DNA from: Parcubacteria group bacterium Gr01-1014_8 | GTDB taxonomy: Bacteria; Patescibacteriota; Minisyncoccia; Phycocordibacterales; UBA2100 | Reading direction: 5' to 3' | Assembly (NCBI GenBank): GCA_007376385.1 | Contig: VMGC01000002.1 | Span: 136,372-200,371, forward strand | Length of the DNA: 64,000 nucleotides | In this document: positions 1 through 64,000 of the stretch, in pieces | Numbering within the stretch: the first letter of the stretch is position 1 | Layout: the number at the start of each line of letters is the position of its first letter | Position numbers and translations under genes: made by a program | The notes under the pieces: generated by a model | Seen by the model: the letters and a program-made list of their open reading frames with translations, nothing else | What the model was told of the DNA's origin: nothing | Database searches by the model: none

Positions 1-1087
1 ATTATTTTACCTGGCTGTTGCGCCGGAGTTTTACGAAACAATATTTAAAAACCTATCTGATTCGAAGTTGTCGGAGCCATGTGATGAAGATGGCGGCTGG
101 ACACGCCTTATCATTGAGAAGCCCTTCGGTGTTGATCTGAAGACGGCTAAAAGCATTGAGCGGCTCCTTACCAAGCTTTTTCTGCCGGAACAGATATATC
201 GTATTGACCATTATCTGGCCAAAGAAATGTTACAGAATATTCTTACGTTCCGCTTCTCGAATAATTTATTCGAGAAACACTGGGGACGGGACTCAATAGA
301 ACGCATTTACATAAAATCGCTTGAGGAGATAGGCGTTGAAAAGCGCGGTGCATTCTATGATCCGGTGGGCGCATTTCGCGACGTGGGCCAAAATCACTTT
401 TTGGCGATGATGGCTCTGGTCACCATGGAACATCCGATAAGTTTCGATGCAAAGGCGATCCAAAGGAAACGAGCGGATGTGCTAAAGAAATTGAAAATTA
501 TCAAAAAAAACGAAATACCGAAAGCCACATTTCGTGCGCAGCACGAGGGCTACAGAACCATCGCTGGTGTTGCGAAAAATTCCGCGACGGAAACATACTT
601 CAAAATAAAAGCGGAAGTTGCAACGAAGCGATGGAAGGGAGTACCGATAATTCTTGAAGGCGGCAAGCGATTGGGGGCGCCAGAGAAGGAAGTCATCATT
701 ACCTTCAAGCATCCAAAACAGTGTCTTTGCCCGAAAGACGGACCACATCACAAGAATGAGATAATCATCCGTTTTGAACCCAGGGAAGAGATTCTCATCG
801 AATTCTGGTCCAAAAAACCCGGCTTCACGATGGATACTGCGCCGCGCATGCTCCACTATATTCTAAGGGAACCAAAAGCGCATATTCCGTACATCGAGGA
901 ATACGCGAAGCTCCTTTTGGATTGCATTCGTGGGGATCAGATGCTGTTCGTCTCCACGTCCGAGATACAGGCGATGTGGCGCTTCACCGATCCCATCCTT
1001 GACGCATGGAAGAAGGGTTTGGTACCGTTGCATTCGTACAAACCGGATACAAAAGAAATACTACAAACATCTAACTATATACAATAG
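1..1087 (+). CDS. zwf: Glucose-6-phosphate 1-dehydrogenase, 5'-truncated at window edge (frame continues from position 2: LFYLAVAPEFYETIFK...)
   Basis: RIDHYLGKE-type motif (RIDHYLAKEMLQNIL), EKPFG motif, typical G6PD C-terminal half; gnd immediately downstream. Confidence 0.85.
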   Translation, partial: LFYLAVAPEFYETIFKNLSDSKLSEPCDEDGGWTRLIIEKPFGVDLKTAKSIERLLTKLFLPEQIYRIDHYLAKEMLQNILTFRFSNNLFEKHWGRDSIERIYIKSLEEIGVEKRGAFYDPVGAFRDVGQNHFLAMMALVTMEHPISFDAKAIQRKRADVLKKLKIIKKNEIPKATFRAQHEGYRTIAGVAKNSATETYFKIKAEVATKRWKGVPIILEGGKRLGAPEKEVIITFKHPKQCLCPKDGPHHKNEIIIRFEPREEILIEFWSKKPGFTMDTAPRMLHYILREPKAHIPYIEEYAKLLLDCIRGDQMLFVSTSEIQAMWRFTDPILDAWKKGLVPLHSYKPDTKEILQTSNYIQ

Positions 1088-1089
1088 AT

Positions 1090-2079
1090 ATGCAAAAAGA
1101 GATAGGAATGATCGGACTTGGAAAAATGGGAGGGAACATGGCGCGACAGCTCGTGGAAAAAGGATGGAATGTGCACGGTATGGATGCGGACCCTGCGACA
1201 ACACAAAAACTCGGAAAGGAGGGTATACAAGGAGCGTACTCGATACACGAACTTGTCTCGAAACTGAAAGCCCCGCGTGTGGTATGGCTCATGGTACCCG
1301 CAGGGAAACCGGAAGACGATCTGCTGTTTGGCAATGACCGACATCATGACCGACATCGTAAGTCGAACACATTGACCGACTTACGATATCGGTCACGGTC
1401 ATCCGTAAAAGATGCGGGGCTTGTACGTTTACTTTCACGGGGCGACGTTATCATTGATGGGGGTAATTCTTATTACAAAGATTCAATATCGCGCGCGAAG
1501 AAAGTCGCAACATTCGGCATCAAATTCATTGACGTTGGATTTTCTGGCGGCCCCGCGGGGGCTCGAAACGGAGGCTGTCTCATGATCGGCGGGGATGAAA
1601 GCTCGTTCAAGCGGCTCGAACCGTTGTTCAAAGACCTTGCGCGCGACAATGGGTATCAATTCTTCAAAGGTGTTGGAGCGGGCCATTTTGTAAAGATGGT
1701 CCACAACGGCATCGAATACGGCATGATGCAGGCGTTGGGGGAAGGTTTTGCGATGTTAAAAAAGACACCGTTCAAACTGGATCTCACGCGTGTTGCGGAT
1801 ATATACAATAATGGAAGCGTTATCGAGTCGCGCTTGGTAGGATGGATGAAGAAAGCGTTTCAAGAACATGGAGAAGACTTGAAGCAGGTCTCAGGTTCGG
1901 TTGGGCACACTGGCGAGGGCGAATGGACGGCAAAGACTGCGCGAGAAATGAAAATTCCGGCAAAAATAATTGGGGAATCGTACAAGTTTCGCGTTCAGTC
2001 AAAGAAAAAGCCGTCGTTTACCGGCAAAGTCGTGTCCGCATTGCGTGGACAGTTCGGAGGACATAATATTAAAGAGTAA
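1090..2079 (+). CDS. gnd: 6-phosphogluconate dehydrogenase (decarboxylating), short approximately 300-aa form, carrying an in-frame approximately 23-aa insertion
   Basis: MIGLGKMGGNMA Rossmann motif; VVWLMVPAG...IIDGGNSYY; GIEYGMMQA; 3 bp after zwf stop. Confidence 0.85.
   Translation: MQKEIGMIGLGKMGGNMARQLVEKGWNVHGMDADPATTQKLGKEGIQGAYSIHELVSKLKAPRVVWLMVPAGKPEDDLLFGNDRHHDRHRKSNTLTDLRYRSRSSVKDAGLVRLLSRGDVIIDGGNSYYKDSISRAKKVATFGIKFIDVGFSGGPAGARNGGCLMIGGDESSFKRLEPLFKDLARDNGYQFFKGVGAGHFVKMVHNGIEYGMMQALGEGFAMLKKTPFKLDLTRVADIYNNGSVIESRLVGWMKKAFQEHGEDLKQVSGSVGHTGEGEWTAKTAREMKIPAKIIGESYKFRVQSKKKPSFTGKVVSALRGQFGGHNIKE
1334..1403. repeat. Palindromic insertion inside gnd coding sequence (18-bp stem GACCGACATCGTAAGTCG / CGACTTACGATATCGGTC, one mismatch, preceded by a tandem TGACCGACATC duplication); in-frame
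   Basis: Read directly from the sequence; the protein region between the VPAG and GDVIIDGGNS motifs is about 23 aa longer than in typical short-form 6PGDH. Confidence 0.5.
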
Positions 2080-2081
2080 CT

Positions 2082-3029
2082 ATGAACAGAAACCTAGCGC
2101 TTGAATTTGTGCGAGTGACCGAGGCTGCGGCATACGCTGCAGCGAAGTGGGTCGGGAAAGGCGACAAAATTGCTGCGGATGGTGCGGCGGTAGACGCGAT
2201 GCGAGAGCGTTTCAACGAGATAGAGTTCAGCGGGACCATCGTCATTGGCGAGGGAAGCAAGGACGAGGCGCCAGAATTATATACAGGCGAAAAAGTAGGG
2301 AAAGGCAAAGGGCCGGTGATGGACCTTGCGGTGGACCCATTGGAGTGCACCGACAGCGTTGCCTTTGGACGCTTCAATGCTCTAAGCGTTATTTCAGCAG
2401 GAGCTAAGGGAAGCCTTCTTTCAGCGCCTGATACCTATATGGAAAAGATCGCTGCAGGCCCCGGCGCGGGTAAAGTAATCGATATAGATGCACCTGTCGC
2501 AACAAATATTAAAAAGGTGGCAAAGGCGCTCGGGAAGGATGTCGGGGAGATCACCGTGGTGATTTTAGACAGGGACAGGCATATCGAACTCATCAATGAT
2601 GTTCGGAAGGCAGGAGCGCGTGTTCGATTGATAACAGATGGAGATGTGGCAGGAGGTATTGCGCCGTGCATGCCAGAGAGCGGCATTGACCTATTGATGG
2701 GCATTGGCGCTTCCGCCGAGGCGGTGCTCGCGGCGACTGCGATAAAGATTATGGGGGGAGAGCTTCTCTGCCGGTTCAAACCAAAAGACGAGAAACATGC
2801 GAAATTGGTTTCGGATCACGGGCACACCACGAAGAGGATATTCAAGACGAGCGACCTCGCCAAGGGGAACGAGCTAACGTTCACCGCGACCGGTGTTATT
2901 GACGGGCCGCTTCTCCAAGGAGTGAGGATTCTAAGGGACATCGCGATAACACATTCCCTCGTCATACAGGGCGTCTCGGGGACACTTCGCTACATAACGA
3001 CCCATCACAAACTCCCTGCGTATAAATAG
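2082..3029 (+). CDS. glpX: Fructose-1,6-bisphosphatase class II (GlpX family)
   Basis: N-terminus LALEFVRVTEAAAYAAAKWVGKGDKIAADGAAVDAMR is a typical GlpX signature; approximately 315 aa. Confidence 0.85.
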   Translation: MNRNLALEFVRVTEAAAYAAAKWVGKGDKIAADGAAVDAMRERFNEIEFSGTIVIGEGSKDEAPELYTGEKVGKGKGPVMDLAVDPLECTDSVAFGRFNALSVISAGAKGSLLSAPDTYMEKIAAGPGAGKVIDIDAPVATNIKKVAKALGKDVGEITVVILDRDRHIELINDVRKAGARVRLITDGDVAGGIAPCMPESGIDLLMGIGASAEAVLAATAIKIMGGELLCRFKPKDEKHAKLVSDHGHTTKRIFKTSDLAKGNELTFTATGVIDGPLLQGVRILRDIAITHSLVIQGVSGTLRYITTHHKLPAYK

Positions 3030-3078
3030 ATCTGCTACACTGCAAAAGTGACACTAATTATTTTATTAATATATCTTT

Positions 3079-4074
3079 ATGTCTTTACAATCAATCGCAA
3101 AGCAGATGGTCGCAAAGGGAAAGGGCATCCTCGCAGCGGACGAAAGTTCGGGAACGATAGAGAGGAAGTTTGCGAAAGTCGGACTGACTTCGACAGAAGA
3201 TAATCGGCGGGCGTATCGCGGAATGCTTTTTACCTCGCCAGGTATTGGAAACTATATTTCGGGAGCCATCCTTTTTGATGAAACGATAAAGCAAAAGGCG
3301 CCCGACGGCCGCACAATGGTCTCCATTCTGGAAGCGGAAGGAATCCTGCCGGGCATAAAAGTCGACCAAGGTACGAAGGATATGGAGGGTTCGCCGGGCG
3401 AGAAGATCACCAAAGGGCTCGACGGACTTGGCGAACGTCTAAAAGAATATGCAACGTTGGGAGCAAAATTTGCGAAGTGGAGATCGGTCATTACGATAGG
3501 AAACGGTATCCCGACCGATGCAAACATCAAACAGCAAACAAAAGATTTGGCTGCGTACGCGCTGGAGTGCCAGAAAGCCGGCATTGTTCCGATGGTTGAG
3601 CCGGAAGTACTCATGGATGGCGGCCACACGATTGAAAGATGTGTTGAGGCAAGTGAAAAGACGCTCACTGCACTTTTTGAAGAGCTGAAGGCAGCAGGGG
3701 TAGATATATCGGGGACTATTCTCAAGACGAACATGATGGTTCCCGGCAAGGAGAGCGGTACGAGGGCAACACCAGAACAAGTGGCGGATGCGACTGTCGC
3801 CGTATTCAAGAAAGTTCTTCCAAATGATCTGCCAGGTCAGGCATTCCTATCTGGCGGGCAGGAAGATGTGGAAGCGACAGAGAATTTGAATGCCATCAAC
3901 AAAAAGGGACCTTTCCCCTGGAATCTTTCATTCTCATATGGCCGCGCACTTCAAGATTCGGCGCTCAAGGCATGGAACGGAAAATCAGAAAATATCATCG
4001 CTGCGCAACAGGTGTTTCTCAAGCGGGCAAAAATGAATTCACTTGCGACGGAAGGCAAATATAAAGGAGAGTAG
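3079..4074 (+). CDS. fba: Fructose-bisphosphate aldolase, class I
   Basis: GILAADESSGTIERKF class I aldolase motif; approximately 330 aa. Confidence 0.85.
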   Translation: MSLQSIAKQMVAKGKGILAADESSGTIERKFAKVGLTSTEDNRRAYRGMLFTSPGIGNYISGAILFDETIKQKAPDGRTMVSILEAEGILPGIKVDQGTKDMEGSPGEKITKGLDGLGERLKEYATLGAKFAKWRSVITIGNGIPTDANIKQQTKDLAAYALECQKAGIVPMVEPEVLMDGGHTIERCVEASEKTLTALFEELKAAGVDISGTILKTNMMVPGKESGTRATPEQVADATVAVFKKVLPNDLPGQAFLSGGQEDVEATENLNAINKKGPFPWNLSFSYGRALQDSALKAWNGKSENIIAAQQVFLKRAKMNSLATEGKYKGE

Positions 4075-4111
4075 TCGCATTTGAAACCTAATTTTTCAGC
4101 AATATCGCATG

Positions 4112-4160
4112 ATACCTTAGGTGTGCCGACCGGCACACCTAAGGTATTCAGGTTTTTGGC
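4112..4160. terminator. Bidirectional rho-independent terminator (perfect 12-bp stem ACCTTAGGTGTG/CACACCTAAGGT followed by a T-run) between convergent fba and the HAD gene
   Basis: Palindrome plus TTTTTGG read from the sequence. Confidence 0.6.
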
Positions 4161-4163
4161 GGA

Positions 4164-4811
4164 CTACAATAAAGAATGCCCGTGAAGGACGATAGGAAGA
4201 ATATCTTCGATTGTGTACACGATGTGGTCCGGTTCGTACGCGACGAGATCAGCGTGGGGTCCGTATGAAATACCAATAGTCCCGACACCGGCGGCTTTTC
4301 CCGCTTGGATGTCGACTGGCGTATCGCCGACAAACCACGCGTCTTTCGCCTCTACATCTACCGCTCGGAGGGCTGCAGACACGTGTTCCGGGTCTGGCTT
4401 GGCTCGAGTGACATCATCTTGAGACAGCAAGGCATCAAACATGCTCACTATTTTTACGTGTTGCATGGTGGCGATGGACGATTTTCTCATACGATTTGTC
4501 ACTGTTGCCAGCTTGATGCCCTTGTCTTTAAGCGTCTGCAGCGTTTCTTTTACGTTTGGAAATATCATTACTAACTGAAGATTTTTTTCTTGAAAATCGC
4601 GATGCGCTTGCATAAGCCGCAGGGCATCTTTTTCCGGGAACAGCATTTCATAGTTCTCTCTCAGCGTTTTACCCTGGCTTGCGAGAAGCACTGCAGTTGC
4701 CCGTGAAATAGGCGCTCCTTCTTCAGTGGTAACATGCTCGTAAGCACGAATAATGTACTCGTACGTATCAAGCAGAGTCCCATCGACATCAAAAAGTACT
4801 GCTTTTGTCAC
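4164..4811 (-). CDS. HAD-superfamily hydrolase, subfamily IA (phosphoglycolate phosphatase / beta-phosphoglucomutase-like)
   Basis: LFDVDGTLLDT motif I, VTNR motif II, GDTPVDIQAGKAAG motif IV. Confidence 0.75.
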   Translation of the reverse strand: MTKAVLFDVDGTLLDTYEYIIRAYEHVTTEEGAPISRATAVLLASQGKTLRENYEMLFPEKDALRLMQAHRDFQEKNLQLVMIFPNVKETLQTLKDKGIKLATVTNRMRKSSIATMQHVKIVSMFDALLSQDDVTRAKPDPEHVSAALRAVDVEAKDAWFVGDTPVDIQAGKAAGVGTIGISYGPHADLVAYEPDHIVYTIEDILPIVLHGHSLL

Positions 4812-4925
4812 TGGAAGATTATACCTAACTTCAGGAGAACTCGTATTTCTCTCACTTTGACAGGAGTCATATATCTCCGTATGATGTTTTTTTCGCCCCT
4901 ATAATAAGGCACACTTCCTAGGCAC

Positions 4926-7151
4926 ATGAGGCATATATTCTTAATCGTGCTTGCTGTCGCTTTTGCTGTATCTCTTGCAGCTTCAGTTTTTACGTTGATG
5001 CAAGTGAACAAAGAGACAGATGAGTTGTCGAAGAAGCTCAGGGAGAGGACGCTGCTTCTTGCGGATGGTCTTGCAGAGTCCGCGGCTCCTGCGTACGCGC
5101 GATATGCCACGAGTACGCTGGAAAAGTTGGCGAACACCTTTACGAATCGCGAGCGTCTCATCGGCCTTGCATTTTATGACACGCGCGGTAATAAAATTGC
5201 CGGTTCGAGCGGCGTCACAGATGAAATGCTGAAAAATGCGCCGATTCTCGATACATTCAATAGCACCGAGCCTGACGACGCTTTTGCAATTACCGAAGGG
5301 ACGAGAAAATATTATTTCGCGCAACCACTCCACTCTGACGATGCCTATATTGGCTCGCTTGTACTTGTGCAGGATGCCAGTGATATCGATGTGGCAATGA
5401 GCAGGATATGGCGAGACACATTTCTGAAACTTTTCGTATATTTTCTCCTTTTTGCCGTCGCCATCGCAGCCCTTGTCTACTTTGTGCTTTTCAAACCGCT
5501 ATCGAATTTAGCTGAATCTATCCGCCAGGCGCGAATGAATAAAGATGCGCGTGCTCCTCAACCCTCGCACCACAATTTTTTTCTGCAACCTCTTGCGATG
5601 GAAGTCTCGAAACTTGCGTCTTCACTCGCGCAGGCACGAACTGCTGCAAGCGAAGAGGCGCGTATGCGCCTTGAAAAGATTGACACCCCTTGGACGGAGG
5701 AGAGGCTAAAGGAATTCATAAAGGCGTATCTCAAGGATAGGCCTATCTATGTCGTTTCGAATCGAGAGCCCTACATACACTCCAAGGATCGCGGAGAGGT
5801 CACCTACTCGGTGCCTGCGAGCGGCATGGTGACAGCGCTTGAGTCTGTCATGGCGGCCTGCGGAGGGGAATGGCTCGCTCATGGCAGCGGAAATGCTGAC
5901 AAAGAAATGGTCGATGCGGAGAGCAAGATCCGTGTCCCACCAGATGAGCCGAAATATACCTTGAAGCGTATTTGGCTGAATCCAAAAGAGGTCAAGGGCT
6001 ATTATGTCGGTTTCTCGAACGAGGCTCTGTGGCCGCTGTGTCATATAGCGCATACGAGGCCGACCTTCAGAAAGGAAGACTGGCTGATGTACAAGCGCGT
6101 GAACGGCAAGTTTGCTGAGGCGCTTCTTGCGGAATTAAAAGGCGTCGAGCGCCCCATAGTGTTGATACAAGATTTTCATCTTTCTCTTTTGCCGCGGATG
6201 ATAAAGGAGTCGCGTCCGGACGCACAGGTCGGTCTTTTTTGGCACATACCCTGGCCGTCCGCAGAAGGCTTCAGTATCTGTCCTTGGAGAAAAGAGATAC
6301 TGCAGGGAATGCTCGGCGCGGATATAATCGGTTTTCATACGCAGCAGTTCTGCAATAATTTCCTCGAAACTGTCGGAAAAGAGATCGAATCGCTTATCGA
6401 TCTGGAGCAATTTGCTGTTACGAGCGATGAGCACACATCATTCATCAAGCCATTTCCTATAAGTATTTCGTTCACTGACGCAATGGAGGGAAAGACGTCG
6501 ATAGCGCCTGATCGCGCTGCTCTTGAAGCGATGGACATTCGAACAGAGTTCGTCGGACTTGGCGTGGACAGGCTCGACTATACGAAGGGAATTCTTGAGC
6601 GATTCAGAGGGATCGAATTTTTTCTTGACGCTCATCCGGATTTTTATAAACGATTTACGTTCTTGCAGGTCGCACCTCCGAGCCGCGAGGAATCGGAAAA
6701 GTATCGGGATTATGCAGTTGCCGTCGAGGCAGAAGCAGCCCGAGTGAATGCAAAATTCAGAAAGAATGGATGGCAGCCCATTCGTTTTGAAAAAAGGCAT
6801 TTTTCGCACTCGGAACTTGTGCCGCTCTACCAAACAGCGAACTTTTGTCTTGTGACATCTCTGCACGACGGCATGAACTTGGTCGCCAAAGAATACGTGG
6901 CAGCAAGAGATGATGAAGCAGGAGCCCTCATCTTGAGCAAATTCACCGGCGCTTCTCGCGATTTCAATCGCGGTGCGCTTATCGTCAATCCCTATAGCGC
7001 CGAAGAGGTCTCGGAAGCTATCCACCGTGCTCTCGTCATGCCCGCCACTGAGCAGCATCGTAGAATGAGATCCATGCGAACATCAATACGAGACTACAAT
7101 GTGTATCGCTGGGCGGCTGAATTTATAAAAGCAGTTGCAGCGCTCCGATAA
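4926..7151 (+). CDS. otsA: Trehalose-6-phosphate synthase (GT20, OtsA) fused to an N-terminal 2-TM periplasmic sensor-like domain with a HAMP-like linker
   Basis: GT20 core (PIYVVSNREPY, FSNEALWPLCH, HDGMNLVAKEY); N-terminal 250 aa has TM1 (aa 4-24), an approximately 140-aa extracytoplasmic segment and TM2 (aa 168-190). Confidence 0.8.
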   Translation: MRHIFLIVLAVAFAVSLAASVFTLMQVNKETDELSKKLRERTLLLADGLAESAAPAYARYATSTLEKLANTFTNRERLIGLAFYDTRGNKIAGSSGVTDEMLKNAPILDTFNSTEPDDAFAITEGTRKYYFAQPLHSDDAYIGSLVLVQDASDIDVAMSRIWRDTFLKLFVYFLLFAVAIAALVYFVLFKPLSNLAESIRQARMNKDARAPQPSHHNFFLQPLAMEVSKLASSLAQARTAASEEARMRLEKIDTPWTEERLKEFIKAYLKDRPIYVVSNREPYIHSKDRGEVTYSVPASGMVTALESVMAACGGEWLAHGSGNADKEMVDAESKIRVPPDEPKYTLKRIWLNPKEVKGYYVGFSNEALWPLCHIAHTRPTFRKEDWLMYKRVNGKFAEALLAELKGVERPIVLIQDFHLSLLPRMIKESRPDAQVGLFWHIPWPSAEGFSICPWRKEILQGMLGADIIGFHTQQFCNNFLETVGKEIESLIDLEQFAVTSDEHTSFIKPFPISISFTDAMEGKTSIAPDRAALEAMDIRTEFVGLGVDRLDYTKGILERFRGIEFFLDAHPDFYKRFTFLQVAPPSREESEKYRDYAVAVEAEAARVNAKFRKNGWQPIRFEKRHFSHSELVPLYQTANFCLVTSLHDGMNLVAKEYVAARDDEAGALILSKFTGASRDFNRGALIVNPYSAEEVSEAIHRALVMPATEQHRRMRSMRTSIRDYNVYRWAAEFIKAVAALR

Positions 7152-7152
7152 T

Positions 7153-7929
7153 ATGAGGTATTCCGAGTCGGTGCTTCCGGTGATGAGGGCGATCAGAGAC
7201 ATGCTTCTCCCAGAGTGGGGCGTCGCGAAAGCCGTCCATCAAAAAACAGCGTCCTCATGGAGCGTCGTTACGGCGCTCGATATCGAAATAGAAAAATTTG
7301 TGAGCGCCGAATTGGCGCATCTCCACCCTGATATTGAATTTGTCGGAGAAGAGCAAGGGGGGAATAGAAGTGCGAAGAAATTCTGGTTGATGGACCCGAT
7401 AGACGGAACGGCTCACTTTATCCGCGGCCTGCCGTTCTGCACGTCGATGCTTGCATTGGTCGACAGAGGGCATGTCGTTTTTTCTGCCATATACGATTTT
7501 ATACACGACGAAATGTATTTTGCTGATAAGGGGAAAGGAGCGTTCTGCAACGAAAAGAAGCTTTCAGTGAGTTCGCGAACGTTAAAAGATTCTTTCGTCT
7601 CGTTCGAGACGGATATTGCAATCGAGAAGAATGCTAATTTGCGACAAAAAATGCTCTCGCAAACGAACGTAATGACGACATTTTGTGCAGGCTGGGAATT
7701 TGCAATGGTCGCATCAGGAAAAATTGATGCGCGAATATGTCTCGACCCGTTTGGCCAAGATTATGATTTCGCTCCTGGTACGCTATTGGTAATGGAAGCA
7801 GGAGGCGTCGTCACGAACCTTGATTCGCACGAATTTGACTATACGAATTTGGATCTCATCGCAGCAAATCCGCTTGTGTATAAAGACCTTACGGAGGGAG
7901 AATCAGCATTATTCCCTCTCGGGCGCTAG
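7153..7929 (+). CDS. Inositol-monophosphatase-family phosphatase (SuhB/CysQ-like)
   Basis: WLMDPIDGT motif, EEQGG motif; ATG 2 nt after the otsA stop (the track ORF starts earlier at a TTG at 7135). Confidence 0.75.
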   Translation: MRYSESVLPVMRAIRDMLLPEWGVAKAVHQKTASSWSVVTALDIEIEKFVSAELAHLHPDIEFVGEEQGGNRSAKKFWLMDPIDGTAHFIRGLPFCTSMLALVDRGHVVFSAIYDFIHDEMYFADKGKGAFCNEKKLSVSSRTLKDSFVSFETDIAIEKNANLRQKMLSQTNVMTTFCAGWEFAMVASGKIDARICLDPFGQDYDFAPGTLLVMEAGGVVTNLDSHEFDYTNLDLIAANPLVYKDLTEGESALFPLGR

Positions 7930-8023
7930 CTATAGAGGGATGTGGACAATTGATTAACTTCTCTGCCTGCAGGGGACTATACTTGCAGGAAGGGTCGATT
8001 ATACATATTCACTCTATTTTTAT

Positions 8024-8242
8024 ATGAAGTGGTTACACATGGTCTCCTATATCCTCGTATTTGCTGGAAGCTTGAACTGGCTGCTTTTGGCGCTTACTGG
8101 ATGGGAAATAGGCTCTCTGTTCGGAGGTATGACAGCTCCAATATCGCAGGTGGTCTATGTGCTAGTTGGACTTGCAGCCATCTATCTCATCGCGACCCAT
8201 AGGAAATACTGCAAAGAGTGCGCAGCAGGTGCGCCAATGTGA
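8024..8242 (+). CDS. Small 2-TM membrane protein, DUF378 family
   Basis: 72 aa, GSLNWLLLAL...GLAAIYLI pattern typical of DUF378. Confidence 0.55.
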   Translation: MKWLHMVSYILVFAGSLNWLLLALTGWEIGSLFGGMTAPISQVVYVLVGLAAIYLIATHRKYCKECAAGAPM

Positions 8243-8437
8243 AGCTAGCCACCGCCGTTCGCGACGGTGTACTGGGGCTGGCTTGCTGATAACGTGTCTC
8301 TCTGCCGACTTGAGATCAATCTTTGCCACCTCACCGTAGTTTGGCGGCAATTCCAGATTATGAAGAGCGTGCGCGGTGGGCCCAAACCAAAACGCTCGAG
8401 GAAACTCGGGCGTTTTGCATGCTAAAGTTTCAAGAAT

Positions 8438-8872
8438 ATGGAAGACAGGCCCTTTGTCGGTATTGGCGTAACGATACTTAAAGATGGAAAAATTCTCCTC
8501 GGCAAAAGAGTATCAACGTATGGGACCGGAGAATATCAAACGCCTGGCGGACATCTTGAGCCTAAAGAAGCTTTTGAGGCATGTGCGCGGCGAGAAACCT
8601 TGGAGGAGTGCGGACTCGAAATAGGCTCAATCCGTTTTCAATTTGTAGCAAATGCCGTAGGGTATGGTCTCGTGCATTACGTTCATATTGGTTTGATAAC
8701 GGAATGGAAGGCAGGTGAACCTAAAAATCTTGAACCTACAAAATGCGAAGGATGGGATTGGTACTCTCTTGACGCATTGCCGGAGCCTCTTTTTGTATAC
8801 ACGAAATGGTCTATAGAGGCACATCAAACAGGACTCAATTATTTCGATAGTGAGGCCCGACCAGCGAAATAA
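8438..8872 (+). CDS. NUDIX hydrolase
   Basis: Nudix box GGHLEPKEAFEACARRETLEECGL. Confidence 0.8.
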   Translation: MEDRPFVGIGVTILKDGKILLGKRVSTYGTGEYQTPGGHLEPKEAFEACARRETLEECGLEIGSIRFQFVANAVGYGLVHYVHIGLITEWKAGEPKNLEPTKCEGWDWYSLDALPEPLFVYTKWSIEAHQTGLNYFDSEARPAK

Positions 8873-8980
8873 AGGTTCCTCGGAGCTTGCTCCGAGGTAT
8901 TATGGAGCTCGCTTCGCTCGCGCAGTCTCGCAGCAGAGCTGCGAGGTATTGAACCTGTGTTTGCTCCTCGGCACGGAAAT
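8867..8980. repeat. Dispersed palindromic repeat, copy 1 (expanded variant with a nested 48-bp insertion; contains the TAA stop of the NUDIX gene)
   Basis: AAATAAAGGTTCCTCGGAGCTTGCTCCGAGGTAT...TGAACCTGTGTTTGCTCCTCGGCACGGAAAT matches copies at 22252, 29962 and 51309. Confidence 0.6.
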
Positions 8981-9076
8981 GCAACAGAGTACTTTTGCAT
9001 TTCTCTCGCAATGCTCGCAAATAAAATGTGAAGGCATCTTGACTCGATTTCGTGCACGGGTAGAGTATGGGGGTTC

Positions 9077-9271
9077 ATGAACGTCTCAAATAATGTACAG
9101 AAATTGCGTATGAATCGTGATCTCACGCAAGAAGCGCTGGCGGATAAGGTTGGTGTTTCGCGCCAAACGATTATTTCTATAGAGAAGGGGAATTACACAC
9201 CCTCAGTCTTGCTTGCTTTGAAGATCGCACGCATATTTAAAGTGCCTGTTGAGGACGTCTTTTACCTATGA
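9077..9271 (+). CDS. XRE-family helix-turn-helix transcriptional regulator (Cro/C1-type)
   Basis: LTQEALADKVGVSRQTIISIEKG HTH signature; 64 aa. Confidence 0.8.
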   Translation: MNVSNNVQKLRMNRDLTQEALADKVGVSRQTIISIEKGNYTPSVLLALKIARIFKVPVEDVFYL

Positions 9272-9630
9272 ATTCACTTTTCATTCAGGTTGGTGTTGCT
9301 GTCGTTTTCATCGGGCTCCTCGTTGGACTTACCGATCCTTTTATGTACTGGATGCCCGATATGGCGGCATTAGTGGTACTCGTCGTCGCAGCTGCTCTTT
9401 CGGCGACGTGGGTAGGATTTGTTGCTCTTGAACAGAGGGGAGACGAACGTGAGGCGGGTCACCGACAATTTGCAGGACGTGCGGCGTACCTCTCAGGTAT
9501 CGCGATACTAACGATCGCGTTGGTTGTTCAAGGCTTAGCGCACGTTATTGACTCCTGGATTTCGATGGCACTTGGTGCAATGGTTGTTGTGAAGCTTGTA
9601 GCTCGCTGGTTTGCGGATCGTTTTTACTAA
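9268..9630 (+). CDS. Membrane protein co-transcribed with the XRE regulator (ATGA overlap), 3-4 TM
   Basis: Hydrophobic helices; start overlaps the HTH gene stop. Confidence 0.55.
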   Translation: MNSLFIQVGVAVVFIGLLVGLTDPFMYWMPDMAALVVLVVAAALSATWVGFVALEQRGDEREAGHRQFAGRAAYLSGIAILTIALVVQGLAHVIDSWISMALGAMVVVKLVARWFADRFY

Positions 9631-9738
9631 ATTGGACACCGCGGCTATCCACATGTGCAATGTTAAGTGCACTTTACATATCACGATTTGTATATACACT
9701 ATTCGTAATTAATCGAAATTCAGAAATAACGTAACGTT

Positions 9739-10308
9739 ATGCAATACGGAATTATTGGTCTCATTGTGCTGGCAGTTCTTGGGGGAGGTTTCTATGTTTT
9801 TCTAGGCTCATCGCAGGATACGGCAATGGTGGAGAAAGAAAAGATGGAGAAGGATGCAATGATGCAGCAAGAGGTAATGGAAATGGAAAAGAAAGCTACG
9901 ATGGAAAAGGAAGCAATGGAAAAAGAAGTAATGATGAAGGAAGAGGCGATGAAAAAAGATGACTCGATGATGGAGAAAGGTGATGCAATGATGGCGCACG
10001 GAGGCACCTATGAGGCGTATGCTCCTGAAAAGATCTCATGGGCAAAAGATGGTGACGTTGTTCTATTTTTCCGCGCATCGTGGTGCCCAACCTGCAGGGC
10101 AGTTGATGCGGACATTCGCTCGCATCTCTCCTCAATACCTAAGGATCTAACCATTCTCGACGTGAATTACGATAACTCGTCAGCACTGAAACAAAAATAC
10201 GGCGTGACCTACCAGCACACCTTTGTGCAAGTGGATGCTTCGGGAAATCAGATCACGAAATGGAGTGGAAGCCCAACTCTTGCGGCACTTGTTTCTAATG
10301 TAAAATAG
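9739..10308 (+). CDS. Membrane-anchored thioredoxin-like protein with a Met/Glu/Lys-rich low-complexity linker
   Basis: N-terminal TM; approximately 60-aa M/E/K-rich segment (MEKEAMEKEVMMKEEAMKKDDSMMEKGDAMM); thioredoxin fold WCPTC active site. Confidence 0.75.
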   Translation: MQYGIIGLIVLAVLGGGFYVFLGSSQDTAMVEKEKMEKDAMMQQEVMEMEKKATMEKEAMEKEVMMKEEAMKKDDSMMEKGDAMMAHGGTYEAYAPEKISWAKDGDVVLFFRASWCPTCRAVDADIRSHLSSIPKDLTILDVNYDNSSALKQKYGVTYQHTFVQVDASGNQITKWSGSPTLAALVSNVK

Positions 10309-10312
10309 AAAC

Positions 10313-12079
10313 ATGGTTTTGCTCATCCTCTCGTTCGTAGCAGGTGTACTAACAGTACTTGCACCTTGTATACTTCCGCTTCTGCCCGTCATCATTGGCG
10401 GCTCACTTGATCCGATGCGACACGTGCGTTTAAAGCATGCCACAACGGTTGTGCTTTCGCTCGGTGTTTCCGTTATTGTCTTTACGTTTCTTTTGAAAGT
10501 GAGCACTGCTCTTATATCTGTCCCGCCGCAGGTTTGGACGTATCTTTCGGGAGGCATTGTCTTTTTTTTCGGATTGACCTTACTTTTTCCCGGACTCTGG
10601 GAACATGTGCCGTTCATCGCAAAACTTAGCAGCCGTTCGAACCGGCTGGTTTCGACTGGCTATCAGAGGAAGAGTTTTTGGGGAGACATTTTGATAGGCG
10701 CAGCACTCGGACCGGTATTTGCGACGTGTTCTCCCACATATTTCATAGTTCTCGCGACAGTATTGCCGCAAAGTCCTGTCCTCGGCTTTGTGTATGTATT
10801 GGCGTACGTTCTCGGACTTTGTCTGATGTTGCTTCTTATCGGTATCGTCGGCCAGCGTCTTGCGGATAGCCTCGGATTTGCTTCTGATCCGCACGGAAGT
10901 TTCAAGCGCATACTTGGCGTCATATTCATGATAGTCGGGCTCGTGATCATTATGGGCTTCGATAAGAAATTTCAGATCAAGCTATTGGAGTGGGGTATAT
11001 TCGATATTACCAAAGTGGAGCAGCGGCTGTTGCAACTCACTGATCCGAATGCAAAAGGACTTGTTCCGAGCCAATCCATTGCCATTTTGGATGAAGAAAT
11101 GCGCATCGCGCAGAAAGAGAGGCTGTACGAACGAGCGCCAGAAATTCAAAATCCCGCTGGCTATGTGAACACTGGCGGCAGACCTGTCACCATCGGTGAA
11201 TTCCGCGGGAAAAAAGTCGTGCTTCTCGACATTTGGACCTACAGCTGCATAAATTGCCAGAGAACCATTCCCTACCTTAAGGCATGGCACGAGACGTACA
11301 ATGATCAAGGATTACAGATAATCGGTATACATACGCCGGAATTTGCGTTCGAGAAGGACGCAAAGAATGTCGAATGGGCAGTTCGGCAATTCGGGATCAC
11401 GTATCCAAGTGTTCTGGATAACGATTATGAGACGTGGAAAGCACTCGGTAATAATTACTGGCCGCGAAAATATCTCGTGGACATCGATGGGTTCATTGTA
11501 TACGACCATATTGGTGAGGGAAATTACGAGGAAACTGAAGCAGCGATCCAGAGGGCTCTGCAGGAGAGGGCGATGGTGGTGGGTAGTGAAATGCCTGGTA
11601 AAAAGATCGTCGCGGAAGAGATCCCTCAAGCTGATCTATCGGGAGTGCGTTCGCCGGAAACGTATTTTGGAGCTTTGCGAAACGAGAGTTTAGCCAATGG
11701 TGATCCGCAGACCATCGGTGTTGAAACGTATATACTGCCAGAAAATATCATAGGAAATGCGCTCTATCTGGAAGGGATATGGGATTTGACCCCGGAATAC
11801 GCGGGATCGAAGGGAAGGACAAAGATAGTCTACAAATATAATTCGCGGGATGTATACCTTGTGGCGAGTAGCGACAAAGGAGTGAAAATAACTGTCCTTC
11901 GAGATGGGAAGCCCGTTGGCGAATTTGCGGGTGCAGATATTGACCAGACAACAAGCACCGGGACGATCAAAGAAAACAAGCTGTACAAATTGGTGCATGA
12001 CGATGAGCCAGGACAACATCTACTTGAAATAGTCATAGAAGGCGAGGGGGTAAAGGCGTACGCGTTCACATTCGGTTGA
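10313..12079 (+). CDS. CcdA/DsbD-type membrane thiol-disulfide transporter fused to a TlpA-like thioredoxin domain and a C-terminal domain (DipZ-like)
   Basis: LAPCILPLLP CcdA motif with multi-TM N-terminal half; redoxin domain with the CINC active site (DIWTYSCINCQRTIPYL); approximately 170-aa C-terminal extension. Confidence 0.8.
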   Translation: MVLLILSFVAGVLTVLAPCILPLLPVIIGGSLDPMRHVRLKHATTVVLSLGVSVIVFTFLLKVSTALISVPPQVWTYLSGGIVFFFGLTLLFPGLWEHVPFIAKLSSRSNRLVSTGYQRKSFWGDILIGAALGPVFATCSPTYFIVLATVLPQSPVLGFVYVLAYVLGLCLMLLLIGIVGQRLADSLGFASDPHGSFKRILGVIFMIVGLVIIMGFDKKFQIKLLEWGIFDITKVEQRLLQLTDPNAKGLVPSQSIAILDEEMRIAQKERLYERAPEIQNPAGYVNTGGRPVTIGEFRGKKVVLLDIWTYSCINCQRTIPYLKAWHETYNDQGLQIIGIHTPEFAFEKDAKNVEWAVRQFGITYPSVLDNDYETWKALGNNYWPRKYLVDIDGFIVYDHIGEGNYEETEAAIQRALQERAMVVGSEMPGKKIVAEEIPQADLSGVRSPETYFGALRNESLANGDPQTIGVETYILPENIIGNALYLEGIWDLTPEYAGSKGRTKIVYKYNSRDVYLVASSDKGVKITVLRDGKPVGEFAGADIDQTTSTGTIKENKLYKLVHDDEPGQHLLEIVIEGEGVKAYAFTFG

Positions 12080-12137
12080 AAAAGTCTGCAGCGCGATCGA
12101 AAAAGTGTCTAGTTGAATATTGCTATAATGAGTTCAC

Positions 12138-14093
12138 ATGGAATCCGCACGAGCCGAGAAAATACAAAAATCACAAGATGCCGATCTGTCAACTCAACCT
12201 GCAGCGGAACCTAAGTCAGTCGGAGATGATCAATCTGGCATAGATACGGCTCGAAATGAGGAGGAAAGGAATCGTGAAGAACGAGTTCAGCGAGCCGAGA
12301 CAATGTCCAAGATGTTGGATGTGTACGTGGCGAACAGAACTCCATCGTTAGTAGAGGAGGCCCTTAAAGGGATGCCAGAAACAGAGGTCGCTGTAAGAGA
12401 GGCGCGTGCGCAAGAAGTCAAAGAGCAGTCCGAAAGAATAAAGCAATTTTTCGTCAGTGTTGACGCTGGGAAAAGAGAGGAAACGCCGCTAACAAGAATG
12501 GCTCAAATTTATGAGTATCTTGATGCTCCGGAAAATCCTAGCGAACAAGCTGAATTTGAGACTGCGATGTCAGCTCATATGCAAGAATTAGTGGAACGTG
12601 CGTTTGATCAGCACCTAGACAACCCTGAGCAGTATGTGTCTCATGGATTCGATCATTCCCTCAACGTTGCCGATTATGCCAAAAATATAATTGATTTGAA
12701 TGATGTAATTGTCGACCAGACCGCCCAGAAATACGGCATAAGTGCGAAGGAGGCAAAATTTATGCTGGAAAATGTTGCACTTTTTCACGACTGCGGCTAC
12801 CCTCATGTTGGCGCAAAGGCAAAAGCTGTGCACGGCATTGCCGGTGCAGATCTTATCTCGACCCCGAAAATGCAGGGAATATTTCGGAATCTCATTAGGA
12901 CCCCGGAGGCTAATTTGGACCTGCTTAGCCACGATCTGAGGGATTCAATACTTTTCCATTCAGCGGATAAAGTTGAGAATCAATTTTCAGCAAAAATACG
13001 GACTACACGCGGGACCTTTTTGTCGGAAGGTAGGGACGTGTATACGGTCATATCAACTTTTAATGATCCCTCGGAGAATCCGGTTGGAGTTGCGCGAGAT
13101 ATTTTGGAGATTGAGGTTGCTGATGAAGAAACAAAATTGGACATCGAAGCGCAACTTGCATTGGCGGCCGCTGATACAGCAAGAAAAACAGGTCTGCCAC
13201 CCGAATCAATTCCGGTTACTGTAGGAGGCTCCCGATTTAAGGGCAGATACACAGATCTTGCGAGGGCGAAGGATAATCGTTTGGGTTTGGAGTACTCAGA
13301 AATCGATGCTTTGCAGACACCATTGCATGCGATCATTCGATTGGCAGACAATATGGACATGCGCCGCAATCGATTTTCTGCTGTACAGAGGGAGCCAGCG
13401 TTTCGTGCAACCTATCAAGCGTTTAGCGATGGGGGACAGACGAGCAGAGCCCTTGTAACTTTAGAGGCCGAAAGTAAATTATTCAAAGGTCGCTTGGCAA
13501 GTGCGGGTTCAGAGACAGAAAAAGCTCAGCTTCTGGCAGACTCACCGCAGCTCGTTCAGTCGCAGTTTCAAGCGCTACTGGCGGAAAATCAAAACCTTGT
13601 AACAGTCACAACGGAAGAAATAGCGTCGTTGCAGCAACCTTCAGACGCGGAGAAACTTTGGAGAAAAGGCATAGCGGAACGGATCATCAACAGCGAAGAT
13701 CAGGTGTTATCGCCGGAGAATAAAAGAAAAATAATGAGCATGGCTCTTGCGCAAGATTCACAGGGAATGCGGCATTTTGGCGGTTGCGAAGCGGTAACAG
13801 ATGTCCGAATGGAACGTTTCGGTGAGCGCGGAGCTGAAGTTTCAATTGTCGTTGTTACAGCAGATAGGGGGCAATTTGAACAGCTCAATCGCACGCGTGT
13901 TCAGGATTCAAGCCTCGATAAAGAGGGGAACGTCAGCACTGTCGAGCTTGGCATAGGTGAGTATCAAATTTGGCGCGCGCGTGAGGCTTACAAAAGTATC
14001 TCGGTTGGTGGGAAAAAGATCGGCATAAGGGTTCAGGACGAGAATGGCTTGGAACTCCAAACGACTTTTGAACAATTTAGAGAGGAGAAATAG
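12138..14093 (+). CDS. Large HD-domain (metal-dependent phosphohydrolase) protein with a charged N-terminal region and a long uncharacterised C-terminal region
   Basis: H...HD pattern: HSLNVADYA...LFHDCGYPH; TATAAT lies 8 nt before the start (leaderless-like). Confidence 0.55.
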   Translation: MESARAEKIQKSQDADLSTQPAAEPKSVGDDQSGIDTARNEEERNREERVQRAETMSKMLDVYVANRTPSLVEEALKGMPETEVAVREARAQEVKEQSERIKQFFVSVDAGKREETPLTRMAQIYEYLDAPENPSEQAEFETAMSAHMQELVERAFDQHLDNPEQYVSHGFDHSLNVADYAKNIIDLNDVIVDQTAQKYGISAKEAKFMLENVALFHDCGYPHVGAKAKAVHGIAGADLISTPKMQGIFRNLIRTPEANLDLLSHDLRDSILFHSADKVENQFSAKIRTTRGTFLSEGRDVYTVISTFNDPSENPVGVARDILEIEVADEETKLDIEAQLALAAADTARKTGLPPESIPVTVGGSRFKGRYTDLARAKDNRLGLEYSEIDALQTPLHAIIRLADNMDMRRNRFSAVQREPAFRATYQAFSDGGQTSRALVTLEAESKLFKGRLASAGSETEKAQLLADSPQLVQSQFQALLAENQNLVTVTTEEIASLQQPSDAEKLWRKGIAERIINSEDQVLSPENKRKIMSMALAQDSQGMRHFGGCEAVTDVRMERFGERGAEVSIVVVTADRGQFEQLNRTRVQDSSLDKEGNVSTVELGIGEYQIWRAREAYKSISVGGKKIGIRVQDENGLELQTTFEQFREEK

Positions 14094-14108
14094 CGTACGC
14101 ATAAAAGC

Positions 14109-14813
14109 ATGACCAACGAAGCAGATCAAAGTGGAAAGCATCACATGTCGGAGACGCCTGATTCTGTGCGTTGGAAACAAAGTCTCGCAGGCAAATTGTG
14201 TTCACGATTGGAAAAAATTGCAAAAGACACAGGTAAAACATTCCGAATGCTCGGGGCAGGGTCATCTGTCGAGGTGTTTGAGTTTGGCGGGGAACGAGCG
14301 GAGTTAGTAAAGCACATGGAGAACAGTACTGTTGGGGACGTAGGCGGTTCTATACGAAATTACGTAGAATCGTGGGACTACAAACGATTGCCTTGGTGGC
14401 GAGACGCACTCATGAGTGAACAGGCACCGTATGAGTTACTCGACATTCCCGTATCTCGCGCGGCGAGAGATGCCGGGGTTGAGAGGTGGCGAGAGCTTTT
14501 TATTCCCGCACAAGTTGTCAATACCTTTGATCTTGTTACGCCTGACAATTGGAGAGAAGTGGAGGCAATGAAGGAATGGGTTCGATCTTCGATTACGAAC
14601 ATTCTAGGTCGTATCGTTCGTCCTGATTACTCCGTCACATTCTTTGAGAACTCTTTGAGACTCGCGCCTCTCACAGAGGGGGCAATTCTAAGTAAAACAG
14701 TCGATAATGAAACATATAGCAGTTTGCTAAAAAAGATCGAGATCATCGCACCCGCGTTCGAACTGGAATATGCGCGTAAACGTGACAAGCGAAGCAAAAC
14801 ATCTACATCTTGA
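14109..14813 (+). CDS. Hypothetical protein (no recognisable domain), probably co-transcribed with the HD-domain gene
   Basis: ORF 15 nt downstream of the HD gene; consistent coding appearance. Confidence 0.45.
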   Translation: MTNEADQSGKHHMSETPDSVRWKQSLAGKLCSRLEKIAKDTGKTFRMLGAGSSVEVFEFGGERAELVKHMENSTVGDVGGSIRNYVESWDYKRLPWWRDALMSEQAPYELLDIPVSRAARDAGVERWRELFIPAQVVNTFDLVTPDNWREVEAMKEWVRSSITNILGRIVRPDYSVTFFENSLRLAPLTEGAILSKTVDNETYSSLLKKIEIIAPAFELEYARKRDKRSKTSTS

Positions 14814-14967
14814 ATGGCAAAAGATCCTACGTTCTGTCCGAGTTTGCCGTTGCGTAAAAAAAGTCGGCGTGTTAGCTTGGTGCAATGACGCACATAACAG
14901 TCTCAGCACGCCGTCGCGCTGCTTCTACCTTGAGGCTGTTTGTCAGCGCTTAAACCTTAAACACTGA

Positions 14968-15004
14968 CACGCGGCCTTAAGGAAAAGGTCGCGTGTTTTT
15001 TAAT
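14968..15004 (+). terminator. Rho-independent terminator (ACACGCGGCC...GGTCGCGTGT followed by a T-run)
   Basis: 10-bp stem with one mismatch followed by TTTTTTAATTT. Confidence 0.6.
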
Positions 15005-15032
15005 TTAATTAATAATTTTTACAATAATTGCC

Positions 15033-16304
15033 ATGAAAACAGATAATACGTATAAAAAGATCTCATCATATGAGATAGAGCCTGGCGACGTTGATACCGT
15101 GCTTCTCCTCTATTCAGGGGGACTTGATACGTCGGTGATGTTGAAATGGATACAAGACCACTACAAAGCAGATCTTGTGACTCTTACCCTGGATATCGGC
15201 CAGCAAAAGGACGATCTTGAAGCGATACGAAAGAAAGCACTGCGCCTGGGCGCAAAAAAGGCGATTGTTCTCGATGCGAAAAAAGAATTTGCAGATGAAT
15301 TTATCGCTAAAGGGATCAAGGCGAATGCGTCGTATCAGGGCGAGTATCATCTTTCAACTCCTATCGGCAGAGCCGTAACCGCAAAAAAGGGTGTGGAAGT
15401 CGCAAAGAAATTGGGGATTACGTGCATTGCGCATGGGTGCACCGGAAAAGGCAACGATCAAGTCCGGTTTGAAGGATACATCTTAGCCCACGACCCGAAT
15501 ATGAAGGTCATTGCACCGGTCAGAGAGTGGAACATGGATAGGAACGAGGAGATAGAATACGCGCGAAAAAATAATATCCCTGTCCCGGCCAAAAAAGATT
15601 TTCCTTACTCCGTGGATGACAACATGTGGGGCATGACATGGGAAGGCGGAGAAGTCGAAGATCCTGCATCAGTGCCGAAAGTCGAGAAATTCCTTACCAC
15701 GTACACATTGCCTGAAAAGGCGCCAAGCACTCCGGAAAAGATAACGCTTGCCTTCAAGAATGGTTTGCCGACAAAACTGAACGGCAAGGCCATGCGCTTG
15801 TCAGACCTCATCATTAAACTCAATTCCATCGGAGGCAGGCACGGTGTCGGAATTGCGTACATGATCGAGGACAGAATGGTCGGCGTGAAAGACAGGGGCG
15901 TCTATGAGCAGCCGGGCGGGCACCTGATTATCGAGGCCCACAAAGCACTTGAAAGGTACGTATCAACACGCGACTTGAACGAACTCAAGTCGTCGCTCGA
16001 CATCAAGTGGGGGTACCTTTGCTATGGCGCAAAATGGTATGACCCTTCCATGGATGCTATCAACGCGTTCAATGATTCGGTGAATGAAAAAGTTGAAGGC
16101 ACAGTGACCTTAAAGTTACATAAGGGTTCCGTAACCGTTATCGCACTCACCTCGCCGTTCGGTCTAAAACACGCGTCGTTCAACAACACAGAAGGGTACA
16201 ACTTCAATGTGAATGCGAGTGCAGGCTTCACGGAAATATATACATTGCAAATGAAGATCGCTAATGACTTGGCAAGAAAACATGCAAGTAAGAAAAAGAA
16301 GTAG
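15033..16304 (+). CDS. argG: Argininosuccinate synthase
   Basis: LLYSGGLDTSVML PP-loop ATPase motif and ArgG-typical downstream blocks. Confidence 0.9.
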   Translation: MKTDNTYKKISSYEIEPGDVDTVLLLYSGGLDTSVMLKWIQDHYKADLVTLTLDIGQQKDDLEAIRKKALRLGAKKAIVLDAKKEFADEFIAKGIKANASYQGEYHLSTPIGRAVTAKKGVEVAKKLGITCIAHGCTGKGNDQVRFEGYILAHDPNMKVIAPVREWNMDRNEEIEYARKNNIPVPAKKDFPYSVDDNMWGMTWEGGEVEDPASVPKVEKFLTTYTLPEKAPSTPEKITLAFKNGLPTKLNGKAMRLSDLIIKLNSIGGRHGVGIAYMIEDRMVGVKDRGVYEQPGGHLIIEAHKALERYVSTRDLNELKSSLDIKWGYLCYGAKWYDPSMDAINAFNDSVNEKVEGTVTLKLHKGSVTVIALTSPFGLKHASFNNTEGYNFNVNASAGFTEIYTLQMKIANDLARKHASKKKK

Positions 16305-16306
16305 GT

Positions 16307-17596
16307 ATGGCAAAGTTATGGCAAAAATCCGGTAAAAAACTGCATCCACTTGTAGAGAAATATACTGTCGCAACCGACGATGTATTCGATGTGCTGTTGA
16401 TGCCGTTCGATATCACGGTGTGCAAGACGCATGCAAAAGGATTGAAACAGATAGGCATTTTGACAGCGAGGGAGCTTAAAAGTCTGCTTGATGCACTCGC
16501 TCAACTCGAGCAAGATTGCAAAGAAGGCGCAGTGCGGATCACGAAAGCGGACGAAGACAGCCATACAGTCATTGAGAATTATCTTGTGAAGAAGCTCGGC
16601 GCCGTGGGGAAGAAGATCCATACAGGACGGAGCCGGAACGAAGTTATTGTCGCAATGCGGTTGTATATGAAGGATGCGCTTGGTCAGTCGAGAAAGCAGT
16701 GTCTCCATCTTGCAAGGGAATTTCTTGACATGGCGGATGAACACAAAAACATTCCTATGGCAGGATATTCGCACACGCAGCAGGCGATGCTTTCAAGTAT
16801 CGGTCATTATTTTTCCGCTTTTGCGGAAAGTATGTTGGATGATTCAGACGTGCTTCATCTCGCGAAAATGCACCTCGATAAAAGTCCGCTTGGTTCGGCT
16901 GCCGGATTCGGTGTTTCTTTGCCGCTTGATCGCGTCTATACGGCAAAAGAGCTAGGCTTTGGCAGTATCCAGATAAATTCACTGTATTGCCAAAACTCGC
17001 GCGGCAAGTTCGAGAGCCTGTACATGGAAGCTCTGGCGCAGGTCATGCTTACATTGGGAAGATTTGCAAACGATATGCTGCTCTTTACCTCGCAGGAATT
17101 CGATTTTTTCTTGATAGATGACTCGCTTGTGACAGGCTCAAGCATCATGCCGCATAAGCGAAATCTAGATGCCATGGAAATACTGCGAGGAAATGTGAGC
17201 GTGGTCATTGCAAATCAGCTCATGGTAAAAGATATCGCAAAAAACTTGCTATCCGGATACAACCGGGACGGACAGCTCATGAAAAAACCGATCTTTGAGT
17301 CAACACAGATAGTCTTGGACTCACTAAAGATCGTAGAGCTCATATTGAAGGGGCTTACCCCAAAGACGGATCGTATCATCGCCAATATCCGCATGGGTAT
17401 CTTTACCGCGGATATTGCGAATGACCTGGTTTCAAAAAAGGGTGTCCCATTTCGAGACGCGTATAGACAAGCTGCAGATACAGATGTCGGAAACATAAAC
17501 CTCATGGCGAACATCGCCTCAAAAAAGAGCCTAGGTGCTCCAGGCAATCTTGGATTGAAACTGCTTCGAAAGCGAGTTAGTAAGTTATCGATATGA
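16307..17596 (+). CDS. argH: Argininosuccinate lyase
   Basis: Fumarate-lyase signature TGSSIMPHKRN. Confidence 0.9.
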   Translation: MAKLWQKSGKKLHPLVEKYTVATDDVFDVLLMPFDITVCKTHAKGLKQIGILTARELKSLLDALAQLEQDCKEGAVRITKADEDSHTVIENYLVKKLGAVGKKIHTGRSRNEVIVAMRLYMKDALGQSRKQCLHLAREFLDMADEHKNIPMAGYSHTQQAMLSSIGHYFSAFAESMLDDSDVLHLAKMHLDKSPLGSAAGFGVSLPLDRVYTAKELGFGSIQINSLYCQNSRGKFESLYMEALAQVMLTLGRFANDMLLFTSQEFDFFLIDDSLVTGSSIMPHKRNLDAMEILRGNVSVVIANQLMVKDIAKNLLSGYNRDGQLMKKPIFESTQIVLDSLKIVELILKGLTPKTDRIIANIRMGIFTADIANDLVSKKGVPFRDAYRQAADTDVGNINLMANIASKKSLGAPGNLGLKLLRKRVSKLSI

Positions 17597-18519
17597 AGCA
17601 CGTACTTTCAATTGCAGATCTAACATCCAAGGAAATTACAGAAATACTGAACCTCGCAAAGAAATTGAAGTCAGAGTTGAAGAAAAAGGGAGCAAATTCA
17701 CCTCTGTTCAAGAATAAAACACTGGTCATGATCTTCGAGAAGCCAAGTCTTCGTACACGGCTTTCGTTCGAGATAGGTATGACACAGCTGGGCGGGCATG
17801 CTGTCTATCTGGCTCCGAGCGATATCGGGCTAGGAAAACGCGAATCGATCGCCGATGCGTCGAAAGTCATATCTCGGATGGGTGACATCATCATGGCGCG
17901 TGTATTTTCGCATGAGAACGTGAGGGAAATGGCCGCGCACTCCTCTGTGCCTGTGATAAACGCACTGTCTGACCTTGAACATCCATGCCAATCTCTCGCG
18001 GACGTAATGACGATGTGGGAACACAAGCGTTACCTCAAGGGGCTGAAAGTCGCATTCATCGGGGATGGTGAGAACAACGTCACGCACTCGCTGGCGCTCA
18101 TCTCGGGGCTTCTTGGGATGCATTTTGTAACCGCATCGCCCAAAGGGTATTGGATGAACAAGGGCATCGTTGCTCAGGCAAAAAAGTTTGCAGCAAAAAG
18201 TGGAGGTTCTATTTCTGAAACCACCAAGCCTGAAGTCGCAGCCAAAAATGCAGATGTGGTCTACACGGATACATGGGTGAGCATGGGAGACGAGGCAGGA
18301 AAGGAACAAAGACTTAAGATCTTTCGCCCATATCGAGTGACTAAAAGGCTTATGAGTCTGGCAAAGAAGGATGCCCTCTTTATGCACGACCTCCCCGCGT
18401 ACCGTGACAATGAAGTTGAGGCGGACGTTATCGATGGTCCGAAGTCAGTTGTGTTCCAACAAGCGGAAAATAGGTTGCACGTCCAAAAGGCTATACTAGT
18501 GCGTTCATTGCAGAAATGA
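17593..18519 (+). CDS. argF: Ornithine carbamoyltransferase
   Basis: SLRTRLSFE, HPCQSLAD, DTWVSMG, FMHDLP motifs; overlaps the argH stop (ATGA). Confidence 0.9.
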   Translation: MKHVLSIADLTSKEITEILNLAKKLKSELKKKGANSPLFKNKTLVMIFEKPSLRTRLSFEIGMTQLGGHAVYLAPSDIGLGKRESIADASKVISRMGDIIMARVFSHENVREMAAHSSVPVINALSDLEHPCQSLADVMTMWEHKRYLKGLKVAFIGDGENNVTHSLALISGLLGMHFVTASPKGYWMNKGIVAQAKKFAAKSGGSISETTKPEVAAKNADVVYTDTWVSMGDEAGKEQRLKIFRPYRVTKRLMSLAKKDALFMHDLPAYRDNEVEADVIDGPKSVVFQQAENRLHVQKAILVRSLQK

Positions 18520-18554
18520 CGCTTTGTCGTAATGCGCGATGATAGAATATCGGT

Positions 18555-18977
18555 ATGTCGAGCCAAGAAAAATCGCTTCGCGTTCAAAATATAGAGATCA
18601 GAAAAGAGTGGCTAGAAGATCCAAAAAATCTTGCTACCCTACTGCAACGATGGCACAAAAAAGCGCTATCGGATGGCAATGAGGAGATGAAACGAGAACT
18701 TGAGCAAATACTCACAGTTATAAATGACATGAAAAATCCCAGTTCGCACAACTACCCCATGTTTAGGCGATGGGAAGGCTGGGTGGGCGGGAAGCTTGGC
18801 ATAGATGCTGATCCTGCAAGTCCGGCTGCTTTCATCGCAGCGGTGAAAGCGGCTGATGGCCGCCAACCCAACGCTTGGTCGTATATACCTGGTTTTGTTA
18901 CTTCCACTCGAACTCTTTTGCAATCTATTTTCGAGCAAGAAGGCCTTCTCAACGCAAAGATTGATCTTAGAAAGTGA
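18555..18977 (+). CDS. Hypothetical protein
   Basis: 140-aa ORF with no recognisable motif. Confidence 0.45.
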   Translation: MSSQEKSLRVQNIEIRKEWLEDPKNLATLLQRWHKKALSDGNEEMKRELEQILTVINDMKNPSSHNYPMFRRWEGWVGGKLGIDADPASPAAFIAAVKAADGRQPNAWSYIPGFVTSTRTLLQSIFEQEGLLNAKIDLRK

Positions 18978-19017
18978 GTATTTGGAATGATCGAATGAGA
19001 GCCTCTCGACAAAAAAG

Positions 19018-20280
19018 GTGTTCACGGGTACGCTAGCTCTCATGTCATACACACCGAACGGTACGATTCTCAAAAAATACGCGGACGTGATGGTCAATTT
19101 CGCGCTCGGCAAAGGAAAGGGGATCAAGAAAGGAGATGTGGTACGGCTCTCCGGCAGCGAATCGTGCAAGCCTCTCTTTATCGCGATACACAATGCCATC
19201 ATTGATGCAGGCGGGCATGTCATTTCGCATTACGGTCCTGATGAAGAAAAAGGCGACAGACGCCGCAACATCAATTTCAGCCGATATTTCTACGAGCACG
19301 CGACTGACGAACAGCTGAAGTTTTTTCCGAAGAATTATCTCAAAGGTGTTGTTGACGACATGGATCACTCGCTGTTCATTTTGGCGGAGAAAGACCCGCA
19401 CGCGATGGACGGAGTAGACCCAAAGAAGATACTGCTCCGCGGGAAGACGATGAAGCCGTTCATGGATTGGCGTCACGAGAAAGAATATAAAGGCAAATTG
19501 ACCTGGTCCATCTGCATGTACGGAACTGCTGCGATGGCAAAGGAGGCAGGTCTATCGGAAAAAGAATATTGGAACCAGATAATCAAAGCGTGTTACCTCG
19601 ATAAGAAAAACCCAATTGCAGTCTGGAAAAAATTATATCGGGAAATTGAGAGTTACCGGCGAAAACTCTCCGCGCTATCGCCGAAGATCGACCGCCTGCA
19701 CGTTAAGGGGGTTGACGCTGACCTCTGGATACGTTTGGGCGAAAAGCGCCAGTGGCTTGCCGGGCGAGGCTACAACATGCCGTCATTCGAGATATTCACG
19801 TCACCCGACTGGCGCGGAACGAACGGATGGATCCGCTTCAATCAGCCTTTGTATCGTTATGGAACAAAAATGACCGGCATTCAGTTATGGTTCAAAGATG
19901 GTCGGGTTATAAAAAGCAAAGCGAAGACGAACGAAAAATTCTTGAAGCAGATGATAGCCACAGAAAATGCCGATAAGATAGGCGAATACTCCTTGACGGA
20001 CAGCCGCCACTCTCGCATCACAAAATTCATGGCAGAGACTCTGTATGATGAGAACGTCGGTGGACCGCAAGGGAACACACACCTAGCGGTGGGTATGAGC
20101 TATCGCGACACATATTCGGGGAATGTTGCGAAGCTTACTGATGCACAGGCGAAGAAACTCGGATTCAACGATTCTTCTGTACACACGGACATCATCTCCA
20201 CGACTCGCCGAATTGTAACGGCGCACCTAAGGAACGGCACACAAAAAGTCATCTACGAAGACGGGAAGTTCGTTTTATAG
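19018..20280 (+). CDS. Aminopeptidase, M29 family (AmpS/PepS-like)
   Basis: Size and N-terminal KKYADVMVNFALGKGKGIKKGDVV are typical of M29 peptidases; start may be the ATG at 19042. Confidence 0.7.
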   Translation: MFTGTLALMSYTPNGTILKKYADVMVNFALGKGKGIKKGDVVRLSGSESCKPLFIAIHNAIIDAGGHVISHYGPDEEKGDRRRNINFSRYFYEHATDEQLKFFPKNYLKGVVDDMDHSLFILAEKDPHAMDGVDPKKILLRGKTMKPFMDWRHEKEYKGKLTWSICMYGTAAMAKEAGLSEKEYWNQIIKACYLDKKNPIAVWKKLYREIESYRRKLSALSPKIDRLHVKGVDADLWIRLGEKRQWLAGRGYNMPSFEIFTSPDWRGTNGWIRFNQPLYRYGTKMTGIQLWFKDGRVIKSKAKTNEKFLKQMIATENADKIGEYSLTDSRHSRITKFMAETLYDENVGGPQGNTHLAVGMSYRDTYSGNVAKLTDAQAKKLGFNDSSVHTDIISTTRRIVTAHLRNGTQKVIYEDGKFVL

Positions 20281-20332
20281 AAGCTATGGTGGTACCAATG
20301 AGGAGCGAAAAACCATGAGATACTAGATCCTC

Positions 20333-20986
20333 ATGAAAACGATTTATTTTGTGAGGCACGGTGAGACTGAAGGGAATAAAGGTCATTTTTTTCAAGGACC
20401 GGATACTCCGCTTACTGATAAAGGCCGCGCGCAAGCGGCGTTTATTGCCGAACGCGTCTCGAAGCTTCCCATAGAGGTGATATTGTCGAGCGAAATGGAG
20501 CGTGCCAAAGATACAGCGGAACATATTTCCCGCAGCACTGGAAAGTTAGTCGAATTTTCCAAGTTTCTGTTTGAACGAAGAATTCCAAGTGTGCAGGTTG
20601 GATCACGGCATAATTCGGAAGAAATGAGGCATGTCTCGCGCGAGGTCATTGCAAATTTTGGGAAACCAGGCGGACGATATTCGGATGAAGAAAATTTTGA
20701 CGATCTCAAAGAACGTGCCCGGGATGCTCTCAATGAACTCGCAGAGCGACCGGAGAACCATATTGTTGCCGTTACTCACGGATTTTTTCTCCGTGTCATT
20801 CTAGCGTATGCGCTTTTCGATGAGAAATTGACACCCGAAATATGCGTCGCATTCTTAAAGGGCGGGCGTGTTGCCAATACGGGACTTACCATTCTTAGAT
20901 ACAAGCATGAAGACCACGAATACTTTGGAAACTCAGAGAACGGATGGGAGTTTTGGGTCTGGAACGACCATGCGCATTTGGGATAA
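20333..20986 (+). CDS. Histidine phosphatase family protein (phosphoglycerate-mutase-like)
   Basis: RHGETEGN catalytic motif; VTHG downstream. Confidence 0.75.
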   Translation: MKTIYFVRHGETEGNKGHFFQGPDTPLTDKGRAQAAFIAERVSKLPIEVILSSEMERAKDTAEHISRSTGKLVEFSKFLFERRIPSVQVGSRHNSEEMRHVSREVIANFGKPGGRYSDEENFDDLKERARDALNELAERPENHIVAVTHGFFLRVILAYALFDEKLTPEICVAFLKGGRVANTGLTILRYKHEDHEYFGNSENGWEFWVWNDHAHLG

Positions 20987-21019
20987 ATTGTATGCAAAAG
21001 TGTGCGATGATGAGCATGA

Positions 21020-21550
21020 ATGCGTCCTGATACTATGGTTGTAGAAAAATACAGAGACGTCATGAAGCTTCCGCACGATATAGAAGCCGAGCTGGACGGT
21101 GCGCCTCTGTTTGAAAATTTGGAAGCTGCAATGGGGACACTTGAGCTCGAGCATAAACGCCGTCGCAACCTTTTAGAGCACGCTGGGAAGGCAGAACGTC
21201 TCAACTACCCTGATAAGGCAACTGCGATAAAAGCAGCGATAATGAATGGAAGGTCAGCAGCAAAAGAAACAGCTGCGTGGGAGGATTTTACGCAGTCGAA
21301 TCCTTCTGCAGAACAGGCGGCAATAGTTCTAGCGCACGTCTCTCATTTTAGGTCCGCGAAACCGACGCTGCTCGATATGGCAATTGATTTCTTTCTTCTT
21401 CGTATTCAGGAGGTTACTGATGCGAAAAAATCAAGAGAGATAGTGGCTCTCGCTGCAAATGCCATTCGCAGCAGGCATCTGGACGATCCCGAAAAAAAAG
21501 GATATTTACGGAGACTGCAACTCTTAAATGGAGTGGGCGAGGAAAAATGA
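21020..21550 (+). CDS. Hypothetical protein
   Basis: ORF only. Confidence 0.4.
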   Translation: MRPDTMVVEKYRDVMKLPHDIEAELDGAPLFENLEAAMGTLELEHKRRRNLLEHAGKAERLNYPDKATAIKAAIMNGRSAAKETAAWEDFTQSNPSAEQAAIVLAHVSHFRSAKPTLLDMAIDFFLLRIQEVTDAKKSREIVALAANAIRSRHLDDPEKKGYLRRLQLLNGVGEEK

Positions 21551-21684
21551 AAGGTTTCAACCCCCAAGGCAAGCCCTGGACTCTGGAAAACGAGCACCGC
21601 TCGTTTCCCAAATTCCGCGGCCTGTCTGCGTGCATCGCACAGGTACACATATATCGGCGGCATTCACCGTGGTACACTGGCACT

Positions 21685-22239
21685 CCCATGAACACAACGA
21701 TTACGACAGGGTGGCTGAAGTTTGTCATAGGATGGACAGCTGTGTTCCTATTCCGCTTGATACCATTCAGACCGCCGAATTTTGAGCCAATGTTGGCGAC
21801 GATCATGCCGTTCTCAAAGCGATACGGCGTTGTGGGGAGCTTTTTGTTCGGATTCCTCGGAATTGTTCTCTACGATGCAGTAACGTCCGGCTGGGGGATA
21901 TGGACACTTGTAACGTCCGTCTGCTACGGCCTGTTGGGTGTCGGAGCATATTTTTTCTTTAAGAATCGTGAGGCAACGGCAACACATTTTGTGATGTTCG
22001 GCGTCCCGAGTACGGTATTGTACGACGCTGTAACGATGATGATAGGACCCCTCTTCAATGGACAATCTTTTGCTGCGGCGCTCATAGGGCAAATTCCATT
22101 CACCGTCATGCATCTTCTTGGAACCATTGTATTTGCAACACTTCTCAGTCCCGCTTTATACCGCTGGGTCGTTCAAAATGATGTTTTGGAATTTTCTGTT
22201 CTATGGATGCAGGTTCGCTCGTTGATCGGCACTCGTTGA
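21685..22239 (+). CDS. Multi-TM membrane protein, possibly an ECF-transporter S-component-like substrate-binding subunit (track ORF starts at 21547; likely start is the MNTTITT Met)
   Basis: 5-6 hydrophobic helices; the N-terminal 46 aa of the track ORF are non-membrane and overlap the preceding gene. Confidence 0.45.
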   Translation, partial: PMNTTITTGWLKFVIGWTAVFLFRLIPFRPPNFEPMLATIMPFSKRYGVVGSFLFGFLGIVLYDAVTSGWGIWTLVTSVCYGLLGVGAYFFFKNREATATHFVMFGVPSTVLYDAVTMMIGPLFNGQSFAAALIGQIPFTVMHLLGTIVFATLLSPALYRWVVQNDVLEFSVLWMQVRSLIGTR

Positions 22240-22251
22240 AATTACTCCTGC

Positions 22252-22317
22252 TTTATTTCCGAGCCGAGGAGCAAACACAGGTTCAATACCTCGGAGCTTG
22301 CTCCGAAGAACCTTTAT
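22252..22317. repeat. Dispersed palindromic repeat, copy 2 (orientation opposite to copies 1 and 4)
   Basis: ATTTCCGAGCCGAGGAGCAAACACAGGTTCAATACCTCGGAGCTTGCTCCGAAGAACCTTTAT. Confidence 0.6.
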
Positions 22318-22891
22318 CTTTGCGAGGGCGAATAAATACAAATATATCATTCGCCGAGTAGGTGTCATCGGAATTTGCTCGAAGCTCGAGTTGACGTTGT
22401 CCCGGAAGAAGAAATCGCATGGGACCAGCGATAGAAGAAAGTCCAAAAACATGAGACGTATGGGCGCTGACTGGAATAGCTTGCATACCAAGTACCAGGT
22501 GTTCGCCAGGAGGTTGATTACGATATTGGATACGAAGCAATGGGCCTACTTGAGGTGGACATAATTCGAGCCCATGTGCCACAGCAATTTCACAAATATA
22601 TTTGTAGAGTCCCGTGCCATGCTTTATTTTGTCGTAATCGAAACCCAGGCTTCGTGCTGACAGTGTCACTAATTCTACTTCTCTGCTTTTTGGCGCGTCT
22701 TGAAATGATGCGGTTTCAAGGAGTTGATGCGCGTCTTGAGTGATGTAACATCCAGCATCATTGAGCTTCTTCCGGAAAGACGATGCGGATTCCGAATGGG
22801 CAGGAAGCATGAGGCGCATGAGAACTGGCAATTTCTCTATTGATGTATCAGCATGAGCCGTATCCGTATTGGACTTGGGATAGTTTTTCAT
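22283..22891 (-). CDS. Hypothetical protein; its 3' end runs into repeat copy 2
   Basis: ORF only. Confidence 0.4.
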   Translation of the reverse strand: MKNYPKSNTDTAHADTSIEKLPVLMRLMLPAHSESASSFRKKLNDAGCYITQDAHQLLETASFQDAPKSREVELVTLSARSLGFDYDKIKHGTGLYKYICEIAVAHGLELCPPQVGPLLRIQYRNQPPGEHLVLGMQAIPVSAHTSHVFGLSSIAGPMRFLLPGQRQLELRANSDDTYSANDIFVFIRPRKDKGSSEQAPRY

Positions 22892-23008
22892 TGTGCAAGT
22901 GTAAAGCTCCGTATACTTCGTGTCGACTGCCAGTTATGCTGAGACAGGACGTTGCGCTGGTTTCAACTTGATATATACTTCATTTTTAATGCTCCAACAT
23001 CTCATCGA

Positions 23009-23045
23009 CCCCAGTACCACAAGCCCTTCGGGCTTGGCTACGGGG
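23009..23045 (+). ncRNA. Conserved 37-nt leader hairpin motif (CCCCAGUACCACAAGCCCUUCGGGCUUGGCUACGGGG) in the pyrB 5' region; a paralogous copy lies in the uvrA leader
   Basis: 7-bp stem CAAGCCC/GGGCUUG with a UUCG tetraloop; compensatory C:G to U:A change in the copy at 53093. Confidence 0.5.
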
Positions 23046-23104
23046 CGAGGTTCATTGCATGAATATACTTGCGCGGGCGTGCAGTCCGTGGAGAAAATAA
23101 TGTT

Positions 23105-24016
23105 ATGCAACATCTGATCGAAACCCAGCAGTTCGATAGAGAAGCTCTTAGCAAATTGTTTGCGCTTGCGACCACTCTTGAGGGGAAGCGCGAAGAATCA
23201 CTCAAAGGCAAGATACTTGCCTCTCTTTTTTACGCACCGTCCACTCGAACGCGGCTTTCATTCGAATCAGCGATGATGCGGCTCGGAGGCAATGTTCTTT
23301 CGATGGAAAATGCAAGCGAATCATCGTCGGCAACAAAAGGCGAGACAATCGAAGACACGATACGCATCGTGGATGATTATGCCGACATTATCGTCCTCAG
23401 ACACACGGAAGTCGGGACTGCGGCGAAGGCGGCAGCTGTCTCGGAAGTTCCCATTATCAATGCAGGAGATGGCATTGGACAACACCCGACGCAAGCGTTT
23501 CTCGATCTGTATACAATAGAGCGCGAAATAGGGCGCACAGACGACTTCCACATTGCATTTGTGGGTAATCTTGCGTATTACCGGACCGCGCGTTCGCTTG
23601 CGTATCTTTTGGGAAAATACAATAAAGTAAAAATGACGTTTGTTTCTGCGCCGGAGCTCCGGATGAAAGATGATGTCAAGGATTATTTGAAGGAAAAAAA
23701 TGTGCATTTTGAAGAAACGGAAGACTTGGAAAGCACGATGAAAGTAGCAGATGTGGTGTATCAAACGCGGGTAGCGGAAGAATGGATACCGAACGAGGAG
23801 GATTACAAAAAACTTCGCGACAAATACGTCATCACGCGCCCAATGACCGACGTAATGAAAGAGGGGGCCATCCTCATTCATCCTCTGCCCCGTGCCGGAG
23901 AAATAGCACCTGAAGTCGACGATTCGCCTCACGCTGTCTACTTCAAACAAGCGGGGTATGGTGTGCTTGTGCGCATGGCGCTATTGAAGCTCTTAGCCAA
24001 TGGCGAGAAGGTGTAA
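23105..24016 (+). CDS. pyrB: Aspartate carbamoyltransferase catalytic subunit
   Basis: STRTRLSFE, HPTQ, HPLPR motifs; the alternative start at 23069 has a GAGG 8 nt upstream. Confidence 0.85.
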   Translation: MQHLIETQQFDREALSKLFALATTLEGKREESLKGKILASLFYAPSTRTRLSFESAMMRLGGNVLSMENASESSSATKGETIEDTIRIVDDYADIIVLRHTEVGTAAKAAAVSEVPIINAGDGIGQHPTQAFLDLYTIEREIGRTDDFHIAFVGNLAYYRTARSLAYLLGKYNKVKMTFVSAPELRMKDDVKDYLKEKNVHFEETEDLESTMKVADVVYQTRVAEEWIPNEEDYKKLRDKYVITRPMTDVMKEGAILIHPLPRAGEIAPEVDDSPHAVYFKQAGYGVLVRMALLKLLANGEKV

Positions 24017-24023
24017 TGCGCGT

Positions 24024-24431
24024 ATGCTTCGGACCGAAGAAGACTGGCAAAAAAAGCTGACTCCCGAGCAATATAAGATCTTACGCGAAAAGGGGACGGA
24101 AATGCCGTTCTCCGGAAAATTGCTGCATGAAGACCGCGACGGCATCTTTAAGTGTGCCGCTTGCGGCAATGCGCTCTTTGCCTCGGACGCAAAATTTGAT
24201 TCAGGCACAGGCTGGCCAAGTTTTGACCAAGCGTTGCCTGGTGCTATCGAGCAGGTTCGCGATACGGCGCATCGGATGGAACGGACCGAGGTCGTATGCG
24301 CCCATTGCAAATCTCACTTGGGTCACGTATTTGATGATGGTCCCACTAAAACGGGCAAACGGTATTGTTTGAACTCTGTGTGTCTGGGATTCGATACTAC
24401 AGAAGCTCCATCAAACGGGGAACAAAAATAA
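24024..24431 (+). CDS. msrB: Peptide-methionine (R)-S-oxide reductase
   Basis: CAACGNALF...CAHCKSHLGHVF zinc and catalytic Cys motifs, GWPSF. Confidence 0.85.
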   Translation: MLRTEEDWQKKLTPEQYKILREKGTEMPFSGKLLHEDRDGIFKCAACGNALFASDAKFDSGTGWPSFDQALPGAIEQVRDTAHRMERTEVVCAHCKSHLGHVFDDGPTKTGKRYCLNSVCLGFDTTEAPSNGEQK

Positions 24432-24759
24432 TTCCAAGAACGACTATCGCGCCGAGCCCGATGAGAGAAGCAGATGCCGCGCCGAGGTCTTTAATGAGAC
24501 CTATCAAAGGGTCGTTAGACTTCTCGAACATATTGCCGATGCGTTCTATCGCTGTATTGATAAGTTCGACAGAGAGGACCCCCGACAGTGCGAGAATGAG
24601 CAGGGCCCACTCGATGGGCGAAATGCTCACGTACAGTGCAAGACCAAGAAAAATGATAGAAACAGACACGTGGACGCGGAAGCTGGGCTCCTCATTCCAC
24701 GTTATGTTGATCGCCTTTAAGGCGCATTTGAGGTTACGCAGTTTGCGCTCGAAAATCAT
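24397..24759 (-). CDS. dgkA: Diacylglycerol / undecaprenol kinase (DgkA family)
   Basis: VELINTAIE...KDLGAASASLIG matches DgkA conserved blocks; 3 TM. Confidence 0.7.
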   Translation of the reverse strand: MIFERKLRNLKCALKAINITWNEEPSFRVHVSVSIIFLGLALYVSISPIEWALLILALSGVLSVELINTAIERIGNMFEKSNDPLIGLIKDLGAASASLIGLGAIVVLGIIFVPRLMELL

Positions 24760-24931
24760 GTTGGCATTATAGGGTAGGATACGTACTTCTGTTACTATAC
24801 TGTTCATGCTTCAGCGAATGCCAGTAACGATACTCGTAGTTGCGGTATTCACAACACTATTGTTTGGTTCCTTCCAACAGTTGTCTTGGTCTGCGGATAA
24901 TGGCATAGTCGATGATCGCTATTGAATAGAT

Positions 24932-25501
24932 ATGCTCATCCTTACTCGCATGTTCTTCCTAGCTCCGCTTTTTGCTCTAACGTTGCTTCTTTTGCCCAGC
25001 GCGGTTTTAGCGCACGGCGGCGAATCGCTCACATTTACCAGCACGACGACAGAAGGATACGTTGTCGACGTTGACATTGAAGATGGATATCTTGAGGCTG
25101 ACTCTTTTACCCGCATTGATTTCGGGCTCTTTAAGGATGCCGCGCGCTCCAAAAGCGCAGATTTCACTGATATGTGGGTTCGCATCGTGAAAAAAGACGG
25201 GAGCAAAGCCGGCCAGACGCTCTTTGCGGGCGCAATTGCTAAACAGCAGATCGGGGGCAACGGTTTCTCGTTCGTATTTCCAGAAGGAGGAGTCTATGCG
25301 CTCAGCGTTCGGTATAATGATGCAAGCAAGGAGAAGTATGGTGATATTGTTGGGGAGGCGGAATTCGAGTTTGAAGTTTTGCGCAGCCCTGACGAGAACG
25401 CATTCAATGTTGGCATGGAGTTTTGGGTCGGATTGATGATCGGGGCTTTTGCACTTGCAACCCTCTGTGTACCGCTGTTTCTCAGAAGGAAAGTACCCTG
25501 A
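24932..25501 (+). CDS. Secreted hypothetical protein with a signal peptide and a C-terminal TM anchor
   Basis: Hydrophobic N- and C-termini. Confidence 0.45.
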   Translation: MLILTRMFFLAPLFALTLLLLPSAVLAHGGESLTFTSTTTEGYVVDVDIEDGYLEADSFTRIDFGLFKDAARSKSADFTDMWVRIVKKDGSKAGQTLFAGAIAKQQIGGNGFSFVFPEGGVYALSVRYNDASKEKYGDIVGEAEFEFEVLRSPDENAFNVGMEFWVGLMIGAFALATLCVPLFLRRKVP

Positions 25502-25560
25502 TCGCAGGCGAGGATGCTTCTTTCTGGTGCTCTTATCTGCCGTTTTCTGCACATAAACAT

Positions 25561-25989
25561 ATGCTGATCGAGCTGTTCGGACAGAGCATTCTTTGGGGAA
25601 CGCTTCTGCTGTTCACGCTTGTGTGGAGACCGATACATATGGTGGCCGTATGGGATGAGACCTCTGTAAAGAACATCGAACGAATATATTCGTTGCTTAT
25701 ATTTTTCGGCGTCACTACCGGCATACTTGGAAGTATCGCGACAGTGTCCTGGGGTGTGTTTCTGTTCTCACGTGAAAAAGGGTTTCCGTTCTACGAGGTT
25801 TTTGCACAATTCTTAAAGACTGACCTTGCCTCTATGGCAGTGTATCGCGCGCTTCTTCTTGCACTCCTATTCAGTATATTTATCGTCGGTTGGAAACATA
25901 TTTTTGGAGCAAAGATCTTCTCTGTGTTTGAAGCATTGTTATTCGCATGTCTCTTTGCGTCGAGCTATGCGCTCTGGCTTTATTGGTAA
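25561..25989 (+). CDS. Hypothetical multi-TM membrane protein
   Basis: 4 hydrophobic helices; start taken at the MLIELFG Met after the upstream gene's stop. Confidence 0.4.
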   Translation: MLIELFGQSILWGTLLLFTLVWRPIHMVAVWDETSVKNIERIYSLLIFFGVTTGILGSIATVSWGVFLFSREKGFPFYEVFAQFLKTDLASMAVYRALLLALLFSIFIVGWKHIFGAKIFSVFEALLFACLFASSYALWLYW

Positions 25990-26004
25990 GCAAAGCGAGC
26001 TTGC

Positions 26005-26772
26005 CTAGAAGACAAAGAATAGAAAGATCAGCCCGAGTGCGATGCGATAGATACCGAACGAGATGAATGAGTGACTCTGCACGAAACGAAGGAGCCACAT
26101 GATACTGGCGGCTGCAACAACAAACGACAGAACGAATCCGATGGAGAGAGACATTGCTTGGTCGCTCGAGAATGTAGAATAATTTTTCAGCAGGTCGAGG
26201 CCCGTTGCGGCAAGCATCGTAGGGACCGCAAGCAAGAATGAGAATTCGACGATGGTTTTCCGCTTAAGTCCCAGCGCGAGTCCTCCGATGATAGTCGCAC
26301 CTGAGCGAGAAATGCCCGGGATCATTGCGATAGATTGAAACAGGCCTATGAGAACTGACTGTGTGTAGGAAATTGCAGAAACGGCGCCTGTCGCGCTATC
26401 AGTTTCATGGTGGAAGTATTCAAACGCAATGAGCGCAATACCGCCGAGAAGCAACGTCCACACAACTAACTGTTCGCTGCCCAAGAGATACGTTTTTATT
26501 GTGGAATACAGAAGGAGCCCAATAACTGCAGTCGGAATGAACGCGACAACAAGTCGTTTTAGTATCTCGACATCAAAAAATGACTTCCAATACAATGCGA
26601 TAACTGCGGCAATTGCTCCCGACTGAATGATTATTTCGAAACTTTTTAGAAATTCACTGTCAGGAAGGCCAAGAAGCGAGCTTGCCAGTATCAAGTGTCC
26701 GGTAGATGAAATTGGCAAGAACTCAGTCAGCCCCTCGACGACAGAGAGAATGACCGCATCAAATACGTTCAT
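26005..26772 (-). CDS. uppP: Undecaprenyl-diphosphatase (BacA/UppP)
   Basis: VVEGLTEFLPISSTGHL and PGISRSGATI motifs. Confidence 0.85.
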   Translation of the reverse strand: MNVFDAVILSVVEGLTEFLPISSTGHLILASSLLGLPDSEFLKSFEIIIQSGAIAAVIALYWKSFFDVEILKRLVVAFIPTAVIGLLLYSTIKTYLLGSEQLVVWTLLLGGIALIAFEYFHHETDSATGAVSAISYTQSVLIGLFQSIAMIPGISRSGATIIGGLALGLKRKTIVEFSFLLAVPTMLAATGLDLLKNYSTFSSDQAMSLSIGFVLSFVVAAASIMWLLRFVQSHSFISFGIYRIALGLIFLFFVF

Positions 26773-26788
26773 GGTAGTGATTCTATCA

Positions 26789-27820
26789 CTACCGCGCTCG
26801 CGGGATGCCTCCAGTGTCAACAGACTGCCCGTCAGTGGATAGAGCAGGCTCTGATACCGATGGTTCGCTCGCCGGCGTTCCGCCGGTTCCTTCTGCGCTG
26901 GTCGTCGTTGCTTCGACTATCGAAGGAGTACCCACGGTAGAATTTGTGGATCGGTTTGCTTTTGGTGCAGCCTTTGAGGGCGCACTTGGCACTAGAGGCT
27001 CATTTATTTCAGGTAATTGCTCTGTCTCCTCCATCACACGGGATGGATCCATGGGCTCTTCCTCTGGGAGAGCAGTCTGGATGCCGAGCATCAGACCAGC
27101 ACCGACGAGACCGGCAAGAATGTGCATATATGTGCCTCCGTTGCTCCGAACTGACGCGAGCGCGTGGGGCAAGAGGTCATGCAAGACAACAGACATAAAT
27201 CCTCCGGCGGCTATACCAGAAAATAGTGCGACGATCCAAGTCACTGATGACAGTGTGCTTGCAAGGAAAAAGCCGATGAGAATGGTGGAGGAAACGAGAA
27301 AACTCCGGGTCAGGGCTCCTTTATTGGAATATCCAGCCCCGCGTAGCACAAAGTACTCTGAGACCTCCTGCACCGTCTCATGGAGAACGACGCCGAGCGT
27401 TGCTGCAAGGCCGATGTACCAATTCGTCTCAAAAGCACCCACAAGCAGAATACCGTCCCCAATGTTATGCAGAGCGTCGCTAAAGAGCACGCTACGACCC
27501 TCTATGGGAGTGTGAGTGTGACTATTGTCAACGTCGTGGTGGTGGTGCTTTGTTGGAAAAATATAGTGAATTCCTTCCATAAGCGTTGCACCGATAAGTA
27601 CCGATATGACAGCGACCACCCAGCCGCCTGCGCGTACGGCCTCCGATGCAAGGTCAAATGCGACAAGAACAAACACGCCAGCAGAAAAGGTTGCCAAATA
27701 GGTCAGATATCGTTGCATCCACTGTCCCAGTTTTCCTGCGGAAAAGATGACCCCAATAAGAGATATCAGCATGACAAGAAGCGATGCGAGAAAAGCAGCG
27801 CTCGCAGCTGAAAAGTCCAT
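26789..27820 (-). CDS. ZIP-family divalent metal transporter with an approximately 90-aa Ser/Thr/Pro/Ala-rich C-terminal tail
   Basis: ZIP helices with the HNIGDG...GVVLHE pattern and a His-rich loop (HHHHDVDNSHTH); TACACT lies 10 nt upstream of the ATG. Confidence 0.8.
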   Translation of the reverse strand: MDFSAASAAFLASLLVMLISLIGVIFSAGKLGQWMQRYLTYLATFSAGVFVLVAFDLASEAVRAGGWVVAVISVLIGATLMEGIHYIFPTKHHHHDVDNSHTHTPIEGRSVLFSDALHNIGDGILLVGAFETNWYIGLAATLGVVLHETVQEVSEYFVLRGAGYSNKGALTRSFLVSSTILIGFFLASTLSSVTWIVALFSGIAAGGFMSVVLHDLLPHALASVRSNGGTYMHILAGLVGAGLMLGIQTALPEEEPMDPSRVMEETEQLPEINEPLVPSAPSKAAPKANRSTNSTVGTPSIVEATTTSAEGTGGTPASEPSVSEPALSTDGQSVDTGGIPRAR

Positions 27821-27832
27821 AATGGGTGTGAG

Positions 27833-27939
27833 TGTACCCCATGAGATAAGGACCCGCTATAGGCTATTCACAGGAAGCTACTTTTTGAAAGAAGAATTAC
27901 TCTAGCGAACGCCACCCGGTCTATCTCACGGGGTGTACC
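27833..27939. promoter_or_regulatory. Inverted pair of the TATCTCAYGGGGT(A/G)TAC motif (RC copy at 27833-27847, direct copy at 27923-27939) plus the direct repeat GGCTATTCACAG(G)AAG (27871-27889 and 27961-27977); the left copy doubles as the -10 region of the ZIP gene
   Basis: Read directly; the same motif pair is found at 52979-53085 and 60663-60768. Confidence 0.5.
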
Positions 27940-28090
27940 CCAGAGAGTAAAGACTCGCTACCGGCTATTCACAGAAGATATGCTGACAACAAAGTATGCA
28001 CATCATGCGGACCGTTTGCCTCTATCTACTATTGACACAGGGCCGGGTATGTATCCGAGTATTTTCCTTAAAACTTGACGGAACAAGTGA

Positions 28091-28128
28091 AATGTCCGAT
28101 AGGAATGTCCATGAGGATGTCTGATGGG
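28091..28128. repeat. Three tandem 13-bp units (AATGTCCGATAGG / AATGTCCATGAGG / ATGTCTGATGGG) in a GACAG/TTGACAG-rich 520-bp intergenic region
   Basis: Read directly. Confidence 0.6.
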
Positions 28129-28346
28129 ACAGGTTGATGATCAGAGCTGCCTTAGTAAGGGACAGACCGACAGAATGGACTGGATATAGGACGTCATGTA
28201 TGCCGGAATTGACAGTCAGTAAAATTGTGTTGTTTCGGACATTTTATCGTCAACTTTCGTTGACAGGGATTGTACCGCGCGTACTGTTACGGACAGCGCT
28301 CTTTTAATTTACGCTATTACTAAAGATTAATTATAAATACGAGCAT

Positions 28347-29606
28347 ATGACGTTGTTACGTTTGGCACGTGTGGGAGGTGTTGCGGCTTTTGCTGTTCTC
28401 TTGTTCACACTCGTTTCGTTTGTGGGAAACCAGCGTCTTGCTTACGCAGATGAGGTGCCCGTTTCGGGCTCTGACATTGTGTGCGACACGTATCGTCAAC
28501 TGCAGGAACAGGGATTGCCGATCCCTCCAGGACTCGATGTGAGCGGTTGTGAAGGAGGTGGGGGAGGCGGCGGTGGTGGCGAACCGCCACTACCAACGGT
28601 TACAGAGTGCATAGACGGTATTGATAACGACGGAGATGGACGTACCGATTTTCTTCCGATATACGGCGACCCCGATTGTGATAACTTCTCTGATGATAGC
28701 GAGGCGGCGAGCGGAGGAGGCGGCGGTGGCGGTTCTACTCCAGCATGTGCCGATGGCATTGATAACGACGGCGATGGGCTCGTAGATAGTGTTGACCCGG
28801 GCTGCTCAGACACTTCCGATACTGACGAGGCCGATCCTACGGGGGGCGGCGTAGGAGGTGGTGGAGGTGGCGGAGGCGGAGGCCCCGCAGCGGCGTGCGA
28901 GGACAGCATAGACAATGACCTCGATGGTCTTAAAGACATGCAAGACCCAGGGTGTGAAAATGCTTCTGACAACGACGAAACCAACGGTTCTGGTGGAGGA
29001 GGAGGCGGCGGGGGAGGTGGCGAGGCAGCGACGACAACGGCACCAACTCCAGAAATTCTCGGCGCATCAACGCCAGCACAGGAACTTTCGTGCGACTCCT
29101 ACCTGACGGCATTCATTCGCTTCGGCGGAAAGAATGATGCAGACCAGGTTATGCGCCTCCAGAAAGTACTCAAAGATTACGAGAAGGCGGATGTGAATGA
29201 AAATGGTACCTACGATGCTGCAACTCTCAAGGCAGTACATGCATTCCAAACAAAGTATGCCGATGAAATTCTTACACCATGGGGTATCAAGAGCTCGACA
29301 GGCTATGTGTATCTCACGACGCGAAAGAAAGTGAATGAAATTCGGTGCGAGAATAAGAAGACATTTCCGCTTTCGGAAGAAGAACAGAAGAAAGTCGAGG
29401 AAACACGGGTTTCTGCGGCAGTCAGGGACATCGGCACAGACGCATCTCCCGCAAAACCAGCGGAGCCAGCAAAACCTGCAGTAGTAAAAGCTAAAGATGT
29501 AACGGACAGGACCGCCGATTCATCGTCAAAAGACGAGACAGTGCAGGTGAGCGGATTGAAGAGGGTGTGGGATTTCCTCGGCAGAATGTTCAACAGAGCG
29601 CGCTAA
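28347..29606 (+). CDS. Secreted protein with four C-x-DGIDNDGDG-x-D...DPGC Ca/metal-binding repeats (MopE-like) separated by poly-Gly linkers, plus a C-terminal peptidoglycan-binding (PG_binding_1-like) domain
   Basis: Signal/TM N-terminus; repeats TECIDGIDNDGDGRTD, ACADGIDNDGDGLVD, ACEDSIDNDLDGLKD; G8-12 runs; C-terminus LQKVLKDY...TLKAVHAFQTKYADEILTPWGIKSSTGYVY. Confidence 0.7.
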   Translation: MTLLRLARVGGVAAFAVLLFTLVSFVGNQRLAYADEVPVSGSDIVCDTYRQLQEQGLPIPPGLDVSGCEGGGGGGGGGEPPLPTVTECIDGIDNDGDGRTDFLPIYGDPDCDNFSDDSEAASGGGGGGGSTPACADGIDNDGDGLVDSVDPGCSDTSDTDEADPTGGGVGGGGGGGGGGPAAACEDSIDNDLDGLKDMQDPGCENASDNDETNGSGGGGGGGGGGEAATTTAPTPEILGASTPAQELSCDSYLTAFIRFGGKNDADQVMRLQKVLKDYEKADVNENGTYDAATLKAVHAFQTKYADEILTPWGIKSSTGYVYLTTRKKVNEIRCENKKTFPLSEEEQKKVEETRVSAAVRDIGTDASPAKPAEPAKPAVVKAKDVTDRTADSSSKDETVQVSGLKRVWDFLGRMFNRAR

Positions 29607-29884
29607 ACGAAATCAAATCGTACAGAAACGACGCCATATTCTGGCGTCTTTTTTGTCCTATACCAACTATGACACTCTGTCCTTAGTGGTGCGCATAGAT
29701 TCTGCAGCGTTGACAATAATGGACGGACTTTGTACGATGCGCGCCGTTAGAGACAAACATCTCCCGTTCCTTGTCATTTTTTGTAGGAGGTCAGGGCGGG
29801 CCCAAAGCCGACAGCTTTCACGCTGGTTTCCCTAGGTTTTGGGCCCACCCAGGATTCCTACATGATCACGTAAAATATTATACA

Positions 29885-29922
29885 GGGAAGATAAAAAAGG
29901 CCGCGTTGAGCGGTTTTTTTAT
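29885..29922. terminator. Bidirectional terminator-like hairpin (AAAAAAGGCCGCGTTGAGCGGTTTTTTT)
   Basis: A-run/stem/T-run read directly. Confidence 0.5.
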
Positions 29923-29961
29923 TGGCGACGTAGAGCGAGTGAAATGAACGTGTACTCATGT

Positions 29962-30033
29962 TCATTTCCGAGCCGAGGAGCCAACATAGGGTCGAATGCC
30001 CCGCGGCTTGCCCGCGGAATGAATACCCTTTAT
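29962..30033. repeat. Dispersed palindromic repeat, copy 3 (most diverged)
   Basis: ATTTCCGAGCCGAGGAGCCAACATAGGGTCGAATGCC...CCTTTAT. Confidence 0.5.
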
Positions 30034-30458
30034 TGCAACTCATTATAAAAAAATATCAATGGTGTTTGACAACAAGCATGAATACGTATCGAAATACTTT
30101 TCCACATGGCTAATTCATTGACACTCCACGAGAACGCGCGATAATTCGCCTACGTTTCGTCGCGTGCGCAAAATGCGATAAAGCGAGGGGAACCAGCGGA
30201 CAATATGTCCGTTGAGAACATTTTTTTTACTCACAGCTGTCTTTTTGAAATGAAGAGACGAGGCATCGCTGACCGTGATGCGTCGTTTTTTATTATGCAA
30301 ATGGACGACTGAAGTCCATGGAGCGGCTTATTTCCATGAAATGAGCCGCTCCGTGAACTGCAAGGTTCATGAGAAAGGTCGAGTTCTGCATTGCGCCGTC
30401 CGTACGGAGGCACAATGTCAGGTTTATCAAAACTTATCAACATGAAAAATTCAAAGAT

Positions 30459-31355
30459 ATGACTAAGACTATGAAAATCGGTGCAGTTCTTGCAACAAGC
30501 GCGATGGTTTTGTCGCAGTTCGCAGCAATTCCTGCATACGCATGTGAGGACTGGTGCTGGGGCGAAGGAAGCTCTGACGACAACAGCGTCTACATAAAGG
30601 TTTCGAACTCAGGCACAATCTACAACGAAACTAAAGCTAAGGCAGACACTGGCGACAACGATGCCGGCGGAAGCTACGGCGGCGACGGCGGCTCTGCTGG
30701 AGACGGTGGCGACGGCGGCGAAGCTGATGTGGAAGGCGGTGTTAATTGGTGCGGAGAGTGCAGCGACGGATCGGACAGCGAAGCAAACGGAGGCGACGGC
30801 GGCAACGGCGGCGACTCGAACGGCGGCGATGCAGGTCCGGGTGGGCTCGTAGACACTGGGGATGCTGACGCAAACGCAGGAACAGTCAACACACTCAACA
30901 CGACCGATATCGCAGTTGAGGGATGTGGCTGTGAGGATGACCAGGATGAGTGCGGATGCATTCCTCCATGGCTCCGACGCGACGTTGACAACAGCGTCCG
31001 CGTGAAGGTCCACAACGACGGCACGATCAACAACGAAACTAAAGCTAAGGCAGACACTGGCGACAACGATGCCGGCGGAAGCTACGGCGGCGATGGTGGC
31101 GGCGATTGTCACTGTGACGGCGGTGGCGACGGTGGCGACGGCGGTGACGCTGAAGTTGGCGACGACGAAGAGGGCTGTGGTTGTGAATGGGACATCGGTG
31201 GCGGCGGCACAGCAAACGGCGGCGACGGCGGCGACGGCGGAGACGCTGACGGCGGCGACGGCGACGTAGGAGGCACGATCCGAACGGGCGACGCTCGATC
31301 GGACGCTGGCACTGTGAACGTGATGAACACGACTCTTGTTCGTGTAACTCGCTAG
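30459..31355 (+). CDS. Secreted acidic Gly/Asp-rich, Cys-containing repeat protein (two approximately 130-aa modules with a near-identical 65-bp DNA duplication)
   Basis: Signal peptide MKIGAVLATSAMVLSQFAAIPAYA; repeated NETKAKADTGDNDAGGSYGGDGG and TGDA..AGTVN..NTT blocks; CGEC/CGCE/CHCD Cys pairs. Confidence 0.6.
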   Translation: MTKTMKIGAVLATSAMVLSQFAAIPAYACEDWCWGEGSSDDNSVYIKVSNSGTIYNETKAKADTGDNDAGGSYGGDGGSAGDGGDGGEADVEGGVNWCGECSDGSDSEANGGDGGNGGDSNGGDAGPGGLVDTGDADANAGTVNTLNTTDIAVEGCGCEDDQDECGCIPPWLRRDVDNSVRVKVHNDGTINNETKAKADTGDNDAGGSYGGDGGGDCHCDGGGDGGDGGDAEVGDDEEGCGCEWDIGGGGTANGGDGGDGGDADGGDGDVGGTIRTGDARSDAGTVNVMNTTLVRVTR

Positions 31356-31416
31356 TTCACGCATCTCTGGAGAGAGAACCTCTGTTCTCTCTCTGGGGTG
31401 GGTGGGAGGGAAGTCA

Positions 31417-34263
31417 ATGCTTCCCCCCTCTCATGAGATCTTGCAATTTAGCCGAGGTCTCATTAGGAGGGAACTAAAGCGTGGCTCTATGTATACATAT
31501 AAAGATGTTGGAATAGTGTGGGTGACCGCGTTCGTACTTGCGGGCGTGATTATTTTAACTGGCGGAATGCCTGGAGTGTTGGCATTTGCACAGGAGGCGG
31601 AAGCACCGCCTGCATACGCAGAGGCGGCGTACTACGCCGAAGCGAGCTACTATGCGGAGGCCGCGTATGAGCCAGCGCCCGAGCCTACTCCGGAGGTGCA
31701 GGCGCAAACTCAAGAAACAATTAATCCTAATGAGAACACAGGCTCGGAAGGAACTGATGGGCAGCCGGATGCTGCACCTCCTCAAGATGGGGAGAACGGC
31801 GACGATAGTACGCCGACAGATCCAGCGACCGACGGAGAGCCAGGCCAGGACAACAATGCACCAGTGGATCCACCGGCAGCTGATGGAACGCCGACAACAA
31901 TTAATACGGGTGATGCGTCTGCGGATTCAACATCAACGGATGCAGGGAACCTGACAAACATAGACACACCTGCTCCGGACCCGAACACCTATCCGTATGG
32001 AAAACCACCAGCATGGTTCATCGCTGCATGTGAAAAATATCCGCAACCCAAGTGCGAGAAATACATCGTTAAACCTCCTCCGACAACGGTTGTAGTGAGC
32101 GACGATATCGTGCTTGAGAATGGGGGGGAAGCAGTCGCAGAGACTGGAGAAAATACAGCAGTGGACCCTGAAGGCGTCTCTATCACGACAGGAAATTCTG
32201 ATGCGTTCGGCTACCTCATCTCGCTCTTTAACGTTGTTGTGACGAATTCAACCGGCTCGATACTCTTCCTCAAGAACCCGCTTTCGAGCGCCCTCGACTT
32301 CACGCAGCGTATCATGGACATTTTCAACAATCTTGCCGGAGGAGACGGCGACTGTACGCTCCTTGGCTGCTCAATTTCTGACGCGGTCTTCAATCTCATC
32401 ACTGATGATACGGCGACAGTCTCGAATGAGCTTATTGTTCGAGCGGGGACCGGAGCGAACGCCGCGACGTCTACCGACGGCGTAGCAAGCATCGACACGG
32501 GAAATGCGAACGCGTTCGGAGGTATCGTGAACTTCGGCAACCTTCAGATAGTCGATTCGCGCTACATGATAATCCTCATGACCAACCAGGGCGACCTGTC
32601 AGGGAACATCGTTCTTCCTGAAGCTGAATTTTTCAGGCAGCTCTCCACGGGAGCGAAATTCGGAAGCGCGAGCTCGTTCGATACGACGAACGGCGCTGAT
32701 GTGACGAACGATGGAACGGCGAATGCGGATACGGGAGACAACGCCGCAGTTGCATCCTCAACTGAGGAGATAGCGCAGATACACACCGGAGAGGCGGATG
32801 CTGATGCCTCCACGATAAACTTTGTGAACCAGATAGGCGCTCCTATCTGCTTTATCGTGAACGTAGGCGGCAGGTGGCGCGGAGATGTAAAGCGTCTCCC
32901 AGAAGGCTTCTCTCGCGAGCAGACTGAATTCGGCGAGATAATCTGTGGAGCGGGAACAAACACAGATAGACCTGGCGCGCGTGACAACTTCCACGCGACA
33001 ACGACAAACTATGCAAAAGTATTGAACAAGGCGATCGTCGAAGCAACGACAGGGGCGAATGCAGCAGCAGGCGCGGCGGCGCGGATCAACACAGGCGACG
33101 CTGATGCGTTCGTGCAGATCCTCAACGTCTTGAACCAGAGCATCATCGGACAAGACTGGATATTCGCTCTTTTCACCGTAACAGGCGATTGGAACGGCAA
33201 CCTCATATTCGGCGCAGACCCGGCAGTGCCTGGCAGCGGCGGCGGGGATGTCCTCACGCAGATCGCAGCATCAATGCTCGCAGGCGCAGGCGGCGGCCTG
33301 CCTGGTGGATACACATCTGACCCGAAATTGTCTGTCACAAAAACAGCGAATGTAACGAGCGCAAAGGCTCCTGCGAAAGTCGATTACACGGTCGTGGTGA
33401 AGAATGACAAGGGGGGAGGCGCAGCATACCGCGCAGTGCTCTCGGATATTCTCGTTGAACCTTCGAAGGGCTCACGGATCTCTACACGCTGGTGGAATCT
33501 TGGAACCGTGAAAGAGGGCGAGGAAATAACGCTCACCTACACCATCGAGTACAACGAAGAGATACCGTACGGTGTGTATGAAAACACTGCGACTGTCTCG
33601 GGCTACAAAAACAGCTCGATCTATGTCGCGCCAAATCCATTCGACCAAATTTCTGCGACGGCAAGCGTCGAGATAAGCGGAGGAGAGATATTGGGAGTGC
33701 AGACAACGAACTCGTGCAAACCTCTTCTCAAGGGCTTTGTCAAGGTTGGGCAGAAGAATTCTCCTGAGGATGTGCGTAACCTGCAGACATTCCTCTTGGT
33801 TTCTGAAGGCGACCAGATAGGGGCTTCGGGTGTGTACGACCAGAAAACAATAAATGCCGTAAAAAAGTTCCAGCAGAAATATGCCGAGTACATCTTGACG
33901 CCATGGGGAGTAACAGAGCCGACAGGAAATGTGTACTACACGACACAACACACCATCAACAATATGTACTGCCGAGGTTCGGGCGCGTTCTCGCTCTCCG
34001 CGGATCAAGTGAGTGAAATAAACGGGTTCAAGGCAAAGTACACGAATCCGCTTCCGAATGTTCCTAAGCCGGACCCTATCATCGAGGGAGTGGGACAAAT
34101 ACAGAAAAAGATGAAGCCTCCGGTGACACTCGAGCTCCCGAAAATAGTCCCCGCGTCGGCGCTCCTAAAGTCGTTCGCTCCGACTTCTAATGCAGGAAGA
34201 TCGAATGGGCTTGGCAAGTGGATGAAATCAATGATGCCGTTCGTCGAGGCGGGAGAAGAATAG
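31417..34263 (+). CDS. Large (approximately 950 aa) membrane-anchored surface protein with T-G-(D/N)-A-x-A repeats, a DUF11-type conserved-repeat domain and a C-terminal PG_binding_1-like domain
   Basis: GGGAGGG SD 7 nt upstream; N-terminal TM; DUF11-like LSVTKTANVTSAKAPAKVDYTVVVKND...NTATVSGY; C-terminus FQQKYAEYILTPWGVTEPTGNVYYTT is paralogous to that of the gene at 28347. Confidence 0.7.
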   Translation: MLPPSHEILQFSRGLIRRELKRGSMYTYKDVGIVWVTAFVLAGVIILTGGMPGVLAFAQEAEAPPAYAEAAYYAEASYYAEAAYEPAPEPTPEVQAQTQETINPNENTGSEGTDGQPDAAPPQDGENGDDSTPTDPATDGEPGQDNNAPVDPPAADGTPTTINTGDASADSTSTDAGNLTNIDTPAPDPNTYPYGKPPAWFIAACEKYPQPKCEKYIVKPPPTTVVVSDDIVLENGGEAVAETGENTAVDPEGVSITTGNSDAFGYLISLFNVVVTNSTGSILFLKNPLSSALDFTQRIMDIFNNLAGGDGDCTLLGCSISDAVFNLITDDTATVSNELIVRAGTGANAATSTDGVASIDTGNANAFGGIVNFGNLQIVDSRYMIILMTNQGDLSGNIVLPEAEFFRQLSTGAKFGSASSFDTTNGADVTNDGTANADTGDNAAVASSTEEIAQIHTGEADADASTINFVNQIGAPICFIVNVGGRWRGDVKRLPEGFSREQTEFGEIICGAGTNTDRPGARDNFHATTTNYAKVLNKAIVEATTGANAAAGAAARINTGDADAFVQILNVLNQSIIGQDWIFALFTVTGDWNGNLIFGADPAVPGSGGGDVLTQIAASMLAGAGGGLPGGYTSDPKLSVTKTANVTSAKAPAKVDYTVVVKNDKGGGAAYRAVLSDILVEPSKGSRISTRWWNLGTVKEGEEITLTYTIEYNEEIPYGVYENTATVSGYKNSSIYVAPNPFDQISATASVEISGGEILGVQTTNSCKPLLKGFVKVGQKNSPEDVRNLQTFLLVSEGDQIGASGVYDQKTINAVKKFQQKYAEYILTPWGVTEPTGNVYYTTQHTINNMYCRGSGAFSLSADQVSEINGFKAKYTNPLPNVPKPDPIIEGVGQIQKKMKPPVTLELPKIVPASALLKSFAPTSNAGRSNGLGKWMKSMMPFVEAGEE

Positions 34264-34299
34264 AGCACCGAGGCGCTTTCAGCGCCCAGTTGTAGTAGA

Positions 34300-34947
34300 A
34301 TGCCACCCTATATGAAGTATGTTCTCACATCCCTCGTTCTACTCCTCGTTCCAGGCGTCTCGTTTGGGGCGGGGCTTGCGGCGAGTACCGATGGCATCAT
34401 CTACAGGCAGGCGAGCGTTACTGTCTCCAATAGCCTGCCTGCCGCGTCGAGTGCGGCGCAGGCAGGCGGCTCCATCAATAGCAACACAAGTTCGTCGGCA
34501 TCGAGCGGGGGAAATTCAGTAGGAAGCGGCCTGCCCGGCCAGGGTGGCTCTGTAACCACCGGAAATGCAAGCGCATCTGCTTCGACTGAAGTTACCAGCG
34601 ATGGCAGCGGTGGCAGTGTAAAAGTGAAAGTGGAGACAGACAGTGGAGATGGGAAAAAAGTCGAGGAGTATCAGAAAGACCTAAAGGCTGGGGAATCAAT
34701 TGATGTAAGCGTCGAAGCGACGTCGAAAAGCGGAGGAGGGACGTCCGAAAGCAGTGTCAAAGTAACAGCGAACGGCTCCGAGGTCGCAACGTCAAGCGCA
34801 ACGTCCACTGATGCCGCAACTCCCATGGCGGAGGCTGTCGCAATGGAAGCTTCGGCCTCGTCCAGTCTAGGTAAGATAACATTCACCAACATATTTGCAG
34901 GTATTAAGAGCGCATTCCACGGATTCTTGAACTTCTTTGGTTTCTAA
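34300..34947 (+). CDS. Secreted Ser/Gly/Thr-rich low-complexity protein with a hydrophobic C-terminus
   Basis: Signal peptide; TGNASASASTEVTSDGSGGSVKV-type repeats resembling the adjacent proteins. Confidence 0.5.
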   Translation: MPPYMKYVLTSLVLLLVPGVSFGAGLAASTDGIIYRQASVTVSNSLPAASSAAQAGGSINSNTSSSASSGGNSVGSGLPGQGGSVTTGNASASASTEVTSDGSGGSVKVKVETDSGDGKKVEEYQKDLKAGESIDVSVEATSKSGGGTSESSVKVTANGSEVATSSATSTDAATPMAEAVAMEASASSSLGKITFTNIFAGIKSAFHGFLNFFGF

Positions 34948-35959
34948 GCAGGTTACAATAGGGTACATGGCGCGACCGAGCGTTGAGCGAGGAAGTACTG
35001 AGCGTAGCAACGCGAATGTGCGCCCAAAGCGCAAGAGCCGAAATAAGATATCGCATGTGATCTTGCCGTTGCCGGAAAACGGCCACCATCCGCATCTTCT
35101 TCGCGGCCCCACCGTGATGACGGTGCTGGCCGTTGTGAGCGTTCTCCAAATAGGGTTCTTCGCTTACCAATTCACATTCCTTTCATCGAGCGTGAACATA
35201 GCGAGCGTGCTACCGGGGGCCATCGCACTTCTCTCAAATACTGCGCGTGCAGAAGCAGATAGTTTGCCTCTCGAGATCAGTCCCGTTTTAGCCGGAGCTG
35301 CGCAAAAAAAAGCCGAGGATATGGCGCAAAAAGGCTATTTTGCACACAAAGAGCCCAATGGCGACATGCCATGGCATTGGTTCACAGAGGCCGGATACAA
35401 CTATGTATACGCAGGCGAGAACTTGGCGGTGAATTTTTCTGACACGAAACAGCTTGTTGATGCATGGCTAGCGTCTCCGGCGCATCGCGACAATATTTTG
35501 AAACCGCAATACACCGAGATAGGCATCGGCATGGCGACTGGTACATACAAGGGAAAAGAAGCAATATTCGTAGTCCAATTTTTTGGAGCAGAACAAGATT
35601 CACGTTATGCAGTTTCAAATACAGATACAGTTGAAGACGTGGCAAAAATAGATGCCGCAACTTCATCCGTTCTCGGGGAACAGGTCAGCAACGCGAGCTC
35701 TGCTGGTTCGCTTTTGGACAATGTGAGAATTTCTCCGCGGACGTATGCCATCCGCACGCTGATGTCGCTTATCGCGCTGTTCGCAGCGTTGCTCGCGTTC
35801 AGTCTGATGCCCGCGTTCCGTGCGCATCCTCGGGCGGTTATGAATGGTTTCCTGGTCATTACGGTCCTTGTTTTCTTTTACGCATTCCAAGACGGATTTT
35901 TTGGAAGGACAGTGCTCTCGGATGAGGCGCAAGCAGCAACGGTAGCGTCAGTGTTATGA
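34937..35959 (+). CDS. CAP/SCP-domain (YkwD-like) protein flanked by N- and C-terminal TM helices
   Basis: CAP domain blocks GYFAHKEPNGDMPWHW, GENLAVNF, HRDNILKPQYTEIGIG. Confidence 0.7.
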   Translation: MVSKQVTIGYMARPSVERGSTERSNANVRPKRKSRNKISHVILPLPENGHHPHLLRGPTVMTVLAVVSVLQIGFFAYQFTFLSSSVNIASVLPGAIALLSNTARAEADSLPLEISPVLAGAAQKKAEDMAQKGYFAHKEPNGDMPWHWFTEAGYNYVYAGENLAVNFSDTKQLVDAWLASPAHRDNILKPQYTEIGIGMATGTYKGKEAIFVVQFFGAEQDSRYAVSNTDTVEDVAKIDAATSSVLGEQVSNASSAGSLLDNVRISPRTYAIRTLMSLIALFAALLAFSLMPAFRAHPRAVMNGFLVITVLVFFYAFQDGFFGRTVLSDEAQAATVASVL

Positions 35960-37452
35960 TGACCGGCATGAGAGATGAGGGCTTATCGAGCGGCGAGTCT
36001 ATCCGTGCGGAGCGATTGAAAAAGTTGCAGGTTCTAAAGGAGACAGGGATGGATGCGTATCCGTCGCATAGTTCGCGCGATACATCGATAGCAGAGTTCG
36101 CGGCTGGCTTTGAGGAGAGAATGAAAAGCGGGAAAGCAGCGACAGTTGCAGGCCGCCTCATGTCGCTTCGCGGGCAAGGGGGCATTATGTTCGCGGATAT
36201 CTTTGACGGTACAGCTCGCACACAGATAGTTCTTCAGAAAGCTGAGATGGATGGATCTCTGTTCGATCTATTTGCTGAGACCGTTGACGTGGGCGATTTT
36301 GTAGAAGCGACTGGCGTTGCATTCAAAACAAAACGAGGCGAGAACTCACTTAAAGTTTCGAAATGGAGAATGCTTGCGAAGTCGTTGATGCCGATACCGA
36401 GCGAATGGTACGGAGTAAAGGATGAAGAATTGAAGTTGCGCCAGAGATATCTCGACATACTACTGAATGAAGATATCCGCGCGATGTTTGAGCGTCGTGC
36501 CAAATTTTGGAAGGCCGCGAGGGATTTTTATCTGTCGCGAGGATTCTTGGAAGTCGAGACACCGGTACTCGAGACAACTCCGGGGGGCGCAGACGCGCGT
36601 CCATTCATCACGCACCACAATGCGCTCAATATGGATGTGTATCTGCGCATCTCATGCGGCGAGTTGTGGCAAAAGAAACTTCTCATGGCCGGATATCCGA
36701 AGGTTTTTGAAATAGGCAGGATATTTCGAAATGAAGGCCAGTCGCGCGAACACTTGCAGGATTACACTCAACTGGAATCGTACGAGGCATATGCTGATGC
36801 GGCGTCGGGCATGAAATTTGTTCAGGAGCTGTATCGGCATGTTGTGAAAGAAACGTACGGACAATACACATTCACGATTGGCGAACACACAGTTGATTTT
36901 GCGGAAGTCTGGCCGACAGTGGATTTTTCAGACGCGATACAAAACAAATTTGGTATCAATCCAATTGCCTGCTCCGACGCCGAAGCGATACACACCGCGC
37001 GGAGTGCAGGAATCCAATTCAACATTGTGGAATCGCCAAACAAAGCGAGGGCGGTAGACCACTTGTGGAAGCTTGTGCGAAAAAGTATCTCTGGGCCGGC
37101 ATTTTTGGTGGGTGTACCGGTCTTTCTTGAGCCGCTTGCAAAGAGAAAGTCAGATAATATGGATGTGGTTGACCGCATACAGGTATTGATAGCAGGCAGC
37201 GAGATAGGGAAAGGATACAGCGAGCTCAATGATCCCTTGGACCAGTACTCACGATTCGAAGAGCAGCAGAAAATGCGCGATGCGGGAGACCCTGAAGCAC
37301 AGCGGCTGGACAAAGAATACGTCCAAGCTATGGAGTACGGCATGCCGCCCGCGTTCGGTTTCGGCGTGTCGGAGCGCCTCTTTGCGTTCCTTGAGAATAG
37401 ACCAGCGCATGAGACGCAATTGTTTCCATTGTTAAGACCGAAGGTAGATTAA
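35956..37452 (+). CDS. lysS: Lysine--tRNA ligase (class II)
   Basis: OB-fold N-domain; class II motifs FRNEG and GLGIDR-like (GFGVSER). Confidence 0.9.
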   Translation: MMTGMRDEGLSSGESIRAERLKKLQVLKETGMDAYPSHSSRDTSIAEFAAGFEERMKSGKAATVAGRLMSLRGQGGIMFADIFDGTARTQIVLQKAEMDGSLFDLFAETVDVGDFVEATGVAFKTKRGENSLKVSKWRMLAKSLMPIPSEWYGVKDEELKLRQRYLDILLNEDIRAMFERRAKFWKAARDFYLSRGFLEVETPVLETTPGGADARPFITHHNALNMDVYLRISCGELWQKKLLMAGYPKVFEIGRIFRNEGQSREHLQDYTQLESYEAYADAASGMKFVQELYRHVVKETYGQYTFTIGEHTVDFAEVWPTVDFSDAIQNKFGINPIACSDAEAIHTARSAGIQFNIVESPNKARAVDHLWKLVRKSISGPAFLVGVPVFLEPLAKRKSDNMDVVDRIQVLIAGSEIGKGYSELNDPLDQYSRFEEQQKMRDAGDPEAQRLDKEYVQAMEYGMPPAFGFGVSERLFAFLENRPAHETQLFPLLRPKVD

Positions 37453-37524
37453 TGCATGCAATTTTTTGTCCTGTTCTGACATTCGTCGCCATATAGTGCA
37501 GGAGAGAACATTTGCTATACTGTC

Positions 37525-37695
37525 ACCACTCCTTCGGGGTTGGGTGAAAGTCCCAATCGGCGGTATAGCCCGCGAGTTCTTAGGGACACGATTTGGTGAG
37601 ATTCCAAAGCCGACCGTACAGTCGGGATGAAAGAAGGAAGCGAGGCACCCTTGTTGGATGCTTGCGTGGTAACCCCGATGGATCGGGGTTTTTTA
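37525..37695 (+). ncRNA. FMN riboswitch (RFN element) with a terminator expression platform (AACCCCGATGGATCGGGGTTTTTT at 37671-37694)
   Basis: GGGTGAAAGTCCCAATCGGCGGTATAGCCCGCGAG...GATTTGGTGAGATTCCAAAGCCGAC...AGTCGGGATGAAAGAAGG matches conserved FMN aptamer blocks; upstream of the rib operon. Confidence 0.85.
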
Positions 37696-37700
37696 TTTAT

Positions 37701-38288
37701 ATGTTTACAGGAATTATCACACATACCGGGACTATCTCTCGTACATCTCCATCAAAGATTGCGATTCGTGCAGATCGCGATTTTGTGCAAAAGTTGGGTT
37801 ACGGCACCAGCGTTAGTGTGGGCGGAGTATGTCTCACCGTTATCTCAAAAAATAGCGATTCGTTTTCGGCGGACATTATGCCGGAAACCGCACGGCGTAC
37901 TACCTTGGGAAGTCTTCATCGCGGTGACTTGGTAAATTTAGAGCATCCGGCAACCCCCTTGTCGTTCCTTTCGGGTCACATAGTGCAAGGTCATATCGAT
38001 GGTATAGGGACATTACGGCAGATCCGTGCGCACAAGATGGGTTGGATCGTGTCGATCGCCTCTCCGGCAGCTCTCCTGCGCTACATCGTCGCGAAGGGAT
38101 CGATAGCGGTAAATGGCATTTCACTTACGGTCATCGGAAGGGGCCGCTCATACTTCACGGTAGGTATAATCCCTCACACATGGAAAACCACGACGTTCCA
38201 TGAACTCGCGCAGGGGAGCAGTGTCAACATTGAAGTGGATGTCCTCGCAAAGTATGTCGAGACATTTGTTCGGGATCGCCGCATATGA
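37701..38288 (+). CDS. ribE: Riboflavin synthase (alpha subunit)
   Basis: MFTGIITHTG N-terminus and internal duplication typical of riboflavin synthase; the track ORF starts upstream, inside the riboswitch. Confidence 0.85.
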   Translation: MFTGIITHTGTISRTSPSKIAIRADRDFVQKLGYGTSVSVGGVCLTVISKNSDSFSADIMPETARRTTLGSLHRGDLVNLEHPATPLSFLSGHIVQGHIDGIGTLRQIRAHKMGWIVSIASPAALLRYIVAKGSIAVNGISLTVIGRGRSYFTVGIIPHTWKTTTFHELAQGSSVNIEVDVLAKYVETFVRDRRI

Positions 38289-38728
38289 AAAAGATCGGCG
38301 ATATACGGATCGGCATCATCGGAAGCTCTTTCCGAGAGAATATCACTGCAGAACTTGAAAAACGTTGCGTGAAAACACTTCGAGTACGAGGGATATCAAA
38401 AGAACACATTCACCTTGTACGTGTTCCTGGTGCCTTCGAGATACCGCTTGTTGCAAAAAAAATGGCAATGCAGAGAACATACGACGCGCTCATAACATTT
38501 GGTGCGATCCTTAAAGGAAAAACGTACCACTTCGAACAAATAGCGAATGAGTGTGCGCGCGGCTGTGCCGAGGTGTCGCGTGCGTACGATATTCCTATTA
38601 TCTTCGAGGTGCTCGCGGTCTACGATCTGAGGGATGCGCTCGAACGCGCAACACGACCACATGAAAACAAAGGCGTCGAAGCGGCTGAATCTGCTTTAGC
38701 CATGATCAAGCTCATGTCGTCGCTATGA
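38285..38728 (+). CDS. ribH: 6,7-dimethyl-8-ribityllumazine synthase
   Basis: VPGAFEIP motif; approximately 147 aa. Confidence 0.9.
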   Translation: MKKIGDIRIGIIGSSFRENITAELEKRCVKTLRVRGISKEHIHLVRVPGAFEIPLVAKKMAMQRTYDALITFGAILKGKTYHFEQIANECARGCAEVSRAYDIPIIFEVLAVYDLRDALERATRPHENKGVEAAESALAMIKLMSSL

Positions 38729-39951
38729 ATCACTTTTCCACCATACCGGAGGCGATCGCTGAAATAAAGAAAGGAAAGCTCCTCATCGTTGCTGATAGTC
38801 CAAAGCGGGAGAATGAAGCCGATTTTTTTATTCCAGCTGGGGGAGTAACGCCCACAGCCATCACAACCATGGTTACGTACGGCGGCGGCCTTGTCTGTGT
38901 TGCTATTACGAGCGCACAAGCCAGGCGTTTGCACGTACCTCTCATGGTTTCGCCCGGCGAGAATACTGAAAAAACGGGCGTAAATTTTACGGTGTCGGTC
39001 AATGCAAGACGAGGTATCACAACGGGAATTTCTGCATTCGATCGAGCGAAAACGATCCGCATTCTCGCTGATCCGCACTCGAATGAACAGGACATAGTAA
39101 AGCCTGGGCATGTCTTCGGTCTCGTTGCTCGTGACGGCGGTGTGCTCGAACGGGAGGGACATACTGAAGCTGCAGTCGATCTCTCGCGCCTTGCGGGGAA
39201 AATGTCTGCCGGCGTCTTGTGCGAAATTGTTGGAAGAAACGGACACATGGCGAAACGAGACGAACTCATCCGGCTGTCGCGGAAGCTTGATATAAAGATG
39301 ATAACAATACGCGACCTTGCGCGCTACCTTCGTGCACATCCTCTGCCGTTGCTCCCCAAACATCATGGTCTCGTGCGCGTCTCCTCTGCCGCGCTGCCGA
39401 CCGCATACGGCACGTTTACTGTCGTCGCTTACAGATCTATTTTGGATAATCGAGAGCATGCAGCTCTCATTCTTGGGGAACCGCGGGGAAACGCCTTGGT
39501 GCGCATTCATTCCGGATGTCTTACGGGTGATGCTCTGTTTTCACTCCGTTGCGACTGCGGCTCGCAGCTGGCGAAAGCCATGCGAATGGTGCAAAAAGCG
39601 AAGCAAGGTGTCATTGTGTATCTAAATCAGGAAGGCAGGGGGATCGGTCTTGGGAACAAGATCAAAGCATACGCGCTGCAGGATGAGGGATACGATACGG
39701 TAGAGGCGAATCACAAGCTGGGGCTGCCTGCCGATCCGCGCAGCTATGAGGCGGCGGCGGATATTCTCAAAGATCTCGGCATACGCGATGTGCGCCTTCT
39801 CACGAATAACCCCGAAAAGGAGAAGCAGCTTTCACATTTCGGCATAAGAATTACGCAGCGCATTCCGCTCGAGATCCCGCCGAATGGTGTGAATGCAGCA
39901 TATCTCAAGACGAAGAAGCAGAAACTAGGGCATACGCTCTCCAATGTGTAG
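38725..39951 (+). CDS. ribBA: Bifunctional 3,4-dihydroxy-2-butanone-4-phosphate synthase / GTP cyclohydrolase II
   Basis: DHBP synthase N-half (RENEADF) and GCH-II C-half (CDCGSQL Zn motif). Confidence 0.9.
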   Translation: MNHFSTIPEAIAEIKKGKLLIVADSPKRENEADFFIPAGGVTPTAITTMVTYGGGLVCVAITSAQARRLHVPLMVSPGENTEKTGVNFTVSVNARRGITTGISAFDRAKTIRILADPHSNEQDIVKPGHVFGLVARDGGVLEREGHTEAAVDLSRLAGKMSAGVLCEIVGRNGHMAKRDELIRLSRKLDIKMITIRDLARYLRAHPLPLLPKHHGLVRVSSAALPTAYGTFTVVAYRSILDNREHAALILGEPRGNALVRIHSGCLTGDALFSLRCDCGSQLAKAMRMVQKAKQGVIVYLNQEGRGIGLGNKIKAYALQDEGYDTVEANHKLGLPADPRSYEAAADILKDLGIRDVRLLTNNPEKEKQLSHFGIRITQRIPLEIPPNGVNAAYLKTKKQKLGHTLSNV

Positions 39952-39954
39952 CGT

Positions 39955-41046
39955 ATGCGCACATCCTCTACCGACTCTACCGACGAACGATTTATGCGCG
40001 AGACATTTCGACTCGCAAAGAAAGGCGTCGGTTGGACAAACCCCAATCCGATGGTTGGCGCCGTGATTGTGAAGAATAGGAAAATAGTAGGAAAGGGTTA
40101 CCACAGAAAGCTCGGTTTGCCGCATGCAGAAGTCGAAGCCTTGAGTGACGCGGGTACGGCGGCAAGGGGCGCCGTGCTCTATACGAATCTTGAACCGTGC
40201 AGTCATTTTGGCAGAACACCGCCGTGTGCGAACGCGATCATTCAAGCGGGCATCCGTCGGGTCGTTTGTGCCACGCGGGATCCGAATGCGTTCGCTCGCG
40301 GCGGTGTCGAGAAATTGCGGCAAGCTGGTATTAAGGTCTCGACTGGTATTCTTGAGAAAGAGGCGCGTGACCTAAATGAGGCATTTTTCACATTCCATGA
40401 AAAGCAGCGACCATTCGTGGCTCTCAAATTTGCAGCAAGTCTTGACGGAAAATTGGCGACACGGAGAGGAGATTCGAAATGGATCACAAATGAACGTGCT
40501 CGCGCGCATGCTCGACGCTTGCGCGGTGCGTATCAAGCCGTTCTTATCGGGATCGAGACAGTTATTGCGGACGACCCGCATCTTGGTGTACGCACGAGAG
40601 GTCTGAGAGATCCGCTTCGTATTGTTCTTGATTCGGATCTTCGAATTTCACTTTCTGCGCGCGTGCTGCGTGATTCGCATGTCGTCATTGCAACAACAAA
40701 GAATGCCTCGGCGCGAAAAAGGAAACAACTTACGCATCGTGGCATCCGCGTGCTGACATTCAGCGGCGGCCGCATTTCACCCGAGGCGCTTTTCGCGGCG
40801 CTCCGGAAGATGAACGTTATTAGCGTGCTCGTCGAAGGTGGCGGCGCAGTGTTGGGGAGCATTATTGACGCCGATAGTGCAGACAGGATTTATGTCTTTT
40901 ATGCTCCTATCCTCATTGGTGGAAAACGCGCCGTCGTGATCGGCGGGCGGGGAGCTGACCGCATTTCGAATGCGCTTCGCGTTGCACAGGTCTCTGTCCA
41001 TCATTTTGGTGACAATATTCTCGTGACGGGGTCTACCCGGTCTTGA
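39955..41046 (+). CDS. ribD: Bifunctional diaminohydroxyphosphoribosylaminopyrimidine deaminase / 5-amino-6-(5-phosphoribosylamino)uracil reductase
   Basis: CMP/dCMP deaminase Zn motif HAEVEAL...PCSHFGRTPPC plus a reductase C-half. Confidence 0.85.
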   Translation: MRTSSTDSTDERFMRETFRLAKKGVGWTNPNPMVGAVIVKNRKIVGKGYHRKLGLPHAEVEALSDAGTAARGAVLYTNLEPCSHFGRTPPCANAIIQAGIRRVVCATRDPNAFARGGVEKLRQAGIKVSTGILEKEARDLNEAFFTFHEKQRPFVALKFAASLDGKLATRRGDSKWITNERARAHARRLRGAYQAVLIGIETVIADDPHLGVRTRGLRDPLRIVLDSDLRISLSARVLRDSHVVIATTKNASARKRKQLTHRGIRVLTFSGGRISPEALFAALRKMNVISVLVEGGGAVLGSIIDADSADRIYVFYAPILIGGKRAVVIGGRGADRISNALRVAQVSVHHFGDNILVTGSTRS

Positions 41047-41077
41047 ATCGCTCGTCGGATCCAATCTAGTCGGAATA

Positions 41078-41575
41078 TTACGGCGTAACTGTAAACGTAC
41101 CCTTCATTCCCATTGCGCGGTGGTTGCCGACGGAGCAGTAGAATTCAAAGGTGCCTTCTTTGTCCGCTGTGAATTCGATCGATTGGGACATGCCGTTTTG
41201 CAATACCTCTGTGCCGATGTTGTAGACCTCGATACGGAAATCGTGCGTGCCGCCTCCGTTTTTGAAGGTTATCTTTACTTTGTCGCCCTTTTTGACGGAT
41301 ATATTTTTTGGGTTGAACGTAAATCCCTGATTTGTGACGTTGAACTCCTTCACCACGGCTACGTCGCCGCCGGCTTGGACTCCGATGTTAACAGTTGCGC
41401 CGGGCGATGCAGTGCCATTCGTTGACGTGTTGGCGGCCGGCTCTTCTGGCGGAATAAGGCCGTCTGTTTGAGTTGGATCCGCCCCAAGCATGTTGTTGCT
41501 CGAATTCTTGCTCCAATACATATACCCTCCGCCGATAAGGACGAGAGCGATGAGAATGATAAGTAGTGTTCGCAT
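41078..41575 (-). CDS. Membrane-anchored cupredoxin (type-1 copper, plastocyanin/azurin-like) protein
   Basis: N-terminal TM, Thr/Ser-rich linker, copper ligands H (THDFRI) and C...H...M (YCSVGNHRAMGM). Confidence 0.7.
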   Translation of the reverse strand: MRTLLIILIALVLIGGGYMYWSKNSSNNMLGADPTQTDGLIPPEEPAANTSTNGTASPGATVNIGVQAGGDVAVVKEFNVTNQGFTFNPKNISVKKGDKVKITFKNGGGTHDFRIEVYNIGTEVLQNGMSQSIEFTADKEGTFEFYCSVGNHRAMGMKGTFTVTP

Positions 41576-41750
41576 GTGTGATAAATGTTAACTCTTATAA
41601 CGAAGCATTAGGATACCATATGCGAAAGGGGAAATTGTGAAGAAGTATAGCAACGTTGACAGATTATTCAGAATCTGTTAAAGTGCAGCCATCAACCTTC
41701 TCTTTGGTTTTTTGTCTTGAGAGCTTCTCGGGGCCCGCATGTAGGGATTT

Positions 41751-43109
41751 GTGCGGAAAACACTCTCGAGACGCGTTGACTTAATAAAAGCCGGAGGGAA
41801 TCTCTCTGTTTTCAACTTGTCCTGCATGTATAGTCGAAACCCACACACATCACGTTCTTCGTCGCATTCCGGACCTTCGCGGTCAGGACAGCGCTCTTCG
41901 AGCAGACGACCTTTTCGCAGTTCGTATGGCCGCTCCTCTCACGGCTACGGAGGCAATCGTCGCGTTTCAAGCGGACGAACTTCACAGGCGGATCGCGGGC
42001 GCGGTGCTCACATCCCGCATTCAAAGTTCATCAGTAAGGCCGTAGAACCGGAGTCGGTGGAAGTATTTGTGCCGAAGCACACATTTGCTAACTTCGCTAT
42101 CGATGAACGATTGAAAAAGAACATCGTCAAGAAAGGATACACGACGCCAACACCAATTCAGGATGCAGCAATTCCTCTTGCCTTGCACGGCCGCGATGTC
42201 GTCGGGCTTGCAGAAACAGGGACCGGTAAAACTGGTGCATTCCTCATTCCTCTTATCGACAAAGTGCTTAAGAATGACAGCGAAAGCGTCCTCATCATGG
42301 CGCCGACGCGCGAACTTGCGGTGCAAATAGACGAGGAATTCCGGGGCTTTGCATCAGGGCTTCCGCTTCGCTCCGCGCTCGTCATAGGCGGCGCCAACAT
42401 CAATTCGCAAATTCGAAGCCTACGCTACGGTCCGCAATTCGTCATCGGAACTCCCGGCCGCATCATGGACCTAATGGGCCAGAATGAACTCCGGCTTGCG
42501 AAATGCGCAAACGTCGTACTCGATGAGGCTGATCGTATGCTCGACATGGGGTTCATCGAGAGCGTAAAAAAGATCCTCGCCACAATGCCTGCAAAAAGGC
42601 ACACGTTGTTTTTTTCTGCGACGCTGGGGCGGGAGATAGAGCAACTTATTGGTGACTTCCTTACTGAACCTGAACGTATATCCGTCAAAACACAAGACAC
42701 ATCAAAAAATGTTGACCAGGATATTGTACGGATTCAGTCTGGAAGGACAAAACTCGACCATCTCTCGGAACTTCTTAAAGACAACAATTTTACAAAAGTG
42801 CTCGTCTTTGGACGCACAAAGCACGGCGTGGAGAAGCTTTCAAAACTTTTGAAACAGACTGGATTCAGCGTCGAATCGATCCATGGGAATAAATCGCACA
42901 GCCAGCGCCAGCGGGCACTCCAACTTTTCAAAGATGAAAAAGTGCAGGTTCTTGTAGCGACGGATGTCGCGGCGCGCGGTTTGGACATTCCGAAGGTATC
43001 GCATGTCATCAACTTCGATGTTCCGGGAACGTATGACGACTACGTGCACCGCATAGGGCGAACGGGCCGGGCAGGAGAAAGAGGGAAGGCGCTGACGTTT
43101 ATTGAATAA
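41751..43109 (+). CDS. DEAD-box ATP-dependent RNA helicase with an Arg/Ser/Gly-rich N-terminal extension
   Basis: Q-motif, AETGTGKT, DEAD (VLDEADRM), SAT, HRIGRTGRAG; approximately 100-aa RS-rich leader; start uncertain (41751 or 41826). Confidence 0.85.
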   Translation: MRKTLSRRVDLIKAGGNLSVFNLSCMYSRNPHTSRSSSHSGPSRSGQRSSSRRPFRSSYGRSSHGYGGNRRVSSGRTSQADRGRGAHIPHSKFISKAVEPESVEVFVPKHTFANFAIDERLKKNIVKKGYTTPTPIQDAAIPLALHGRDVVGLAETGTGKTGAFLIPLIDKVLKNDSESVLIMAPTRELAVQIDEEFRGFASGLPLRSALVIGGANINSQIRSLRYGPQFVIGTPGRIMDLMGQNELRLAKCANVVLDEADRMLDMGFIESVKKILATMPAKRHTLFFSATLGREIEQLIGDFLTEPERISVKTQDTSKNVDQDIVRIQSGRTKLDHLSELLKDNNFTKVLVFGRTKHGVEKLSKLLKQTGFSVESIHGNKSHSQRQRALQLFKDEKVQVLVATDVAARGLDIPKVSHVINFDVPGTYDDYVHRIGRTGRAGERGKALTFIE

Positions 43110-43110
43110 T

Positions 43111-43272
43111 ATGGCAAAAGAAGCGAATAAAACATCGGTAAGGACAACACCACGAGGCGTGTATGTCTACAAACCGATCAAGAGTGTCATCGTACTCTGC
43201 GAGTGCGGCAATAAATACGTCAAAACGCGGTTGAGACAGGTTGTGTGTATCCGCTGTATCAACGATCGGTAA
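43111..43272 (+). CDS. Possible 53-aa zinc-ribbon protein (CECG...CIRC) immediately downstream of the helicase
   Basis: Translated by hand: MAKEANKTSVRTTPRGVYVYKPIKSVIVLCECGNKYVKTRLRQVVCIRCINDR; below the 60-aa cutoff of the track. Confidence 0.35.
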   Translation: MAKEANKTSVRTTPRGVYVYKPIKSVIVLCECGNKYVKTRLRQVVCIRCINDR

Positions 43273-43399
43273 AAACGGGTTTTCCGTCGATCCCCGATGC
43301 ACGCATCGGGGCATTCTCGGCGTCCGCCCAGTAAAATACCAACACACTTTGAGTACTCTGGCAAGTTGCGCATAAAACGACTGGAGGTACCATGGGGGC

Positions 43400-44188
43400 A
43401 TGAAAACTGCCTTGAGAGTGGGCTTATTGGTAGCTGCAGGTGTACTGTTTTTTGGCTCATTTGCAGAGGCAGACCATGCATGGGCACCGTATCACTGGGC
43501 ACGTACAGCGAACCCATTTACGATCCAGTTGGGCGATAACCTCACATCTGCATGGGATCCATACCTCGTTACCGCGGCCTCTGATTGGAGTATTTCATCG
43601 GTTCTCGATGTGACGATTGTCGCGAGTGGAAAGAACCCTAAGACGTGCCGGCCGACTGCAGGCCGTGGTGAAGTGTGCAACGCGAAATACGGTTCAAACG
43701 GCTGGCTCGGTATCGCGCAAATTTGGATAATGGGCGACCATATCACGCAGGGCGTCGTCAAATTGAACGATACGTACTTTACGAGGGCAACGTACAATAC
43801 TGCCGCATGGAAAAATCTCGTCATGTGCCAAGAGGTTGGTCACGTGTTCGGCCTTGACCACCAAGACGAAAATATGACGAATCCGAACCTGGATACATGC
43901 ATGGATTACACCAATAACCCTGAATCTAATCAGCACCCGAATGCGCACGACTACGAAATGCTTGAAACTATTTATGCACATCTCGATCCAACAACGACGT
44001 TAAGCCAATCGGCAGCAGCGAAAGCGCAGGCGCCCGAGAGTGTGGATGAAGTTCGAGAATGGGGCCGTGAGATACGACGTTCTGCAGACGGTCGCGCATC
44101 GCTTTTCGAGCGCGACTTTGGAGGACAGAAAGTGTTCACGCACGTGTTCTGGGCGGAAGAGGATGGCCGCTTTACGCGCGAACGCTAG
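43400..44188 (+). CDS. Secreted zinc metalloprotease, metzincin-type (snapalysin/M7-like)
   Basis: Signal peptide; HExxHxxGxxH motif (QEVGHVFGLDHQ). Confidence 0.7.
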   Translation: MKTALRVGLLVAAGVLFFGSFAEADHAWAPYHWARTANPFTIQLGDNLTSAWDPYLVTAASDWSISSVLDVTIVASGKNPKTCRPTAGRGEVCNAKYGSNGWLGIAQIWIMGDHITQGVVKLNDTYFTRATYNTAAWKNLVMCQEVGHVFGLDHQDENMTNPNLDTCMDYTNNPESNQHPNAHDYEMLETIYAHLDPTTTLSQSAAAKAQAPESVDEVREWGREIRRSADGRASLFERDFGGQKVFTHVFWAEEDGRFTRER

Positions 44189-44196
44189 AGTCGCAC

Positions 44197-44538
44197 ATGA
44201 CCATTAGTTACGAGGATTTTACGAAAGTCGATATTCGTGTCGGCAAGATACTAGAAGTATCTGATTTTCCTGAAGCCAGAAAGCCAGCGTTCAAGCTGAA
44301 GATAGACTTCGGATTTGAAATCGGCATTAAGCAATCAAGCGTGCAGGCAGTGGGCGCTCACACGAAAGAGGAACTGCTAGGAATGCTCGTATGCTGTGTT
44401 GTGAATTTTCCTCCGAAAAAAGTCGCTGACTTTACATCAGAAGTACTGACGCTCGGATTCAAGAATACGGCGGATATCGGCTGGGTTCTCATTACGCCGG
44501 GGAAAGACAGCGTGGAGTTAGGGAGTAAACTTGCATAG
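44197..44538 (+). CDS. tRNA-binding protein (CsaA/Trbp111 EMAP-like OB-fold)
   Basis: FTKVDIRVGKILEV N-terminus and size typical of CsaA/YgjH. Confidence 0.8.
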   Translation: MTISYEDFTKVDIRVGKILEVSDFPEARKPAFKLKIDFGFEIGIKQSSVQAVGAHTKEELLGMLVCCVVNFPPKKVADFTSEVLTLGFKNTADIGWVLITPGKDSVELGSKLA

Positions 44539-44617
44539 GCAGAGGTTGGATTTTTGACGATTTTGATATACTATGGTGCAACTTGCCTCGCAAGCGAGGC
44601 ATTTTTCATTCAAGCCT

Positions 44618-46417
44618 ATGGAAATCCGTAATATCGCAATTATTGCCCATGTTGACCACGGGAAAACGACTCTGACGGATGCAATTTTGCGTCAGACTGG
44701 AGCGGCGGAAGCCGGTGTTTCGATGGACTCCAACAAACTCGAACAGGAGCGAGGTATCACCATCTATGCAAAAAATGCTTCTGTTCAATACAAAGGAACA
44801 AAGATAAACATCGTCGATACTCCTGGGCACGCGGATTTCGGCTCTGAGGTCGAGCGCGTGCTTCGTTCTATTGATTCGGTCTTGCTCGTCGTTGATGCGC
44901 AAGAAGGCCCGATGCCTCAAACCCGATTCGTTTTGAAAAAGTCTCTTGAACTCGGCCTCAGACCAATAGTCGTCATCAATAAGATAGACAAGCCTGCGGC
45001 AGACCCGGCAAAAGCGGAGGAGGGTGTTTTAGAGCTTTTCCTTGAACTCGGTGCATCTGATGAGCAATCGAATTTTCCCGTCGTCTACGCGATCGGCAAG
45101 CAGGGAAGGGCAATGTTGAAATTGGGTGATAATTCGACCGATTTAAGGCCGCTTCTGGATGTCATCCTGGAAAAGGTGCCTGTTGCGTCAAATGTTGATG
45201 CAAGCAAGCCCCTTCGCGCCCAACCGTTCAATCTTGCGTATGACAATTTTCTCGGACGTATGGGTATCGCGCGTGTGTATGAAGGGTCACTCAGGGCGGG
45301 CTCAAATGTGTTCATAAAGACTCCAACCGGGGAATCGCGACAAGGAAAAATAACGAAGATGTTCACATTCAACGGCTTGAAGCGTGTCGAAGCTACAGAA
45401 GTAGGAGCCGGGGACATCGTGCTCATTGCTGGTATTCCCGACATCGAAATTGGAGAAACAATTTCGACAAGCGTTGATGTGGATGCACTTCCGGCAATAG
45501 CCGTTGATGAGCCTACGATCTCATTGAATTTCTTGGTGAACAATTCACCAGTCGGAGGACGCGAAGGAAAGTTTGTCACGTCACGCCAACTTCGAGAGCG
45601 GCTCGAACGTGAGCTCGAAGTGAATGTCGGTCTCCGCGTCGAATTCTCATACGAGGGTGGAGCAGAAGGCATGTTCAAAGTGTCAGGTCGCGGCGAGCTT
45701 CACATTGCGATACTTCTCGAGAATATGCGGCGCGAAGGGTACGAAATGCAGGTATCGCAGCCGAGCGTCATTGTGCATGAGGAGAACGGCGTGAAAACGG
45801 AACCGTTCGAAGAGGTTGTGATAGACACGCCAACAATATACCAGGGCGCCATTATCGAACGCTTAGGGCAGCGCGGATTCGTGATGACGAACCTGCTTCC
45901 GCACAGCGAGAGCGTACGCCTGATTTTTGAAGGTCCGACGAGAGGACTTCTCGGATACCGCAATCAATTTGTGATAGATACAAAAGGCGAGGGTATCATA
46001 GCAGCACGGGTGATAGGCTTCAGGCATTTTGGAGGAGAAATTCGAAAGCGTACGACCGGTTCGATGATATCGATGGCGTCCGGCAAGGCGCTCGGATATT
46101 CGCTGTGGAATTTGCAGGATAGGGGAACGCTGTACATAGGACCAGGAACAGAAGTGTACGAAGGCATGGTGCTTGGCGATACATCCAAAGGCGAAGAAAT
46201 GGAAGTGAACCCGACGAAGAACAAGAATCTTACGAACGTGCGTGCTTCGGCTTTGGATGAGGCAATTAACCTTGTGCCGCCGTACACACTCACGATTGAG
46301 CGCGGGCTCGAAGTTATGGCGAAGGATGAATATTTGGAAGTGACCCCACAGAATGTGCGCCTCCGAAAACAGAAACTTTTGGCGAGTGAGCGTTCCAAAG
46401 TGCGGCGGCAGAACTAA
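44618..46417 (+). CDS. typA: Translational GTPase TypA/BipA
   Basis: [18 protein letters not shown]1, DTPGHADF; approximately 600 aa. Confidence 0.9.
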
Positions 46418-46492
46418 AGGGTAATGGCTCTCCTCCAGCCGGCGGATAGCGCTATGTGAGCTGTTGAATGGTTCAAATGCTATTATTCCGGC

Positions 46493-47029
46493 ATGAAAAC
46501 GGCTGTGTTTGGCGGCGGATGCTTTTGGTGCACTGAAGCGGTATTTCAAATGCTGAAGGGGGTAAACAAAGTCGAATCAGGCTATGCGGGTGGGTCAGTC
46601 GCGAACCCCTCGTACGAACGGGTTTCAATGGGGAATACGGGCCATGCCGAGGTCATACGAGTAACCTATGACCCGGCTGTCATCACGTACGAGGACCTTC
46701 TGACGGTTTTTTTCGGTTCGCATGACCCGACAACGCCGAATCGGCAGGGGAATGACGTTGGTGAGCAGTATCGTTCAGTGATTTTGTACCAAACGGACGA
46801 CGAGAAAAATGTCGCAGAACGAGTTGCAAAAGAAATACAGGAGTCCTTGAAAGATAGTACGCGAGTCATTACGCAAATCAGTCCGCTGAAAGAATTTTAT
46901 CCTGCGGAGGAATATCACAAGAATTACTACAAACAAAATTCCTCCGCGCCGTATTGCATGCTCATCATCGAGCCGAAAGTCGAGAAAGTCCGGAAGCGAT
47001 TTGCGCAGCTAGTTAACCCAGGCGCATAA
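46493..47029 (+). CDS. msrA: Peptide-methionine (S)-S-oxide reductase
   Basis: GGGCFWCTEAVF active site. Confidence 0.9.
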   Translation: MKTAVFGGGCFWCTEAVFQMLKGVNKVESGYAGGSVANPSYERVSMGNTGHAEVIRVTYDPAVITYEDLLTVFFGSHDPTTPNRQGNDVGEQYRSVILYQTDDEKNVAERVAKEIQESLKDSTRVITQISPLKEFYPAEEYHKNYYKQNSSAPYCMLIIEPKVEKVRKRFAQLVNPGA

Positions 47030-47439
47030 TGCCAGCGATGAAAAGAGAAGACTTTGAAAAATTGGCCGGAGAAGGGTTCGAGCGCCTGCCTGAATGGGTG
47101 CGGTTGAAAATTAAGAATGTAGCGCTCTTGGTGGAAGATGAGCCATCTGACGAGGTGAGAGCGCGAGAAGGACTCTCGCATGAGGAAACACTTCTCGGGT
47201 ATTACCAGGGGATTCCTCTCTCTGTGAGAGGCGAAAACTACGGTGTTGGTGCAACAATGCCGGACACGATCACGTTGTACCAGCATCCTATCGAAGATGC
47301 TGCAGTCGAAGATGGAATGGACGTTCGCGATGTTGTTGCGGATACAATATGGCACGAATTCGCACATCATTTTGGAATGGATGAGCACGAAGTGCGAGAG
47401 AGGGAAAAGAATAGAACTGAATCCCATCCTACGGATTGA
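47029..47439 (+). CDS. Small zincin-like metallopeptidase-family protein (COG3824-like)
   Basis: HEFAHHFG HExxH motif in an approximately 135-aa protein. Confidence 0.55.
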   Translation: MPAMKREDFEKLAGEGFERLPEWVRLKIKNVALLVEDEPSDEVRAREGLSHEETLLGYYQGIPLSVRGENYGVGATMPDTITLYQHPIEDAAVEDGMDVRDVVADTIWHEFAHHFGMDEHEVREREKNRTESHPTD

Positions 47440-47511
47440 TCAATAAAAAATGGATTGCAGCCTCTACTTGGTCTGATACACTCACCCTATTAATCCCAAC
47501 TCAATTGAAAT

Positions 47512-47736
47512 ATGGGCACATTTGGCAAAGGAGAAGCACCTTCCGATGAAAGTAAATGGTCTCAAGGAATGTTAGATGAGTTCGAAAAGGAATATTGGAT
47601 TCTATTAGGGAAGGGGCAAAAAAATGAGCTAAATGACGTAGATGCTAGGCGAAGGGATTATCTGTACGATCAATTTGGGGAAAAAGAGCGAAGAAAAAGA
47701 GAGATACCGACTCGAGTCATCAAGCCAAGAGGGTGA
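47512..47736 (+). CDS. Small hypothetical protein (74 aa, highly charged)
   Basis: ORF only. Confidence 0.3.
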   Translation: MGTFGKGEAPSDESKWSQGMLDEFEKEYWILLGKGQKNELNDVDARRRDYLYDQFGEKERRKREIPTRVIKPRG

Positions 47737-47802
47737 TTTGCAGTCCCAGAAAGGATTAAACGGGAACCGTGAATGATGCACATTTTGTGCTATATTTTTC
47801 GT

Positions 47803-49062
47803 ATGACATCGCTTTCAGAAACGCTCCGCGAACGAGGATATGTATACCAACACTCGTCCGAAAAGCTTGAGGAAATAACTGATGATGATGCAAAGCGCAC
47901 GCTGTATCTCGGCGTAGACCCGACGGCTGATTCGATGCATGTCGGACAGTTGCAAGGAATGTTGGTGTTGCGCAGATTCGTAGAGAACGGCCACAAACTC
48001 ATCATAATTGTCGGAGGAGGTACAGGCATGATAGGAGACCCGGGAGGCAGAAGCGCTGAAAGGAATTTGCTGGACGATGCGACAATAGACAAAAATACTG
48101 AAGCGCTTCGCAAGCAATTTAAACAGCTTCTCGGTGGTGTGGATTTCAAGATGGTCAACAATGCGGAATGGCTTCGCGAACTGAACTTGATGGAATTTTT
48201 GCGCGACGTGGGGAAGCATTTTACCGTGAACGAAATGATAAAACGTGACAGCGTAAAGCCTCGACTCGAGACGCCCGACGCGAGCATCTCATTTACAGAA
48301 TTCTCGTACATGCTTCTTCAGGCATACGACTATTTGCAATTGCACAAAAAGTATAACTGTGATTTGCAGGTCGGCGGCTCTGACCAGTGGGGAAATATTC
48401 TCTCCGGCGTAGAACTTATTCGACGAACGACGGGTGATACAGTCTATGCATTTTCGTGGCCGCTTCTCGTTGATAAAGCGACGGGCAAAAAATTCGGCAA
48501 AAGCGAAGGGGGTGCAGTGTGGCTGGATGCAGAGAAGACGTCGCCGTTCAAATTCTACCAATTCTGGCTCAATACGAGCGATGAAGCTGTGGAAGAGTTG
48601 TTTTTAAAAATGACGCTTTTACCCAAGGCGGAAATCAATAAGTGGATGAAAGACCACAAAACGCATCCAGAACAGCGGAATGCTCAACGCGCTCTCGCAC
48701 ATCATGTTACAGAATTGGTACATGGATTGGAGACTGCGGTCAAAGTCGGGAAAATTTCATCAGTTTTGTTTGTAGGCACTGACAATGCTTTAAAGGAATT
48801 AAGTGAAGCGGATACAACACTTTTAAAACAGGAAGCTCCTTCATGCTCGGTTTCTTCGGGCACCGCTATTGTAGATGCACTCGTTGGCTCTGGGCTTGCC
48901 AGTTCAAAACGAGAAGCCAAGCAGTTTCTTGCGGACGGCGCTGTGCAATTGAACGGGCAAAGTGTGGATGAAAACAAGGTTGTCGAGAACACAGACTTTT
49001 CGAATGGTATTGCGCTCTTAAAACGAGGTAAAAGAAATGTTTCGGTTATGATACTCTCATAG
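47803..49062 (+). CDS. tyrS: Tyrosine--tRNA ligase with a C-terminal S4 domain
   Basis: LYLGVDPTADSMHVGQ (HIGH-region variant), KFGKS (KMSKS variant), S4-like C-terminus. Confidence 0.9.
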   Translation: MTSLSETLRERGYVYQHSSEKLEEITDDDAKRTLYLGVDPTADSMHVGQLQGMLVLRRFVENGHKLIIIVGGGTGMIGDPGGRSAERNLLDDATIDKNTEALRKQFKQLLGGVDFKMVNNAEWLRELNLMEFLRDVGKHFTVNEMIKRDSVKPRLETPDASISFTEFSYMLLQAYDYLQLHKKYNCDLQVGGSDQWGNILSGVELIRRTTGDTVYAFSWPLLVDKATGKKFGKSEGGAVWLDAEKTSPFKFYQFWLNTSDEAVEELFLKMTLLPKAEINKWMKDHKTHPEQRNAQRALAHHVTELVHGLETAVKVGKISSVLFVGTDNALKELSEADTTLLKQEAPSCSVSSGTAIVDALVGSGLASSKREAKQFLADGAVQLNGQSVDENKVVENTDFSNGIALLKRGKRNVSVMILS

Positions 49063-49298
49063 GTATGGATAAGCCGGAACAAAAAGGGGGGATTGGCGGA
49101 TATCCGCATACGAGGGGAACGCCGCCTCGAGTTCCTGCTCGCATGGAAGGAAAGGTTCGACAAAAAGGGATACGGCCAGTGAAAAAGAAGAAAAGAGACA
49201 ATAAAGGGTAACCGGAAATACGCTGCCCTTCTGAGCCATCCAGTCGGCGGGTGTTTCCTTTGGATGGCAGTAACAGTGTATATTGTAGTTTCTTAAGT

Positions 49299-51314
49299 AT
49301 GGCAACATTCAAACTCGAATCATCATATAAGCCTGCTGGGGACCAACCGCAGGCAATACAAGCCCTGTACGATGGGCTGAAAAAAGGTAAGCGGGATCAG
49401 ACGCTTCTTGGCGTAACTGGGTCCGGCAAGACGTATACGATGGCGAGTATCATCGAAAAAATCGGCAAGCCAACGCTTGTCATTGCGCACAATAAGACGC
49501 TTGCGGCGCAGCTCGCATCCGAATATCGCGAGTTCTTTCCCACGCATGCGGTCCACTATTTCGTCTCATACTACGACTTCTATCAGCCGGAAGCATATGT
49601 GGCAGTTTCCGATACGTACATAGAGAAGGAAGCGCAGGTAAACGAGGATATCGAACGTTTGCGCCATGCTGCTACGCAGGCACTCTTAACGCGAAAGGAC
49701 GTTATCGTCGTCGCTTCTGTTTCTTGCATTTACGGTCTTGGAAGCCCCATTGAATATGAAAAAGTTAATTTGAAATTGCAGAAGGGAGAAACAATGACGC
49801 GGACAGGACTTACAAGAAAACTCGTATCAATGCATTTTGAGCGAACCCCTGGGGATCTGTCTCCGGGAACATTTCGGCCACTCGGAGCAGCCGTTGAGAT
49901 AATGCCGGCGAATGAGCGAGTCATTTATCGCATCGGCCTCTCGAGCGGAAAAATCGCGAACATCGAGGACATTGACCCGATTACACGTGTTATTAAAGGC
50001 GAAGAAGAAGCTGTATTTATTTTTCCCGCACGCCACTATGTTACGCCGGAGAATGTCGTGGAAGCGGCGCTTGCGGACATTGAGGCTGAACTCGAGGCAC
50101 AATTGAAGCATTTGAACGACGGCGGAAAAATACTTGAAGCGGAACGTTTGAAGCGGCGCACACGGCAAGATCTCACGATGATACGAGAGTTTGGATTTTG
50201 CAGCGGCATCGAGAACTACTCGCGTCATTTTGATAGGCGAAAACCAGGAGAGCCACCTTACACGTTGCTTTCGTACTTCCCGAAAAAGGCGGACGGTACT
50301 CCGGATTTTCTTACGGTCATAGACGAGTCGCACGTGACGGTGCCGCAGATAGGAGCGATGTATGCAGGGGATAGGGCGAGAAAATTGACCCTTATCGAGC
50401 ATGGGTTCAGACTTCCCAGCGCAGTAGATAATCGTCCGCTTAAATTCGAGGAGTTTTTGGAAAATACCGGACAGACGCTGTATACGAGCGCTACGCCATC
50501 TCTGTATGAATTGAATAAAAGCGGGAAGCCAGTCGAAATGATAGTAAGACCGACTGGCCTCTTGGACCCAGAGATACTAGTGAGACCGATAATAGGGAGA
50601 GGAGACTACGAAGGCCAAGTCCGCGATTTCATCAAAGAAGCAGAGGCGGTAACAAAACGAGGCGCGCGGTCGCTAGTGACCGTCCTCACCAAGAAAATGG
50701 CAGAAGACCTTGCGCAATTTCTCGTAGAACGCGGAATAAAAGCGCGCTATGTGCATAGCGACGTCCTTACTATCGAGCGCATTGAGATTCTCACAGATTT
50801 TAGGAAAGGTGTGTTCGACGTCTTGGTAGGTGTGAACTTGCTTCGTGAAGGATTGGACCTCCCTGAAGTTGAGCTGGTGGGAATTTTAGATGCTGATAAA
50901 GAAGGATTTCTTCGCTCGGAAACCTCACTTATACAGACCATGGGTCGCGCCGCACGAAATGTGAATGGACGTGTGCTTCTATACGCAGACAATATTACTG
51001 GCTCAATGGAGCGGGCAATAGGCGAGACGAATCGCCGCAGAGGGGTACAGGCAGAGTACAACAAAAAACACGGCATTACGCCGAAAACGATAGAAAAAAA
51101 GATACGAGATATCACGGGCGATATTGCGAGGGTGCGAGAACGCGCAATTAAGGAGCTAGCGGACATGGATACTGCTGCGTACGGCGGCGATAAGAGGAAA
51201 ATGATAAAGGATAAACGCCGCCAGATGCATGAAGCGGCCGATAGATTGGATTTCGAGACGGCGGCACTGCTGCGCGATGAGATACGCATCCTTGAACACG
51301 GCGTTTCAAAATAA
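49299..51314 (+). CDS. uvrB: Excinuclease ABC subunit B
   Basis: GVTGSGKT Walker A, helicase motifs, C-terminal UVR domain (FETAALLRDEIRILE). Confidence 0.9.
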   Translation: MATFKLESSYKPAGDQPQAIQALYDGLKKGKRDQTLLGVTGSGKTYTMASIIEKIGKPTLVIAHNKTLAAQLASEYREFFPTHAVHYFVSYYDFYQPEAYVAVSDTYIEKEAQVNEDIERLRHAATQALLTRKDVIVVASVSCIYGLGSPIEYEKVNLKLQKGETMTRTGLTRKLVSMHFERTPGDLSPGTFRPLGAAVEIMPANERVIYRIGLSSGKIANIEDIDPITRVIKGEEEAVFIFPARHYVTPENVVEAALADIEAELEAQLKHLNDGGKILEAERLKRRTRQDLTMIREFGFCSGIENYSRHFDRRKPGEPPYTLLSYFPKKADGTPDFLTVIDESHVTVPQIGAMYAGDRARKLTLIEHGFRLPSAVDNRPLKFEEFLENTGQTLYTSATPSLYELNKSGKPVEMIVRPTGLLDPEILVRPIIGRGDYEGQVRDFIKEAEAVTKRGARSLVTVLTKKMAEDLAQFLVERGIKARYVHSDVLTIERIEILTDFRKGVFDVLVGVNLLREGLDLPEVELVGILDADKEGFLRSETSLIQTMGRAARNVNGRVLLYADNITGSMERAIGETNRRRGVQAEYNKKHGITPKTIEKKIRDITGDIARVRERAIKELADMDTAAYGGDKRKMIKDKRRQMHEAADRLDFETAALLRDEIRILEHGVSK

Positions 51315-51371
51315 AGGTTCCTTGAAGCAAGCTCCGAGAGCTCGAACTCGTGTTTGTTCCTCGGCTCGGAC
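51309..51371. repeat. Dispersed palindromic repeat, copy 4 (contains the uvrB TAA stop)
   Basis: AAATAAAGGTTCCTTGAAGCAAGCTCCGAGAGCTCGAACTCGTGTTTGTTCCTCGGCTCGGACAT. Confidence 0.6.
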
Positions 51372-51450
51372 ATGCATATAAGTACACATGCATATCACTC
51401 GCTCTACGTCGCAAATAAGGCATAATGAAAAGCAATTTAATACTGGTGCC

Positions 51451-52374
51451 ATGCTTACGATAAAAGAAAACGTGCCGCTCGCCGAACTCTCGACATTCGA
51501 GATAGGTGGAAAGGCGAGGTATTTTGTGTCAGTGAAGACGGAAGAAGATATCAAAGAAGCGCTAGGGTGGGCGAGGGAACATGGCCACCGTTTTATCGTT
51601 ATGGCCGGTGGGAGCAACGTTGTTGTGCCGGACGAAGGGCTTGATGCACTCATTATTAAGATATCTGGCGTGAATTTCAGCATCATCGATTCAACCATTG
51701 AAATAGACGCTGGCTGTGTTCTTTTACATGTGATAAAAGCGGCGGCTGACGAAGGCTTAGGCGGTTGGGAAAAGTTGGCCGGGATACCGGGCACGGTTGG
51801 CGGTGCAGTTCGCGGCAACGCTGGTGCTTTTGGCAACGAAATAAAAGATGTCATCACATGGGTGAGAGCCATCAACACAAAAACGGGAGAAGGCCATGAG
51901 TTCGCGAACCCGGAATGTGAATTCGCATATCGTATGAGCTATTTTAAGAAGAATCCAGAGTGGATAATCACACGTGTTCATATTTCCCTACAAAAAACCG
52001 ATGCAATCGAAAGCCAAAGACTGATAACCGAAACAATAAAGGAGCGCGAAAGGCGGCACATTCAAGACGTTCGCGCAGCCGGCTCATATTTTATAAATCC
52101 CGTCGCACCTACTGATATTCGCGAGATGTATGAGAAAGAAAAGAAAGCTCAGTCACGCGAGGGAAGAGTACCCGCGGGGTGGCTTATTGAAAAAGCGGGA
52201 CTGAAGGGCAGGCGCGTCGGCGGCGCAGAAGCCAGCATGCAACATCCGAATTATATTGTGAATACAGGGAACGCGACCGCATCCGATGTTCGGAGATTAG
52301 CCGAACTCATAAAGCGCATCGTGAAGGAAAAATTTGGAGTTGAACTGCAAGAAGAGGCGGTGGTTTGGAAATGA
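51451..52374 (+). CDS. murB: UDP-N-acetylenolpyruvoylglucosamine reductase
   Basis: FAD-binding GGGSN motif (MAGGSNVVV); MurB C-terminal blocks. Confidence 0.85.
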   Translation: MLTIKENVPLAELSTFEIGGKARYFVSVKTEEDIKEALGWAREHGHRFIVMAGGSNVVVPDEGLDALIIKISGVNFSIIDSTIEIDAGCVLLHVIKAAADEGLGGWEKLAGIPGTVGGAVRGNAGAFGNEIKDVITWVRAINTKTGEGHEFANPECEFAYRMSYFKKNPEWIITRVHISLQKTDAIESQRLITETIKERERRHIQDVRAAGSYFINPVAPTDIREMYEKEKKAQSREGRVPAGWLIEKAGLKGRRVGGAEASMQHPNYIVNTGNATASDVRRLAELIKRIVKEKFGVELQEEAVVWK

Positions 52375-52392
52375 GTCAGCGATTGGAGTGAT

Positions 52393-52584
52393 CTACTCCC
52401 GGTCAAAGACCCACACGTACAGTACAAACCAGCCGATGATGGTCCATGCGATGGCAAGATTGGTAAATATGACGCCGCCAGCGTTCGGATGGCGCCGTAT
52501 CAAAGCCAGTATTCCGGGGAAAAAATACACGTATGTAGCCATAGCCACGTAGAGATAAACCATGAAATGCAAAAAAAGCAACAT
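52393..52584 (-). CDS. Superinfection-immunity-like small membrane protein (Imm family), paralog 1
   Basis: FFPGILALIRRHPNAGGVIFTNLAIAWTIIGWFVLYVWVF pattern. Confidence 0.6.
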   Translation of the reverse strand: MLLFLHFMVYLYVAMATYVYFFPGILALIRRHPNAGGVIFTNLAIAWTIIGWFVLYVWVFDRE

Positions 52585-52709
52585 GTTAACGAGTGCCCTG
52601 TTCCACGTAGGTCAATGAGGGCAAACGAACGTGTTACTGATCTGTAAGCGGATTCTACCAGTCCACCCGGGCAAAGGCAATTTTTTCGGTTGCCCATGAA
52701 AAAAATCGG

Positions 52710-52931
52710 CTAATTAGTACTTTGTCTGTCAAATACCCACGCGAACAAGACAAACCATCCAATGATGGTCCAGCCGATGGCGATGTTCGTAAAGAAAATA
52801 CCGCCGGGACTAGAATGGCGCAGAATGACAGCCAATATTGTGGGGAAGAAATACACGAACAACCCTCCCGCAACGTATGCGTATATCATGAGCAATTGTA
52901 ACCACAAAGTCGAAGGTATCAAATAGACCAC
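52710..52931 (-). CDS. Superinfection-immunity-like small membrane protein (Imm family), paralog 2 (GTG start)
   Basis: FFPTILAVILRHSSPGGIFFTNIAIGWTIIGWFVLFAWVF; approximately 60% identical to paralog 1. Confidence 0.6.
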   Translation of the reverse strand: MVYLIPSTLWLQLLMIYAYVAGGLFVYFFPTILAVILRHSSPGGIFFTNIAIGWTIIGWFVLFAWVFDRQSTN

Positions 52932-52978
52932 TGTGAATTAGGGCGAATGGTTGGCTCTTTCGGCAGATACGAGAAATG

Positions 52979-53085
52979 GTATACCCCGTGAGATAAAAAG
53001 GTCTCAAAATTATGCGGCAAGCGCACATGTACTCAAAATTCCTTTTTTTGCCTATAGTCACGGGCTATCTCATGGGGTATACTCG
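52979..53085. promoter_or_regulatory. Inverted pair of the TATCTCAYGGGGTATAC motif (RC copy at 52979-52995, direct copy at 53066-53085, which includes the TATACT -10) between the divergent Imm genes and uvrA
   Basis: Read directly; same architecture as at 27833-27939 and 60663-60768. Confidence 0.55.
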
Positions 53086-53092
53086 TCCGTGT

Positions 53093-53129
53093 CCCCGGTA
53101 CCACAAGTCCTTCGGACTTGACTACGGGG
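53093..53129 (+). ncRNA. Second copy of the 37-nt leader hairpin motif (CCCCGGUACCACAAGUCCUUCGGACUUGACUACGGGG) in the uvrA 5' UTR, followed by a second hairpin (CCCCTCG...CGAGGGG)
   Basis: Paralogous to 23009-23045 with a compensatory C:G to U:A change in the stem. Confidence 0.5.
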
Positions 53130-53173
53130 CAGGTAACCCCTCGGACAAGACGAGGGGCGAGGCTATTTGCATC

Positions 53174-55798
53174 ATGATAGAATCATCAAAAAATTCAGAA
53201 GGGCCAGGCAAGATCATCGTAAAGGGGGCGAGGACGCATAACTTAAAAAATATCAGCGTCGAGATACCTCGTAATAAAATGGTCGTCTTTACGGGGCTCT
53301 CGGGAAGCGGGAAATCGTCGCTGGCATTCGACACAATTTTTGCTGAAGGCCAGCGTAAGTACGTGGAATCGCTTTCCGCTTACGCGAGGCAGTTCTTACG
53401 TCAAATGCAAAAGCCCGATGTTGACGAGATCAGCGGTCTTTCTCCTGCCATCTCTATCGACCAAAAAAGCCGCTCAAATAATCCGCGCTCTACCGTTGCG
53501 ACGATAACGGAAATTTACGATTACCTGCGCGTACTGTACTCGCGTGTCGGACATCCCCACTGTCCCGTCTGCGGCCGAATAGTAAAAAAAATGTCGAATG
53601 AGGAAATTCTTGAGACCGTTTTGAAGGTAGTCGATGCAGCAAAAGCTTCAAAAAATGTCCCCAAGGGTAAGCACACGAAGGGAGTAACGGACGCAAAGGT
53701 ACGCATAACCGCTCCGGTTGTCGTCGGACGAAAGGGTGAATATTACCAGCTTCTGTACGACATGTTGAACAAGGGTTTTGAGAAAGTCATCATCGATGGT
53801 GAGGAGAAATCACTACGTGAGCGCATTGAGCTAAAAAAACATTTCAAGCACGATATAGATGTCGTTGTTGATGAGATATTCGTGAGCGAGTTCAAGGATG
53901 ATGCGAAAGGCTCTCGCGAACGAGCAAGTGAATCCATCGAGCGCGCGCTCCATGAAGCCGAGGGTCTCGTAAAAATAATCGATCCTGAGGGCGGTGCGCA
54001 TATCGTATCCGCAAAATTCATGTGTCCGTATGATGGCTTTTCATTTCCCGAAGTTGAACCTCGGCTTTTTTCGTTCAATTCTCCATACGGAGCCTGTCCC
54101 ACGTGCAATGGCTTAGGAACCAAATATTTTTTTGGAGATGAGCAGTGCGATACATGTCAGGGCGCACGTCTCCGAAGCGAAGCGTTGCATGTGTTTCTTG
54201 GGAGCGAAAAAAAGGAAGGCGCGCGGCAGAATATCGTGCAAGTAACAAGCATGTCTATAGCGAATGCTCGTAAATTCTTCGACGAGCTGGTATTAACGGA
54301 AAAGGAAAAAGAAATATCAAAAGTCGTCATAAAAGAAATAGTAAACCGGCTCCAATTCATGCTTGACGTCGGTATCGAATATCTGACGCTTGATAGACGG
54401 GCAAATACACTCTCTGGCGGCGAAGCGCAACGGATCCGCCTTGCTTCACAGCTTGGGAGCGGGCTTGTGGGTGCGCTCTATGTCCTCGATGAGCCGACCA
54501 TCGGTCTTCACCAAAAAGATAACGACAGGCTTATTGAGACGCTTAAACATCTCCGCGAACTGGGAAATACTGTGCTTGTCGTAGAACATGACGAGGATAC
54601 GATATTTGCCGCCGATTACATTGTTGATCTGGGACCCGGCGCCGGCACGCACGGCGGGGAAATAGTCGTAGCAGGCTGGCTTGAAGAACTCTTGACCGCC
54701 AAGACGAATAAGTCGGGCTCTAGGACCTTGGCGTATCTTCGCGACGAAACTCGGATCGAAATGCCGGAAAAACGACGTACGAACGACAAGGGAAAAATAA
54801 AAATTCGCGGAGCATCAAAATTCAATCTTGAAAAAGTGAATGTAGACGTGCCGCTTGGAAAATTAGTTGTTATCACCGGCGTTTCCGGTAGCGGGAAATC
54901 AACTTTTTTGTACGAAATCATGCATCGGAATTTACTCGCCAGATTCGATAAACGATTTCGAAATGCAAAAACCTACAACGCAGCAGAGTTTACTGGAACG
55001 GAATACCTGGGCCGTTCGATACTCATTGACCAGTCGCCGATAGGCAGGACGCCGCGCTCAAATCCCGCGACCTATACGGGGGCGTTCACGCATATTCGAG
55101 ACATGTTCGCGATGAGCGAAGAGGCGCGTGCGCGCGGATGGGGGCCAGGCAGGTTCAGTTTTAACCGCAAGGGCGGGCGATGCGAAGCGTGCGAAGGGAA
55201 CGGCATGGTCGCCGTTGAGATGCACTTTTTGCCGACGGTGTATGTCACGTGCGATGTGTGCGCAGGAAGACGTTTTATGAAGGAAACGCTTGAGGTGAAA
55301 TTCAAGAAAAAAAGCATACACGATATTTTGAAGATGACCGTCGAGGAAGCGCTTACGTTTTTTACTGACATTCCAGCCATATCAGACCGCCTTAAAACGT
55401 TGAGCAATGTTGGACTTGGTTATCTTCAATTGGGGCAGAGCGCAACGACACTCTCCGGCGGCGAAGCGCAACGCGTAAAAATAGCGTCGGAGTTGTATCG
55501 TCCGCATCAGACAAAAACGATGTACCTCTTGGACGAACCAACCGTCGGACTTCACTATGACGATGTGCAGAAGCTCATCGAAATTCTCCAACGACTCGTT
55601 GAGAGAGGGAACTCGGTAGTCGTTATCGAGCACAATCTTGACGTGTTGAAATCAGCGGATTACATCATTGATATGGGGCCGGAGGGTGGTGCTGGAGGTG
55701 GAAAAATTGTCGCGAAGGGTACGCCGGAGGAGGTATCCAAGACGGAAGGATCGCACACGGGCTACTATTTGCGGCGGGTTTTGAAAAAAAAGAAGTAG
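53174..55798 (+). CDS. uvrA: Excinuclease ABC subunit A
   Basis: Two ABC modules (GLSGSGKSSL, GVSGSGKST), LSGGEAQR signatures, Zn-finger Cys pairs. Confidence 0.9.
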   Translation: MIESSKNSEGPGKIIVKGARTHNLKNISVEIPRNKMVVFTGLSGSGKSSLAFDTIFAEGQRKYVESLSAYARQFLRQMQKPDVDEISGLSPAISIDQKSRSNNPRSTVATITEIYDYLRVLYSRVGHPHCPVCGRIVKKMSNEEILETVLKVVDAAKASKNVPKGKHTKGVTDAKVRITAPVVVGRKGEYYQLLYDMLNKGFEKVIIDGEEKSLRERIELKKHFKHDIDVVVDEIFVSEFKDDAKGSRERASESIERALHEAEGLVKIIDPEGGAHIVSAKFMCPYDGFSFPEVEPRLFSFNSPYGACPTCNGLGTKYFFGDEQCDTCQGARLRSEALHVFLGSEKKEGARQNIVQVTSMSIANARKFFDELVLTEKEKEISKVVIKEIVNRLQFMLDVGIEYLTLDRRANTLSGGEAQRIRLASQLGSGLVGALYVLDEPTIGLHQKDNDRLIETLKHLRELGNTVLVVEHDEDTIFAADYIVDLGPGAGTHGGEIVVAGWLEELLTAKTNKSGSRTLAYLRDETRIEMPEKRRTNDKGKIKIRGASKFNLEKVNVDVPLGKLVVITGVSGSGKSTFLYEIMHRNLLARFDKRFRNAKTYNAAEFTGTEYLGRSILIDQSPIGRTPRSNPATYTGAFTHIRDMFAMSEEARARGWGPGRFSFNRKGGRCEACEGNGMVAVEMHFLPTVYVTCDVCAGRRFMKETLEVKFKKKSIHDILKMTVEEALTFFTDIPAISDRLKTLSNVGLGYLQLGQSATTLSGGEAQRVKIASELYRPHQTKTMYLLDEPTVGLHYDDVQKLIEILQRLVERGNSVVVIEHNLDVLKSADYIIDMGPEGGAGGGKIVAKGTPEEVSKTEGSHTGYYLRRVLKKKK

Positions 55799-55802
55799 TC
55801 TA

Positions 55803-56156
55803 TTAGCCATACCAGTTTTTTGGCGCCTTGCGTGGTTGAGCTGACTGAGTTGAGTCATGTATGTCTACGGGCGCGTTTTTTCTTGCCGTACGGGGCCCGG
55901 CAAAATAAGCCAGCGCCTTCTCAAGTGCTTGCTGCAGGTGTCCGATGGCTTCTTCTCTTGTGCGCAGGCGGCGCGAAGCAAAGTAATCGGACAGGAGCTT
56001 TGCCGAGATGGACGATTCTTTTGCTATGTCATTAATGTTTAGTGTTTTCTGCGAAGACACAATAGCTAATAGTGATCGCGCGACATGAGGGTTCGTAAAA
56101 ATTATGGATTCAAGTGCCTTATGTGGAACAATATTTTCAGTATTTCTATGTTTCAT
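55803..56156 (-). CDS. Hypothetical protein, possible HTH
   Basis: ORF only; convergent with uvrA. Confidence 0.35.
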   Translation of the reverse strand: MKHRNTENIVPHKALESIIFTNPHVARSLLAIVSSQKTLNINDIAKESSISAKLLSDYFASRRLRTREEAIGHLQQALEKALAYFAGPRTARKNAPVDIHDSTQSAQPRKAPKNWYG

Positions 56157-56163
56157 ATCTGCA

Positions 56164-59100
56164 TTATGACAGATATTCCCCCCATTCCTTCGCCTTCAGT
56201 CCGTTGCCTTTTTGTTCCGCAAGAGCCATCGCGAATGCTTCTGCCAATTGTCTGTTGGTGATGAGCGGAATGTTTAGGTCAACAGCCCTGCGGCGGATGA
56301 CAAAACCGTCTGCTGTCTCCCGCGCAAGCGGCTTTGCGGGCACATTGATGATGAGGTCTACAGTGCGGTTCTCTATGACCGAAAGGACGCTGGGTTCTTT
56401 TTGTTCTGAAATTTTATGCAGCAACATGCATGCTATGCCGTGCTTTTCGAGAAATGCGGCGGTGTGCTCAGTGCCAAAGAAACGATATTTCATATCCGCC
56501 AGTTTTTGCATCGCCGGCAACAGTTTTATTTTGTTTTCCTCTCCACCAAGGGAGAGTAGGATATTTTTCTTTGGGAGCCGAAAGCCTGCAGCAAGCATAG
56601 ACTTCAATAGAGCCTCCGAATACGAATCACCAAAACATGCGACTTCTCCGGTTGCCGTCATCTCTACGTACGAGACCGGGTCTGCCCCTTTGATGCGGCC
56701 GTACGAAAATTGAGGCGATTTTACTGCGACATAATCGAGTTCTACCGTTCGGTACTCCGCAGAAATGTTCTTTCCGAGAAGGGCCCTTGTCGCAATGTCT
56801 ATGAAATTATAGCCGGTCACCTTTGAAACGAACGGAAAACTGCGGGAGGCGCGCACATTGCATTCAATGACCATGAGGTTATTGTCCTTGGCAAGGAATT
56901 GAATGTTGAGAGGCCCAGTGATGTTCAGCTCCTTCACGATAGCTTTCGTAATTTCCTTCGCCCTTCGAATAGTTTCCAGATATGTTCTTTGGGGCGGAAG
57001 CACAAGGGTTGCGTCTCCGGAATGCGTACCTGCGTTCTCTACGTGTTCTGAAATGGCGTAGATGGCGAGCTTGCCATGCGACGCTACTCCATCTATCTCT
57101 ATCTCGCGTGAATTCTCGACAAATTTTGAAATGACGACCGGGTGGTCGGATGAGATGTCTACGGCACGCTGTAAGTATTTGATGAGCGAGTCCTTATCGA
57201 ACGCGACGTTCATAGCGGAGCCGGAGAGAACATACGAAGGGCGGACCAATACCGGGAAGCCCATTGCTTCAGCAGCGTTCGCGGCCTTTATAGGAGTCGT
57301 TGCTTCGACCCACGCCGGTTGAGAAACGCCGAGTCGGTCGAGAAGTTTTGAGAACTCATGCCGGTCTTCAGCGCGGTCAATATTTTTCGGACTTGTGCCG
57401 AGGATAGGCACACCGTGTTCGTAGAGGGGGAGGGCGAGATTATTAGGGATCTGGCCGCCTGTTGATACGACGACTCCCTGCGGTCTTTCAAACTCAATGA
57501 TGTCCAATACTCTTTCCAGTGAAAGCTCTTCAAAGTACAGTCTGTCAGATTCGTCGTAATCGGTAGACACTGTCTCAGGATTGCAATTTATCATTATCGT
57601 CTCCTTTTTTTCTGCACGAAGGCGCTTCAGTGCCTGCACATTGCACCAGTCGAATTCAACGGATGAACCAATGCAGTACGGCCCGCTGCCAAGGACCGCG
57701 ATTCCCTTCGAACCGCGCTCAATGTCGTTTTCAGTGCCGTGATACGTCAGGTACAAATAGTTGGTTTTTGCTGGAAATTCGCCGGCAAGCGTATCTATCT
57801 GCTTCACGACCGGCCTGATAGCAAAACGCAGTCGTCGTGCGCGTATCTGAGCCTCGGTGGTTTTTTTCAGTTTTGCTATCTGCGCATCAGAGAAACCAAG
57901 CTGCTTTGCCTTCAACATCGTATATTTGTCAAGATCTTTTCTTGAGAGCGATCGTTCAAAGTCGCTGATATTTTTCATTTTTTCGAGGAACCAGGGGTCT
58001 ATTTTTGACAACGCGTGCAGCTTTTTTACGGATATTCCTGCTTTAAGTGCTTCTGCTAAAGCGAATATTCTGCGAGTCGTTGGCTCTTTAATTTCCTCAA
58101 GAAGCTTTCCGCCAGCGTCTTTTTGCGCGGTGAAGCCAGGTGCTCCAATTGAGAGCATGCGAAGAGACTTCTGTAGCACTTCCTCAAAATTGCGGCCGAT
58201 CGCCATGACCTCTCCGACACTTTTCATTTCAGTGCCAATACGTGATGTAGCGTTCTCGAATTTATTCAGATCCCATCGCGGCACTTTCAGAACAAGATAA
58301 TCGAGCGCTGGCTCGAAATCTGCTATCGTCGATCCTGTGATTGAGTTCTTCAATTCAGGAAGCGTAAAACCGAGCGCGAGTTTCGCCGCAATGAATGCCA
58401 GTGGGTAACCGGTAGCTTTGGAGGCAAGCGCGGATGAGCGAGACAAGCGCGCGTTCACCTCTATAACGCGGTAGTCGCCCGTTTGCGGGTGCAGAGCGTA
58501 TTGGATATTGCATTCCCCGACCACTCCCAGATGCCGAATGGTCTTGATGGCAATCGTGCGCAGCCGATGATACTCCTCGTTCGAGAGTGTTTGTGACGGC
58601 GCGACGACCATACTTTCTCCCGTGTGGATGCCCATCGGGTCCACATTTTCCATGTTGCATACCGTTATGCAGTTGTCGAGTCTGTCGCGGACGACCTCGT
58701 ATTCTACTTCTTTCCAGCCCAAGAGATATTCTTCGATAAGCACTTGCGGGCTTGAACTGAATGCTTCGGTAAGTTTCTGCTCCAGCTCTTTTTGGTCTCC
58801 CGCAATACCGGAGCCCTGCCCGCCGAGTGCAAATCCAGCACGCACCATGACGGGGAACCCAATGACTTGTGCCGCCTCGATCCCGTCTTGAATCGTTCGG
58901 ACGGCTTTGCTGCGAGCGGTTTGTACATCGATCTCAGCCAGACGTTTTATAAAAAGGTCCCTGTCTTCGGTGTCTCGGATCGTCGAAATAGGCGTGCCAA
59001 GTACGCGGACTTTATACTTTGAAAGTACGCCTTGCTCAGCGAGCAACAGTCCCAGATTGAGCGCCGTCTGTCCGCCGAATCCAAGCAGTATCGCATTCGG

Positions 59101-59367
59101 CTTTTCCTTTTTAATGACTTTGGTAGCAAATTGTTCAGTGAGAGGGAGAAAATACACTGCATCCGCAAGATTCTTACCCGCCTGCGCGCCGCGCGCGGGC
59201 AGGTCTGTCTGGACTGTTGCAATGTTCGGATTTATAAGAATGACGCGGATGCCTTCTTCCTTGAGAGCTTTTATAGCTTGTGAACCGGAGTAATCAAATT
59301 CGCCAGCCTGGCCGATTTTCAAGCCGCCCGAACCTAGGATGAGAACTGAGCGGATCTTTTTACTCAT
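56164..59367 (-). CDS. carB: Carbamoyl-phosphate synthase large subunit
   Basis: Duplicated ATP-grasp modules, 1067 aa, MGS-like C-terminus. Confidence 0.95.
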   Translation of the reverse strand: MSKKIRSVLILGSGGLKIGQAGEFDYSGSQAIKALKEEGIRVILINPNIATVQTDLPARGAQAGKNLADAVYFLPLTEQFATKVIKKEKPNAILLGFGGQTALNLGLLLAEQGVLSKYKVRVLGTPISTIRDTEDRDLFIKRLAEIDVQTARSKAVRTIQDGIEAAQVIGFPVMVRAGFALGGQGSGIAGDQKELEQKLTEAFSSSPQVLIEEYLLGWKEVEYEVVRDRLDNCITVCNMENVDPMGIHTGESMVVAPSQTLSNEEYHRLRTIAIKTIRHLGVVGECNIQYALHPQTGDYRVIEVNARLSRSSALASKATGYPLAFIAAKLALGFTLPELKNSITGSTIADFEPALDYLVLKVPRWDLNKFENATSRIGTEMKSVGEVMAIGRNFEEVLQKSLRMLSIGAPGFTAQKDAGGKLLEEIKEPTTRRIFALAEALKAGISVKKLHALSKIDPWFLEKMKNISDFERSLSRKDLDKYTMLKAKQLGFSDAQIAKLKKTTEAQIRARRLRFAIRPVVKQIDTLAGEFPAKTNYLYLTYHGTENDIERGSKGIAVLGSGPYCIGSSVEFDWCNVQALKRLRAEKKETIMINCNPETVSTDYDESDRLYFEELSLERVLDIIEFERPQGVVVSTGGQIPNNLALPLYEHGVPILGTSPKNIDRAEDRHEFSKLLDRLGVSQPAWVEATTPIKAANAAEAMGFPVLVRPSYVLSGSAMNVAFDKDSLIKYLQRAVDISSDHPVVISKFVENSREIEIDGVASHGKLAIYAISEHVENAGTHSGDATLVLPPQRTYLETIRRAKEITKAIVKELNITGPLNIQFLAKDNNLMVIECNVRASRSFPFVSKVTGYNFIDIATRALLGKNISAEYRTVELDYVAVKSPQFSYGRIKGADPVSYVEMTATGEVACFGDSYSEALLKSMLAAGFRLPKKNILLSLGGEENKIKLLPAMQKLADMKYRFFGTEHTAAFLEKHGIACMLLHKISEQKEPSVLSVIENRTVDLIINVPAKPLARETADGFVIRRRAVDLNIPLITNRQLAEAFAMALAEQKGNGLKAKEWGEYLS

Positions 59368-60433
59368 ACTTTTTTCTATTTAACTCGTCGATGAATTCGT
59401 CAAAAATCCATGCTGTGTCCGTAGGTCCGGGGGACGCTTCTGGATGAAATTGAACCGAACGCCATGGCTTTGTCTTGTGTCTGATGCCTTCATTGCTGCC
59501 ATCGTTAGCATTGGTAAACCATTCTTCCCAATCTTTCGGCAGTGTCTTTCCGTCAACCGCAAAGCCATGGTTTTGCGACGTGATGTAGCATTTTCCAGGA
59601 TCCGTTACATCGAGTGCAGGTTGATTGTGGGACCTATGTCCGTACTTGAGCTTGTAGGTTTTTGCTCCCGCAGCGAGCGCCAACAACTGATTGCCAAGAC
59701 ACACGCCCAAGATAGTTTTTTTTGCGTTCATTGCTTTCTTAATGTGCTCGATCGTTGGCGCACACATTGTCGGGTCGCCGGGACCATTGGATAGAACAAC
59801 CGCATGGTATTTTTCCTTCGTAAAATCGTAATCCCATGGCACGCGAATGACGGTTGTTTCCTTGCGAGTGAGCGAGCGGACAATATTTTCCTTCATGCCG
59901 CAATCAACCGCGATTATCCGTATAGGCCCTTTTCCATACGTACGTTTCCTGTTCACACTGACGCGTGCAACCAAGTTTTTCTCGTTCGGGTCGAGAAATT
60001 TCCTCGGTTTGTCGTTTTCCGATAATGCGCCGAGCATCACGCCATGTTCGCGAAGTTTTTTTGTCAGCGCCCGTGTATCAACGCCGGAGATGGCAGGAAT
60101 TCCAGATTTTTTCAACCACGAACCGAGAGATTGAACGGCTTTAGCGTGCGAATACTTTTCGCAGTACTCGGAAACGATAAGACCTGCGATGTGAATTTTC
60201 GACGATTCAAAGCACTCTGGACTGGGAACGCCGTAGTTGCCGACAAGCGGGTATGTACAGACAAGTATCTGTCCGGCGTATGAAGGGTCGGTGAGACTCT
60301 CTACGTAGCCGACCATTCCGGTATTGAAAACTACCTCTCCAAATTGACCTCCAGACGGTGTTTTTGCGCCAAAGCTCGTGCCCTCAATGACTGTGCCATC
60401 TTTTAAGAAAAGCTTCATACCGTGATATGCCAT
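59360..60433 (-). CDS. carA: Carbamoyl-phosphate synthase small subunit (glutamine amidotransferase)
   Basis: GVCLGNQ class-I GATase triad motif; overlaps the carB start. Confidence 0.9.
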   Translation of the reverse strand: MAYHGMKLFLKDGTVIEGTSFGAKTPSGGQFGEVVFNTGMVGYVESLTDPSYAGQILVCTYPLVGNYGVPSPECFESSKIHIAGLIVSEYCEKYSHAKAVQSLGSWLKKSGIPAISGVDTRALTKKLREHGVMLGALSENDKPRKFLDPNEKNLVARVSVNRKRTYGKGPIRIIAVDCGMKENIVRSLTRKETTVIRVPWDYDFTKEKYHAVVLSNGPGDPTMCAPTIEHIKKAMNAKKTILGVCLGNQLLALAAGAKTYKLKYGHRSHNQPALDVTDPGKCYITSQNHGFAVDGKTLPKDWEEWFTNANDGSNEGIRHKTKPWRSVQFHPEASPGPTDTAWIFDEFIDELNRKKYE

Positions 60434-60662
60434 AGCTCGAAAGAGAGAAGGCGATCAGAAAAAAGCCCTCTTGGGGAGGGCAGAAAATCAGTCATTTTCA
60501 GGGGGATAGGACCCGCCTTCGCCAAAGGCTTCGACGAGGCGAAGTAAAAAAATACGCCCGAGCGGGCGCTTTCCGAATTCCGGACCTTAGGAGCCATTAA
60601 AAGTGCATTGTATCTGAATTTTTACGGCAGTCAAATCAGCTCGCGGTGGATATCCAGTTTCT

Positions 60663-60768
60663 GTATACCACATGAGATAAATAATTCGCGCCGTAAATCT
60701 GTCAAAATTCATCGCAAAATCGCGTGCATTTCGAAATTGTAATGTCTTTATCTCACGGGGTATACTCG
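60663..60768. promoter_or_regulatory. Inverted pair of the TATCTCAYG(G/T)GGTATAC motif between divergent carA and uvrC (RC copy at 60663-60679; direct copy at 60749-60768 with TATACT 7 nt before the uvrC ATG)
   Basis: Read directly. Confidence 0.55.
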
Positions 60769-60773
60769 CCTTC

Positions 60774-62018
60774 ATGACGAAAGAAGAGCTAAAAAAAATA
60801 AACTTGCCGGATAGTCCCGGGGTATACATGTTTCGGAGGAGCAACAATCATATCCTGTATATAGGAAAGGCGGCGTCACTTCGTGACAGAGTGCGCAGTT
60901 ATTTTGCTTCGGACCTAGCAGAGTCCCGTTCGTCGGCAATCGCTGGAATGGTATCTGATGCGGTGACGGTAACGTGGGAATCGGTGGACACAGTTCTTGA
61001 GGCGCTTATTTTGGAGGCTAACCTCATAAAGAAATATGAGCCTCAATTCAACATAGAACAGAAAGATAATAAAAGCTTCAACTATCTCGTTATTACGAAA
61101 GAGGCGTTCCCGCGGGTCGCTGTTGTTCGCGGACGGGAATTATTTCTTACATGGAACGAAAAAGACATAAAGCACTGTTTCGGACCGTACCCGCACGGAG
61201 GTGCGCTACAGGAAGCCGTAAAGTTGGTACGAAGAATATTTCCCTTCAGAGACAACAAGTGTGTCCCAGCTCCTGTCCAGAAAAAGAAAGGGAAGCCGCC
61301 TAAGCCGTGTTTTAATCGCCAAATAGGTCTCTGTCCTGGAGTATGTACAGGCGAAATGAGTGAAGCAGAGTACAAGTATGTCATCCGAAACATTGTTGAA
61401 CTTTTCTCCGGCGGGATGCGCTCTTTAAAGAGGCGGCTTGAAAAAGAGATGAAGGATGCGTCACGAGCAGAACGTTTTGAAAAAGCGACTGCACTTCACC
61501 GGCAAGTCTCAGCGCTTACTCATATTAGAGACGTTTCGCTTATAAAAGATGAGCACAGGGTCTCGACAGGAGGCCAGTTCCGCATCGAAGCCTATGACGT
61601 CGCACATACCTCAGGTGACGAGACGGTCGGGGTCATGACCGTCGTTGAAGGAGGAGAAATTTACAAAGCAGCGTATCGCATGTTCAAAGTGCGGGAGGCA
61701 AAAAATGACGATACTAAGGCGCTGTCGGAAATCTTAATGAGAAGGCTCGCCCATCCGGAGTGGCAGTATCCGAAACTCATCGTTATCGATGGGGGAAAGG
61801 GACAGCTGAATGCCGCATCTCGAGTTCTCAAAAAAGCAGGTGTATCGATTCCGCTCGTGGCCGTCACGAAAGACGAATTTCATCGTCCCGAAAAAGTGAT
61901 AGGCGACGAGCGCATGGCGCGTGCGTACGAAAAAGAAATTTTGCTGGCGAACAGCGAAGCGCATCGTTTTGCGATACGTTGGCACAGAAAACGTAGACAA
62001 AAGGGCATGGTAGAGTAA
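60774..62018 (+). CDS. uvrC: Excinuclease ABC subunit C, short form (GIY-YIG + UVR + RNase-H-like endonuclease domains; no C-terminal HhH2)
   Basis: GIY-YIG (GVYMF...ILYIGKA), UVR domain (RFEKATALHRQVSAL), endonuclease block IDGGKGQLNAA; only 414 aa. Confidence 0.85.
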   Translation: MTKEELKKINLPDSPGVYMFRRSNNHILYIGKAASLRDRVRSYFASDLAESRSSAIAGMVSDAVTVTWESVDTVLEALILEANLIKKYEPQFNIEQKDNKSFNYLVITKEAFPRVAVVRGRELFLTWNEKDIKHCFGPYPHGGALQEAVKLVRRIFPFRDNKCVPAPVQKKKGKPPKPCFNRQIGLCPGVCTGEMSEAEYKYVIRNIVELFSGGMRSLKRRLEKEMKDASRAERFEKATALHRQVSALTHIRDVSLIKDEHRVSTGGQFRIEAYDVAHTSGDETVGVMTVVEGGEIYKAAYRMFKVREAKNDDTKALSEILMRRLAHPEWQYPKLIVIDGGKGQLNAASRVLKKAGVSIPLVAVTKDEFHRPEKVIGDERMARAYEKEILLANSEAHRFAIRWHRKRRQKGMVE

Positions 62019-62022
62019 TTGC

Positions 62023-62487
62023 ATGTCGGAGAACGGCGGAAACCCGAAGAAACCAATCGATCTCAGCGCAGAACGACTCAAGAAATTAAGGCCTAAGAAC
62101 TTATTACTGCGAACGGATGTCTTAGTAGATGCACTTGGACTGCCTCCTGAAACATTTGCTCCACCTCAAGGCCTCAAGGAGCTTTCTTTATCCGAGGCGC
62201 ATGAATTTGCCAGCGAAATCGTCAAAAAGTATTCAGATAGAAGCACGTTCATGCAAGCATACACAGAGGAACTTTATCCCGATGACCCAAAGGCAGAACA
62301 GCGAGCGGCTGAAAGTGTAGAAGGGGATTTAAATGAAAAAAGGGAGATTGTTGGCGTATTCACCACAGAAGGAATGCGACAAACTCTTTCATATAGTAAA
62401 GCTGATTCGCGTTATTATCCAATTGCGTTCACTTTTGTTACAGCAGAAGCATTTTTGAATCGTTTTCCCAATAAACCACAGGAGTAG
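62023..62487 (+). CDS. Hypothetical protein
   Basis: ORF 5 nt after uvrC. Confidence 0.45.
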   Translation: MSENGGNPKKPIDLSAERLKKLRPKNLLLRTDVLVDALGLPPETFAPPQGLKELSLSEAHEFASEIVKKYSDRSTFMQAYTEELYPDDPKAEQRAAESVEGDLNEKREIVGVFTTEGMRQTLSYSKADSRYYPIAFTFVTAEAFLNRFPNKPQE

Positions 62488-62513
62488 TTGTACTTGAATG
62501 CTATACTTTCGGC

Positions 62514-63482
62514 ATGGCACGCACTGTAGTGGGTGTACTTCGGGGTGGAACTTCAAGTGAGTATGACTTGTCGCTTAGAACAGGGGCGGCAATGCTGAAT
62601 GCGCTCTCTGAAGATGAGTACGATGTTAGAGATATTCTCATTGACAAGCGGGGAGTGTGGCATTCGCGAGGCCGTCCCGCGGACCCGGCACGCGTGCTCT
62701 CCCAGGTTGATGTCGTATTAAATGGACTTCACGGAGGTATCGGGGAGGATGGAACTGTCGGAAGACTTTTAGAGCGTGCAGGTACGCCGTATGCTGGCTC
62801 AAAGCCCCTTGCCTCAGCATTCTCTTTGAGCAAGGTACGCTCAAGAGAAATATTGAAAAATGCCGGAATACTTATGCCGCGTGGGCTCGCATTCTCCGCG
62901 TCGATGCCGCTCAATACTGGCGAAATGACGGAGCTTGTTTTTGCAGAGTTTGGGCCGCCATACATTCTTAAACCCGCCGCGGAAGGTGCATCAACTGGAA
63001 TAAAATTGGTGTATACGATCATAGAACTACCCGAAGCCATTGGCGATATTCTCGACGCGTATGGCTCCACAATTGTCGAAGAATATTTAGCGGGGGAAAA
63101 CGCGACTGTCGGGGTCTTGGAAGATTTTAGAGGAGAAGAGTTGTACGCGCTGCCGCCGGCACATATTATTCTTCCGGATGAGTCGCCGTTTTTACACTTT
63201 GACCATCACACAAACGGTTCGCTGCGCCATATAGCGCCAAGTAATTTCAGCGACCTTGAAAAAAAGGCCCTTGTGGAGGCAGCAAAAGCCGCACATCGAG
63301 CATTGGGGCTCTCGCATTTTTCTCGAGCTGATTTCATTGTTACGAAGCGCGGCCCGCATTTGTTGGAAGTAAATGCGCTGCCCGGTCTCTATGAAGGCTC
63401 GGCAATGCCGTCGAAGTTGCAGGCAGTCGGGTCCTCCGTAAAACAATTTCTGGAACACGCGCTTCATTTAGCGAGAAAATAA
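62514..63482 (+). CDS. ddl: D-alanine--D-alanine ligase
   Basis: ATP-grasp; N-terminal VGVLRGGTSSEYDLSLRTGAAM; C-terminal blocks typical of Ddl. Confidence 0.85.
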   Translation: MARTVVGVLRGGTSSEYDLSLRTGAAMLNALSEDEYDVRDILIDKRGVWHSRGRPADPARVLSQVDVVLNGLHGGIGEDGTVGRLLERAGTPYAGSKPLASAFSLSKVRSREILKNAGILMPRGLAFSASMPLNTGEMTELVFAEFGPPYILKPAAEGASTGIKLVYTIIELPEAIGDILDAYGSTIVEEYLAGENATVGVLEDFRGEELYALPPAHIILPDESPFLHFDHHTNGSLRHIAPSNFSDLEKKALVEAAKAAHRALGLSHFSRADFIVTKRGPHLLEVNALPGLYEGSAMPSKLQAVGSSVKQFLEHALHLARK

Positions 63483-63483
63483 T

Positions 63484-63660
63484 ATGGCCGGGAATGGGAC
63501 TGTTACGCTCGAAAAAATGTACCACTTTCGTTGCGCATCATGCTCAAGATGGTGGAGTATCGCTGATGCTCCCGGTACGCCGGCGGAACGAGAATGGTGG
63601 TGTCCATGGTGCGGTATCAAGCAATCTTTTCTTGATAAAACACTGGGAGTTCTTTCGTAG
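63484..63660 (+). CDS. Possible 58-aa zinc-ribbon protein (CASC...CPWC)
   Basis: Hand translation MAGNGTVTLEKMYHFRCASCSRWWSIADAPGTPAEREWWCPWCGIKQSFLDKTLGVLS; shorter than the track cutoff. Confidence 0.3.
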   Translation: MAGNGTVTLEKMYHFRCASCSRWWSIADAPGTPAEREWWCPWCGIKQSFLDKTLGVLS

Positions 63661-63787
63661 TGGTTGTGTCAATGCAATAAAAAAGCTATCTTACCGATTG
63701 TCAGTCATTTTGGGCCCATACTGGAGGATCGTATGGACCCTGTGTTCGGAGAAAGAATATGCTAGCATCTTCTTTCAATCCTCACTT

Positions 63788-63863
63788 GGGCCCATAGCTC
63801 AGTTGGTAGAGCACCTCATTTGCAATGAGGGGGTCAGCGGTTCGAATCCGCTTGGGTCCACCA
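63788..63863 (+). tRNA. tRNA-Ala (anticodon TGC), CCA encoded
   Basis: Cloverleaf GGGCCCA/TGGGTCC acceptor stem with the G3:U70 Ala identity pair, TTTGCAA anticodon loop, GGTTCGAATCC T-arm. Confidence 0.9.
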
Positions 63864-64000
63864 AATTTGATTTGCATCAGAATTGACCGCGCCCGCGCCG
63901 AAGGCGCGGGCTTGGGCTGGCATTTCCGCCAAGAAATTCCAAGGGGTTTTGAATTCCGCCAAAAGCATTCCCGCCGAAAGTCGGCGGTTCGAGCCGATGG

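What the first reader, a model, noticed from the sequence alone, without database searches (positions are those of the whole stretch)
1334..1403. In-frame 70-bp palindromic insertion inside the 6-phosphogluconate dehydrogenase gene
Between the conserved VPAG and GDVIIDGGNS blocks, gnd carries about 23 extra codons. The DNA is an 18-bp inverted repeat (GACCGACATCGTAAGTCG / CGACTTACGATATCGGTC) with an 11-nt loop and a flanking tandem TGACCGACATC duplication. This looks like a footprint of a small mobile hairpin element (MITE/REP-like) that landed in-frame in a housekeeping enzyme and was tolerated. It may instead be a programmed structural or regulatory hairpin inside the mRNA. It is not related to the 65-bp repeat family elsewhere in the window.
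Basis: seen in the sequence. Interest (0 to 1): 0.5.

Follow-up and report, generated by a model that had tools for sequence, protein, structure and literature searches.

The report
In-frame palindromic repeat element in gnd
The hairpin-forming insert in this candidate-phyla bacterium's 6-phosphogluconate dehydrogenase gene is a worn copy of a 51-bp palindromic repeat element that also sits in-frame in another housekeeping gene of a relative, much like the Rickettsia palindromic elements, and is read through as a floppy surface loop.

Summary
Window 1334-1402 holds the longest local hairpin in the 64 kb: a 19-bp stem with one mismatch, plus 12-nt and 6-nt tandem duplications that add a 7-bp outer stem. 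It lies in-frame in the short-form 6PGDH gene (1090-2079) of Parcubacteria bacterium Gr01-1014_8 and adds 26 codons.

The insert is not private to this gene. Two other related gnd genes (73-76% protein identity outside the insert) carry it at the same codon; 117 of the 120 best homologs lack it. In one relative it is a perfect 24-bp/3-nt-loop palindrome of 51 nt, which is 17 codons. The same MAG has a second perfect copy in-frame inside leuS.

Only one reading frame is stop-free, and it is the same on both strands. It encodes the charged peptide DR[HL]RKSVxxTDLRxRS. AlphaFold2 models the insert as a disordered loop between well-predicted elements.

Best reading: a small palindromic repeat element copied into coding DNA and tolerated, analogous to RPEs and MITEs. 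It is not a member of those families.

Unexplained: its third-codon positions are far more conserved (0.79) than the rest of gnd (0.46). I found no target-site duplication, no transposase and only two insertion sites, so the mobilisation mechanism is unknown.

The parts
1090..2079 (+). gnd: short-form decarboxylating 6-phosphogluconate dehydrogenase, 329 aa; host gene of the insert
   Evidence: ORF. Pfam NAD_binding_2 and 6PGD. 100% identical to the NCBI protein of Parcubacteria group bacterium Gr01-1014_8. Closest folds are 6PGDH structures.
1333..1410 (+). Whole extra segment relative to the closest insert-free ortholog: 26 codons, residues 82-107, NDRHHDRHRKSNTLTDLRYRSRSSVK
   Evidence: Protein and codon alignments. 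Residues 84-106 have pLDDT below 50 and no secondary structure, and sit between helices 73-80 and 111-114. The solved homolog 4e21 bridges this stretch with 8 residues.
1334..1402 (+). The palindromic element proper, 69 nt: the 51-nt family unit plus a 12-nt and a 6-nt duplication and 6 substitutions
   Evidence: Alignment to the 51-nt copies in L004, L002, L001 and L005. RNA fold z = -6.5.
1334..1357 (+). Tandem duplication ATGACCGACATC x2 in the left arm (adds HHDR/HDRH)
   Evidence: D3, 100% identical copies. Absent from the L001, L002 and L004 copies.
1347..1365 (+). Left arm of the main inverted repeat: TGACCGACATCGTAAGTCG
1366..1376 (+). 11-nt loop AACACATTGAC. In relatives this is GTCA-NNN-TGAC, paired down to a 3-nt loop, so the hairpin tip has decayed here.
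1377..1395 (+). Right arm of the main inverted repeat: CGACTTACGATATCGGTCA, with one mismatch to the left arm
1390..1401 (+). Tandem duplication CGGTCA x2 in the right arm (RSRS). It is complementary to the start of the left-arm duplication and forms a 7-bp outer stem, 1334-1340 with 1396-1402.
   Evidence: Sequence. Minimum-free-energy structures. Arm comparison.

Best explanation
The segment is a copy of a small palindromic repeat element. Its consensus is 51 nt: ATGACCGAC-W-TCGTAAGTCGGTCA-NNN-TGACCGACTTACGA-W-GTCGGTCAT. That gives 24-bp arms and a 3-nt loop, and each arm is itself a small hairpin.

Shown:
- The element was copied into at least two unrelated coding sequences in a small clade of Kaiserbacteria-like Parcubacteria.
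- It is 17 codons long.
- It has one stop-free frame, identical on both strands, so an in-frame copy adds a short, highly charged peptide rather than breaking the gene.
- In 6PGDH that peptide falls in the linker between the VPAG strand and the GDVIIDGGNS strand of the Rossmann domain, and is predicted to be a disordered loop.

Inferred:
- The gnd insertion predates the split of three lineages.
- The window copy has since lost pairing at the hairpin tip. It also gained a 12-nt duplication in the left arm and a complementary 6-nt duplication in the right arm. All changes are multiples of three, which fits a segment that is translated.
- The mirrored changes fit hairpin-templated (template-switch) mutation.
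- How the element is copied is unknown. The absence of target-site duplications together with the hairpin form suggests a single-strand, hairpin-recognising mechanism. That is a guess.
For: - Palindrome and duplications are real and non-random.
- The insert is absent from 117 of the 120 best homologs. It is present at the same codon in P0002 (locus L001) and in P0005 (locus L002; the full gene is on L004).
- On L002/L004 it is a perfect 24-bp palindrome of 51 nt.
- A genome-collection scan found a second perfect copy in the same MAG (CAYJVW01) on another contig. It is in-frame in LeuRS residues 823-838.
- None of the 120 best LeuRS homologs carries the element peptide, and an alignment of the top 40 shows no element insert.
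- Only one of three frames is open, the same on both strands, and it gives DR[HL]RKSVxxTDLRxRS.
- The insert is modelled as a disordered loop (pLDDT below 50) between confident elements, and the core fold matches 6PGDH.
- An identical window sequence appears in two further assembled contigs.
- The closest precedent, Rickettsia palindromic elements inserted in-frame in ORFs, is documented (PMC10969869; PMC1166351).
Against: - Only two insertion sites are known (gnd and leuS).
- There is one copy in about 72 kb of this genome. Only one species-representative genome of 185,579 matched the strict pattern.
- No related copies turned up in the JGI metagenome or viral scans.
- No target-site duplication is visible at either site.
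- No transposase was found among 51 window ORFs or 8 ORFs next to the relatives' copies.
- "Same genome" for the gnd and leuS copies rests on MAG binning.
- The element's third-codon positions are much more conserved than the rest of gnd (0.79 vs 0.46, P about 4e-5). A passive relic would not show this.
- The gene tree does not resolve whether the three insert-bearing genes form a clade.
Confidence: 0.68

Rival explanations
1. The hairpin is a selected nucleic-acid element, and the coding insertion is only its vehicle. It could be an mRNA structure, for example an RNase III or RNA-binding-protein site, or a translational pause. It could also be a DNA site of the form 2 x TGACCGAC-N7-GTCGGTCA bound by a dimeric protein. 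On this reading it was copied in once per gene and has been kept by host-level selection since.
For: - The conservation is at nucleotide level, not protein level. Third-position identity is 0.79 in the 16 element codons against 0.46 gene-wide. This is the top-ranked of 308 windows, and all three codon positions are about equally conserved.
- Flanking codons are as diverged as the rest of the gene.
- The two perfect palindromes in one MAG differ by a mirrored A/T swap that keeps pairing.
- Every copy still folds as a long hairpin, with z from -6.5 to -11.9.
Against: - Pairing is not strictly kept. The window copy lost the tip and the L001 copy has an inverted arm core. Eight of 24 pairs are broken in at least one copy, and only one pair covaries.
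- Most 6PGDH and LeuRS genes of related bacteria work without it.
- No Rfam family matches.
- A 24-bp perfect stem inside an ORF would be expected to be costly (general knowledge, not tested).
Confidence: 0.2
2. The insert is a local, gene-specific invention. On this reading it is a lineage-specific loop of 6PGDH that grew by duplication and inversion of neighbouring codons, is palindromic by accident of that history, and was never mobile.
For: - The region is a hot spot for length variation in CPR 6PGDHs. Other homologs have 4-8 extra residues at the same point and 9-21 residues ten positions upstream.
- The window copy does show local tandem duplications.
Against: - A nearly identical 51-nt sequence, differing at 4 of 51 positions, sits inside leuS on another contig. 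It cannot have arisen there independently.
- The flanking gnd codons show no similarity to the element.
Confidence: 0.05
3. The segment is not part of the mature protein. It would be skipped by programmed translational bypassing, as in T4 gene 60 or the mitochondrial 'byp' hairpin elements, or be removed from the RNA.
For: It is a very stable hairpin inside an ORF, as in bypass elements.
Against: - All five copies are in the single open frame with no stop codon.
- The secondary duplications are 12 and 6 nt, so the frame is kept.
- There are no matching take-off and landing codons and no stop after a take-off codon (read).
- No intron-like RNA family matches.
Confidence: 0.04
4. The insert is an assembly or amplification artefact, that is, a fold-back chimera.
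For: Palindromic junctions are a known artefact class (general knowledge).
Against: - The element is at the same codon in diverged genes from different projects: GCA_030697485.1, Logan ERR4904392, the ERP125453 MAG and this genome. Each has its own substitutions.
- The window version is identical in two further contigs.
- It is in-frame in all of them.
Confidence: 0.01

Closest known systems
Rickettsia palindromic elements (RPEs)
   Same: Both are short palindromic repeats that invade protein-coding genes in-frame. Both add a conserved peptide whose position is compatible with the fold and function of the host protein, and both occur in housekeeping genes of small-genome bacteria (PMC10969869; PMC1166351). 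Here the hosts are gnd and leuS, with one open frame and a disordered loop.
   Different: RPEs are about 100-150 bp, belong to several families with tens to hundreds of copies per genome, and are specific to Rickettsia. This element is 51 bp, a perfect palindrome with a 3-nt loop, known at only two sites, and from Parcubacteria. There is no evidence of sequence relationship, and none could be tested here.
[quoted passage not shown]
   Same: Both are small, non-autonomous and bounded by inverted repeats. MITEs can also create in-frame fusions (PMC10969869).
   Different: MITEs normally have target-site duplications, a non-palindromic interior and a partner IS with matching ends. Here there is no duplication at either site. 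The whole unit is one palindrome, and no transposase was seen in the sequence available.
REP/BIME elements mobilised by RAYT (Y1/HUH) transposases
   Same: Both are short hairpin-forming repeats without target-site duplications. The single-strand, hairpin-recognising mechanism is the kind I suspect here (my inference from general knowledge).
   Different: REPs are extragenic, imperfect, abundant and associated with a RAYT gene. This element is intragenic, can be perfect, is rare, and no Y1 transposase was found in the window.
[quoted passage not shown]
   Same: Both are coding DNA with dyad symmetry that is moved between and within genomes (PMC2996958).
   Different: PARCELs are 25-residue amphipathic units in tandem arrays in surface or membrane proteins of unknown function. 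This element is a single charged 16-17-residue unit inside enzymes.
Translational-bypass hairpin inserts (T4 gene 60; mitochondrial 'byps')
   Same: Both are stable hairpins inserted inside ORFs. Byps are also mobile (my recollection; no paper was read for this).
   Different: Bypass elements interrupt the frame and need take-off and landing codons. This element is always in-frame and open.

Membership tests
Rickettsia palindromic elements (RPE) | Palindromic, hairpin-forming repeat | tested here: met
   Arms of 19-24 bp; fold z from -6.5 to -11.9.
Rickettsia palindromic elements (RPE) | In-frame insertion in ORFs of unrelated genes, with the encoded peptide tolerated by the fold | tested here: met
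   gnd and leuS, both in the same open frame. Disordered loop in the 6PGDH model.
Rickettsia palindromic elements (RPE) | Many dispersed copies per genome (44 to 728 reported) | tested here: inconclusive
   Two copies in MAG CAYJVW01 by a strict pattern. One copy in about 72 kb of this genome. Whole genomes could not be scanned with a tolerant model.
Rickettsia palindromic elements (RPE) | Sequence homology to an RPE family, about 100-150 bp, Rickettsia host | tested here: not met
   The element is 51 bp and the host is Parcubacteria. RPE models were not available, so homology itself was not tested.
MITE | Terminal inverted repeats | tested here: met
   Trivially met, because the whole unit is an inverted repeat.
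MITE | Target-site duplication flanking the element | tested here: not met
   Flanks are TTTGGTA|...|CCGCGCGG in gnd and GCGCCTCC|...|CTGAAAAA in leuS. No direct repeat is present.
MITE | Partner autonomous IS or transposase with matching ends | tested here: inconclusive
   None among 51 window ORFs and 8 ORFs on L004/L005.
REP/BIME-RAYT | Extragenic location and high copy number | tested here: not met
   All five known copies are inside coding sequences.
REP/BIME-RAYT | RAYT (Y1 transposase) gene in the genome | tested here: inconclusive
   No PF01797-type hit in the window ORFs. The whole genome was not available.
Programmed translational bypass element | Frame interrupted or stop after the take-off codon, with matching take-off and landing codons | tested here: not met
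   The frame is open and continuous in all copies, and indels are multiples of 3.
Known structured RNA family (Rfam) | Match at the gathering score | tested here: not met
   Only two sub-threshold miRNA-like hairpin hits, about 20 bits against gathering scores of 90-100. Nothing at this locus in the whole-window scan.

The most novel reading that the evidence does not exclude
The 51-nt palindrome is not a decaying passenger but an actively maintained hairpin module of these CPR bacteria. It could be kept by host-level selection as an RNA or DNA signal embedded in housekeeping ORFs. Alternatively it could be kept perfect by a hairpin-specific copying or repair process, a self-renewing and unusually small mobile element with no target-site duplication and no conventional transposase. 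Either route would explain why it stays 84-88% identical, and in one lineage perfectly palindromic, at an orthologous site whose synonymous positions are saturated.
Probability: 0.25. Interest if true: 0.65.

Novelty: new member of a known kind. Interest (0 to 1): 0.42.

Why it matters
This extends the phenomenon of selfish palindromic DNA living inside protein-coding genes, best known from Rickettsia, to the Candidate Phyla Radiation. That is another group of small-genome, host-dependent bacteria. Four full-text literature searches found no such report for CPR.

There are two practical consequences. Unexplained lineage-specific loops in CPR enzymes may be repeat-element insertions rather than adaptations. 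Such inserts also mark permissive surface sites in the host proteins.

The unexpectedly strong nucleotide conservation of the element offers a concrete, testable question: are such hairpins maintained by selection or by a copying mechanism?

Tried and rejected
- **Peptide search for more carriers.** A concatenated profile gave no hit at E <= 10. Other host genes could therefore not be found this way.
- **Metagenome scan.** A tolerant double-hairpin pattern gave one GC-rich non-coding look-alike without the CGTAAG core, judged unrelated.
- **Viral-contig scans.** Three patterns gave nothing or chance matches lacking the outer arms.
- **Phage and plasmid blastn.** No match.
- **Rfam.** Nothing meaningful.
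- **Transposase search.** 51 window ORFs and 8 neighbouring ORFs in relatives gave none.
- **leuS in this genome.** There is no leuS in the window, so I could not check whether this genome's leuS carries a copy.
- **Gene tree.** A bootstrap neighbour-joining tree, meant to decide between a single gain and a loss in P0003, was unresolved. The three carriers were monophyletic in 4 of 100 replicates and P0001+P0003 grouped in 38 of 100. A first attempt timed out.
- **Covariation.** The five copies give one compensated pair only, which is too few sequences for statistics.
- **Rejected readings.** Assembly artefact, translational bypass or intron, and local de novo origin; the reasons are given under the rival explanations.

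Full report
**Observation**

The window's second ORF (1090-2079, +, 329 aa) is a short-form decarboxylating 6-phosphogluconate dehydrogenase. Pfam finds NAD_binding_2 and 6PGD. It lies in a zwf-gnd-glpX-fba cluster and is 100% identical to the protein of 'Parcubacteria group bacterium Gr01-1014_8'.

The features inside it are these:
- Positions 1347-1365 and 1377-1395 form a 19-nt inverted repeat with one mismatch and an 11-nt loop.
- ATGACCGACATC is tandemly duplicated at 1334-1357.
- CGGTCA is tandemly duplicated at 1390-1401.
- The two duplications are complementary, so the predicted RNA structure has an extra 7-bp outer stem, 1334-1340 with 1396-1402.

The 70-nt RNA folds at -35.5 kcal/mol against -15.6 +/- 3.1 for shuffles, z = -6.5. 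The arm is expected 0.00 times by chance in the window. This is the longest local hairpin in the 64 kb; the next is a 16-bp terminator-like stem, and shuffled sequence reaches 11-14 bp. Two other assembled contigs carry an identical gnd sequence.

**Distribution among orthologs**

Of the 120 best homologs, 85 have the canonical 11 residues between LFG and the GD.IIDGGNS strand. Only three carry the element peptide: the window protein, P0002 and P0005. Both relatives have it at exactly the same codon.

Relative to the closest insert-free ortholog (P0003/L003, 78.5% identical outside the insert), the window gene has 26 extra codons (1333-1410). The other two carriers have 20. Gene order is conserved in all four loci.

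A neighbour-joining tree groups the three carriers with P0003 and P0004 but does not resolve the order within that group. A single gain in a common ancestor is the simplest reading, but it is not proven.

**The ancestral form**

In the P0005 lineage (L002, and the complete gene on L004) the insert core is a perfect palindrome of 51 nt: ATGACCGACATCGTAAGTCGGTCA-AGA-TGACCGACTTACGATGTCGGTCAT. It folds at -43.2 kcal/mol, z = -11.9. Each arm is itself a small hairpin, GACCGAC-N7-GTCGGTC.

In L001 the 7-nt core of the left arm is inverted. The unit there reads as two direct 24-nt hairpin repeats.

The window copy equals the 51-nt unit plus the 12-nt and 6-nt duplications and six substitutions. Five of those substitutions open the hairpin tip, enlarging the loop from 3 to 11 nt.

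**Evidence that it is a repeated, copied element**

I scanned one genome per species (185,579 genomes) for AAGTCG-N7-TGACCGACTTACGA. This gave two loci, both in MAG CAYJVW01.
- One is the gnd copy (L004).
- The other (L005, 310-360) is a second perfect 51-nt palindrome. It differs from the gnd copy at four positions: the three loop bases plus a mirrored A/T swap.

The L005 copy is in-frame in a leucyl-tRNA synthetase gene, which has the Pfam tRNA-synt_1, editing and anticodon-binding domains. It encodes DRLRKSVKVTDLRSRS at residues 823-838, just ahead of the anticodon-binding domain. None of the 120 best LeuRS homologs (at most 71% identity) carries the element peptide, and an alignment of the top 40 shows no element insert.

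An identical 51-nt sequence in two unrelated genes cannot be convergent, so it must have been copied. One caveat applies: that the two contigs belong to one genome rests on binning. Both do have Kaiserbacteria-like best hits.

**Why it is tolerated**

The unit is 17 codons long. Two of its three frames contain stop codons. The open frame is the same on both strands and yields a charged, hydrophilic peptide, DR[HL]RKSVxxTDLRxRS. All five copies use that frame, and the window's secondary duplications are multiples of three. This is what translation-level selection would leave.

An AlphaFold2 model has mean pLDDT 84.9. It gives pLDDT below 50 and no secondary structure for residues 84-106, between confidently modelled helices 73-80 and 111-114. 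The solved homolog 4e21 bridges the same gap with 8 residues, and the best fold matches are 6PGDH structures. The loop's distance from the active site was not measured.

**What does not fit a passive relic**

Among the three carriers, third-codon-position identity is 0.46 across gnd, which is near saturation. In the 16 element codons it is 0.79. That is the highest of all 308 sliding windows, with permutation P about 4e-5. The codons immediately outside the element are as diverged as the rest of the gene.

In this palindrome and frame, third positions pair with third positions. Protein-level selection therefore cannot explain the pattern (my derivation from the sequence). The cause must be one of two things: selection on the nucleic acid, or homogenisation from other family copies.

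Structural conservation is not strict. Eight of 24 pairs are broken in at least one copy, and only one pair (10/42) shows a compensated change.

The following point to hairpin-templated mutation. This is an inference, not something shown here.
- The mirrored duplications in the window copy.
- The arm-core inversion in L001.
- The mirrored A/T swap between the two perfect copies.

**Mechanism of copying**

This is unknown.
- No target-site duplication is visible at either site.
- No transposase domain was found in 51 window ORFs or in 8 ORFs beside the relatives' copies.
- No further copy exists in about 72 kb of this genome or in the other loci.
- Phage, plasmid, viral-contig and JGI-metagenome searches gave nothing related.
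- No Rfam family matches.

**Comparison with known systems**

The behaviour is that of Rickettsia palindromic elements, which are palindromic repeats inserted in-frame in housekeeping ORFs and compatible with the protein fold (PMC10969869; PMC1166351).

Membership in that family is not supported. This element is a third of the size, perfectly palindromic, rare, and from a different phylum.

The MITE criteria fail on the target-site duplication and are inconclusive on a partner IS. The REP criteria (extragenic location, abundance) are not met either, and the translational-bypass criteria are not met. Four full-text literature searches found no report of such elements in CPR/Patescibacteria.

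**Verdict**

I file the segment as a new family of a known kind, an in-frame palindromic repeat element. Confidence in that reading is about 0.68.

There is roughly a 0.2-0.25 chance that the hairpin is actively maintained for a nucleic-acid-level role or by an unusual self-renewing mechanism. That would be the more interesting outcome.

Noticed in passing
window 8867-8987, 22248-22320, 29919-29995, 51308-51418: A separate dispersed repeat family of about 65-120 nt with an internal hairpin (CCTCGGAGCttgCTCCGAGG). Copies lie at or just past gene ends, in both orientations. There is no sequence relation to the gnd element.
   Followed up: partly
L005 2-2824 (minus strand), LeuRS residues 244-404: The leucyl-tRNA synthetase that hosts the second element copy also contains a Ser_hydrolase (PF06821) domain, inserted ahead of its editing domain. 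This is an unusual architecture for LeuRS.
   Followed up: no
6PGDH homologs P0028, P0051, P0062, P0076, P0078, P0081 (alignment A1, columns 111-131): Other CPR 6PGDHs carry a different insert of 9-21 residues, rich in Lys, Pro, Ala and Gly. It sits directly after the VPA strand, about ten residues upstream of the palindromic insert. This part of the Rossmann domain is a general hot spot for insertions. Their DNA was not examined for palindromes.
   Followed up: no
L001 1971-2021: In this relative the 7-nt core of the left arm is the reverse complement of the family consensus (TTACGAA against TTCGTAA). That converts the long palindrome into two direct 24-nt hairpin units. It looks like an inversion between the short inner inverted repeats.
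   Followed up: partly
L006 422-470 (metagenome contig VFQT010028181.1): A GC-rich contig has a look-alike double hairpin with the same 9-bp stem: ATGACCGACaaggcttGTCGGTCAT, followed by GACCGACaggcTGTCGG. It lies in non-coding DNA upstream of a response-regulator gene. It lacks the family's CGTAAG core, so it is probably unrelated.
   Followed up: partly
window 30369-31355: This ORF has Gly/Asp-rich degenerate tandem repeats (GGCGACGGCGGC-type) and a 148-nt internal duplication at 30579-30726 and 30987-31134. It has no Pfam match.
   Followed up: no
window 37526-37642 and 63788-63863: An FMN riboswitch (104 bits) lies ahead of the riboflavin operon ribE/ribH/ribBA/ribD. There is a tRNA-Ala(TGC) near the window end.
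   Followed up: no
window 27832-27873 and 27933-27974: Two 42-nt direct repeats, 79% identical and 101 nt apart, lie in the gap between ORFs 26789-27820 and 28347-29606 (D4). Their nature is unknown.
   Followed up: no

What the first reader, a model, noticed from the sequence alone, without database searches (positions are those of the whole stretch)
4926..7929. Membrane sensor-HAMP-OtsA fusion followed by an IMPase-family gene: a signal-gated trehalose module?
The GT20 trehalose-6-phosphate synthase carries an approximately 250-aa N-terminal extension. It has two TM helices bracketing an approximately 140-aa extracytoplasmic domain, then a HAMP-like amphipathic linker: the architecture of a histidine-kinase sensor, but wired to a glycosyltransferase instead of a kinase. 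The next gene starts 2 nt after the stop and encodes an inositol-monophosphatase-family phosphatase, not the usual HAD-type OtsB. It could be a non-orthologous trehalose-6-P phosphatase. An HAD-IA hydrolase is encoded divergently upstream. Together this looks like an environmentally gated (osmotic or envelope signal?) trehalose synthesis module that I do not recognise as a described architecture.
Basis: partly seen in the sequence, partly recalled or inferred. Interest (0 to 1): 0.65.

Follow-up and report, generated by a model that had tools for sequence, protein, structure and literature searches.

The report
Membrane sensor fused to trehalose-phosphate synthase
A trehalose-6-phosphate synthase in this candidate-phyla-radiation bacterium carries the complete membrane sensor front end of a histidine kinase, a fusion present in hundreds of species across more than ten phyla but labelled only as plain trehalose synthase, which suggests that synthesis of this stress-protecting sugar is switched directly by a signal from outside the cell.

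Summary

The fusion is not rare. Every named example I saw is annotated only as "trehalose-6-phosphate synthase", and no searched paper or Pfam/NCBIfam model describes the N-terminal module.

The best reading is a one-component transmembrane receptor-enzyme. The gating itself is inferred, not shown.

The IMPase idea is partly supported. In 32-37 of about 72 related loci with room downstream, a canonical HAD OtsB occupies the downstream slot. The IMPase gene fills that slot only in a few Kaiser-/Taylorbacteria-like lineages. However, the IMPase belongs to an orthologous group that is widespread in Patescibacteria, and its members usually lie elsewhere. The divergent HAD-IA gene is not a conserved part of the module.

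Verdict: a new variant of a known kind.

The parts
4857..4885 (+). Sigma-70-like promoter match (TTGACA, 17-nt spacer, TATGAT; 11 of 12) about 40 nt upstream of the ATG at 4926.
   Evidence: This is a consensus match only. The number of promoter-like sites in the region is not above the shuffled expectation.
4926..7151 (+). Sensor-OtsA fusion gene, 741 aa plus stop.
   Evidence: It is 100% identical to the 'trehalose 6-phosphate synthase' of Parcubacteria group bacterium Gr01-1014_8.
4926..5000 (+). TM1 (aa 1-25). The N-terminus (MRH) is inferred to be cytoplasmic.
   Evidence: Hydropathy scan. The AlphaFold2 helix 2-58 runs on into the sensor domain.
5001..5411 (+). Extracytoplasmic single-Cache/PDC-type sensor domain, WalK-like (aa 26-162).
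5412..5495 (+). TM2 (aa 163-190).
   Evidence: Hydropathy scan. It lies within the AlphaFold2 helix 152-204. K190, R200, R203 and K206 follow it, which fits the positive-inside rule.
5496..5639 (+). HAMP-like helix-connector-helix (aa 191-238): AS1 at about 191-204, connector 205-220, AS2 from 221.
5640..5741 (+). Conserved helical linker (aa 239-272), 'AASEEARMRLEK.D.PWT.ERLKEF.KAYLKDR'. It runs straight into beta-1 of GT20 (VVSNR, Arg280).
   Evidence: A241, E244, A245, R248, W256, T257, R260 and L261 are at least 90% conserved in 72 cross-phylum sequences.
5742..7148 (+). GT20 trehalose-6-phosphate-synthase catalytic domain (aa 273-741).
   Evidence: PF00982 E 3e-114. PDB Tps1/OtsA E about 1e-79. 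The E. coli OtsA residues R9, G22, Y76, W85, D130, H154, R262, K267, R300, D361 and E369 are all conserved.
7153..7929 (+). IMPase/SuhB-family phosphatase gene (258 aa) in the operon slot that OtsB occupies in related loci.
   Evidence: PF00459 E 9e-46. It is below every NCBIfam equivalog cut-off. The closest solved protein is Thermotoga maritima IMPase 2p3n. The GEE, DPIDGT and YDFAPG motifs are visible in the sequence. Synteny.
4164..4811 (-). Divergent HAD-IA hydrolase (PpaX/phosphoglycolate-phosphatase-like). A neighbour, probably not part of the module.
   Evidence: In L001 and L002 it stays beside the aldolase gene, with four genes between it and otsA.

Best explanation
The gene encodes a one-component transmembrane receptor-enzyme. 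A WalK-like single-Cache/PDC domain faces outward between two TM helices. A HAMP-like module and a highly conserved helical linker connect TM2 directly to beta-1 of a cytoplasmic GT20 domain.

Proposed mechanism (inferred):
- The protein is a dimer, as HAMP receptors are.
- A signal at the extracytoplasmic domain or in the membrane, most plausibly osmotic, desiccation or envelope stress, or a small ligand, shifts the HAMP and linker helices.
- That shift changes the activity of the GT20 domains, so trehalose-6-phosphate synthesis is switched post-translationally without a kinase or regulator.
- The gene immediately downstream then dephosphorylates trehalose-6-P. This is canonical OtsB in most lineages. 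In this lineage it may be the IMPase-family enzyme that has taken over that slot.

Shown here: the architecture, its fold, the intact catalytic residues, the wide conservation, and the operon slot.

Inferred: topology, dimerisation, gating, the nature of the signal, and the substrate of the IMPase.
For: - Architecture and fold.
- Catalytic residues intact.
- Conserved as one unit in at least 593 species genomes from more than 10 phyla. More than 120 Patescibacteria full-length homologs.
- The N-terminal module occurs almost only with GT20. There were 462 representatives at 50% clustering. Of 40 checked, 17 matched GT20 and one matched GCS2; the other 22 had no output-domain match (many are short, probably fragments), though the 40-sequence consensus runs on into the GT20 start.
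- The HAMP signature positions P191 and E226 and the linker residues are at least 90% conserved across phyla, while the N-terminal region overall has a median pairwise identity of only 38%.
- One relative carries the same module on a different enzyme (GCS2 ligase). This fits a portable regulatory module better than an OtsA-specific anchor.
- Trehalose assignment: OtsB (PF02358) lies directly downstream in 32-37 of about 72 loci with room.
- IMPase in the OtsB slot in the window and in L001-L004, with gaps of 1-14 nt. L004 adds a trehalase-like GH and a ROK kinase upstream.
- No OtsB-like ORF in the 64-kb window.
Against: - There is no experimental or computational test of gating. A conserved sensor fold does not prove signalling.
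- Pfam HAMP gives no hit, and the HAMP sequence evidence is marginal (E 0.04-0.6).
- In the full-length monomer model the HAMP/linker region has low confidence, pLDDT 53-67.
- No ligand or signal can be named.
- For the IMPase step: 4 of 4 sampled orthologs at 53-55% identity lie away from OtsA, next to NUDIX, HAD or DCD genes. OtsA-linked IMPases are not monophyletic. I know of no IMPase-fold trehalose-6-P phosphatase, and none turned up in the literature search. The rest of the genome was not available, so an unlinked otsB cannot be excluded.
Confidence: 0.58

Rival explanations
1. The module is a membrane anchor or scaffold only. The N-terminal region is a degenerate sensor relic that tethers and dimerises OtsA at the membrane, for example to place trehalose synthesis near channels, transporters or the lipid surface. 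Activity is then constitutive or controlled only by transcription and substrate supply.
For: No ligand-binding residues can be named. WalK's own extracellular domain, the closest match, has no established small-molecule ligand as far as I know. Pfam HAMP gives no hit. The extracytoplasmic domain is the least conserved region, with a mean commonest-residue frequency of 0.50.
Against: A simple anchor would not need a folded 137-aa external domain plus a HAMP-like module kept across more than 10 phyla. The HAMP signature positions and the linker into beta-1 are at least 90% conserved. The same module occurs on another enzyme. Nine extracytoplasmic positions are at least 90% conserved.
Confidence: 0.25
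2. The IMPase adjacency is incidental. The IMPase-family gene is a housekeeping phosphatase or SuhB-like factor of Patescibacteria (inositol-P, pAp, NADP or a Nus-factor role; often next to NUDIX genes). It merely became the neighbour when otsB was lost or moved. Trehalose-6-P is then dephosphorylated by an unlinked OtsB or by a promiscuous HAD phosphatase.
For: The orthologous group is large, with 2356 hits at E <= 1e-10. Four of four sampled orthologs are not next to OtsA, and two of those follow NUDIX genes. In the window a NUDIX gene lies about 0.5 kb downstream. OtsA-linked IMPases are not monophyletic. The protein is closest to generic IMPase/SuhB proteins.
Against: The pair recurs with gaps of 1-14 nt in at least three divergent lineages (OtsA 56-68% identity, IMPase 48-72%), always in the exact slot held by OtsB elsewhere. 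L004 combines it with a trehalase-like GH and a ROK kinase. No OtsB was found in the window or in the flanks of L001-L004. GlpX FBPase is present, so the IMPase is not needed as an FBPase.
Confidence: 0.5
3. The GT20 domain makes a different product, for example glucosylglycerol-phosphate as GgpS does, or another glucosyl-phosphate. The IMPase would then be the cognate phosphatase for that product rather than for trehalose-6-P.
For: The protein is below the NCBIfam OtsA equivalog cut-off (425 against 565 bits) and also matches GgpS at 298 bits. Family-specific motifs differ from classical OtsA, for example FWHIPWP and SNREPY.
Against: It scores much higher for OtsA than for GgpS. All glucose-6-P- and UDP-glucose-binding residues of E. 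coli OtsA are conserved. Relatives are followed by Trehalose_PPase genes.
Confidence: 0.07

Closest known systems
OtsA / Tps1 trehalose-6-phosphate synthase (GT20; E. coli OtsA 1GZ5/1UQU, Candida Tps1 5HUV)
   Same: The catalytic domain aligns end to end (E about 1e-62 to 1e-79). All substrate-binding and catalytic residues that I checked are conserved. In most relatives it forms an operon with OtsB.
   Different: It carries about 272 extra N-terminal residues forming TM, sCache, TM, HAMP-like and linker segments. Characterised OtsA/Tps1 enzymes are soluble. It falls below the NCBIfam equivalog cut-off.
WalK (YycG) sensor histidine kinase N-terminal half (TM, extracellular PAS/sCache, TM, HAMP)
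   Different: The output is a glycosyltransferase, not DHp/HATPase. There is no cytoplasmic PAS domain, no phosphotransfer and no response regulator.
HAMP-linked transmembrane enzymes (the HAMP class: histidine kinases, adenylyl cyclases such as mycobacterial Rv3645, MCPs, phosphatases; also Cache-HAMP-GGDEF cyclases)
   Same: The logic is the same: an external sensor, TM2, HAMP, a helical linker, then a cytoplasmic catalytic domain regulated within a dimer.
   Different: As far as I know (my own knowledge), no HAMP-linked glycosyltransferase or metabolic sugar-phosphate synthase is in the recognised output repertoire. The literature search for HAMP plus GT20 returned nothing.
OtsB trehalose-6-phosphate phosphatase (HAD-IIB, PF02358)
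   Same: It occupies the same operon position, directly after the sensor-OtsA gene.
   Different: The window's gene has an IMPase fold (PF00459), unrelated to HAD. No activity on trehalose-6-P is known for this fold.
Thermoproteus tenax TPSP operon with a glycosyltransferase and a mechanosensitive channel (PMC3634074)
   Same: Trehalose synthesis is genetically coupled to a membrane stress-sensing element.
   Different: There the sensor element is a separate channel protein, and the enzyme is a soluble TPS-TPP fusion. I saw only the abstract.

Membership tests
GT20 trehalose-6-phosphate synthase (OtsA) | Pfam PF00982 domain over its full length. | tested here: met
   E 3.2e-114, aa 275-737, profile positions 4-471 of 473.
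GT20 trehalose-6-phosphate synthase (OtsA) | Conservation of the E. coli OtsA substrate and catalytic residues R9, G22, Y76, W85, D130, H154, R262, K267, R300, D361 and E369. The residue list is from my own knowledge of the 1GZ5/1UQU structures. | tested here: met
   All are invariant in the alignment with E. coli OtsA.
GT20 trehalose-6-phosphate synthase (OtsA) | NCBIfam equivalog score for TIGR02400. | tested here: not met
   425 bits against a cut-off of 564.85. This is a divergent subfamily, so function is inferred from the residues and from OtsB neighbours.
GT20 trehalose-6-phosphate synthase (OtsA) | Enzymatic formation of trehalose-6-P from NDP-glucose and glucose-6-P. | not testable with these tools
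   Needs a biochemical assay.
Single-Cache / PDC extracytoplasmic sensor domain | A long N-terminal helix followed by an antiparallel beta-sheet with flanking helices, located between two TM helices. | tested here: met
Single-Cache / PDC extracytoplasmic sensor domain | A significant match to a curated Cache profile. | tested here: inconclusive
   The window protein gives only E 0.016-0.045 for sCache_like and dCache_3. Some homologs carry precomputed PF02743. The family profile against WalK sequences gives E 1.4e-5.
HAMP domain | About 50 aa of helix, connector and helix directly after TM2. | tested here: met
   H152-204, loop 205-220, H221-253. Position relative to TM2.
HAMP domain | Sequence-profile match (PF00672 or known HAMP sequences), with the signature Pro in AS1 and Glu at the start of AS2. 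| tested here: inconclusive
HAMP domain | A parallel four-helix bundle in a homodimer. | not testable with these tools
   Only monomer prediction was available. The region has pLDDT 53-67 in the full-length monomer model.
Inositol monophosphatase family (PF00459) | The Pfam domain plus the metal-binding motifs: a Glu in 'GEE', DPIDGT, and (W/Y)D..(A/P)G. | tested here: met
   E 8.6e-46. The motifs FVGEEQG, MDPIDGT and DYDFAPG are visible in the sequence and in the alignment to 2p3n.
Inositol monophosphatase family (PF00459) | Assignment to a specific equivalog: HisN, CysQ, SuhB/IMPase or FBPase/IMPase. | tested here: not met
   All are below their cut-offs: HisN 133 of 275, CysQ 100 of 229, FBPase/IMPase 99.6 of 264, IMPase 78 of 332.
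Trehalose-6-phosphate phosphatase OtsB (HAD-IIB, PF02358) | HAD fold with a Trehalose_PPase profile match. | tested here: not met
   The downstream gene is PF00459, not PF02358. No ORF in the window matches an OtsB HMM at E <= 10. It may work like OtsB, but it is not a member.

The most novel reading that the evidence does not exclude
This may be a previously unrecognised class of bacterial one-component transmembrane receptor whose output domain is a metabolic glycosyltransferase. An extracytoplasmic Cache domain and a HAMP relay would directly gate synthesis of a compatible solute (trehalose-6-P) in hundreds of species. These include abundant soil Acidobacteriota and CPR bacteria.

In a Kaiser-/Taylorbacteria-like clade, the canonical HAD phosphatase OtsB would additionally have been displaced non-orthologously by an IMPase-fold trehalose-6-P phosphatase.
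Probability: 0.2. Interest if true: 0.85.

Novelty: new variant of a known kind. Interest (0 to 1): 0.66.

Why it matters
Trehalose is a main protectant against drying and osmotic stress. In the systems studied so far, its synthesis is described as controlled by transcription and substrate supply (my own knowledge).

A receptor-enzyme would be a faster, direct route from an external or membrane signal to osmolyte synthesis. It would also add glycosyltransferases to the known outputs of HAMP and Cache signalling.

The subfamily is common in soil Acidobacteriota and in CPR bacteria, whose stress physiology is largely unknown, yet current annotation hides it under a generic name. If the IMPase really replaces OtsB, pathway reconstructions that score trehalose synthesis by the presence of otsB would undercount it in CPR genomes.

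Tried and rejected
- Pfam scan of aa 1-270 and its sub-fragments at E <= 10 gave no HAMP hit and only weak Cache and SMP_2 hits.
- The metagenome-contig scan with the single IMPase protein returned one 1-kb contig and gave no useful context.
- Look-up of the annotated 734-aa version of the window protein (P0035) found nothing on record.
- The afdb50 fold library was unavailable.
- Cluster look-up of distant members gave almost no taxon names.
- I considered the IMPase as the missing FBPase. I rejected this because a GlpX FBPase lies at 2082-3029.
- I considered the HAD-IA gene as the T6P phosphatase partner. I downgraded it because its adjacency to otsA is not conserved, and because the HAD next to an IMPase ortholog in L084 is only 25% identical, so it is a different subfamily.
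- I looked in the window for myo-inositol-phosphate synthase and for other trehalose genes (TreS, TreT, trehalase). None turned up among the ORFs scanned; those beyond 14 kb were ORFs of at least 200 aa on the main strand.
- A phylogeny to test for a single origin of the otsA-IMPase pairing was inconclusive. The OtsA proteins are roughly clustered, with one OtsB-linked Kaiserbacteria sequence nested among them. The IMPases are not monophyletic.
Full report
**What is there**

The window belongs to a CPR bacterium. The protein is 100% identical to the "trehalose 6-phosphate synthase" of Parcubacteria group bacterium Gr01-1014_8, and its nearest relatives are Kaiserbacteria.

ORF 4926-7151 (+) encodes 741 aa. 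Pfam places a complete GT20 domain at aa 275-737 (E 3e-114). The best solved relatives are fungal Tps1 and bacterial OtsA (E about 1e-62 to 1e-79).

I aligned the domain with E. coli OtsA, fetched from MG1655. The residues I know from the OtsA crystal structures are R9, G22, Y76, W85, D130, H154, R262, K267, R300, D361 and E369. All of them are conserved, so the domain looks catalytically competent. It falls below the NCBIfam OtsA equivalog cut-off (425 against 565 bits) but scores well above the glucosylglycerol-phosphate synthase model (298 bits).

**The N-terminal 272 residues**

- Only two segments in the whole protein pass a Kyte-Doolittle threshold for a membrane span: aa 1-28 and aa 163-196.
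- An AlphaFold2 model of aa 1-276, built on 131 sequences, has mean pLDDT 85. It shows a long helix 2-58 (TM1 continuing outward), an alpha/beta domain at 62-150, helix 152-204 (returning through TM2), a loop at 205-220, helix 221-253 and helix 258-269.
- Foldseek against the PDB puts the full-length WalK model first (9a5d, E 6e-10, 257 aligned columns). The WalK extracellular domain follows (TM-score 0.68-0.75 on the target), then DcuS, DctB, KinD and CitA.
- A profile of 11 diverse family members hits WalK extracellular-domain sequences at E 1.4e-5. It repeatedly hits Af1503 HAMP over profile positions 187-238, full length and in register, but only at E 0.04-0.6.
- Pfam's HAMP model gives no hit, and Cache models give only E about 0.02-0.05.

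I therefore call the external domain a WalK-like single-Cache/PDC domain. This is well supported. I call the following segment HAMP-like: it is supported by position, predicted structure and signature residues, and only marginally by sequence.

**Topology (inferred)**

The short basic N-terminus and the K/R residues after TM2 put the HAMP-like segment and GT20 in the cytoplasm, where UDP-glucose and glucose-6-P are found.

**How common it is**

- All 120 listed full-length homologs are 732-798 aa, cover 96-100% of the query at 56-69% identity, and come from many Patescibacteria lineages (Kaiser-, Doudna-, Magasanik-, Taylor-, Nomurabacteria). Every name given by a source is plain "trehalose-6-phosphate synthase" or "hypothetical protein".
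- An exhaustive search with aa 1-270 alone found 462 cluster representatives. Of 40 longer ones, 17 matched GT20 and one matched GCS2. The rest had no output-domain match, probably because they are fragments; the consensus of the 40 continues into the GT20 start.
In the 80 kept, the match covers most or all of aa 1-345. They come from Patescibacteria, many Acidobacteriota (Terriglobia), Elusimicrobia, Nitrospirae, Desulfobacterota/Syntrophus, Omnitrophota, Planctomycetes, Bacteroidota, Chloroflexi and Rokubacteria.
- Across 72 of these, the N-terminal region has a median pairwise identity of 38%, against 64% for GT20. Even so, the HAMP signature positions P191 and E226 and a run of linker residues (A237, R238, A241, E244, A245, R248, W256, T257, R260, L261) are at least 90% conserved.
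- The linker helix leads straight into beta-1 (VVSNR), which carries the glucose-6-P-binding arginine.

**Is it described?**

Eight full-text searches found nothing on this architecture. They combined trehalose synthase or OtsA with transmembrane, sensor, HAMP, Cache, CPR/Patescibacteria and Acidobacteria. One CPR paper mentions trehalose osmoprotectant genes only in general terms (PMC11608272). No Pfam or NCBIfam model covers the N-terminal module. The library lacks most subscription papers, so a prior description cannot be excluded.

**The downstream gene**

ATG 7153 follows the TAA stop at 7149-7151 by one base. The 258-aa product is an IMPase-family protein (E 9e-46) with the metal-binding motifs intact. 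It reaches no NCBIfam equivalog cut-off.

I examined the 80 species loci plus ten more contexts. An HMM built from the downstream ORFs and checked against Pfam shows a canonical Trehalose_PPase (OtsB) directly after the sensor-OtsA gene in 32 loci. About five more look adjacent once over-long ORF starts are allowed for. This is out of about 72 loci with room downstream. The OtsB-linked loci include Patescibacteria from Nomura-, Doudna-, Magasanik- and even Kaiserbacteria.

The IMPase occupies that slot only in four lineages, with gaps of 1-14 nt:
- the window;
- its Kaiserbacteria relative (L001/L002);
- a Taylorbacteria contig (L003);
- a MAG labelled Saccharibacteria (L004).

In L004 the operon reads trehalase-like/GH63 hydrolase, ROK kinase, sensor-OtsA, IMPase. 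No OtsB-like ORF exists in the 64-kb window or in those flanks. A GlpX FBPase lies upstream, so the IMPase is not needed as an FBPase. This is the pattern expected for non-orthologous displacement.

Evidence against displacement:
- The IMPase belongs to a large Patescibacteria orthologous group.
- Four of four sampled orthologs at 53-55% identity lie elsewhere, twice right after NUDIX genes.
- The OtsA-linked IMPases are not monophyletic.

I put the IMPase-as-T6P-phosphatase idea at about 0.4.

**The HAD-IA gene**

It is PpaX/phosphoglycolate-phosphatase-like. In the closest relative it remains beside the aldolase gene, with four genes between it and otsA. I do not count it as part of the module.

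**Expression signals**

A near-consensus promoter match lies at 4857-4885. A strong bidirectional terminator lies at 4111-4148. No terminator-like site separates otsA from the IMPase gene. These are consensus matches only.

**Interpretation**

The most likely function is a receptor-enzyme. An external or membrane signal would be relayed by the HAMP-like module and the conserved linker to a dimeric GT20 domain, switching trehalose-6-P synthesis post-translationally.

The gating, the dimer and the signal are inferences. They rest on the architecture, its conservation, and the one case where the same module sits on another enzyme (GCS2 ligase).

The main rival is a non-signalling membrane tether.

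**Verdict**

This is a new combination of known modules (a new variant of a known kind). It is widespread but unannotated, and it is worth experimental follow-up.

Noticed in passing
L092:3373-5445 (protein P0230, 690 aa): The same TM, Cache, TM, HAMP-like module is fused to a GCS2 (glutamate-cysteine ligase family 2, PF04107) domain instead of GT20. It comes from a single 6.9-kb metagenome contig, so a chimeric assembly cannot be excluded.
   Followed up: partly
Protein P0157 (913 aa): A sensor-OtsA variant with a duplicated extracytoplasmic domain, giving a tandem, double-Cache-like arrangement.
   Followed up: no
window 8024-8242, 8438-8872; L085:4540-5771; the JGI 730-kb contig: IMPase orthologs in Patescibacteria recur next to NUDIX hydrolase genes. 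The two genes overlap by 4 nt in L085. In the window a DUF378 gene and a NUDIX gene follow the IMPase. This hints at a nucleotide-related housekeeping role for this IMPase group.
   Followed up: partly
L004:4835-12692: The operon reads GH63/MGH1/trehalase-like hydrolase, ROK sugar kinase, sensor-OtsA, IMPase, P-type cation ATPase. This looks like a compact trehalose cycle beside an ion pump.
   Followed up: partly
L087:6241-7374 and L009:9244-10401: In one Patescibacteria locus and one Chloroflexia locus, a GT4-type glycosyltransferase (Glycos_transf_1) follows the sensor-OtsA gene instead of a phosphatase. L087 also has a hybrid histidine kinase directly upstream.
   Followed up: no
L088:2511-3773 (-); L090:1501-2085: A TreT-like trehalose synthase gene lies divergently upstream of sensor-OtsA-OtsB in a Doudnabacteria contig. 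An MscS-type mechanosensitive channel gene lies upstream in a Magasanikbacteria contig.
   Followed up: no
window 37526-37642 and 37593-41046: An FMN riboswitch (104 bits) precedes riboflavin genes: a lumazine-binding/riboflavin synthase gene, RibBA and RibD. An ECF riboflavin-transporter-like S component lies at 21547-22239.
   Followed up: no
window 68-4074: A sugar-phosphate gene block sits just upstream: zwf (cut at the window start), gnd, glpX FBPase and class I aldolase. This order is conserved in the Kaiserbacteria relative L001.
   Followed up: partly
window 12138-14093, 28347-29606, 30369-31355: Large ORFs (651, 419 and 328 aa) have no significant Pfam match. The 651-aa ORF has only a sub-threshold HD-domain hit.
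   Followed up: no
L007 (1.9-kb contig, labelled Gammaproteobacteria MAG): It carries a sensor-OtsA whose N-terminal region is 47% identical to the window's protein, which is Patescibacteria-level similarity. The contig is probably mis-binned.
   Followed up: no

What the first reader, a model, noticed from the sequence alone, without database searches (positions are those of the whole stretch)
9739..12079. Met-rich thioredoxin + DipZ-like CcdA-thioredoxin fusion: a candidate copper-stress envelope redox pair
The first protein is a membrane-anchored thioredoxin (WCPTC) whose linker is approximately 60 aa of Met/Glu/Lys repeats (MEKEAM-like). Clustered Met residues are a hallmark of Cu(I)-binding proteins. 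The second is a CcdA-type transmembrane electron conduit fused to a TlpA-like CxxC domain and a further C-terminal domain (as in mycobacterial DipZ). The pairing resembles ScsB/ScsC-type 'suppressor of copper sensitivity' systems but in a different domain arrangement. An XRE regulator plus a membrane protein lie immediately upstream.
Basis: partly seen in the sequence, partly recalled or inferred. Interest (0 to 1): 0.5.

Follow-up and report, generated by a model that had tools for sequence, protein, structure and literature searches.

The report
Methionine-rich thioredoxin and DipZ redox cassette
The two genes are real and form half of a self-regulated four-gene cassette found in hundreds of Parcubacteria species, which most likely defends the cell surface against oxidants, with a methionine-rich tether acting as an oxidant sponge, rather than handling copper.

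Summary
ORF1 (9739-10308) is a membrane-anchored thioredoxin (WCPTC) with a 61-aa linker that is 25% Met and 46% charged. ORF2 (10313-12079) is a true DipZ: CcdA membrane domain, SCINC redoxin domain and Thioredoxin_10 domain.

The copper reading is not supported:
- The classic Cu(I) motifs MxM, MxxM and MxxxM are almost absent from 63 non-redundant linkers (18/0/7 observed, about 158 expected each).
- His is 0.3% of linker residues.
- No copper genes are enriched nearby.

The pair belongs to a four-gene cassette: XRE regulator, 4-TM protein, Met-rich Trx, CcdA fusion. At least 540 species genomes, nearly all Patescibacteria, carry the Trx gene. A 20-bp palindromic operator overlaps the Trx promoter. 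In sister cassettes the DipZ ectodomain is replaced by MsrA-MsrB (methionine sulfoxide reductases), while the Trx, regulator and operator stay the same. The linker's composition matches MrpX, a known sacrificial methionine sink.

A new finding is that the Trx has an invariant His where the near-universal cis-Pro normally sits.

Best reading: an inducible extracytoplasmic antioxidant and methionine-redox module. It is a new variant of the CcdA-Trx-Msr pathways. The function is inferred, not shown.

The parts
9039..9066 (+). Promoter-like site upstream of the XRE gene (TTGACT-16-TAGAGT)
   Evidence: Consensus scan. The number of such sites in the region is not above chance, so it is listed as a candidate only. 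No operator copy with 3 or fewer mismatches lies here in the window.
9077..9271 (+). XRE/Cro-type HTH regulator (64 aa), first gene of the cassette and putative repressor
   Evidence: Pfam HTH_3 E 5.6e-16. Present just upstream in 65 of 76 related loci with room. Highly conserved sequence, TQE.LA..V.VSRQTIIAIEKGNYTPS.
9268..9630 (+). 120-aa membrane protein with about four hydrophobic segments; overlaps the XRE stop by 4 nt; putative sensor or partner of the regulator
   Evidence: Present in 66 of 78 loci with room. Invariant residues: P24, W28-M29-P30 in the first hydrophilic loop; E55, D59-E60-R61, G70-R71 in the basic middle loop; D95, W97, M105, K109, R113. No significant Pfam or NCBIfam match in my scans. 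Only weak precomputed DUF2178 marks on orthologs.
9660..9679 (.). Palindromic operator ATGTTAAG-TGCA-CTTTACAT (family consensus ATGTAAAG-N4-CTTTACAT)
   Evidence: The only site in the 64-kb window within 3 mismatches of the consensus. 70 of 84 related loci carry a site with 1 mismatch or fewer. There are 93 such sites in 1.06 Mb against about 0.01 expected by chance. The site sits at a fixed position between the membrane-protein gene and the Trx gene.
9673..9700 (+). Promoter-like site for the Trx-DipZ genes (-35 TTTACA, 16 nt, -10 TACACT); the -35 lies inside the right half of the operator
   Evidence: In related loci the palindrome is followed at the same distance by a TATACT/TACACT-type hexamer.
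9739..9819 (+). N-terminal membrane anchor of the thioredoxin (aa 1-27)
   Evidence: Single hydrophobic segment, aa 1-26. Helix 4-22 in the model.
9820..10002 (+). Met- and charge-rich tether (aa 28-88): 15 Met, 13 Glu, 11 Lys, 4 Asp in 61 aa
   Evidence: Composition is conserved in orthologs. The family repeat unit is about [D/E]-D-A-M-M-K-K-D, with Met at i+1 and i+6/7 and never at i+3. Low model confidence, pLDDT 44-58.
10003..10308 (+). Thioredoxin-fold domain (aa 89-189): WCPTC (C116 = 10084-10086, C119 = 10093-10095) and invariant Q159-H160-T161, with His160 (10216-10218) at the cis-Pro position
   Evidence: Pfam Thioredoxin E 8.8e-10. pLDDT 94-98 with canonical Trx secondary-structure order. 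HMMER alignment to thioredoxin 2vim puts H160 on the cis-Pro column. QHT is invariant in 42 aligned homologs and present in 79 of 80 genome loci. Best fold match is 5ZF2 Trxlp, TM 0.76.
10313..10978 (+). CcdA-type transmembrane electron-transfer domain of DipZ (aa 1-222), cysteines C19 and C139
   Evidence: Pfam DsbD_2 E 7.6e-07 (above cut-off) and DsbD_TM E 1.1e-4 (below cut-off). Cys motifs APCILP and ATCSPT. Multiple hydrophobic segments.
11129..11551 (+). TlpA/ResA-like redoxin domain of DipZ (aa 273-413), active site Y-S-C-I-N-C (C312/C315); keeps the canonical cis-Pro (YWPRKYLVD)
   Evidence: Pfam Redoxin E 1.6e-13, AhpC-TSA E 4e-11. Aligned to 2HYX with an identical YSCINCQR motif. SCINC is reported as the DipZ motif in PMC6107167.
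11651..12079 (+). C-terminal Thioredoxin_10 domain of DipZ (aa 447-588), no cysteines
   Evidence: PF17991 E 2.3e-31, full-length match 1-142 of 142. Cys list.

Best explanation
The two genes are the output half of a four-gene, self-regulated cassette that is a signature of Parcubacteria/Paceibacteria. The gene order is XRE regulator, small 4-TM protein, Met-rich tethered thioredoxin, CcdA fusion.

I read it as an inducible extracytoplasmic reducing and antioxidant module, working as follows:
1. The CcdA domain of DipZ carries reducing equivalents from the cytoplasmic thioredoxin system across the membrane through C19/C139 (inferred from the family).
2. It passes them to the fused SCINC redoxin domain and to the membrane-tethered WCPTC thioredoxin (inferred).
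3. The 60-aa tether consists of Met doublets spaced by charged residues. It acts like the periplasmic peptide MrpX, as a solvent-exposed methionine sponge that is sacrificially oxidised by peroxide or hypochlorite-type oxidants at the cell surface (inferred from composition and context).
4. In sister cassettes CcdA is fused to MsrA-MsrB. These enzymes would regenerate the methionines, with the tethered Trx as the only available relay.
5. In the DipZ-type cassette of this window, the enzyme that re-reduces Met sulfoxide is not identified.
6. The XRE protein probably represses the Trx-DipZ promoter through the 8-N4-8 palindrome that overlaps its -35 element. The membrane protein, with its invariant W-M-P loop, is a candidate sensor (inferred).

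Shown here: the domain identities, conservation, synteny, the module swap, the operator and the Met spacing. Inferred: the electron path, the sink function and the regulatory logic.
For: Domain identities.

Conserved cassette:
- A CcdA-type gene follows the Trx in 75 of 80 loci.
- XRE is present in 65 of 76 loci with room, and the membrane protein in 66 of 78.
- The outer flanking genes are not conserved.
- At least 540 species genomes carry the Trx gene.

Module swap:
- Four genome loci have CcdA-MsrA-MsrB in the DipZ slot (PMSR E 7e-58, SelR E 1e-41).
- All 4 independently looked-up CcdA-MsrAB fusions have the same upstream XRE, membrane protein and Trx.
- They have the same Met-rich, QHT-type Trx and the same operator.
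- L044 has a membrane-anchored MsrB directly after the Trx.

Linker:
- 25% Met and 46% charged, against 20% and 44% for MrpX. MrpX is an exported sacrificial hypochlorite sink regenerated by a Met sulfoxide reductase (PMC4436054; Brucella BcrX, an MXKDX repeat protein, PMC8315932).
- The family repeat D-A-M-M-K-K-D contains an MXKDX-like core.

Precedent: CcdA to surface Trx to MsrAB pathways in S. pneumoniae (PMC3914529).

Operator: 93 sites in 1.06 Mb against about 0.01 expected, overlapping the -35.

The closest non-DipZ relatives of the SCINC domain are SOQ1 and NHLRC2. A preprint reports that SOQ1's Trx-like domain feeds a lumenal Met sulfoxide reductase activity, with CcdA as the proposed donor.
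Against: - No exported Msr is encoded in the window's cassette. The window's MsrA (about 46.5 kb) and MsrB (about 24 kb) have no signal peptide or TM segment. A sink in this organism would therefore be unregenerated, or regenerated by something unidentified.
- The Trx lacks the cis-Pro that is considered essential for normal thiol-disulfide exchange with substrates. Its competence as a relay is unproven.
- The linker is not an HMM member of the MXKDX family: TIGR02953 E 2.2, 8.3 bits against a cut-off of 41.
- About half of the more distant family members have no Met-rich linker, so the tether is an accessory and not the core of the system.
- There are no expression or phenotype data of any kind, and these organisms are largely uncultured.
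Confidence: 0.45

Rival explanations
1. Copper defence. The Met-rich tether captures Cu(I). The CxxC plus the neighbouring His160 form a Cys2His site like that of Sco-type copper chaperones. DipZ keeps the cysteines reduced, by analogy with ScsB/ScsC or TlpA/ScoI.
For: - 25% Met.
- Loss of the cis-Pro, which is thought to prevent metal binding at CxxC (PMC2757866 citing Su et al. 2007), with an invariant His at that position.
- A Met/His-rich DUF305 protein lies nearby in 4 of 80 loci.
- A CsoR-type repressor and a P-type ATPase with an HMA domain lie about 4.4 kb from the cassette in one locus, L084.
Against: - MxM, MxxM and MxxxM spacings are almost absent: 18, 0 and 7 observed against about 158 expected each, z about -15. 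His is 0.3% and Cys 0% of linker residues.
- No copper gene is enriched in 80 loci.
- The same Trx, regulator and operator serve a CcdA-MsrAB fusion in sister cassettes.
- No Pfam SCO1/SenC or DsbA-like match.
- Half of the wider family lacks the Met-rich linker but keeps the His.
Confidence: 0.15
2. Generic envelope disulfide reductase or isomerase pathway. DipZ and the tethered Trx keep cysteines of secreted or surface proteins (for example pili) reduced. The linker is only a flexible or helical spacer that lets the Trx reach through the cell wall, and its Met content has no chemical role.
For: - Canonical DipZ architecture.
- E/K-rich linker that the model draws as a long helix.
- Modest enrichment of opposite charges at i+4, z 3.3-4.6.
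- One variant carries a peptidoglycan-binding domain in the linker (L062), which fits a cell-wall-spanning tether.
- Met-poor linkers in half of the distant relatives.
Against: - Met is held at about 20% with a strict spacing rule across 63 non-redundant linkers whose sequences otherwise drift. A spacer would not need this.
- 20% helix-breaking residues and depletion of acid-to-base pairs at i+3 are not a classic single-alpha-helix signature.
- Helix confidence is low.
- The swap with MsrAB and the dedicated repressor and operator point to a stress function.
Confidence: 0.2
3. Cytochrome c maturation, as database names such as 'cytochrome c biogenesis protein DipZ' imply. DipZ and the Trx would reduce apocytochrome CxxCH motifs.
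For: - Several homologs are annotated this way.
- CcdA/DipZ with a ResA/CcsX-type thioredoxin plays this role in System II maturation (PMC3781833).
- WCPTC/WCPSC are also the motifs of M. tuberculosis DsbF and P. aeruginosa DsbE (PMC6107167).
Against: - No ResB/ResC (CcsBA)-like genes among the enriched neighbours in 80 loci.
- Only one CxxCH motif was found in window ORFs of 150 aa or more, in a 168-aa reverse-strand reading frame.
- The Trx lacks the cis-Pro that ResA/CcmG proteins have.
- The partner module can be MsrAB.
Confidence: 0.03
4. Non-canonical reductase. The SCINC redoxin domain, the Trx_10 ectodomain and the cis-Pro-to-His thioredoxin together form a Met-sulfoxide (or peroxide) reductase that is functionally equivalent to the MsrA-MsrB module replacing it in sister cassettes. 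His160 would be catalytic, as the Arg at this position is in peroxiredoxins.
For: - Replacement of [redoxin+Trx_10] by [MsrA+MsrB] in an otherwise identical cassette.
- SOQ1, whose Trx-like domain is the nearest non-DipZ relative of the SCINC domain, is reported in a preprint to have lumenal Msr activity.
- Peroxiredoxins carry a catalytic Arg at the cis-Pro position (PMC2757866).
- ScsB to TlpA to peroxiredoxin chains exist in cell envelopes (PMC3322552).
Against: - In SOQ1 the Msr activity is assigned to a Cys-containing C-terminal domain. DipZ's Trx_10 domain here has no Cys.
- It is unknown whether the two cassette types exclude each other within a genome.
- There is no biochemical evidence for any member.
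Confidence: 0.12

Closest known systems
Mycobacterium tuberculosis DipZ (Rv2874; PDB 2HYX, 5CYY)
   Same: Same three-part architecture: CcdA membrane domain, TlpA-like domain with an identical Y-S-C-I-N-C-Q-R active site, and a C-terminal Thioredoxin_10 domain. E 6e-57 over aa 246-535.
   Different: The physiological role of DipZ is itself unestablished. Here it sits in a regulated cassette with a Met-rich Trx, in organisms that show no sign of cytochrome c maturation genes.
CcdA-Etrx-MsrAB2 surface pathways of Streptococcus pneumoniae (related operons in S. gordonii and Fusobacterium nucleatum)
   Same: A CcdA-type membrane electron conduit plus a membrane-anchored extracytoplasmic thioredoxin-fold protein, linked to Met-sulfoxide repair and oxidative-stress resistance (PMC3914529). 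The sister cassettes here encode CcdA-MsrA-MsrB.
   Different: - In the window the Msr module is replaced by a DipZ ectodomain.
- The Trx has a TM anchor and a Met-rich tether instead of a lipid anchor.
- It has His instead of the cis-Pro.
- CcdA is covalently fused to its output module.
- Regulation is by an XRE/4-TM pair.
MrpX (Azospira suillum) and BcrX (Brucella), MXKDX-repeat methionine-rich periplasmic peptides with YedY/MsrP
   Same: An exported segment made almost only of Met (20-25%) and charged residues (44-46%), encoded next to an extracytoplasmic reducing system and under a dedicated membrane-linked regulator (PMC4436054, PMC8315932). The repeat unit has an MXKDX-like core.
   Different: - Not an HMM member of TIGR02953.
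- Repeat period of about 7 with Met doublets rather than 5.
- Fused as a tether to a thioredoxin rather than a free peptide.
- The partner is thiol-based (CcdA) and not a molybdoenzyme.
- The regulator is XRE-type and not an ECF sigma/anti-sigma pair.
ScsB/ScsC (suppressor of copper sensitivity)
   Same: A DsbD-superfamily membrane reductase encoded next to a thioredoxin-fold partner, acting in the envelope (PMC3322552).
   Different: - ScsB has a distinctive N-terminal periplasmic domain and DsbD-like organisation. ORF2 starts directly with the membrane domain and carries its soluble domains at the C-terminus.
- ScsC is a DsbC/G-like isomerase. ORF1 is a plain thioredoxin fold without such extra domains.
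- No evidence for copper.
Trxlp/TrxH of Edwardsiella (PDB 5ZF2, 5ZPV)
   Same: Closest solved structure and sequence to the Trx domain (E 1.3e-5; TM 0.76). It has a WCPxC motif and also lacks the cis-Pro, with Q-S-T where this family has Q-H-T.
   Different: Only about 24% identical. It has Ser and not His at that position, has no Met-rich tether, and comes from a proteobacterial pathogen with a different reported biology (PMC6466703).
SOQ1 (plants) and NHLRC2 (animals) Trx-like domains
   Same: Next-closest relatives of the DipZ redoxin domain (E about 1e-20) with the related CCINC motif. SOQ1 is proposed to be fed by CcdA and to support Met-sulfoxide reduction (preprint).
   Different: They carry NHL propeller and Cys-containing C-terminal domains that are absent here. 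The DipZ C-terminal domain has no Cys.
Sco/SenC copper chaperones
   Same: A thioredoxin fold without the usual cis-Pro constraint, and a Cys, Cys, His set that could bind metal.
   Different: Sco proteins use a CxxxC motif. Here the motif is CxxC, the His is at the cis-Pro position, and there is no Pfam SCO1/SenC match.

Membership tests
DipZ (CcdA-TlpA-like-Thioredoxin_10 fusion) | CcdA/DsbD-type membrane domain with two conserved cysteines | tested here: met
   DsbD_2 E 7.6e-07 (29.6 bits, cut-off 24.9). DsbD_TM 22.1 bits is below its cut-off. C19 in APCILP and C139 in ATCSPT.
DipZ (CcdA-TlpA-like-Thioredoxin_10 fusion) | TlpA/redoxin-like domain with the SCINC active site | tested here: met
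   Redoxin E 1.6e-13. YSCINCQR is identical to 2HYX in the alignment. The SCINC motif is given for DipZ in PMC6107167.
DipZ (CcdA-TlpA-like-Thioredoxin_10 fusion) | C-terminal Thioredoxin_10 (PF17991) domain | tested here: met
   E 2.3e-31, 109.7 bits against a cut-off of 27.1, full-length match.
DipZ (CcdA-TlpA-like-Thioredoxin_10 fusion) | Role in cytochrome c maturation (as annotated) | tested here: inconclusive
   No CcsBA/ResBC-like genes among the enriched neighbours. Only one CxxCH motif in window ORFs of 150 aa or more, in a 168-aa reverse-strand reading frame. Only 64 kb of the genome was seen.
ScsB/ScsC copper-sensitivity suppressor system | ScsB: DsbD-like organisation with a distinctive N-terminal periplasmic domain | tested here: not met
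   ORF2 begins with the membrane domain at residue 1, and its soluble domains are C-terminal. ScsB features from PMC3322552.
ScsB/ScsC copper-sensitivity suppressor system | ScsC: DsbC/DsbG/DsbA-like thioredoxin-fold protein | tested here: not met
   Only plain Thioredoxin-type Pfam hits. The model shows a minimal Trx fold with no inserted or dimerisation domain. Best fold matches are classical thioredoxins.
ScsB/ScsC copper-sensitivity suppressor system | Confers copper tolerance | not testable with these tools
   Needs genetics or biochemistry. The indirect evidence is negative.
Cu(I)-binding Mets-motif segments (MxM / MxxM arrays, often with His) | Clustered Met at i+2/i+3 spacing, frequently with His | tested here: not met
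   In 63 non-redundant linkers, i+2, i+3 and i+4 occur 18, 0 and 7 times against about 158 expected each. His is 0.3%. The motif definition is from general knowledge of Ctr1, CopC and CueO-type sites.
MXKDX pentapeptide repeat / MrpX-type methionine-rich peptides (TIGR02953) | Match to the family HMM | tested here: not met
   E 2.2, 8.3 bits against a cut-off of 41 for the window linker. No hit for three ortholog linkers.
MXKDX pentapeptide repeat / MrpX-type methionine-rich peptides (TIGR02953) | Exported, about 20% Met plus about 44% charged residues, low sequence conservation | tested here: met
   25% Met and 46% charged. Composition is conserved while sequence and length drift. The segment follows an N-terminal membrane anchor. 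MrpX figures from PMC4436054.
MXKDX pentapeptide repeat / MrpX-type methionine-rich peptides (TIGR02953) | Co-encoded with an extracytoplasmic Met sulfoxide reductase | tested here: inconclusive
   Not in the window's cassette. Yes in the sister cassettes, which have a CcdA-MsrA-MsrB fusion.
CcdA-Etrx-MsrAB extracellular repair pathway | CcdA conduit plus membrane-anchored extracytoplasmic Trx-fold protein in one operon | tested here: met
   4-nt gap between the genes. The adjacency holds in 75 of 80 loci.
CcdA-Etrx-MsrAB extracellular repair pathway | Surface-exposed MsrA/MsrB as terminal acceptor | tested here: not met
   The window cassette has a DipZ ectodomain instead. The window's MsrA and MsrB lack export signals.
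Canonical thioredoxin / TlpA-type oxidoreductase | CxxC active site | tested here: met
   WCPTC. W115, C116, P117 and C119 are invariant.
Canonical thioredoxin / TlpA-type oxidoreductase | cis-Pro at the start of strand beta-3 (Pro76 in E. coli Trx) | tested here: not met
   His160 aligns to that Pro. Q-H-T is invariant. By contrast the DipZ redoxin domain keeps it (YWPRKY).
Sco/SenC copper chaperone | CxxxC motif and SCO1/SenC family signature | tested here: not met
   The motif is CxxC. No PF02630 hit at E <= 0.01.
DUF2178 membrane protein (partner of small XRE regulators) | Match to PF09946 | tested here: not met
   No PF09946 hit for the window protein or four orthologs, even at E <= 1. 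Only 'weak' precomputed marks on orthologs.

The most novel reading that the evidence does not exclude
The DipZ ectodomain (SCINC redoxin plus Thioredoxin_10) and the tethered thioredoxin, with its invariant His in place of the 'universal' cis-Pro, together form a previously unrecognised thiol-based methionine-sulfoxide (or peroxide) reductase. It would be functionally interchangeable with the MsrA-MsrB module that replaces it in sister cassettes. This would assign a function to the long-uncharacterised DipZ/SOQ1/NHLRC2-type domain family and a catalytic role to a residue at a position thought to be invariant.
Probability: 0.12. Interest if true: 0.8.

Novelty: new variant of a known kind. Interest (0 to 1): 0.58.

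Why it matters
- **CPR stress biology.** Candidate Phyla Radiation bacteria have tiny genomes and few recognised stress systems. A regulated four-gene cassette kept by hundreds of species is probably central to how they survive oxidants at the cell surface.
- **A tethered methionine sponge.** The cassette couples three things not previously described together: a CcdA-driven reducing pathway, an MrpX-like methionine sponge built into the tether of the thioredoxin itself, and a thioredoxin that has replaced the near-universal cis-proline with histidine.
- **A lead on DipZ function.** The clean swap between a DipZ ectodomain and MsrA-MsrB gives a concrete, testable hypothesis for what DipZ-type domains do. 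That family includes mycobacterial DipZ and the relatives SOQ1 and NHLRC2.
- **A correction.** A high methionine content alone should not be read as a copper signature. The spacing of the Met residues is informative.

Tried and rejected
- **MXKDX/MrpX family membership of the linker.** Rejected: TIGR02953 E 2.2. Kept only as a functional analogy.
- **DUF2178 membership of the 4-TM protein.** Not confirmed in my Pfam scan of five members.
- **Inserted domain in some orthologs' linkers (PAHIH-G-C...SCGDIV) as a Cu,Zn-SOD.** No PDB match and only a sub-threshold CHRD hit, E 0.011 and 0.099. Uninformative.
- **Copper genes in the neighbourhood.** All ORFs of 80 loci were clustered and only the four cassette genes are enriched. 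One CsoR/CopA pair lies 4.4 kb away in one locus across a divergent gene and is treated as coincidence.
- **Single-alpha-helix spacer hypothesis.** Only a modest i+4 charge-pair signal, 20% helix breakers and a low-confidence helix. Neither established nor excluded.
- **Cytochrome c maturation.** No supporting genes or CxxCH proteins.
- **Promoter and terminator scans.** Counts are not above shuffled expectation. The promoter call rests on the conserved operator and -10 arrangement.
- **His160-to-cysteine distances.** The structure tool does not return coordinates. The adjacency rests on the alignment to the cis-Pro column and on general knowledge of the fold.
- **Literature.** Searches found no paper describing this cassette in CPR bacteria.

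Full report
**1. The observation**

The window comes from a Parcubacteria (CPR/Patescibacteria) metagenome-assembled genome: both proteins are 100% identical to G01um10148_545 and _546 of "Parcubacteria group bacterium Gr01-1014_8".

ORF1 (189 aa) has three parts:
- One N-terminal hydrophobic anchor.
- A 61-aa linker with 15 Met, 13 Glu, 11 Lys and 4 Asp. That is 25% Met, against 2.4% in the window's long ORFs, none of which exceeds 6 Met in any 60-aa stretch. The DNA shows 15- and 21-nt tandem periodicity.
- A thioredoxin domain with WCPTC (Pfam E 8.8e-10). It is modelled with pLDDT 94-98 and the canonical order of secondary-structure elements.

ORF2 (588 aa) is a genuine DipZ:
- A CcdA-type membrane domain with cysteines C19 and C139.
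- A redoxin domain with Y-S-C-I-N-C.
- A full-length PF17991 Thioredoxin_10 domain, E 2.3e-31.
- Its soluble half matches the M. tuberculosis DipZ crystal structures at E 6e-57, with an identical active-site motif.

**2. The conserved unit is a four-gene cassette**

Nearly all are Patescibacteria. In the 80 loci fetched:
- A CcdA-type gene follows the Trx in 75. Two of the five exceptions are cut by a contig end.
- The 64-aa XRE regulator is present in 65 of 76 loci with room, always on the same strand and at a fixed distance.
- The 120-aa membrane protein is present in 66 of 78.
- The outer flanking genes of the window (NUDIX, DUF378, the 651-aa protein) are not conserved. An all-against-all clustering of 1,291 neighbouring ORFs found nothing else enriched.

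The cassette also has its own control element. A perfect inverted repeat, ATGTAAAG-N4-CTTTACAT, lies between the membrane-protein gene and the Trx gene. It overlaps a -35-like TTTACA and is followed at constant spacing by a TATACT-like -10. Sites with at most one mismatch occur 93 times in 1.06 Mb of related loci, in 70 of 84 loci. About 0.01 would be expected by chance. The 64-kb window has exactly one such site, at 9660-9679. A small dimeric XRE protein binding this palindrome and repressing the Trx-DipZ promoter is the obvious inference, but it is an inference.

The membrane protein has invariant P24, W28-M29-P30 in its first hydrophilic loop and D59-E60-R61 and G70-R71 in its basic middle loop. 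By the positive-inside rule, the W-M-P loop would face outward. I could not place this protein in any Pfam family.

**3. The module swap**

The gene after the Trx is not always DipZ. Among the 73 loci with at least 1.9 kb of downstream sequence:
- 44 have the fused DipZ.
- 15 have it split into CcdA plus redoxin-Trx_10. L073 and L077 are further split variants that my script binned separately.
- 4 lack the Trx_10 domain.
- 4 (L037, L053, L063, L067) have a roughly 600-aa protein in which CcdA is fused to MsrA (PF01625, E 7e-58) and MsrB (PF01641, E 1e-41).
- L048 has a CcdA-only gene.
- 3 have no CcdA-type gene (L040, L044, L062).

This CcdA-MsrA-MsrB fusion is common. 120 listed homologs are at least 76% identical, and those that carry a source name are labelled Paceibacterota, Parcubacteria or simply "bacterium". 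All four that I looked up independently have the same upstream genes: XRE, membrane protein and Trx. Their Trx has the same Met-rich linker (12-33% Met, 37-47% charged), the same QHT motif and the same operator. One further locus (L044) has a membrane-anchored MsrB directly after the Trx.

The cassette is therefore [regulator][membrane protein][Met-rich Trx][CcdA-X], where X is either a DipZ ectodomain or a pair of methionine sulfoxide reductases. In the MsrAB version the tethered Trx is the only thioredoxin-fold protein available to carry electrons from CcdA to the Msr domains. This matches the CcdA-Etrx-MsrAB2 pathways of S. pneumoniae (PMC3914529).

**4. The linker**

Its composition is conserved while its sequence and length drift. 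The median is 22% Met in the 120 closest homologs. The spacing of the Met residues is the most informative feature. In 63 non-redundant linkers:
- Met doublets (i+1) and i+6/i+7 spacings are strongly enriched (z about +13).
- i+2, i+3 and i+4 occur 18, 0 and 7 times where about 158 each are expected (z about -15).
- His is 0.3% and Cys 0% of residues.

MxM and MxxM arrays, often with His, are what characterise Cu(I)-binding Mets motifs in proteins such as Ctr1, CopC and CueO (general knowledge). They are specifically avoided here.

The family repeat is roughly [D/E]-D-A-M-M-K-K-D. That is a set of evenly spaced, charge-insulated Met pairs. [quoted passage not shown] Its Brucella homolog BcrX is an MXKDX-repeat protein (PMC8315932). 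The window linker is 25% Met and 46% charged. It is not an HMM member of the MXKDX family (E 2.2), so this is an analogy of composition and context and not homology.

A pure spacer role cannot be excluded. There is a weak i+4 charge-pair signal and a low-confidence predicted helix. A spacer, however, would not need 20% Met under a strict spacing rule.

**5.

HMMER alignments to classical thioredoxins put His160 on the column of the cis-proline: KYSVTAMPTFV in 2vim against KYGVTYQHTFV here.
- Q159-H160-T161 is invariant in 42 aligned homologs.
- It is present in 79 of 80 genome loci.
- xQHT dominates among 150 representatives of a family with 3,414 clusters at 50% identity. A minority have QST or QTT.
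- The closest solved structure, Edwardsiella Trxlp (5ZF2, TM 0.76), has Q-S-T there.

According to the literature, this proline is more conserved across the fold than the CxxC itself, may prevent metal binding to the thiolates, and is replaced by a catalytic Arg in peroxiredoxins (PMC2757866). A 2026 study calls it a universal lock for substrate positioning (PMC13269488). The DipZ redoxin domain in the same operon keeps its cis-Pro (YWPRKY). The His could be a metal ligand, a pKa-tuning or catalytic residue, or a specificity determinant. I could not distinguish these, and the tool gives no coordinates with which to measure distances.

**6. Weighing the explanations**

Against copper:
- The Met spacing and the lack of His.
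- The absence of enriched copper genes.
- The MsrAB swap.
- The ScsB and ScsC architectures are absent: ScsB has a distinct N-terminal periplasmic domain and ScsC is DsbC/G-like (PMC3322552).

For copper there remain the loss of the cis-Pro with a His next to CxxC, a Met/His-rich DUF305 neighbour in 4 loci, and one CsoR-CopA pair 4.4 kb away in one locus.

For an oxidant and methionine-redox function:
- The swap with MsrAB.
- The MrpX-like composition of the linker.
- The streptococcal precedent.
- The dedicated repressor and operator.
- The nearest non-DipZ relatives of the SCINC domain are SOQ1 and NHLRC2. A preprint reports that SOQ1's Trx-like domain supplies a lumenal Met sulfoxide reductase activity, with CcdA as the likely donor.

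The main weakness is that the window's own cassette has no exported Msr. The window's MsrA and MsrB look cytoplasmic, and DipZ's C-terminal domain has no Cys. The step that would regenerate the tether in this organism is therefore unknown.

That gap leaves room for the most novel reading: that the DipZ ectodomain and the His-bearing Trx together do the job of MsrAB. I give this 12%.

Cytochrome c maturation, the usual database label for DipZ, has no support here.

**7. Comparison and verdict**

ORF2 is a member of the DipZ family: all three structural criteria are met. ORF1 is a thioredoxin-fold protein that fails the cis-Pro criterion. It belongs to a large family that has no model in Pfam or NCBIfam and whose only solved relative is Trxlp.

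The system works most like the CcdA-Etrx-MsrAB surface repair pathways combined with an MrpX-type methionine sink. It differs from them in five ways: the sink is fused as the tether of the Trx, His replaces the cis-Pro, the output modules are interchangeable (DipZ or MsrAB), the regulator is an XRE/4-TM pair with a defined operator, and the distribution is restricted to Patescibacteria but very wide within them.

I found no paper describing this cassette. I rate it a new variant of a known kind, with interest 0.58. My confidence in the antioxidant and methionine-redox reading is about 0.45. All functional steps are inferred from sequence and context.

Noticed in passing
window 9645-9653 (CTATCCACA); related loci, about 10 nt upstream of the operator: A DnaA-box-like 9-mer (TTATCCACA, the E. 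coli DnaA box consensus) lies just upstream of the palindromic operator in roughly a third of related loci (TATCCACA in 22 of 67). The window has an 8-of-9 match. There are no perfect copies elsewhere in the window. It could be a second regulator's site or part of the promoter.
   Followed up: partly
P0088, P0254, P0326; loci L066, L035, L064: Some orthologs carry an extra domain of about 110 aa inserted in the middle of the Met-rich linker, with a conserved P-[AS]-H-I-H-x-G...S-C-G-D-I signature. It has only a sub-threshold CHRD match (E 0.011) and no PDB sequence match. Its function is unknown.
   Followed up: partly
L062 607-1554: A 315-aa variant with a signal-peptide-like N-terminus and a PG_binding_1 (peptidoglycan-binding) domain embedded between two Met-rich segments. 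It is not in a cassette (no XRE, membrane protein or CcdA nearby). It comes from the same MAG as locus L005, which does have a full cassette.
   Followed up: partly
P0241-P0249, P0276, P0319 and others: More distant family members are lipoprotein-like proteins with two or three tandem copies of the QHT-type Trx domain and Ser/Thr/Asn-rich rather than Met-rich linkers. In some copies WCPxC is changed to SCGTC.
   Followed up: no
L044 9500-9910; L011 11261-11671 (4 loci in all): A small DUF305 protein (E 1.5e-21) with a Met/His/Gly-rich N-terminal segment (MMPNGQMMGNGGSMSM...) is encoded a little downstream of the cassette in four loci. It is a possible metal-related neighbour.
   Followed up: partly
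L083 6803-8249: Downstream of a CcdA-MsrA-MsrB cassette there are additional separate MsrB and MsrA genes and a DM13-domain protein. This is a local concentration of Met-sulfoxide repair genes.
   Followed up: no
L084 11220-11815: A CsoR-type metal repressor (Trns_repr_metal) and an HMA/P-type ATPase lie 4.4 kb from an MsrAB-type cassette, separated from it by a divergent RelA/SpoT gene. Seen in only one locus.
   Followed up: partly
window 4926-7151: The trehalose-6-phosphate synthase (Glyco_transf_20, E 3e-114) has a roughly 270-aa N-terminal extension that begins with a hydrophobic segment. This is unusual for this enzyme.
   Followed up: no
window 12138-14093 and 14109-14813: Two large ORFs directly downstream of DipZ (651 and 234 aa) have no significant family match (a weak HD hit at E 0.006) and are not conserved next to the cassette in other genomes.
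   Followed up: partly
whole window: GC skew is positive in almost every 2-kb bin, cumulative skew rises nearly monotonically, and nearly all long ORFs near the finding are on the + strand. This is consistent with one replichore and strong co-orientation of genes with replication.
   Followed up: no
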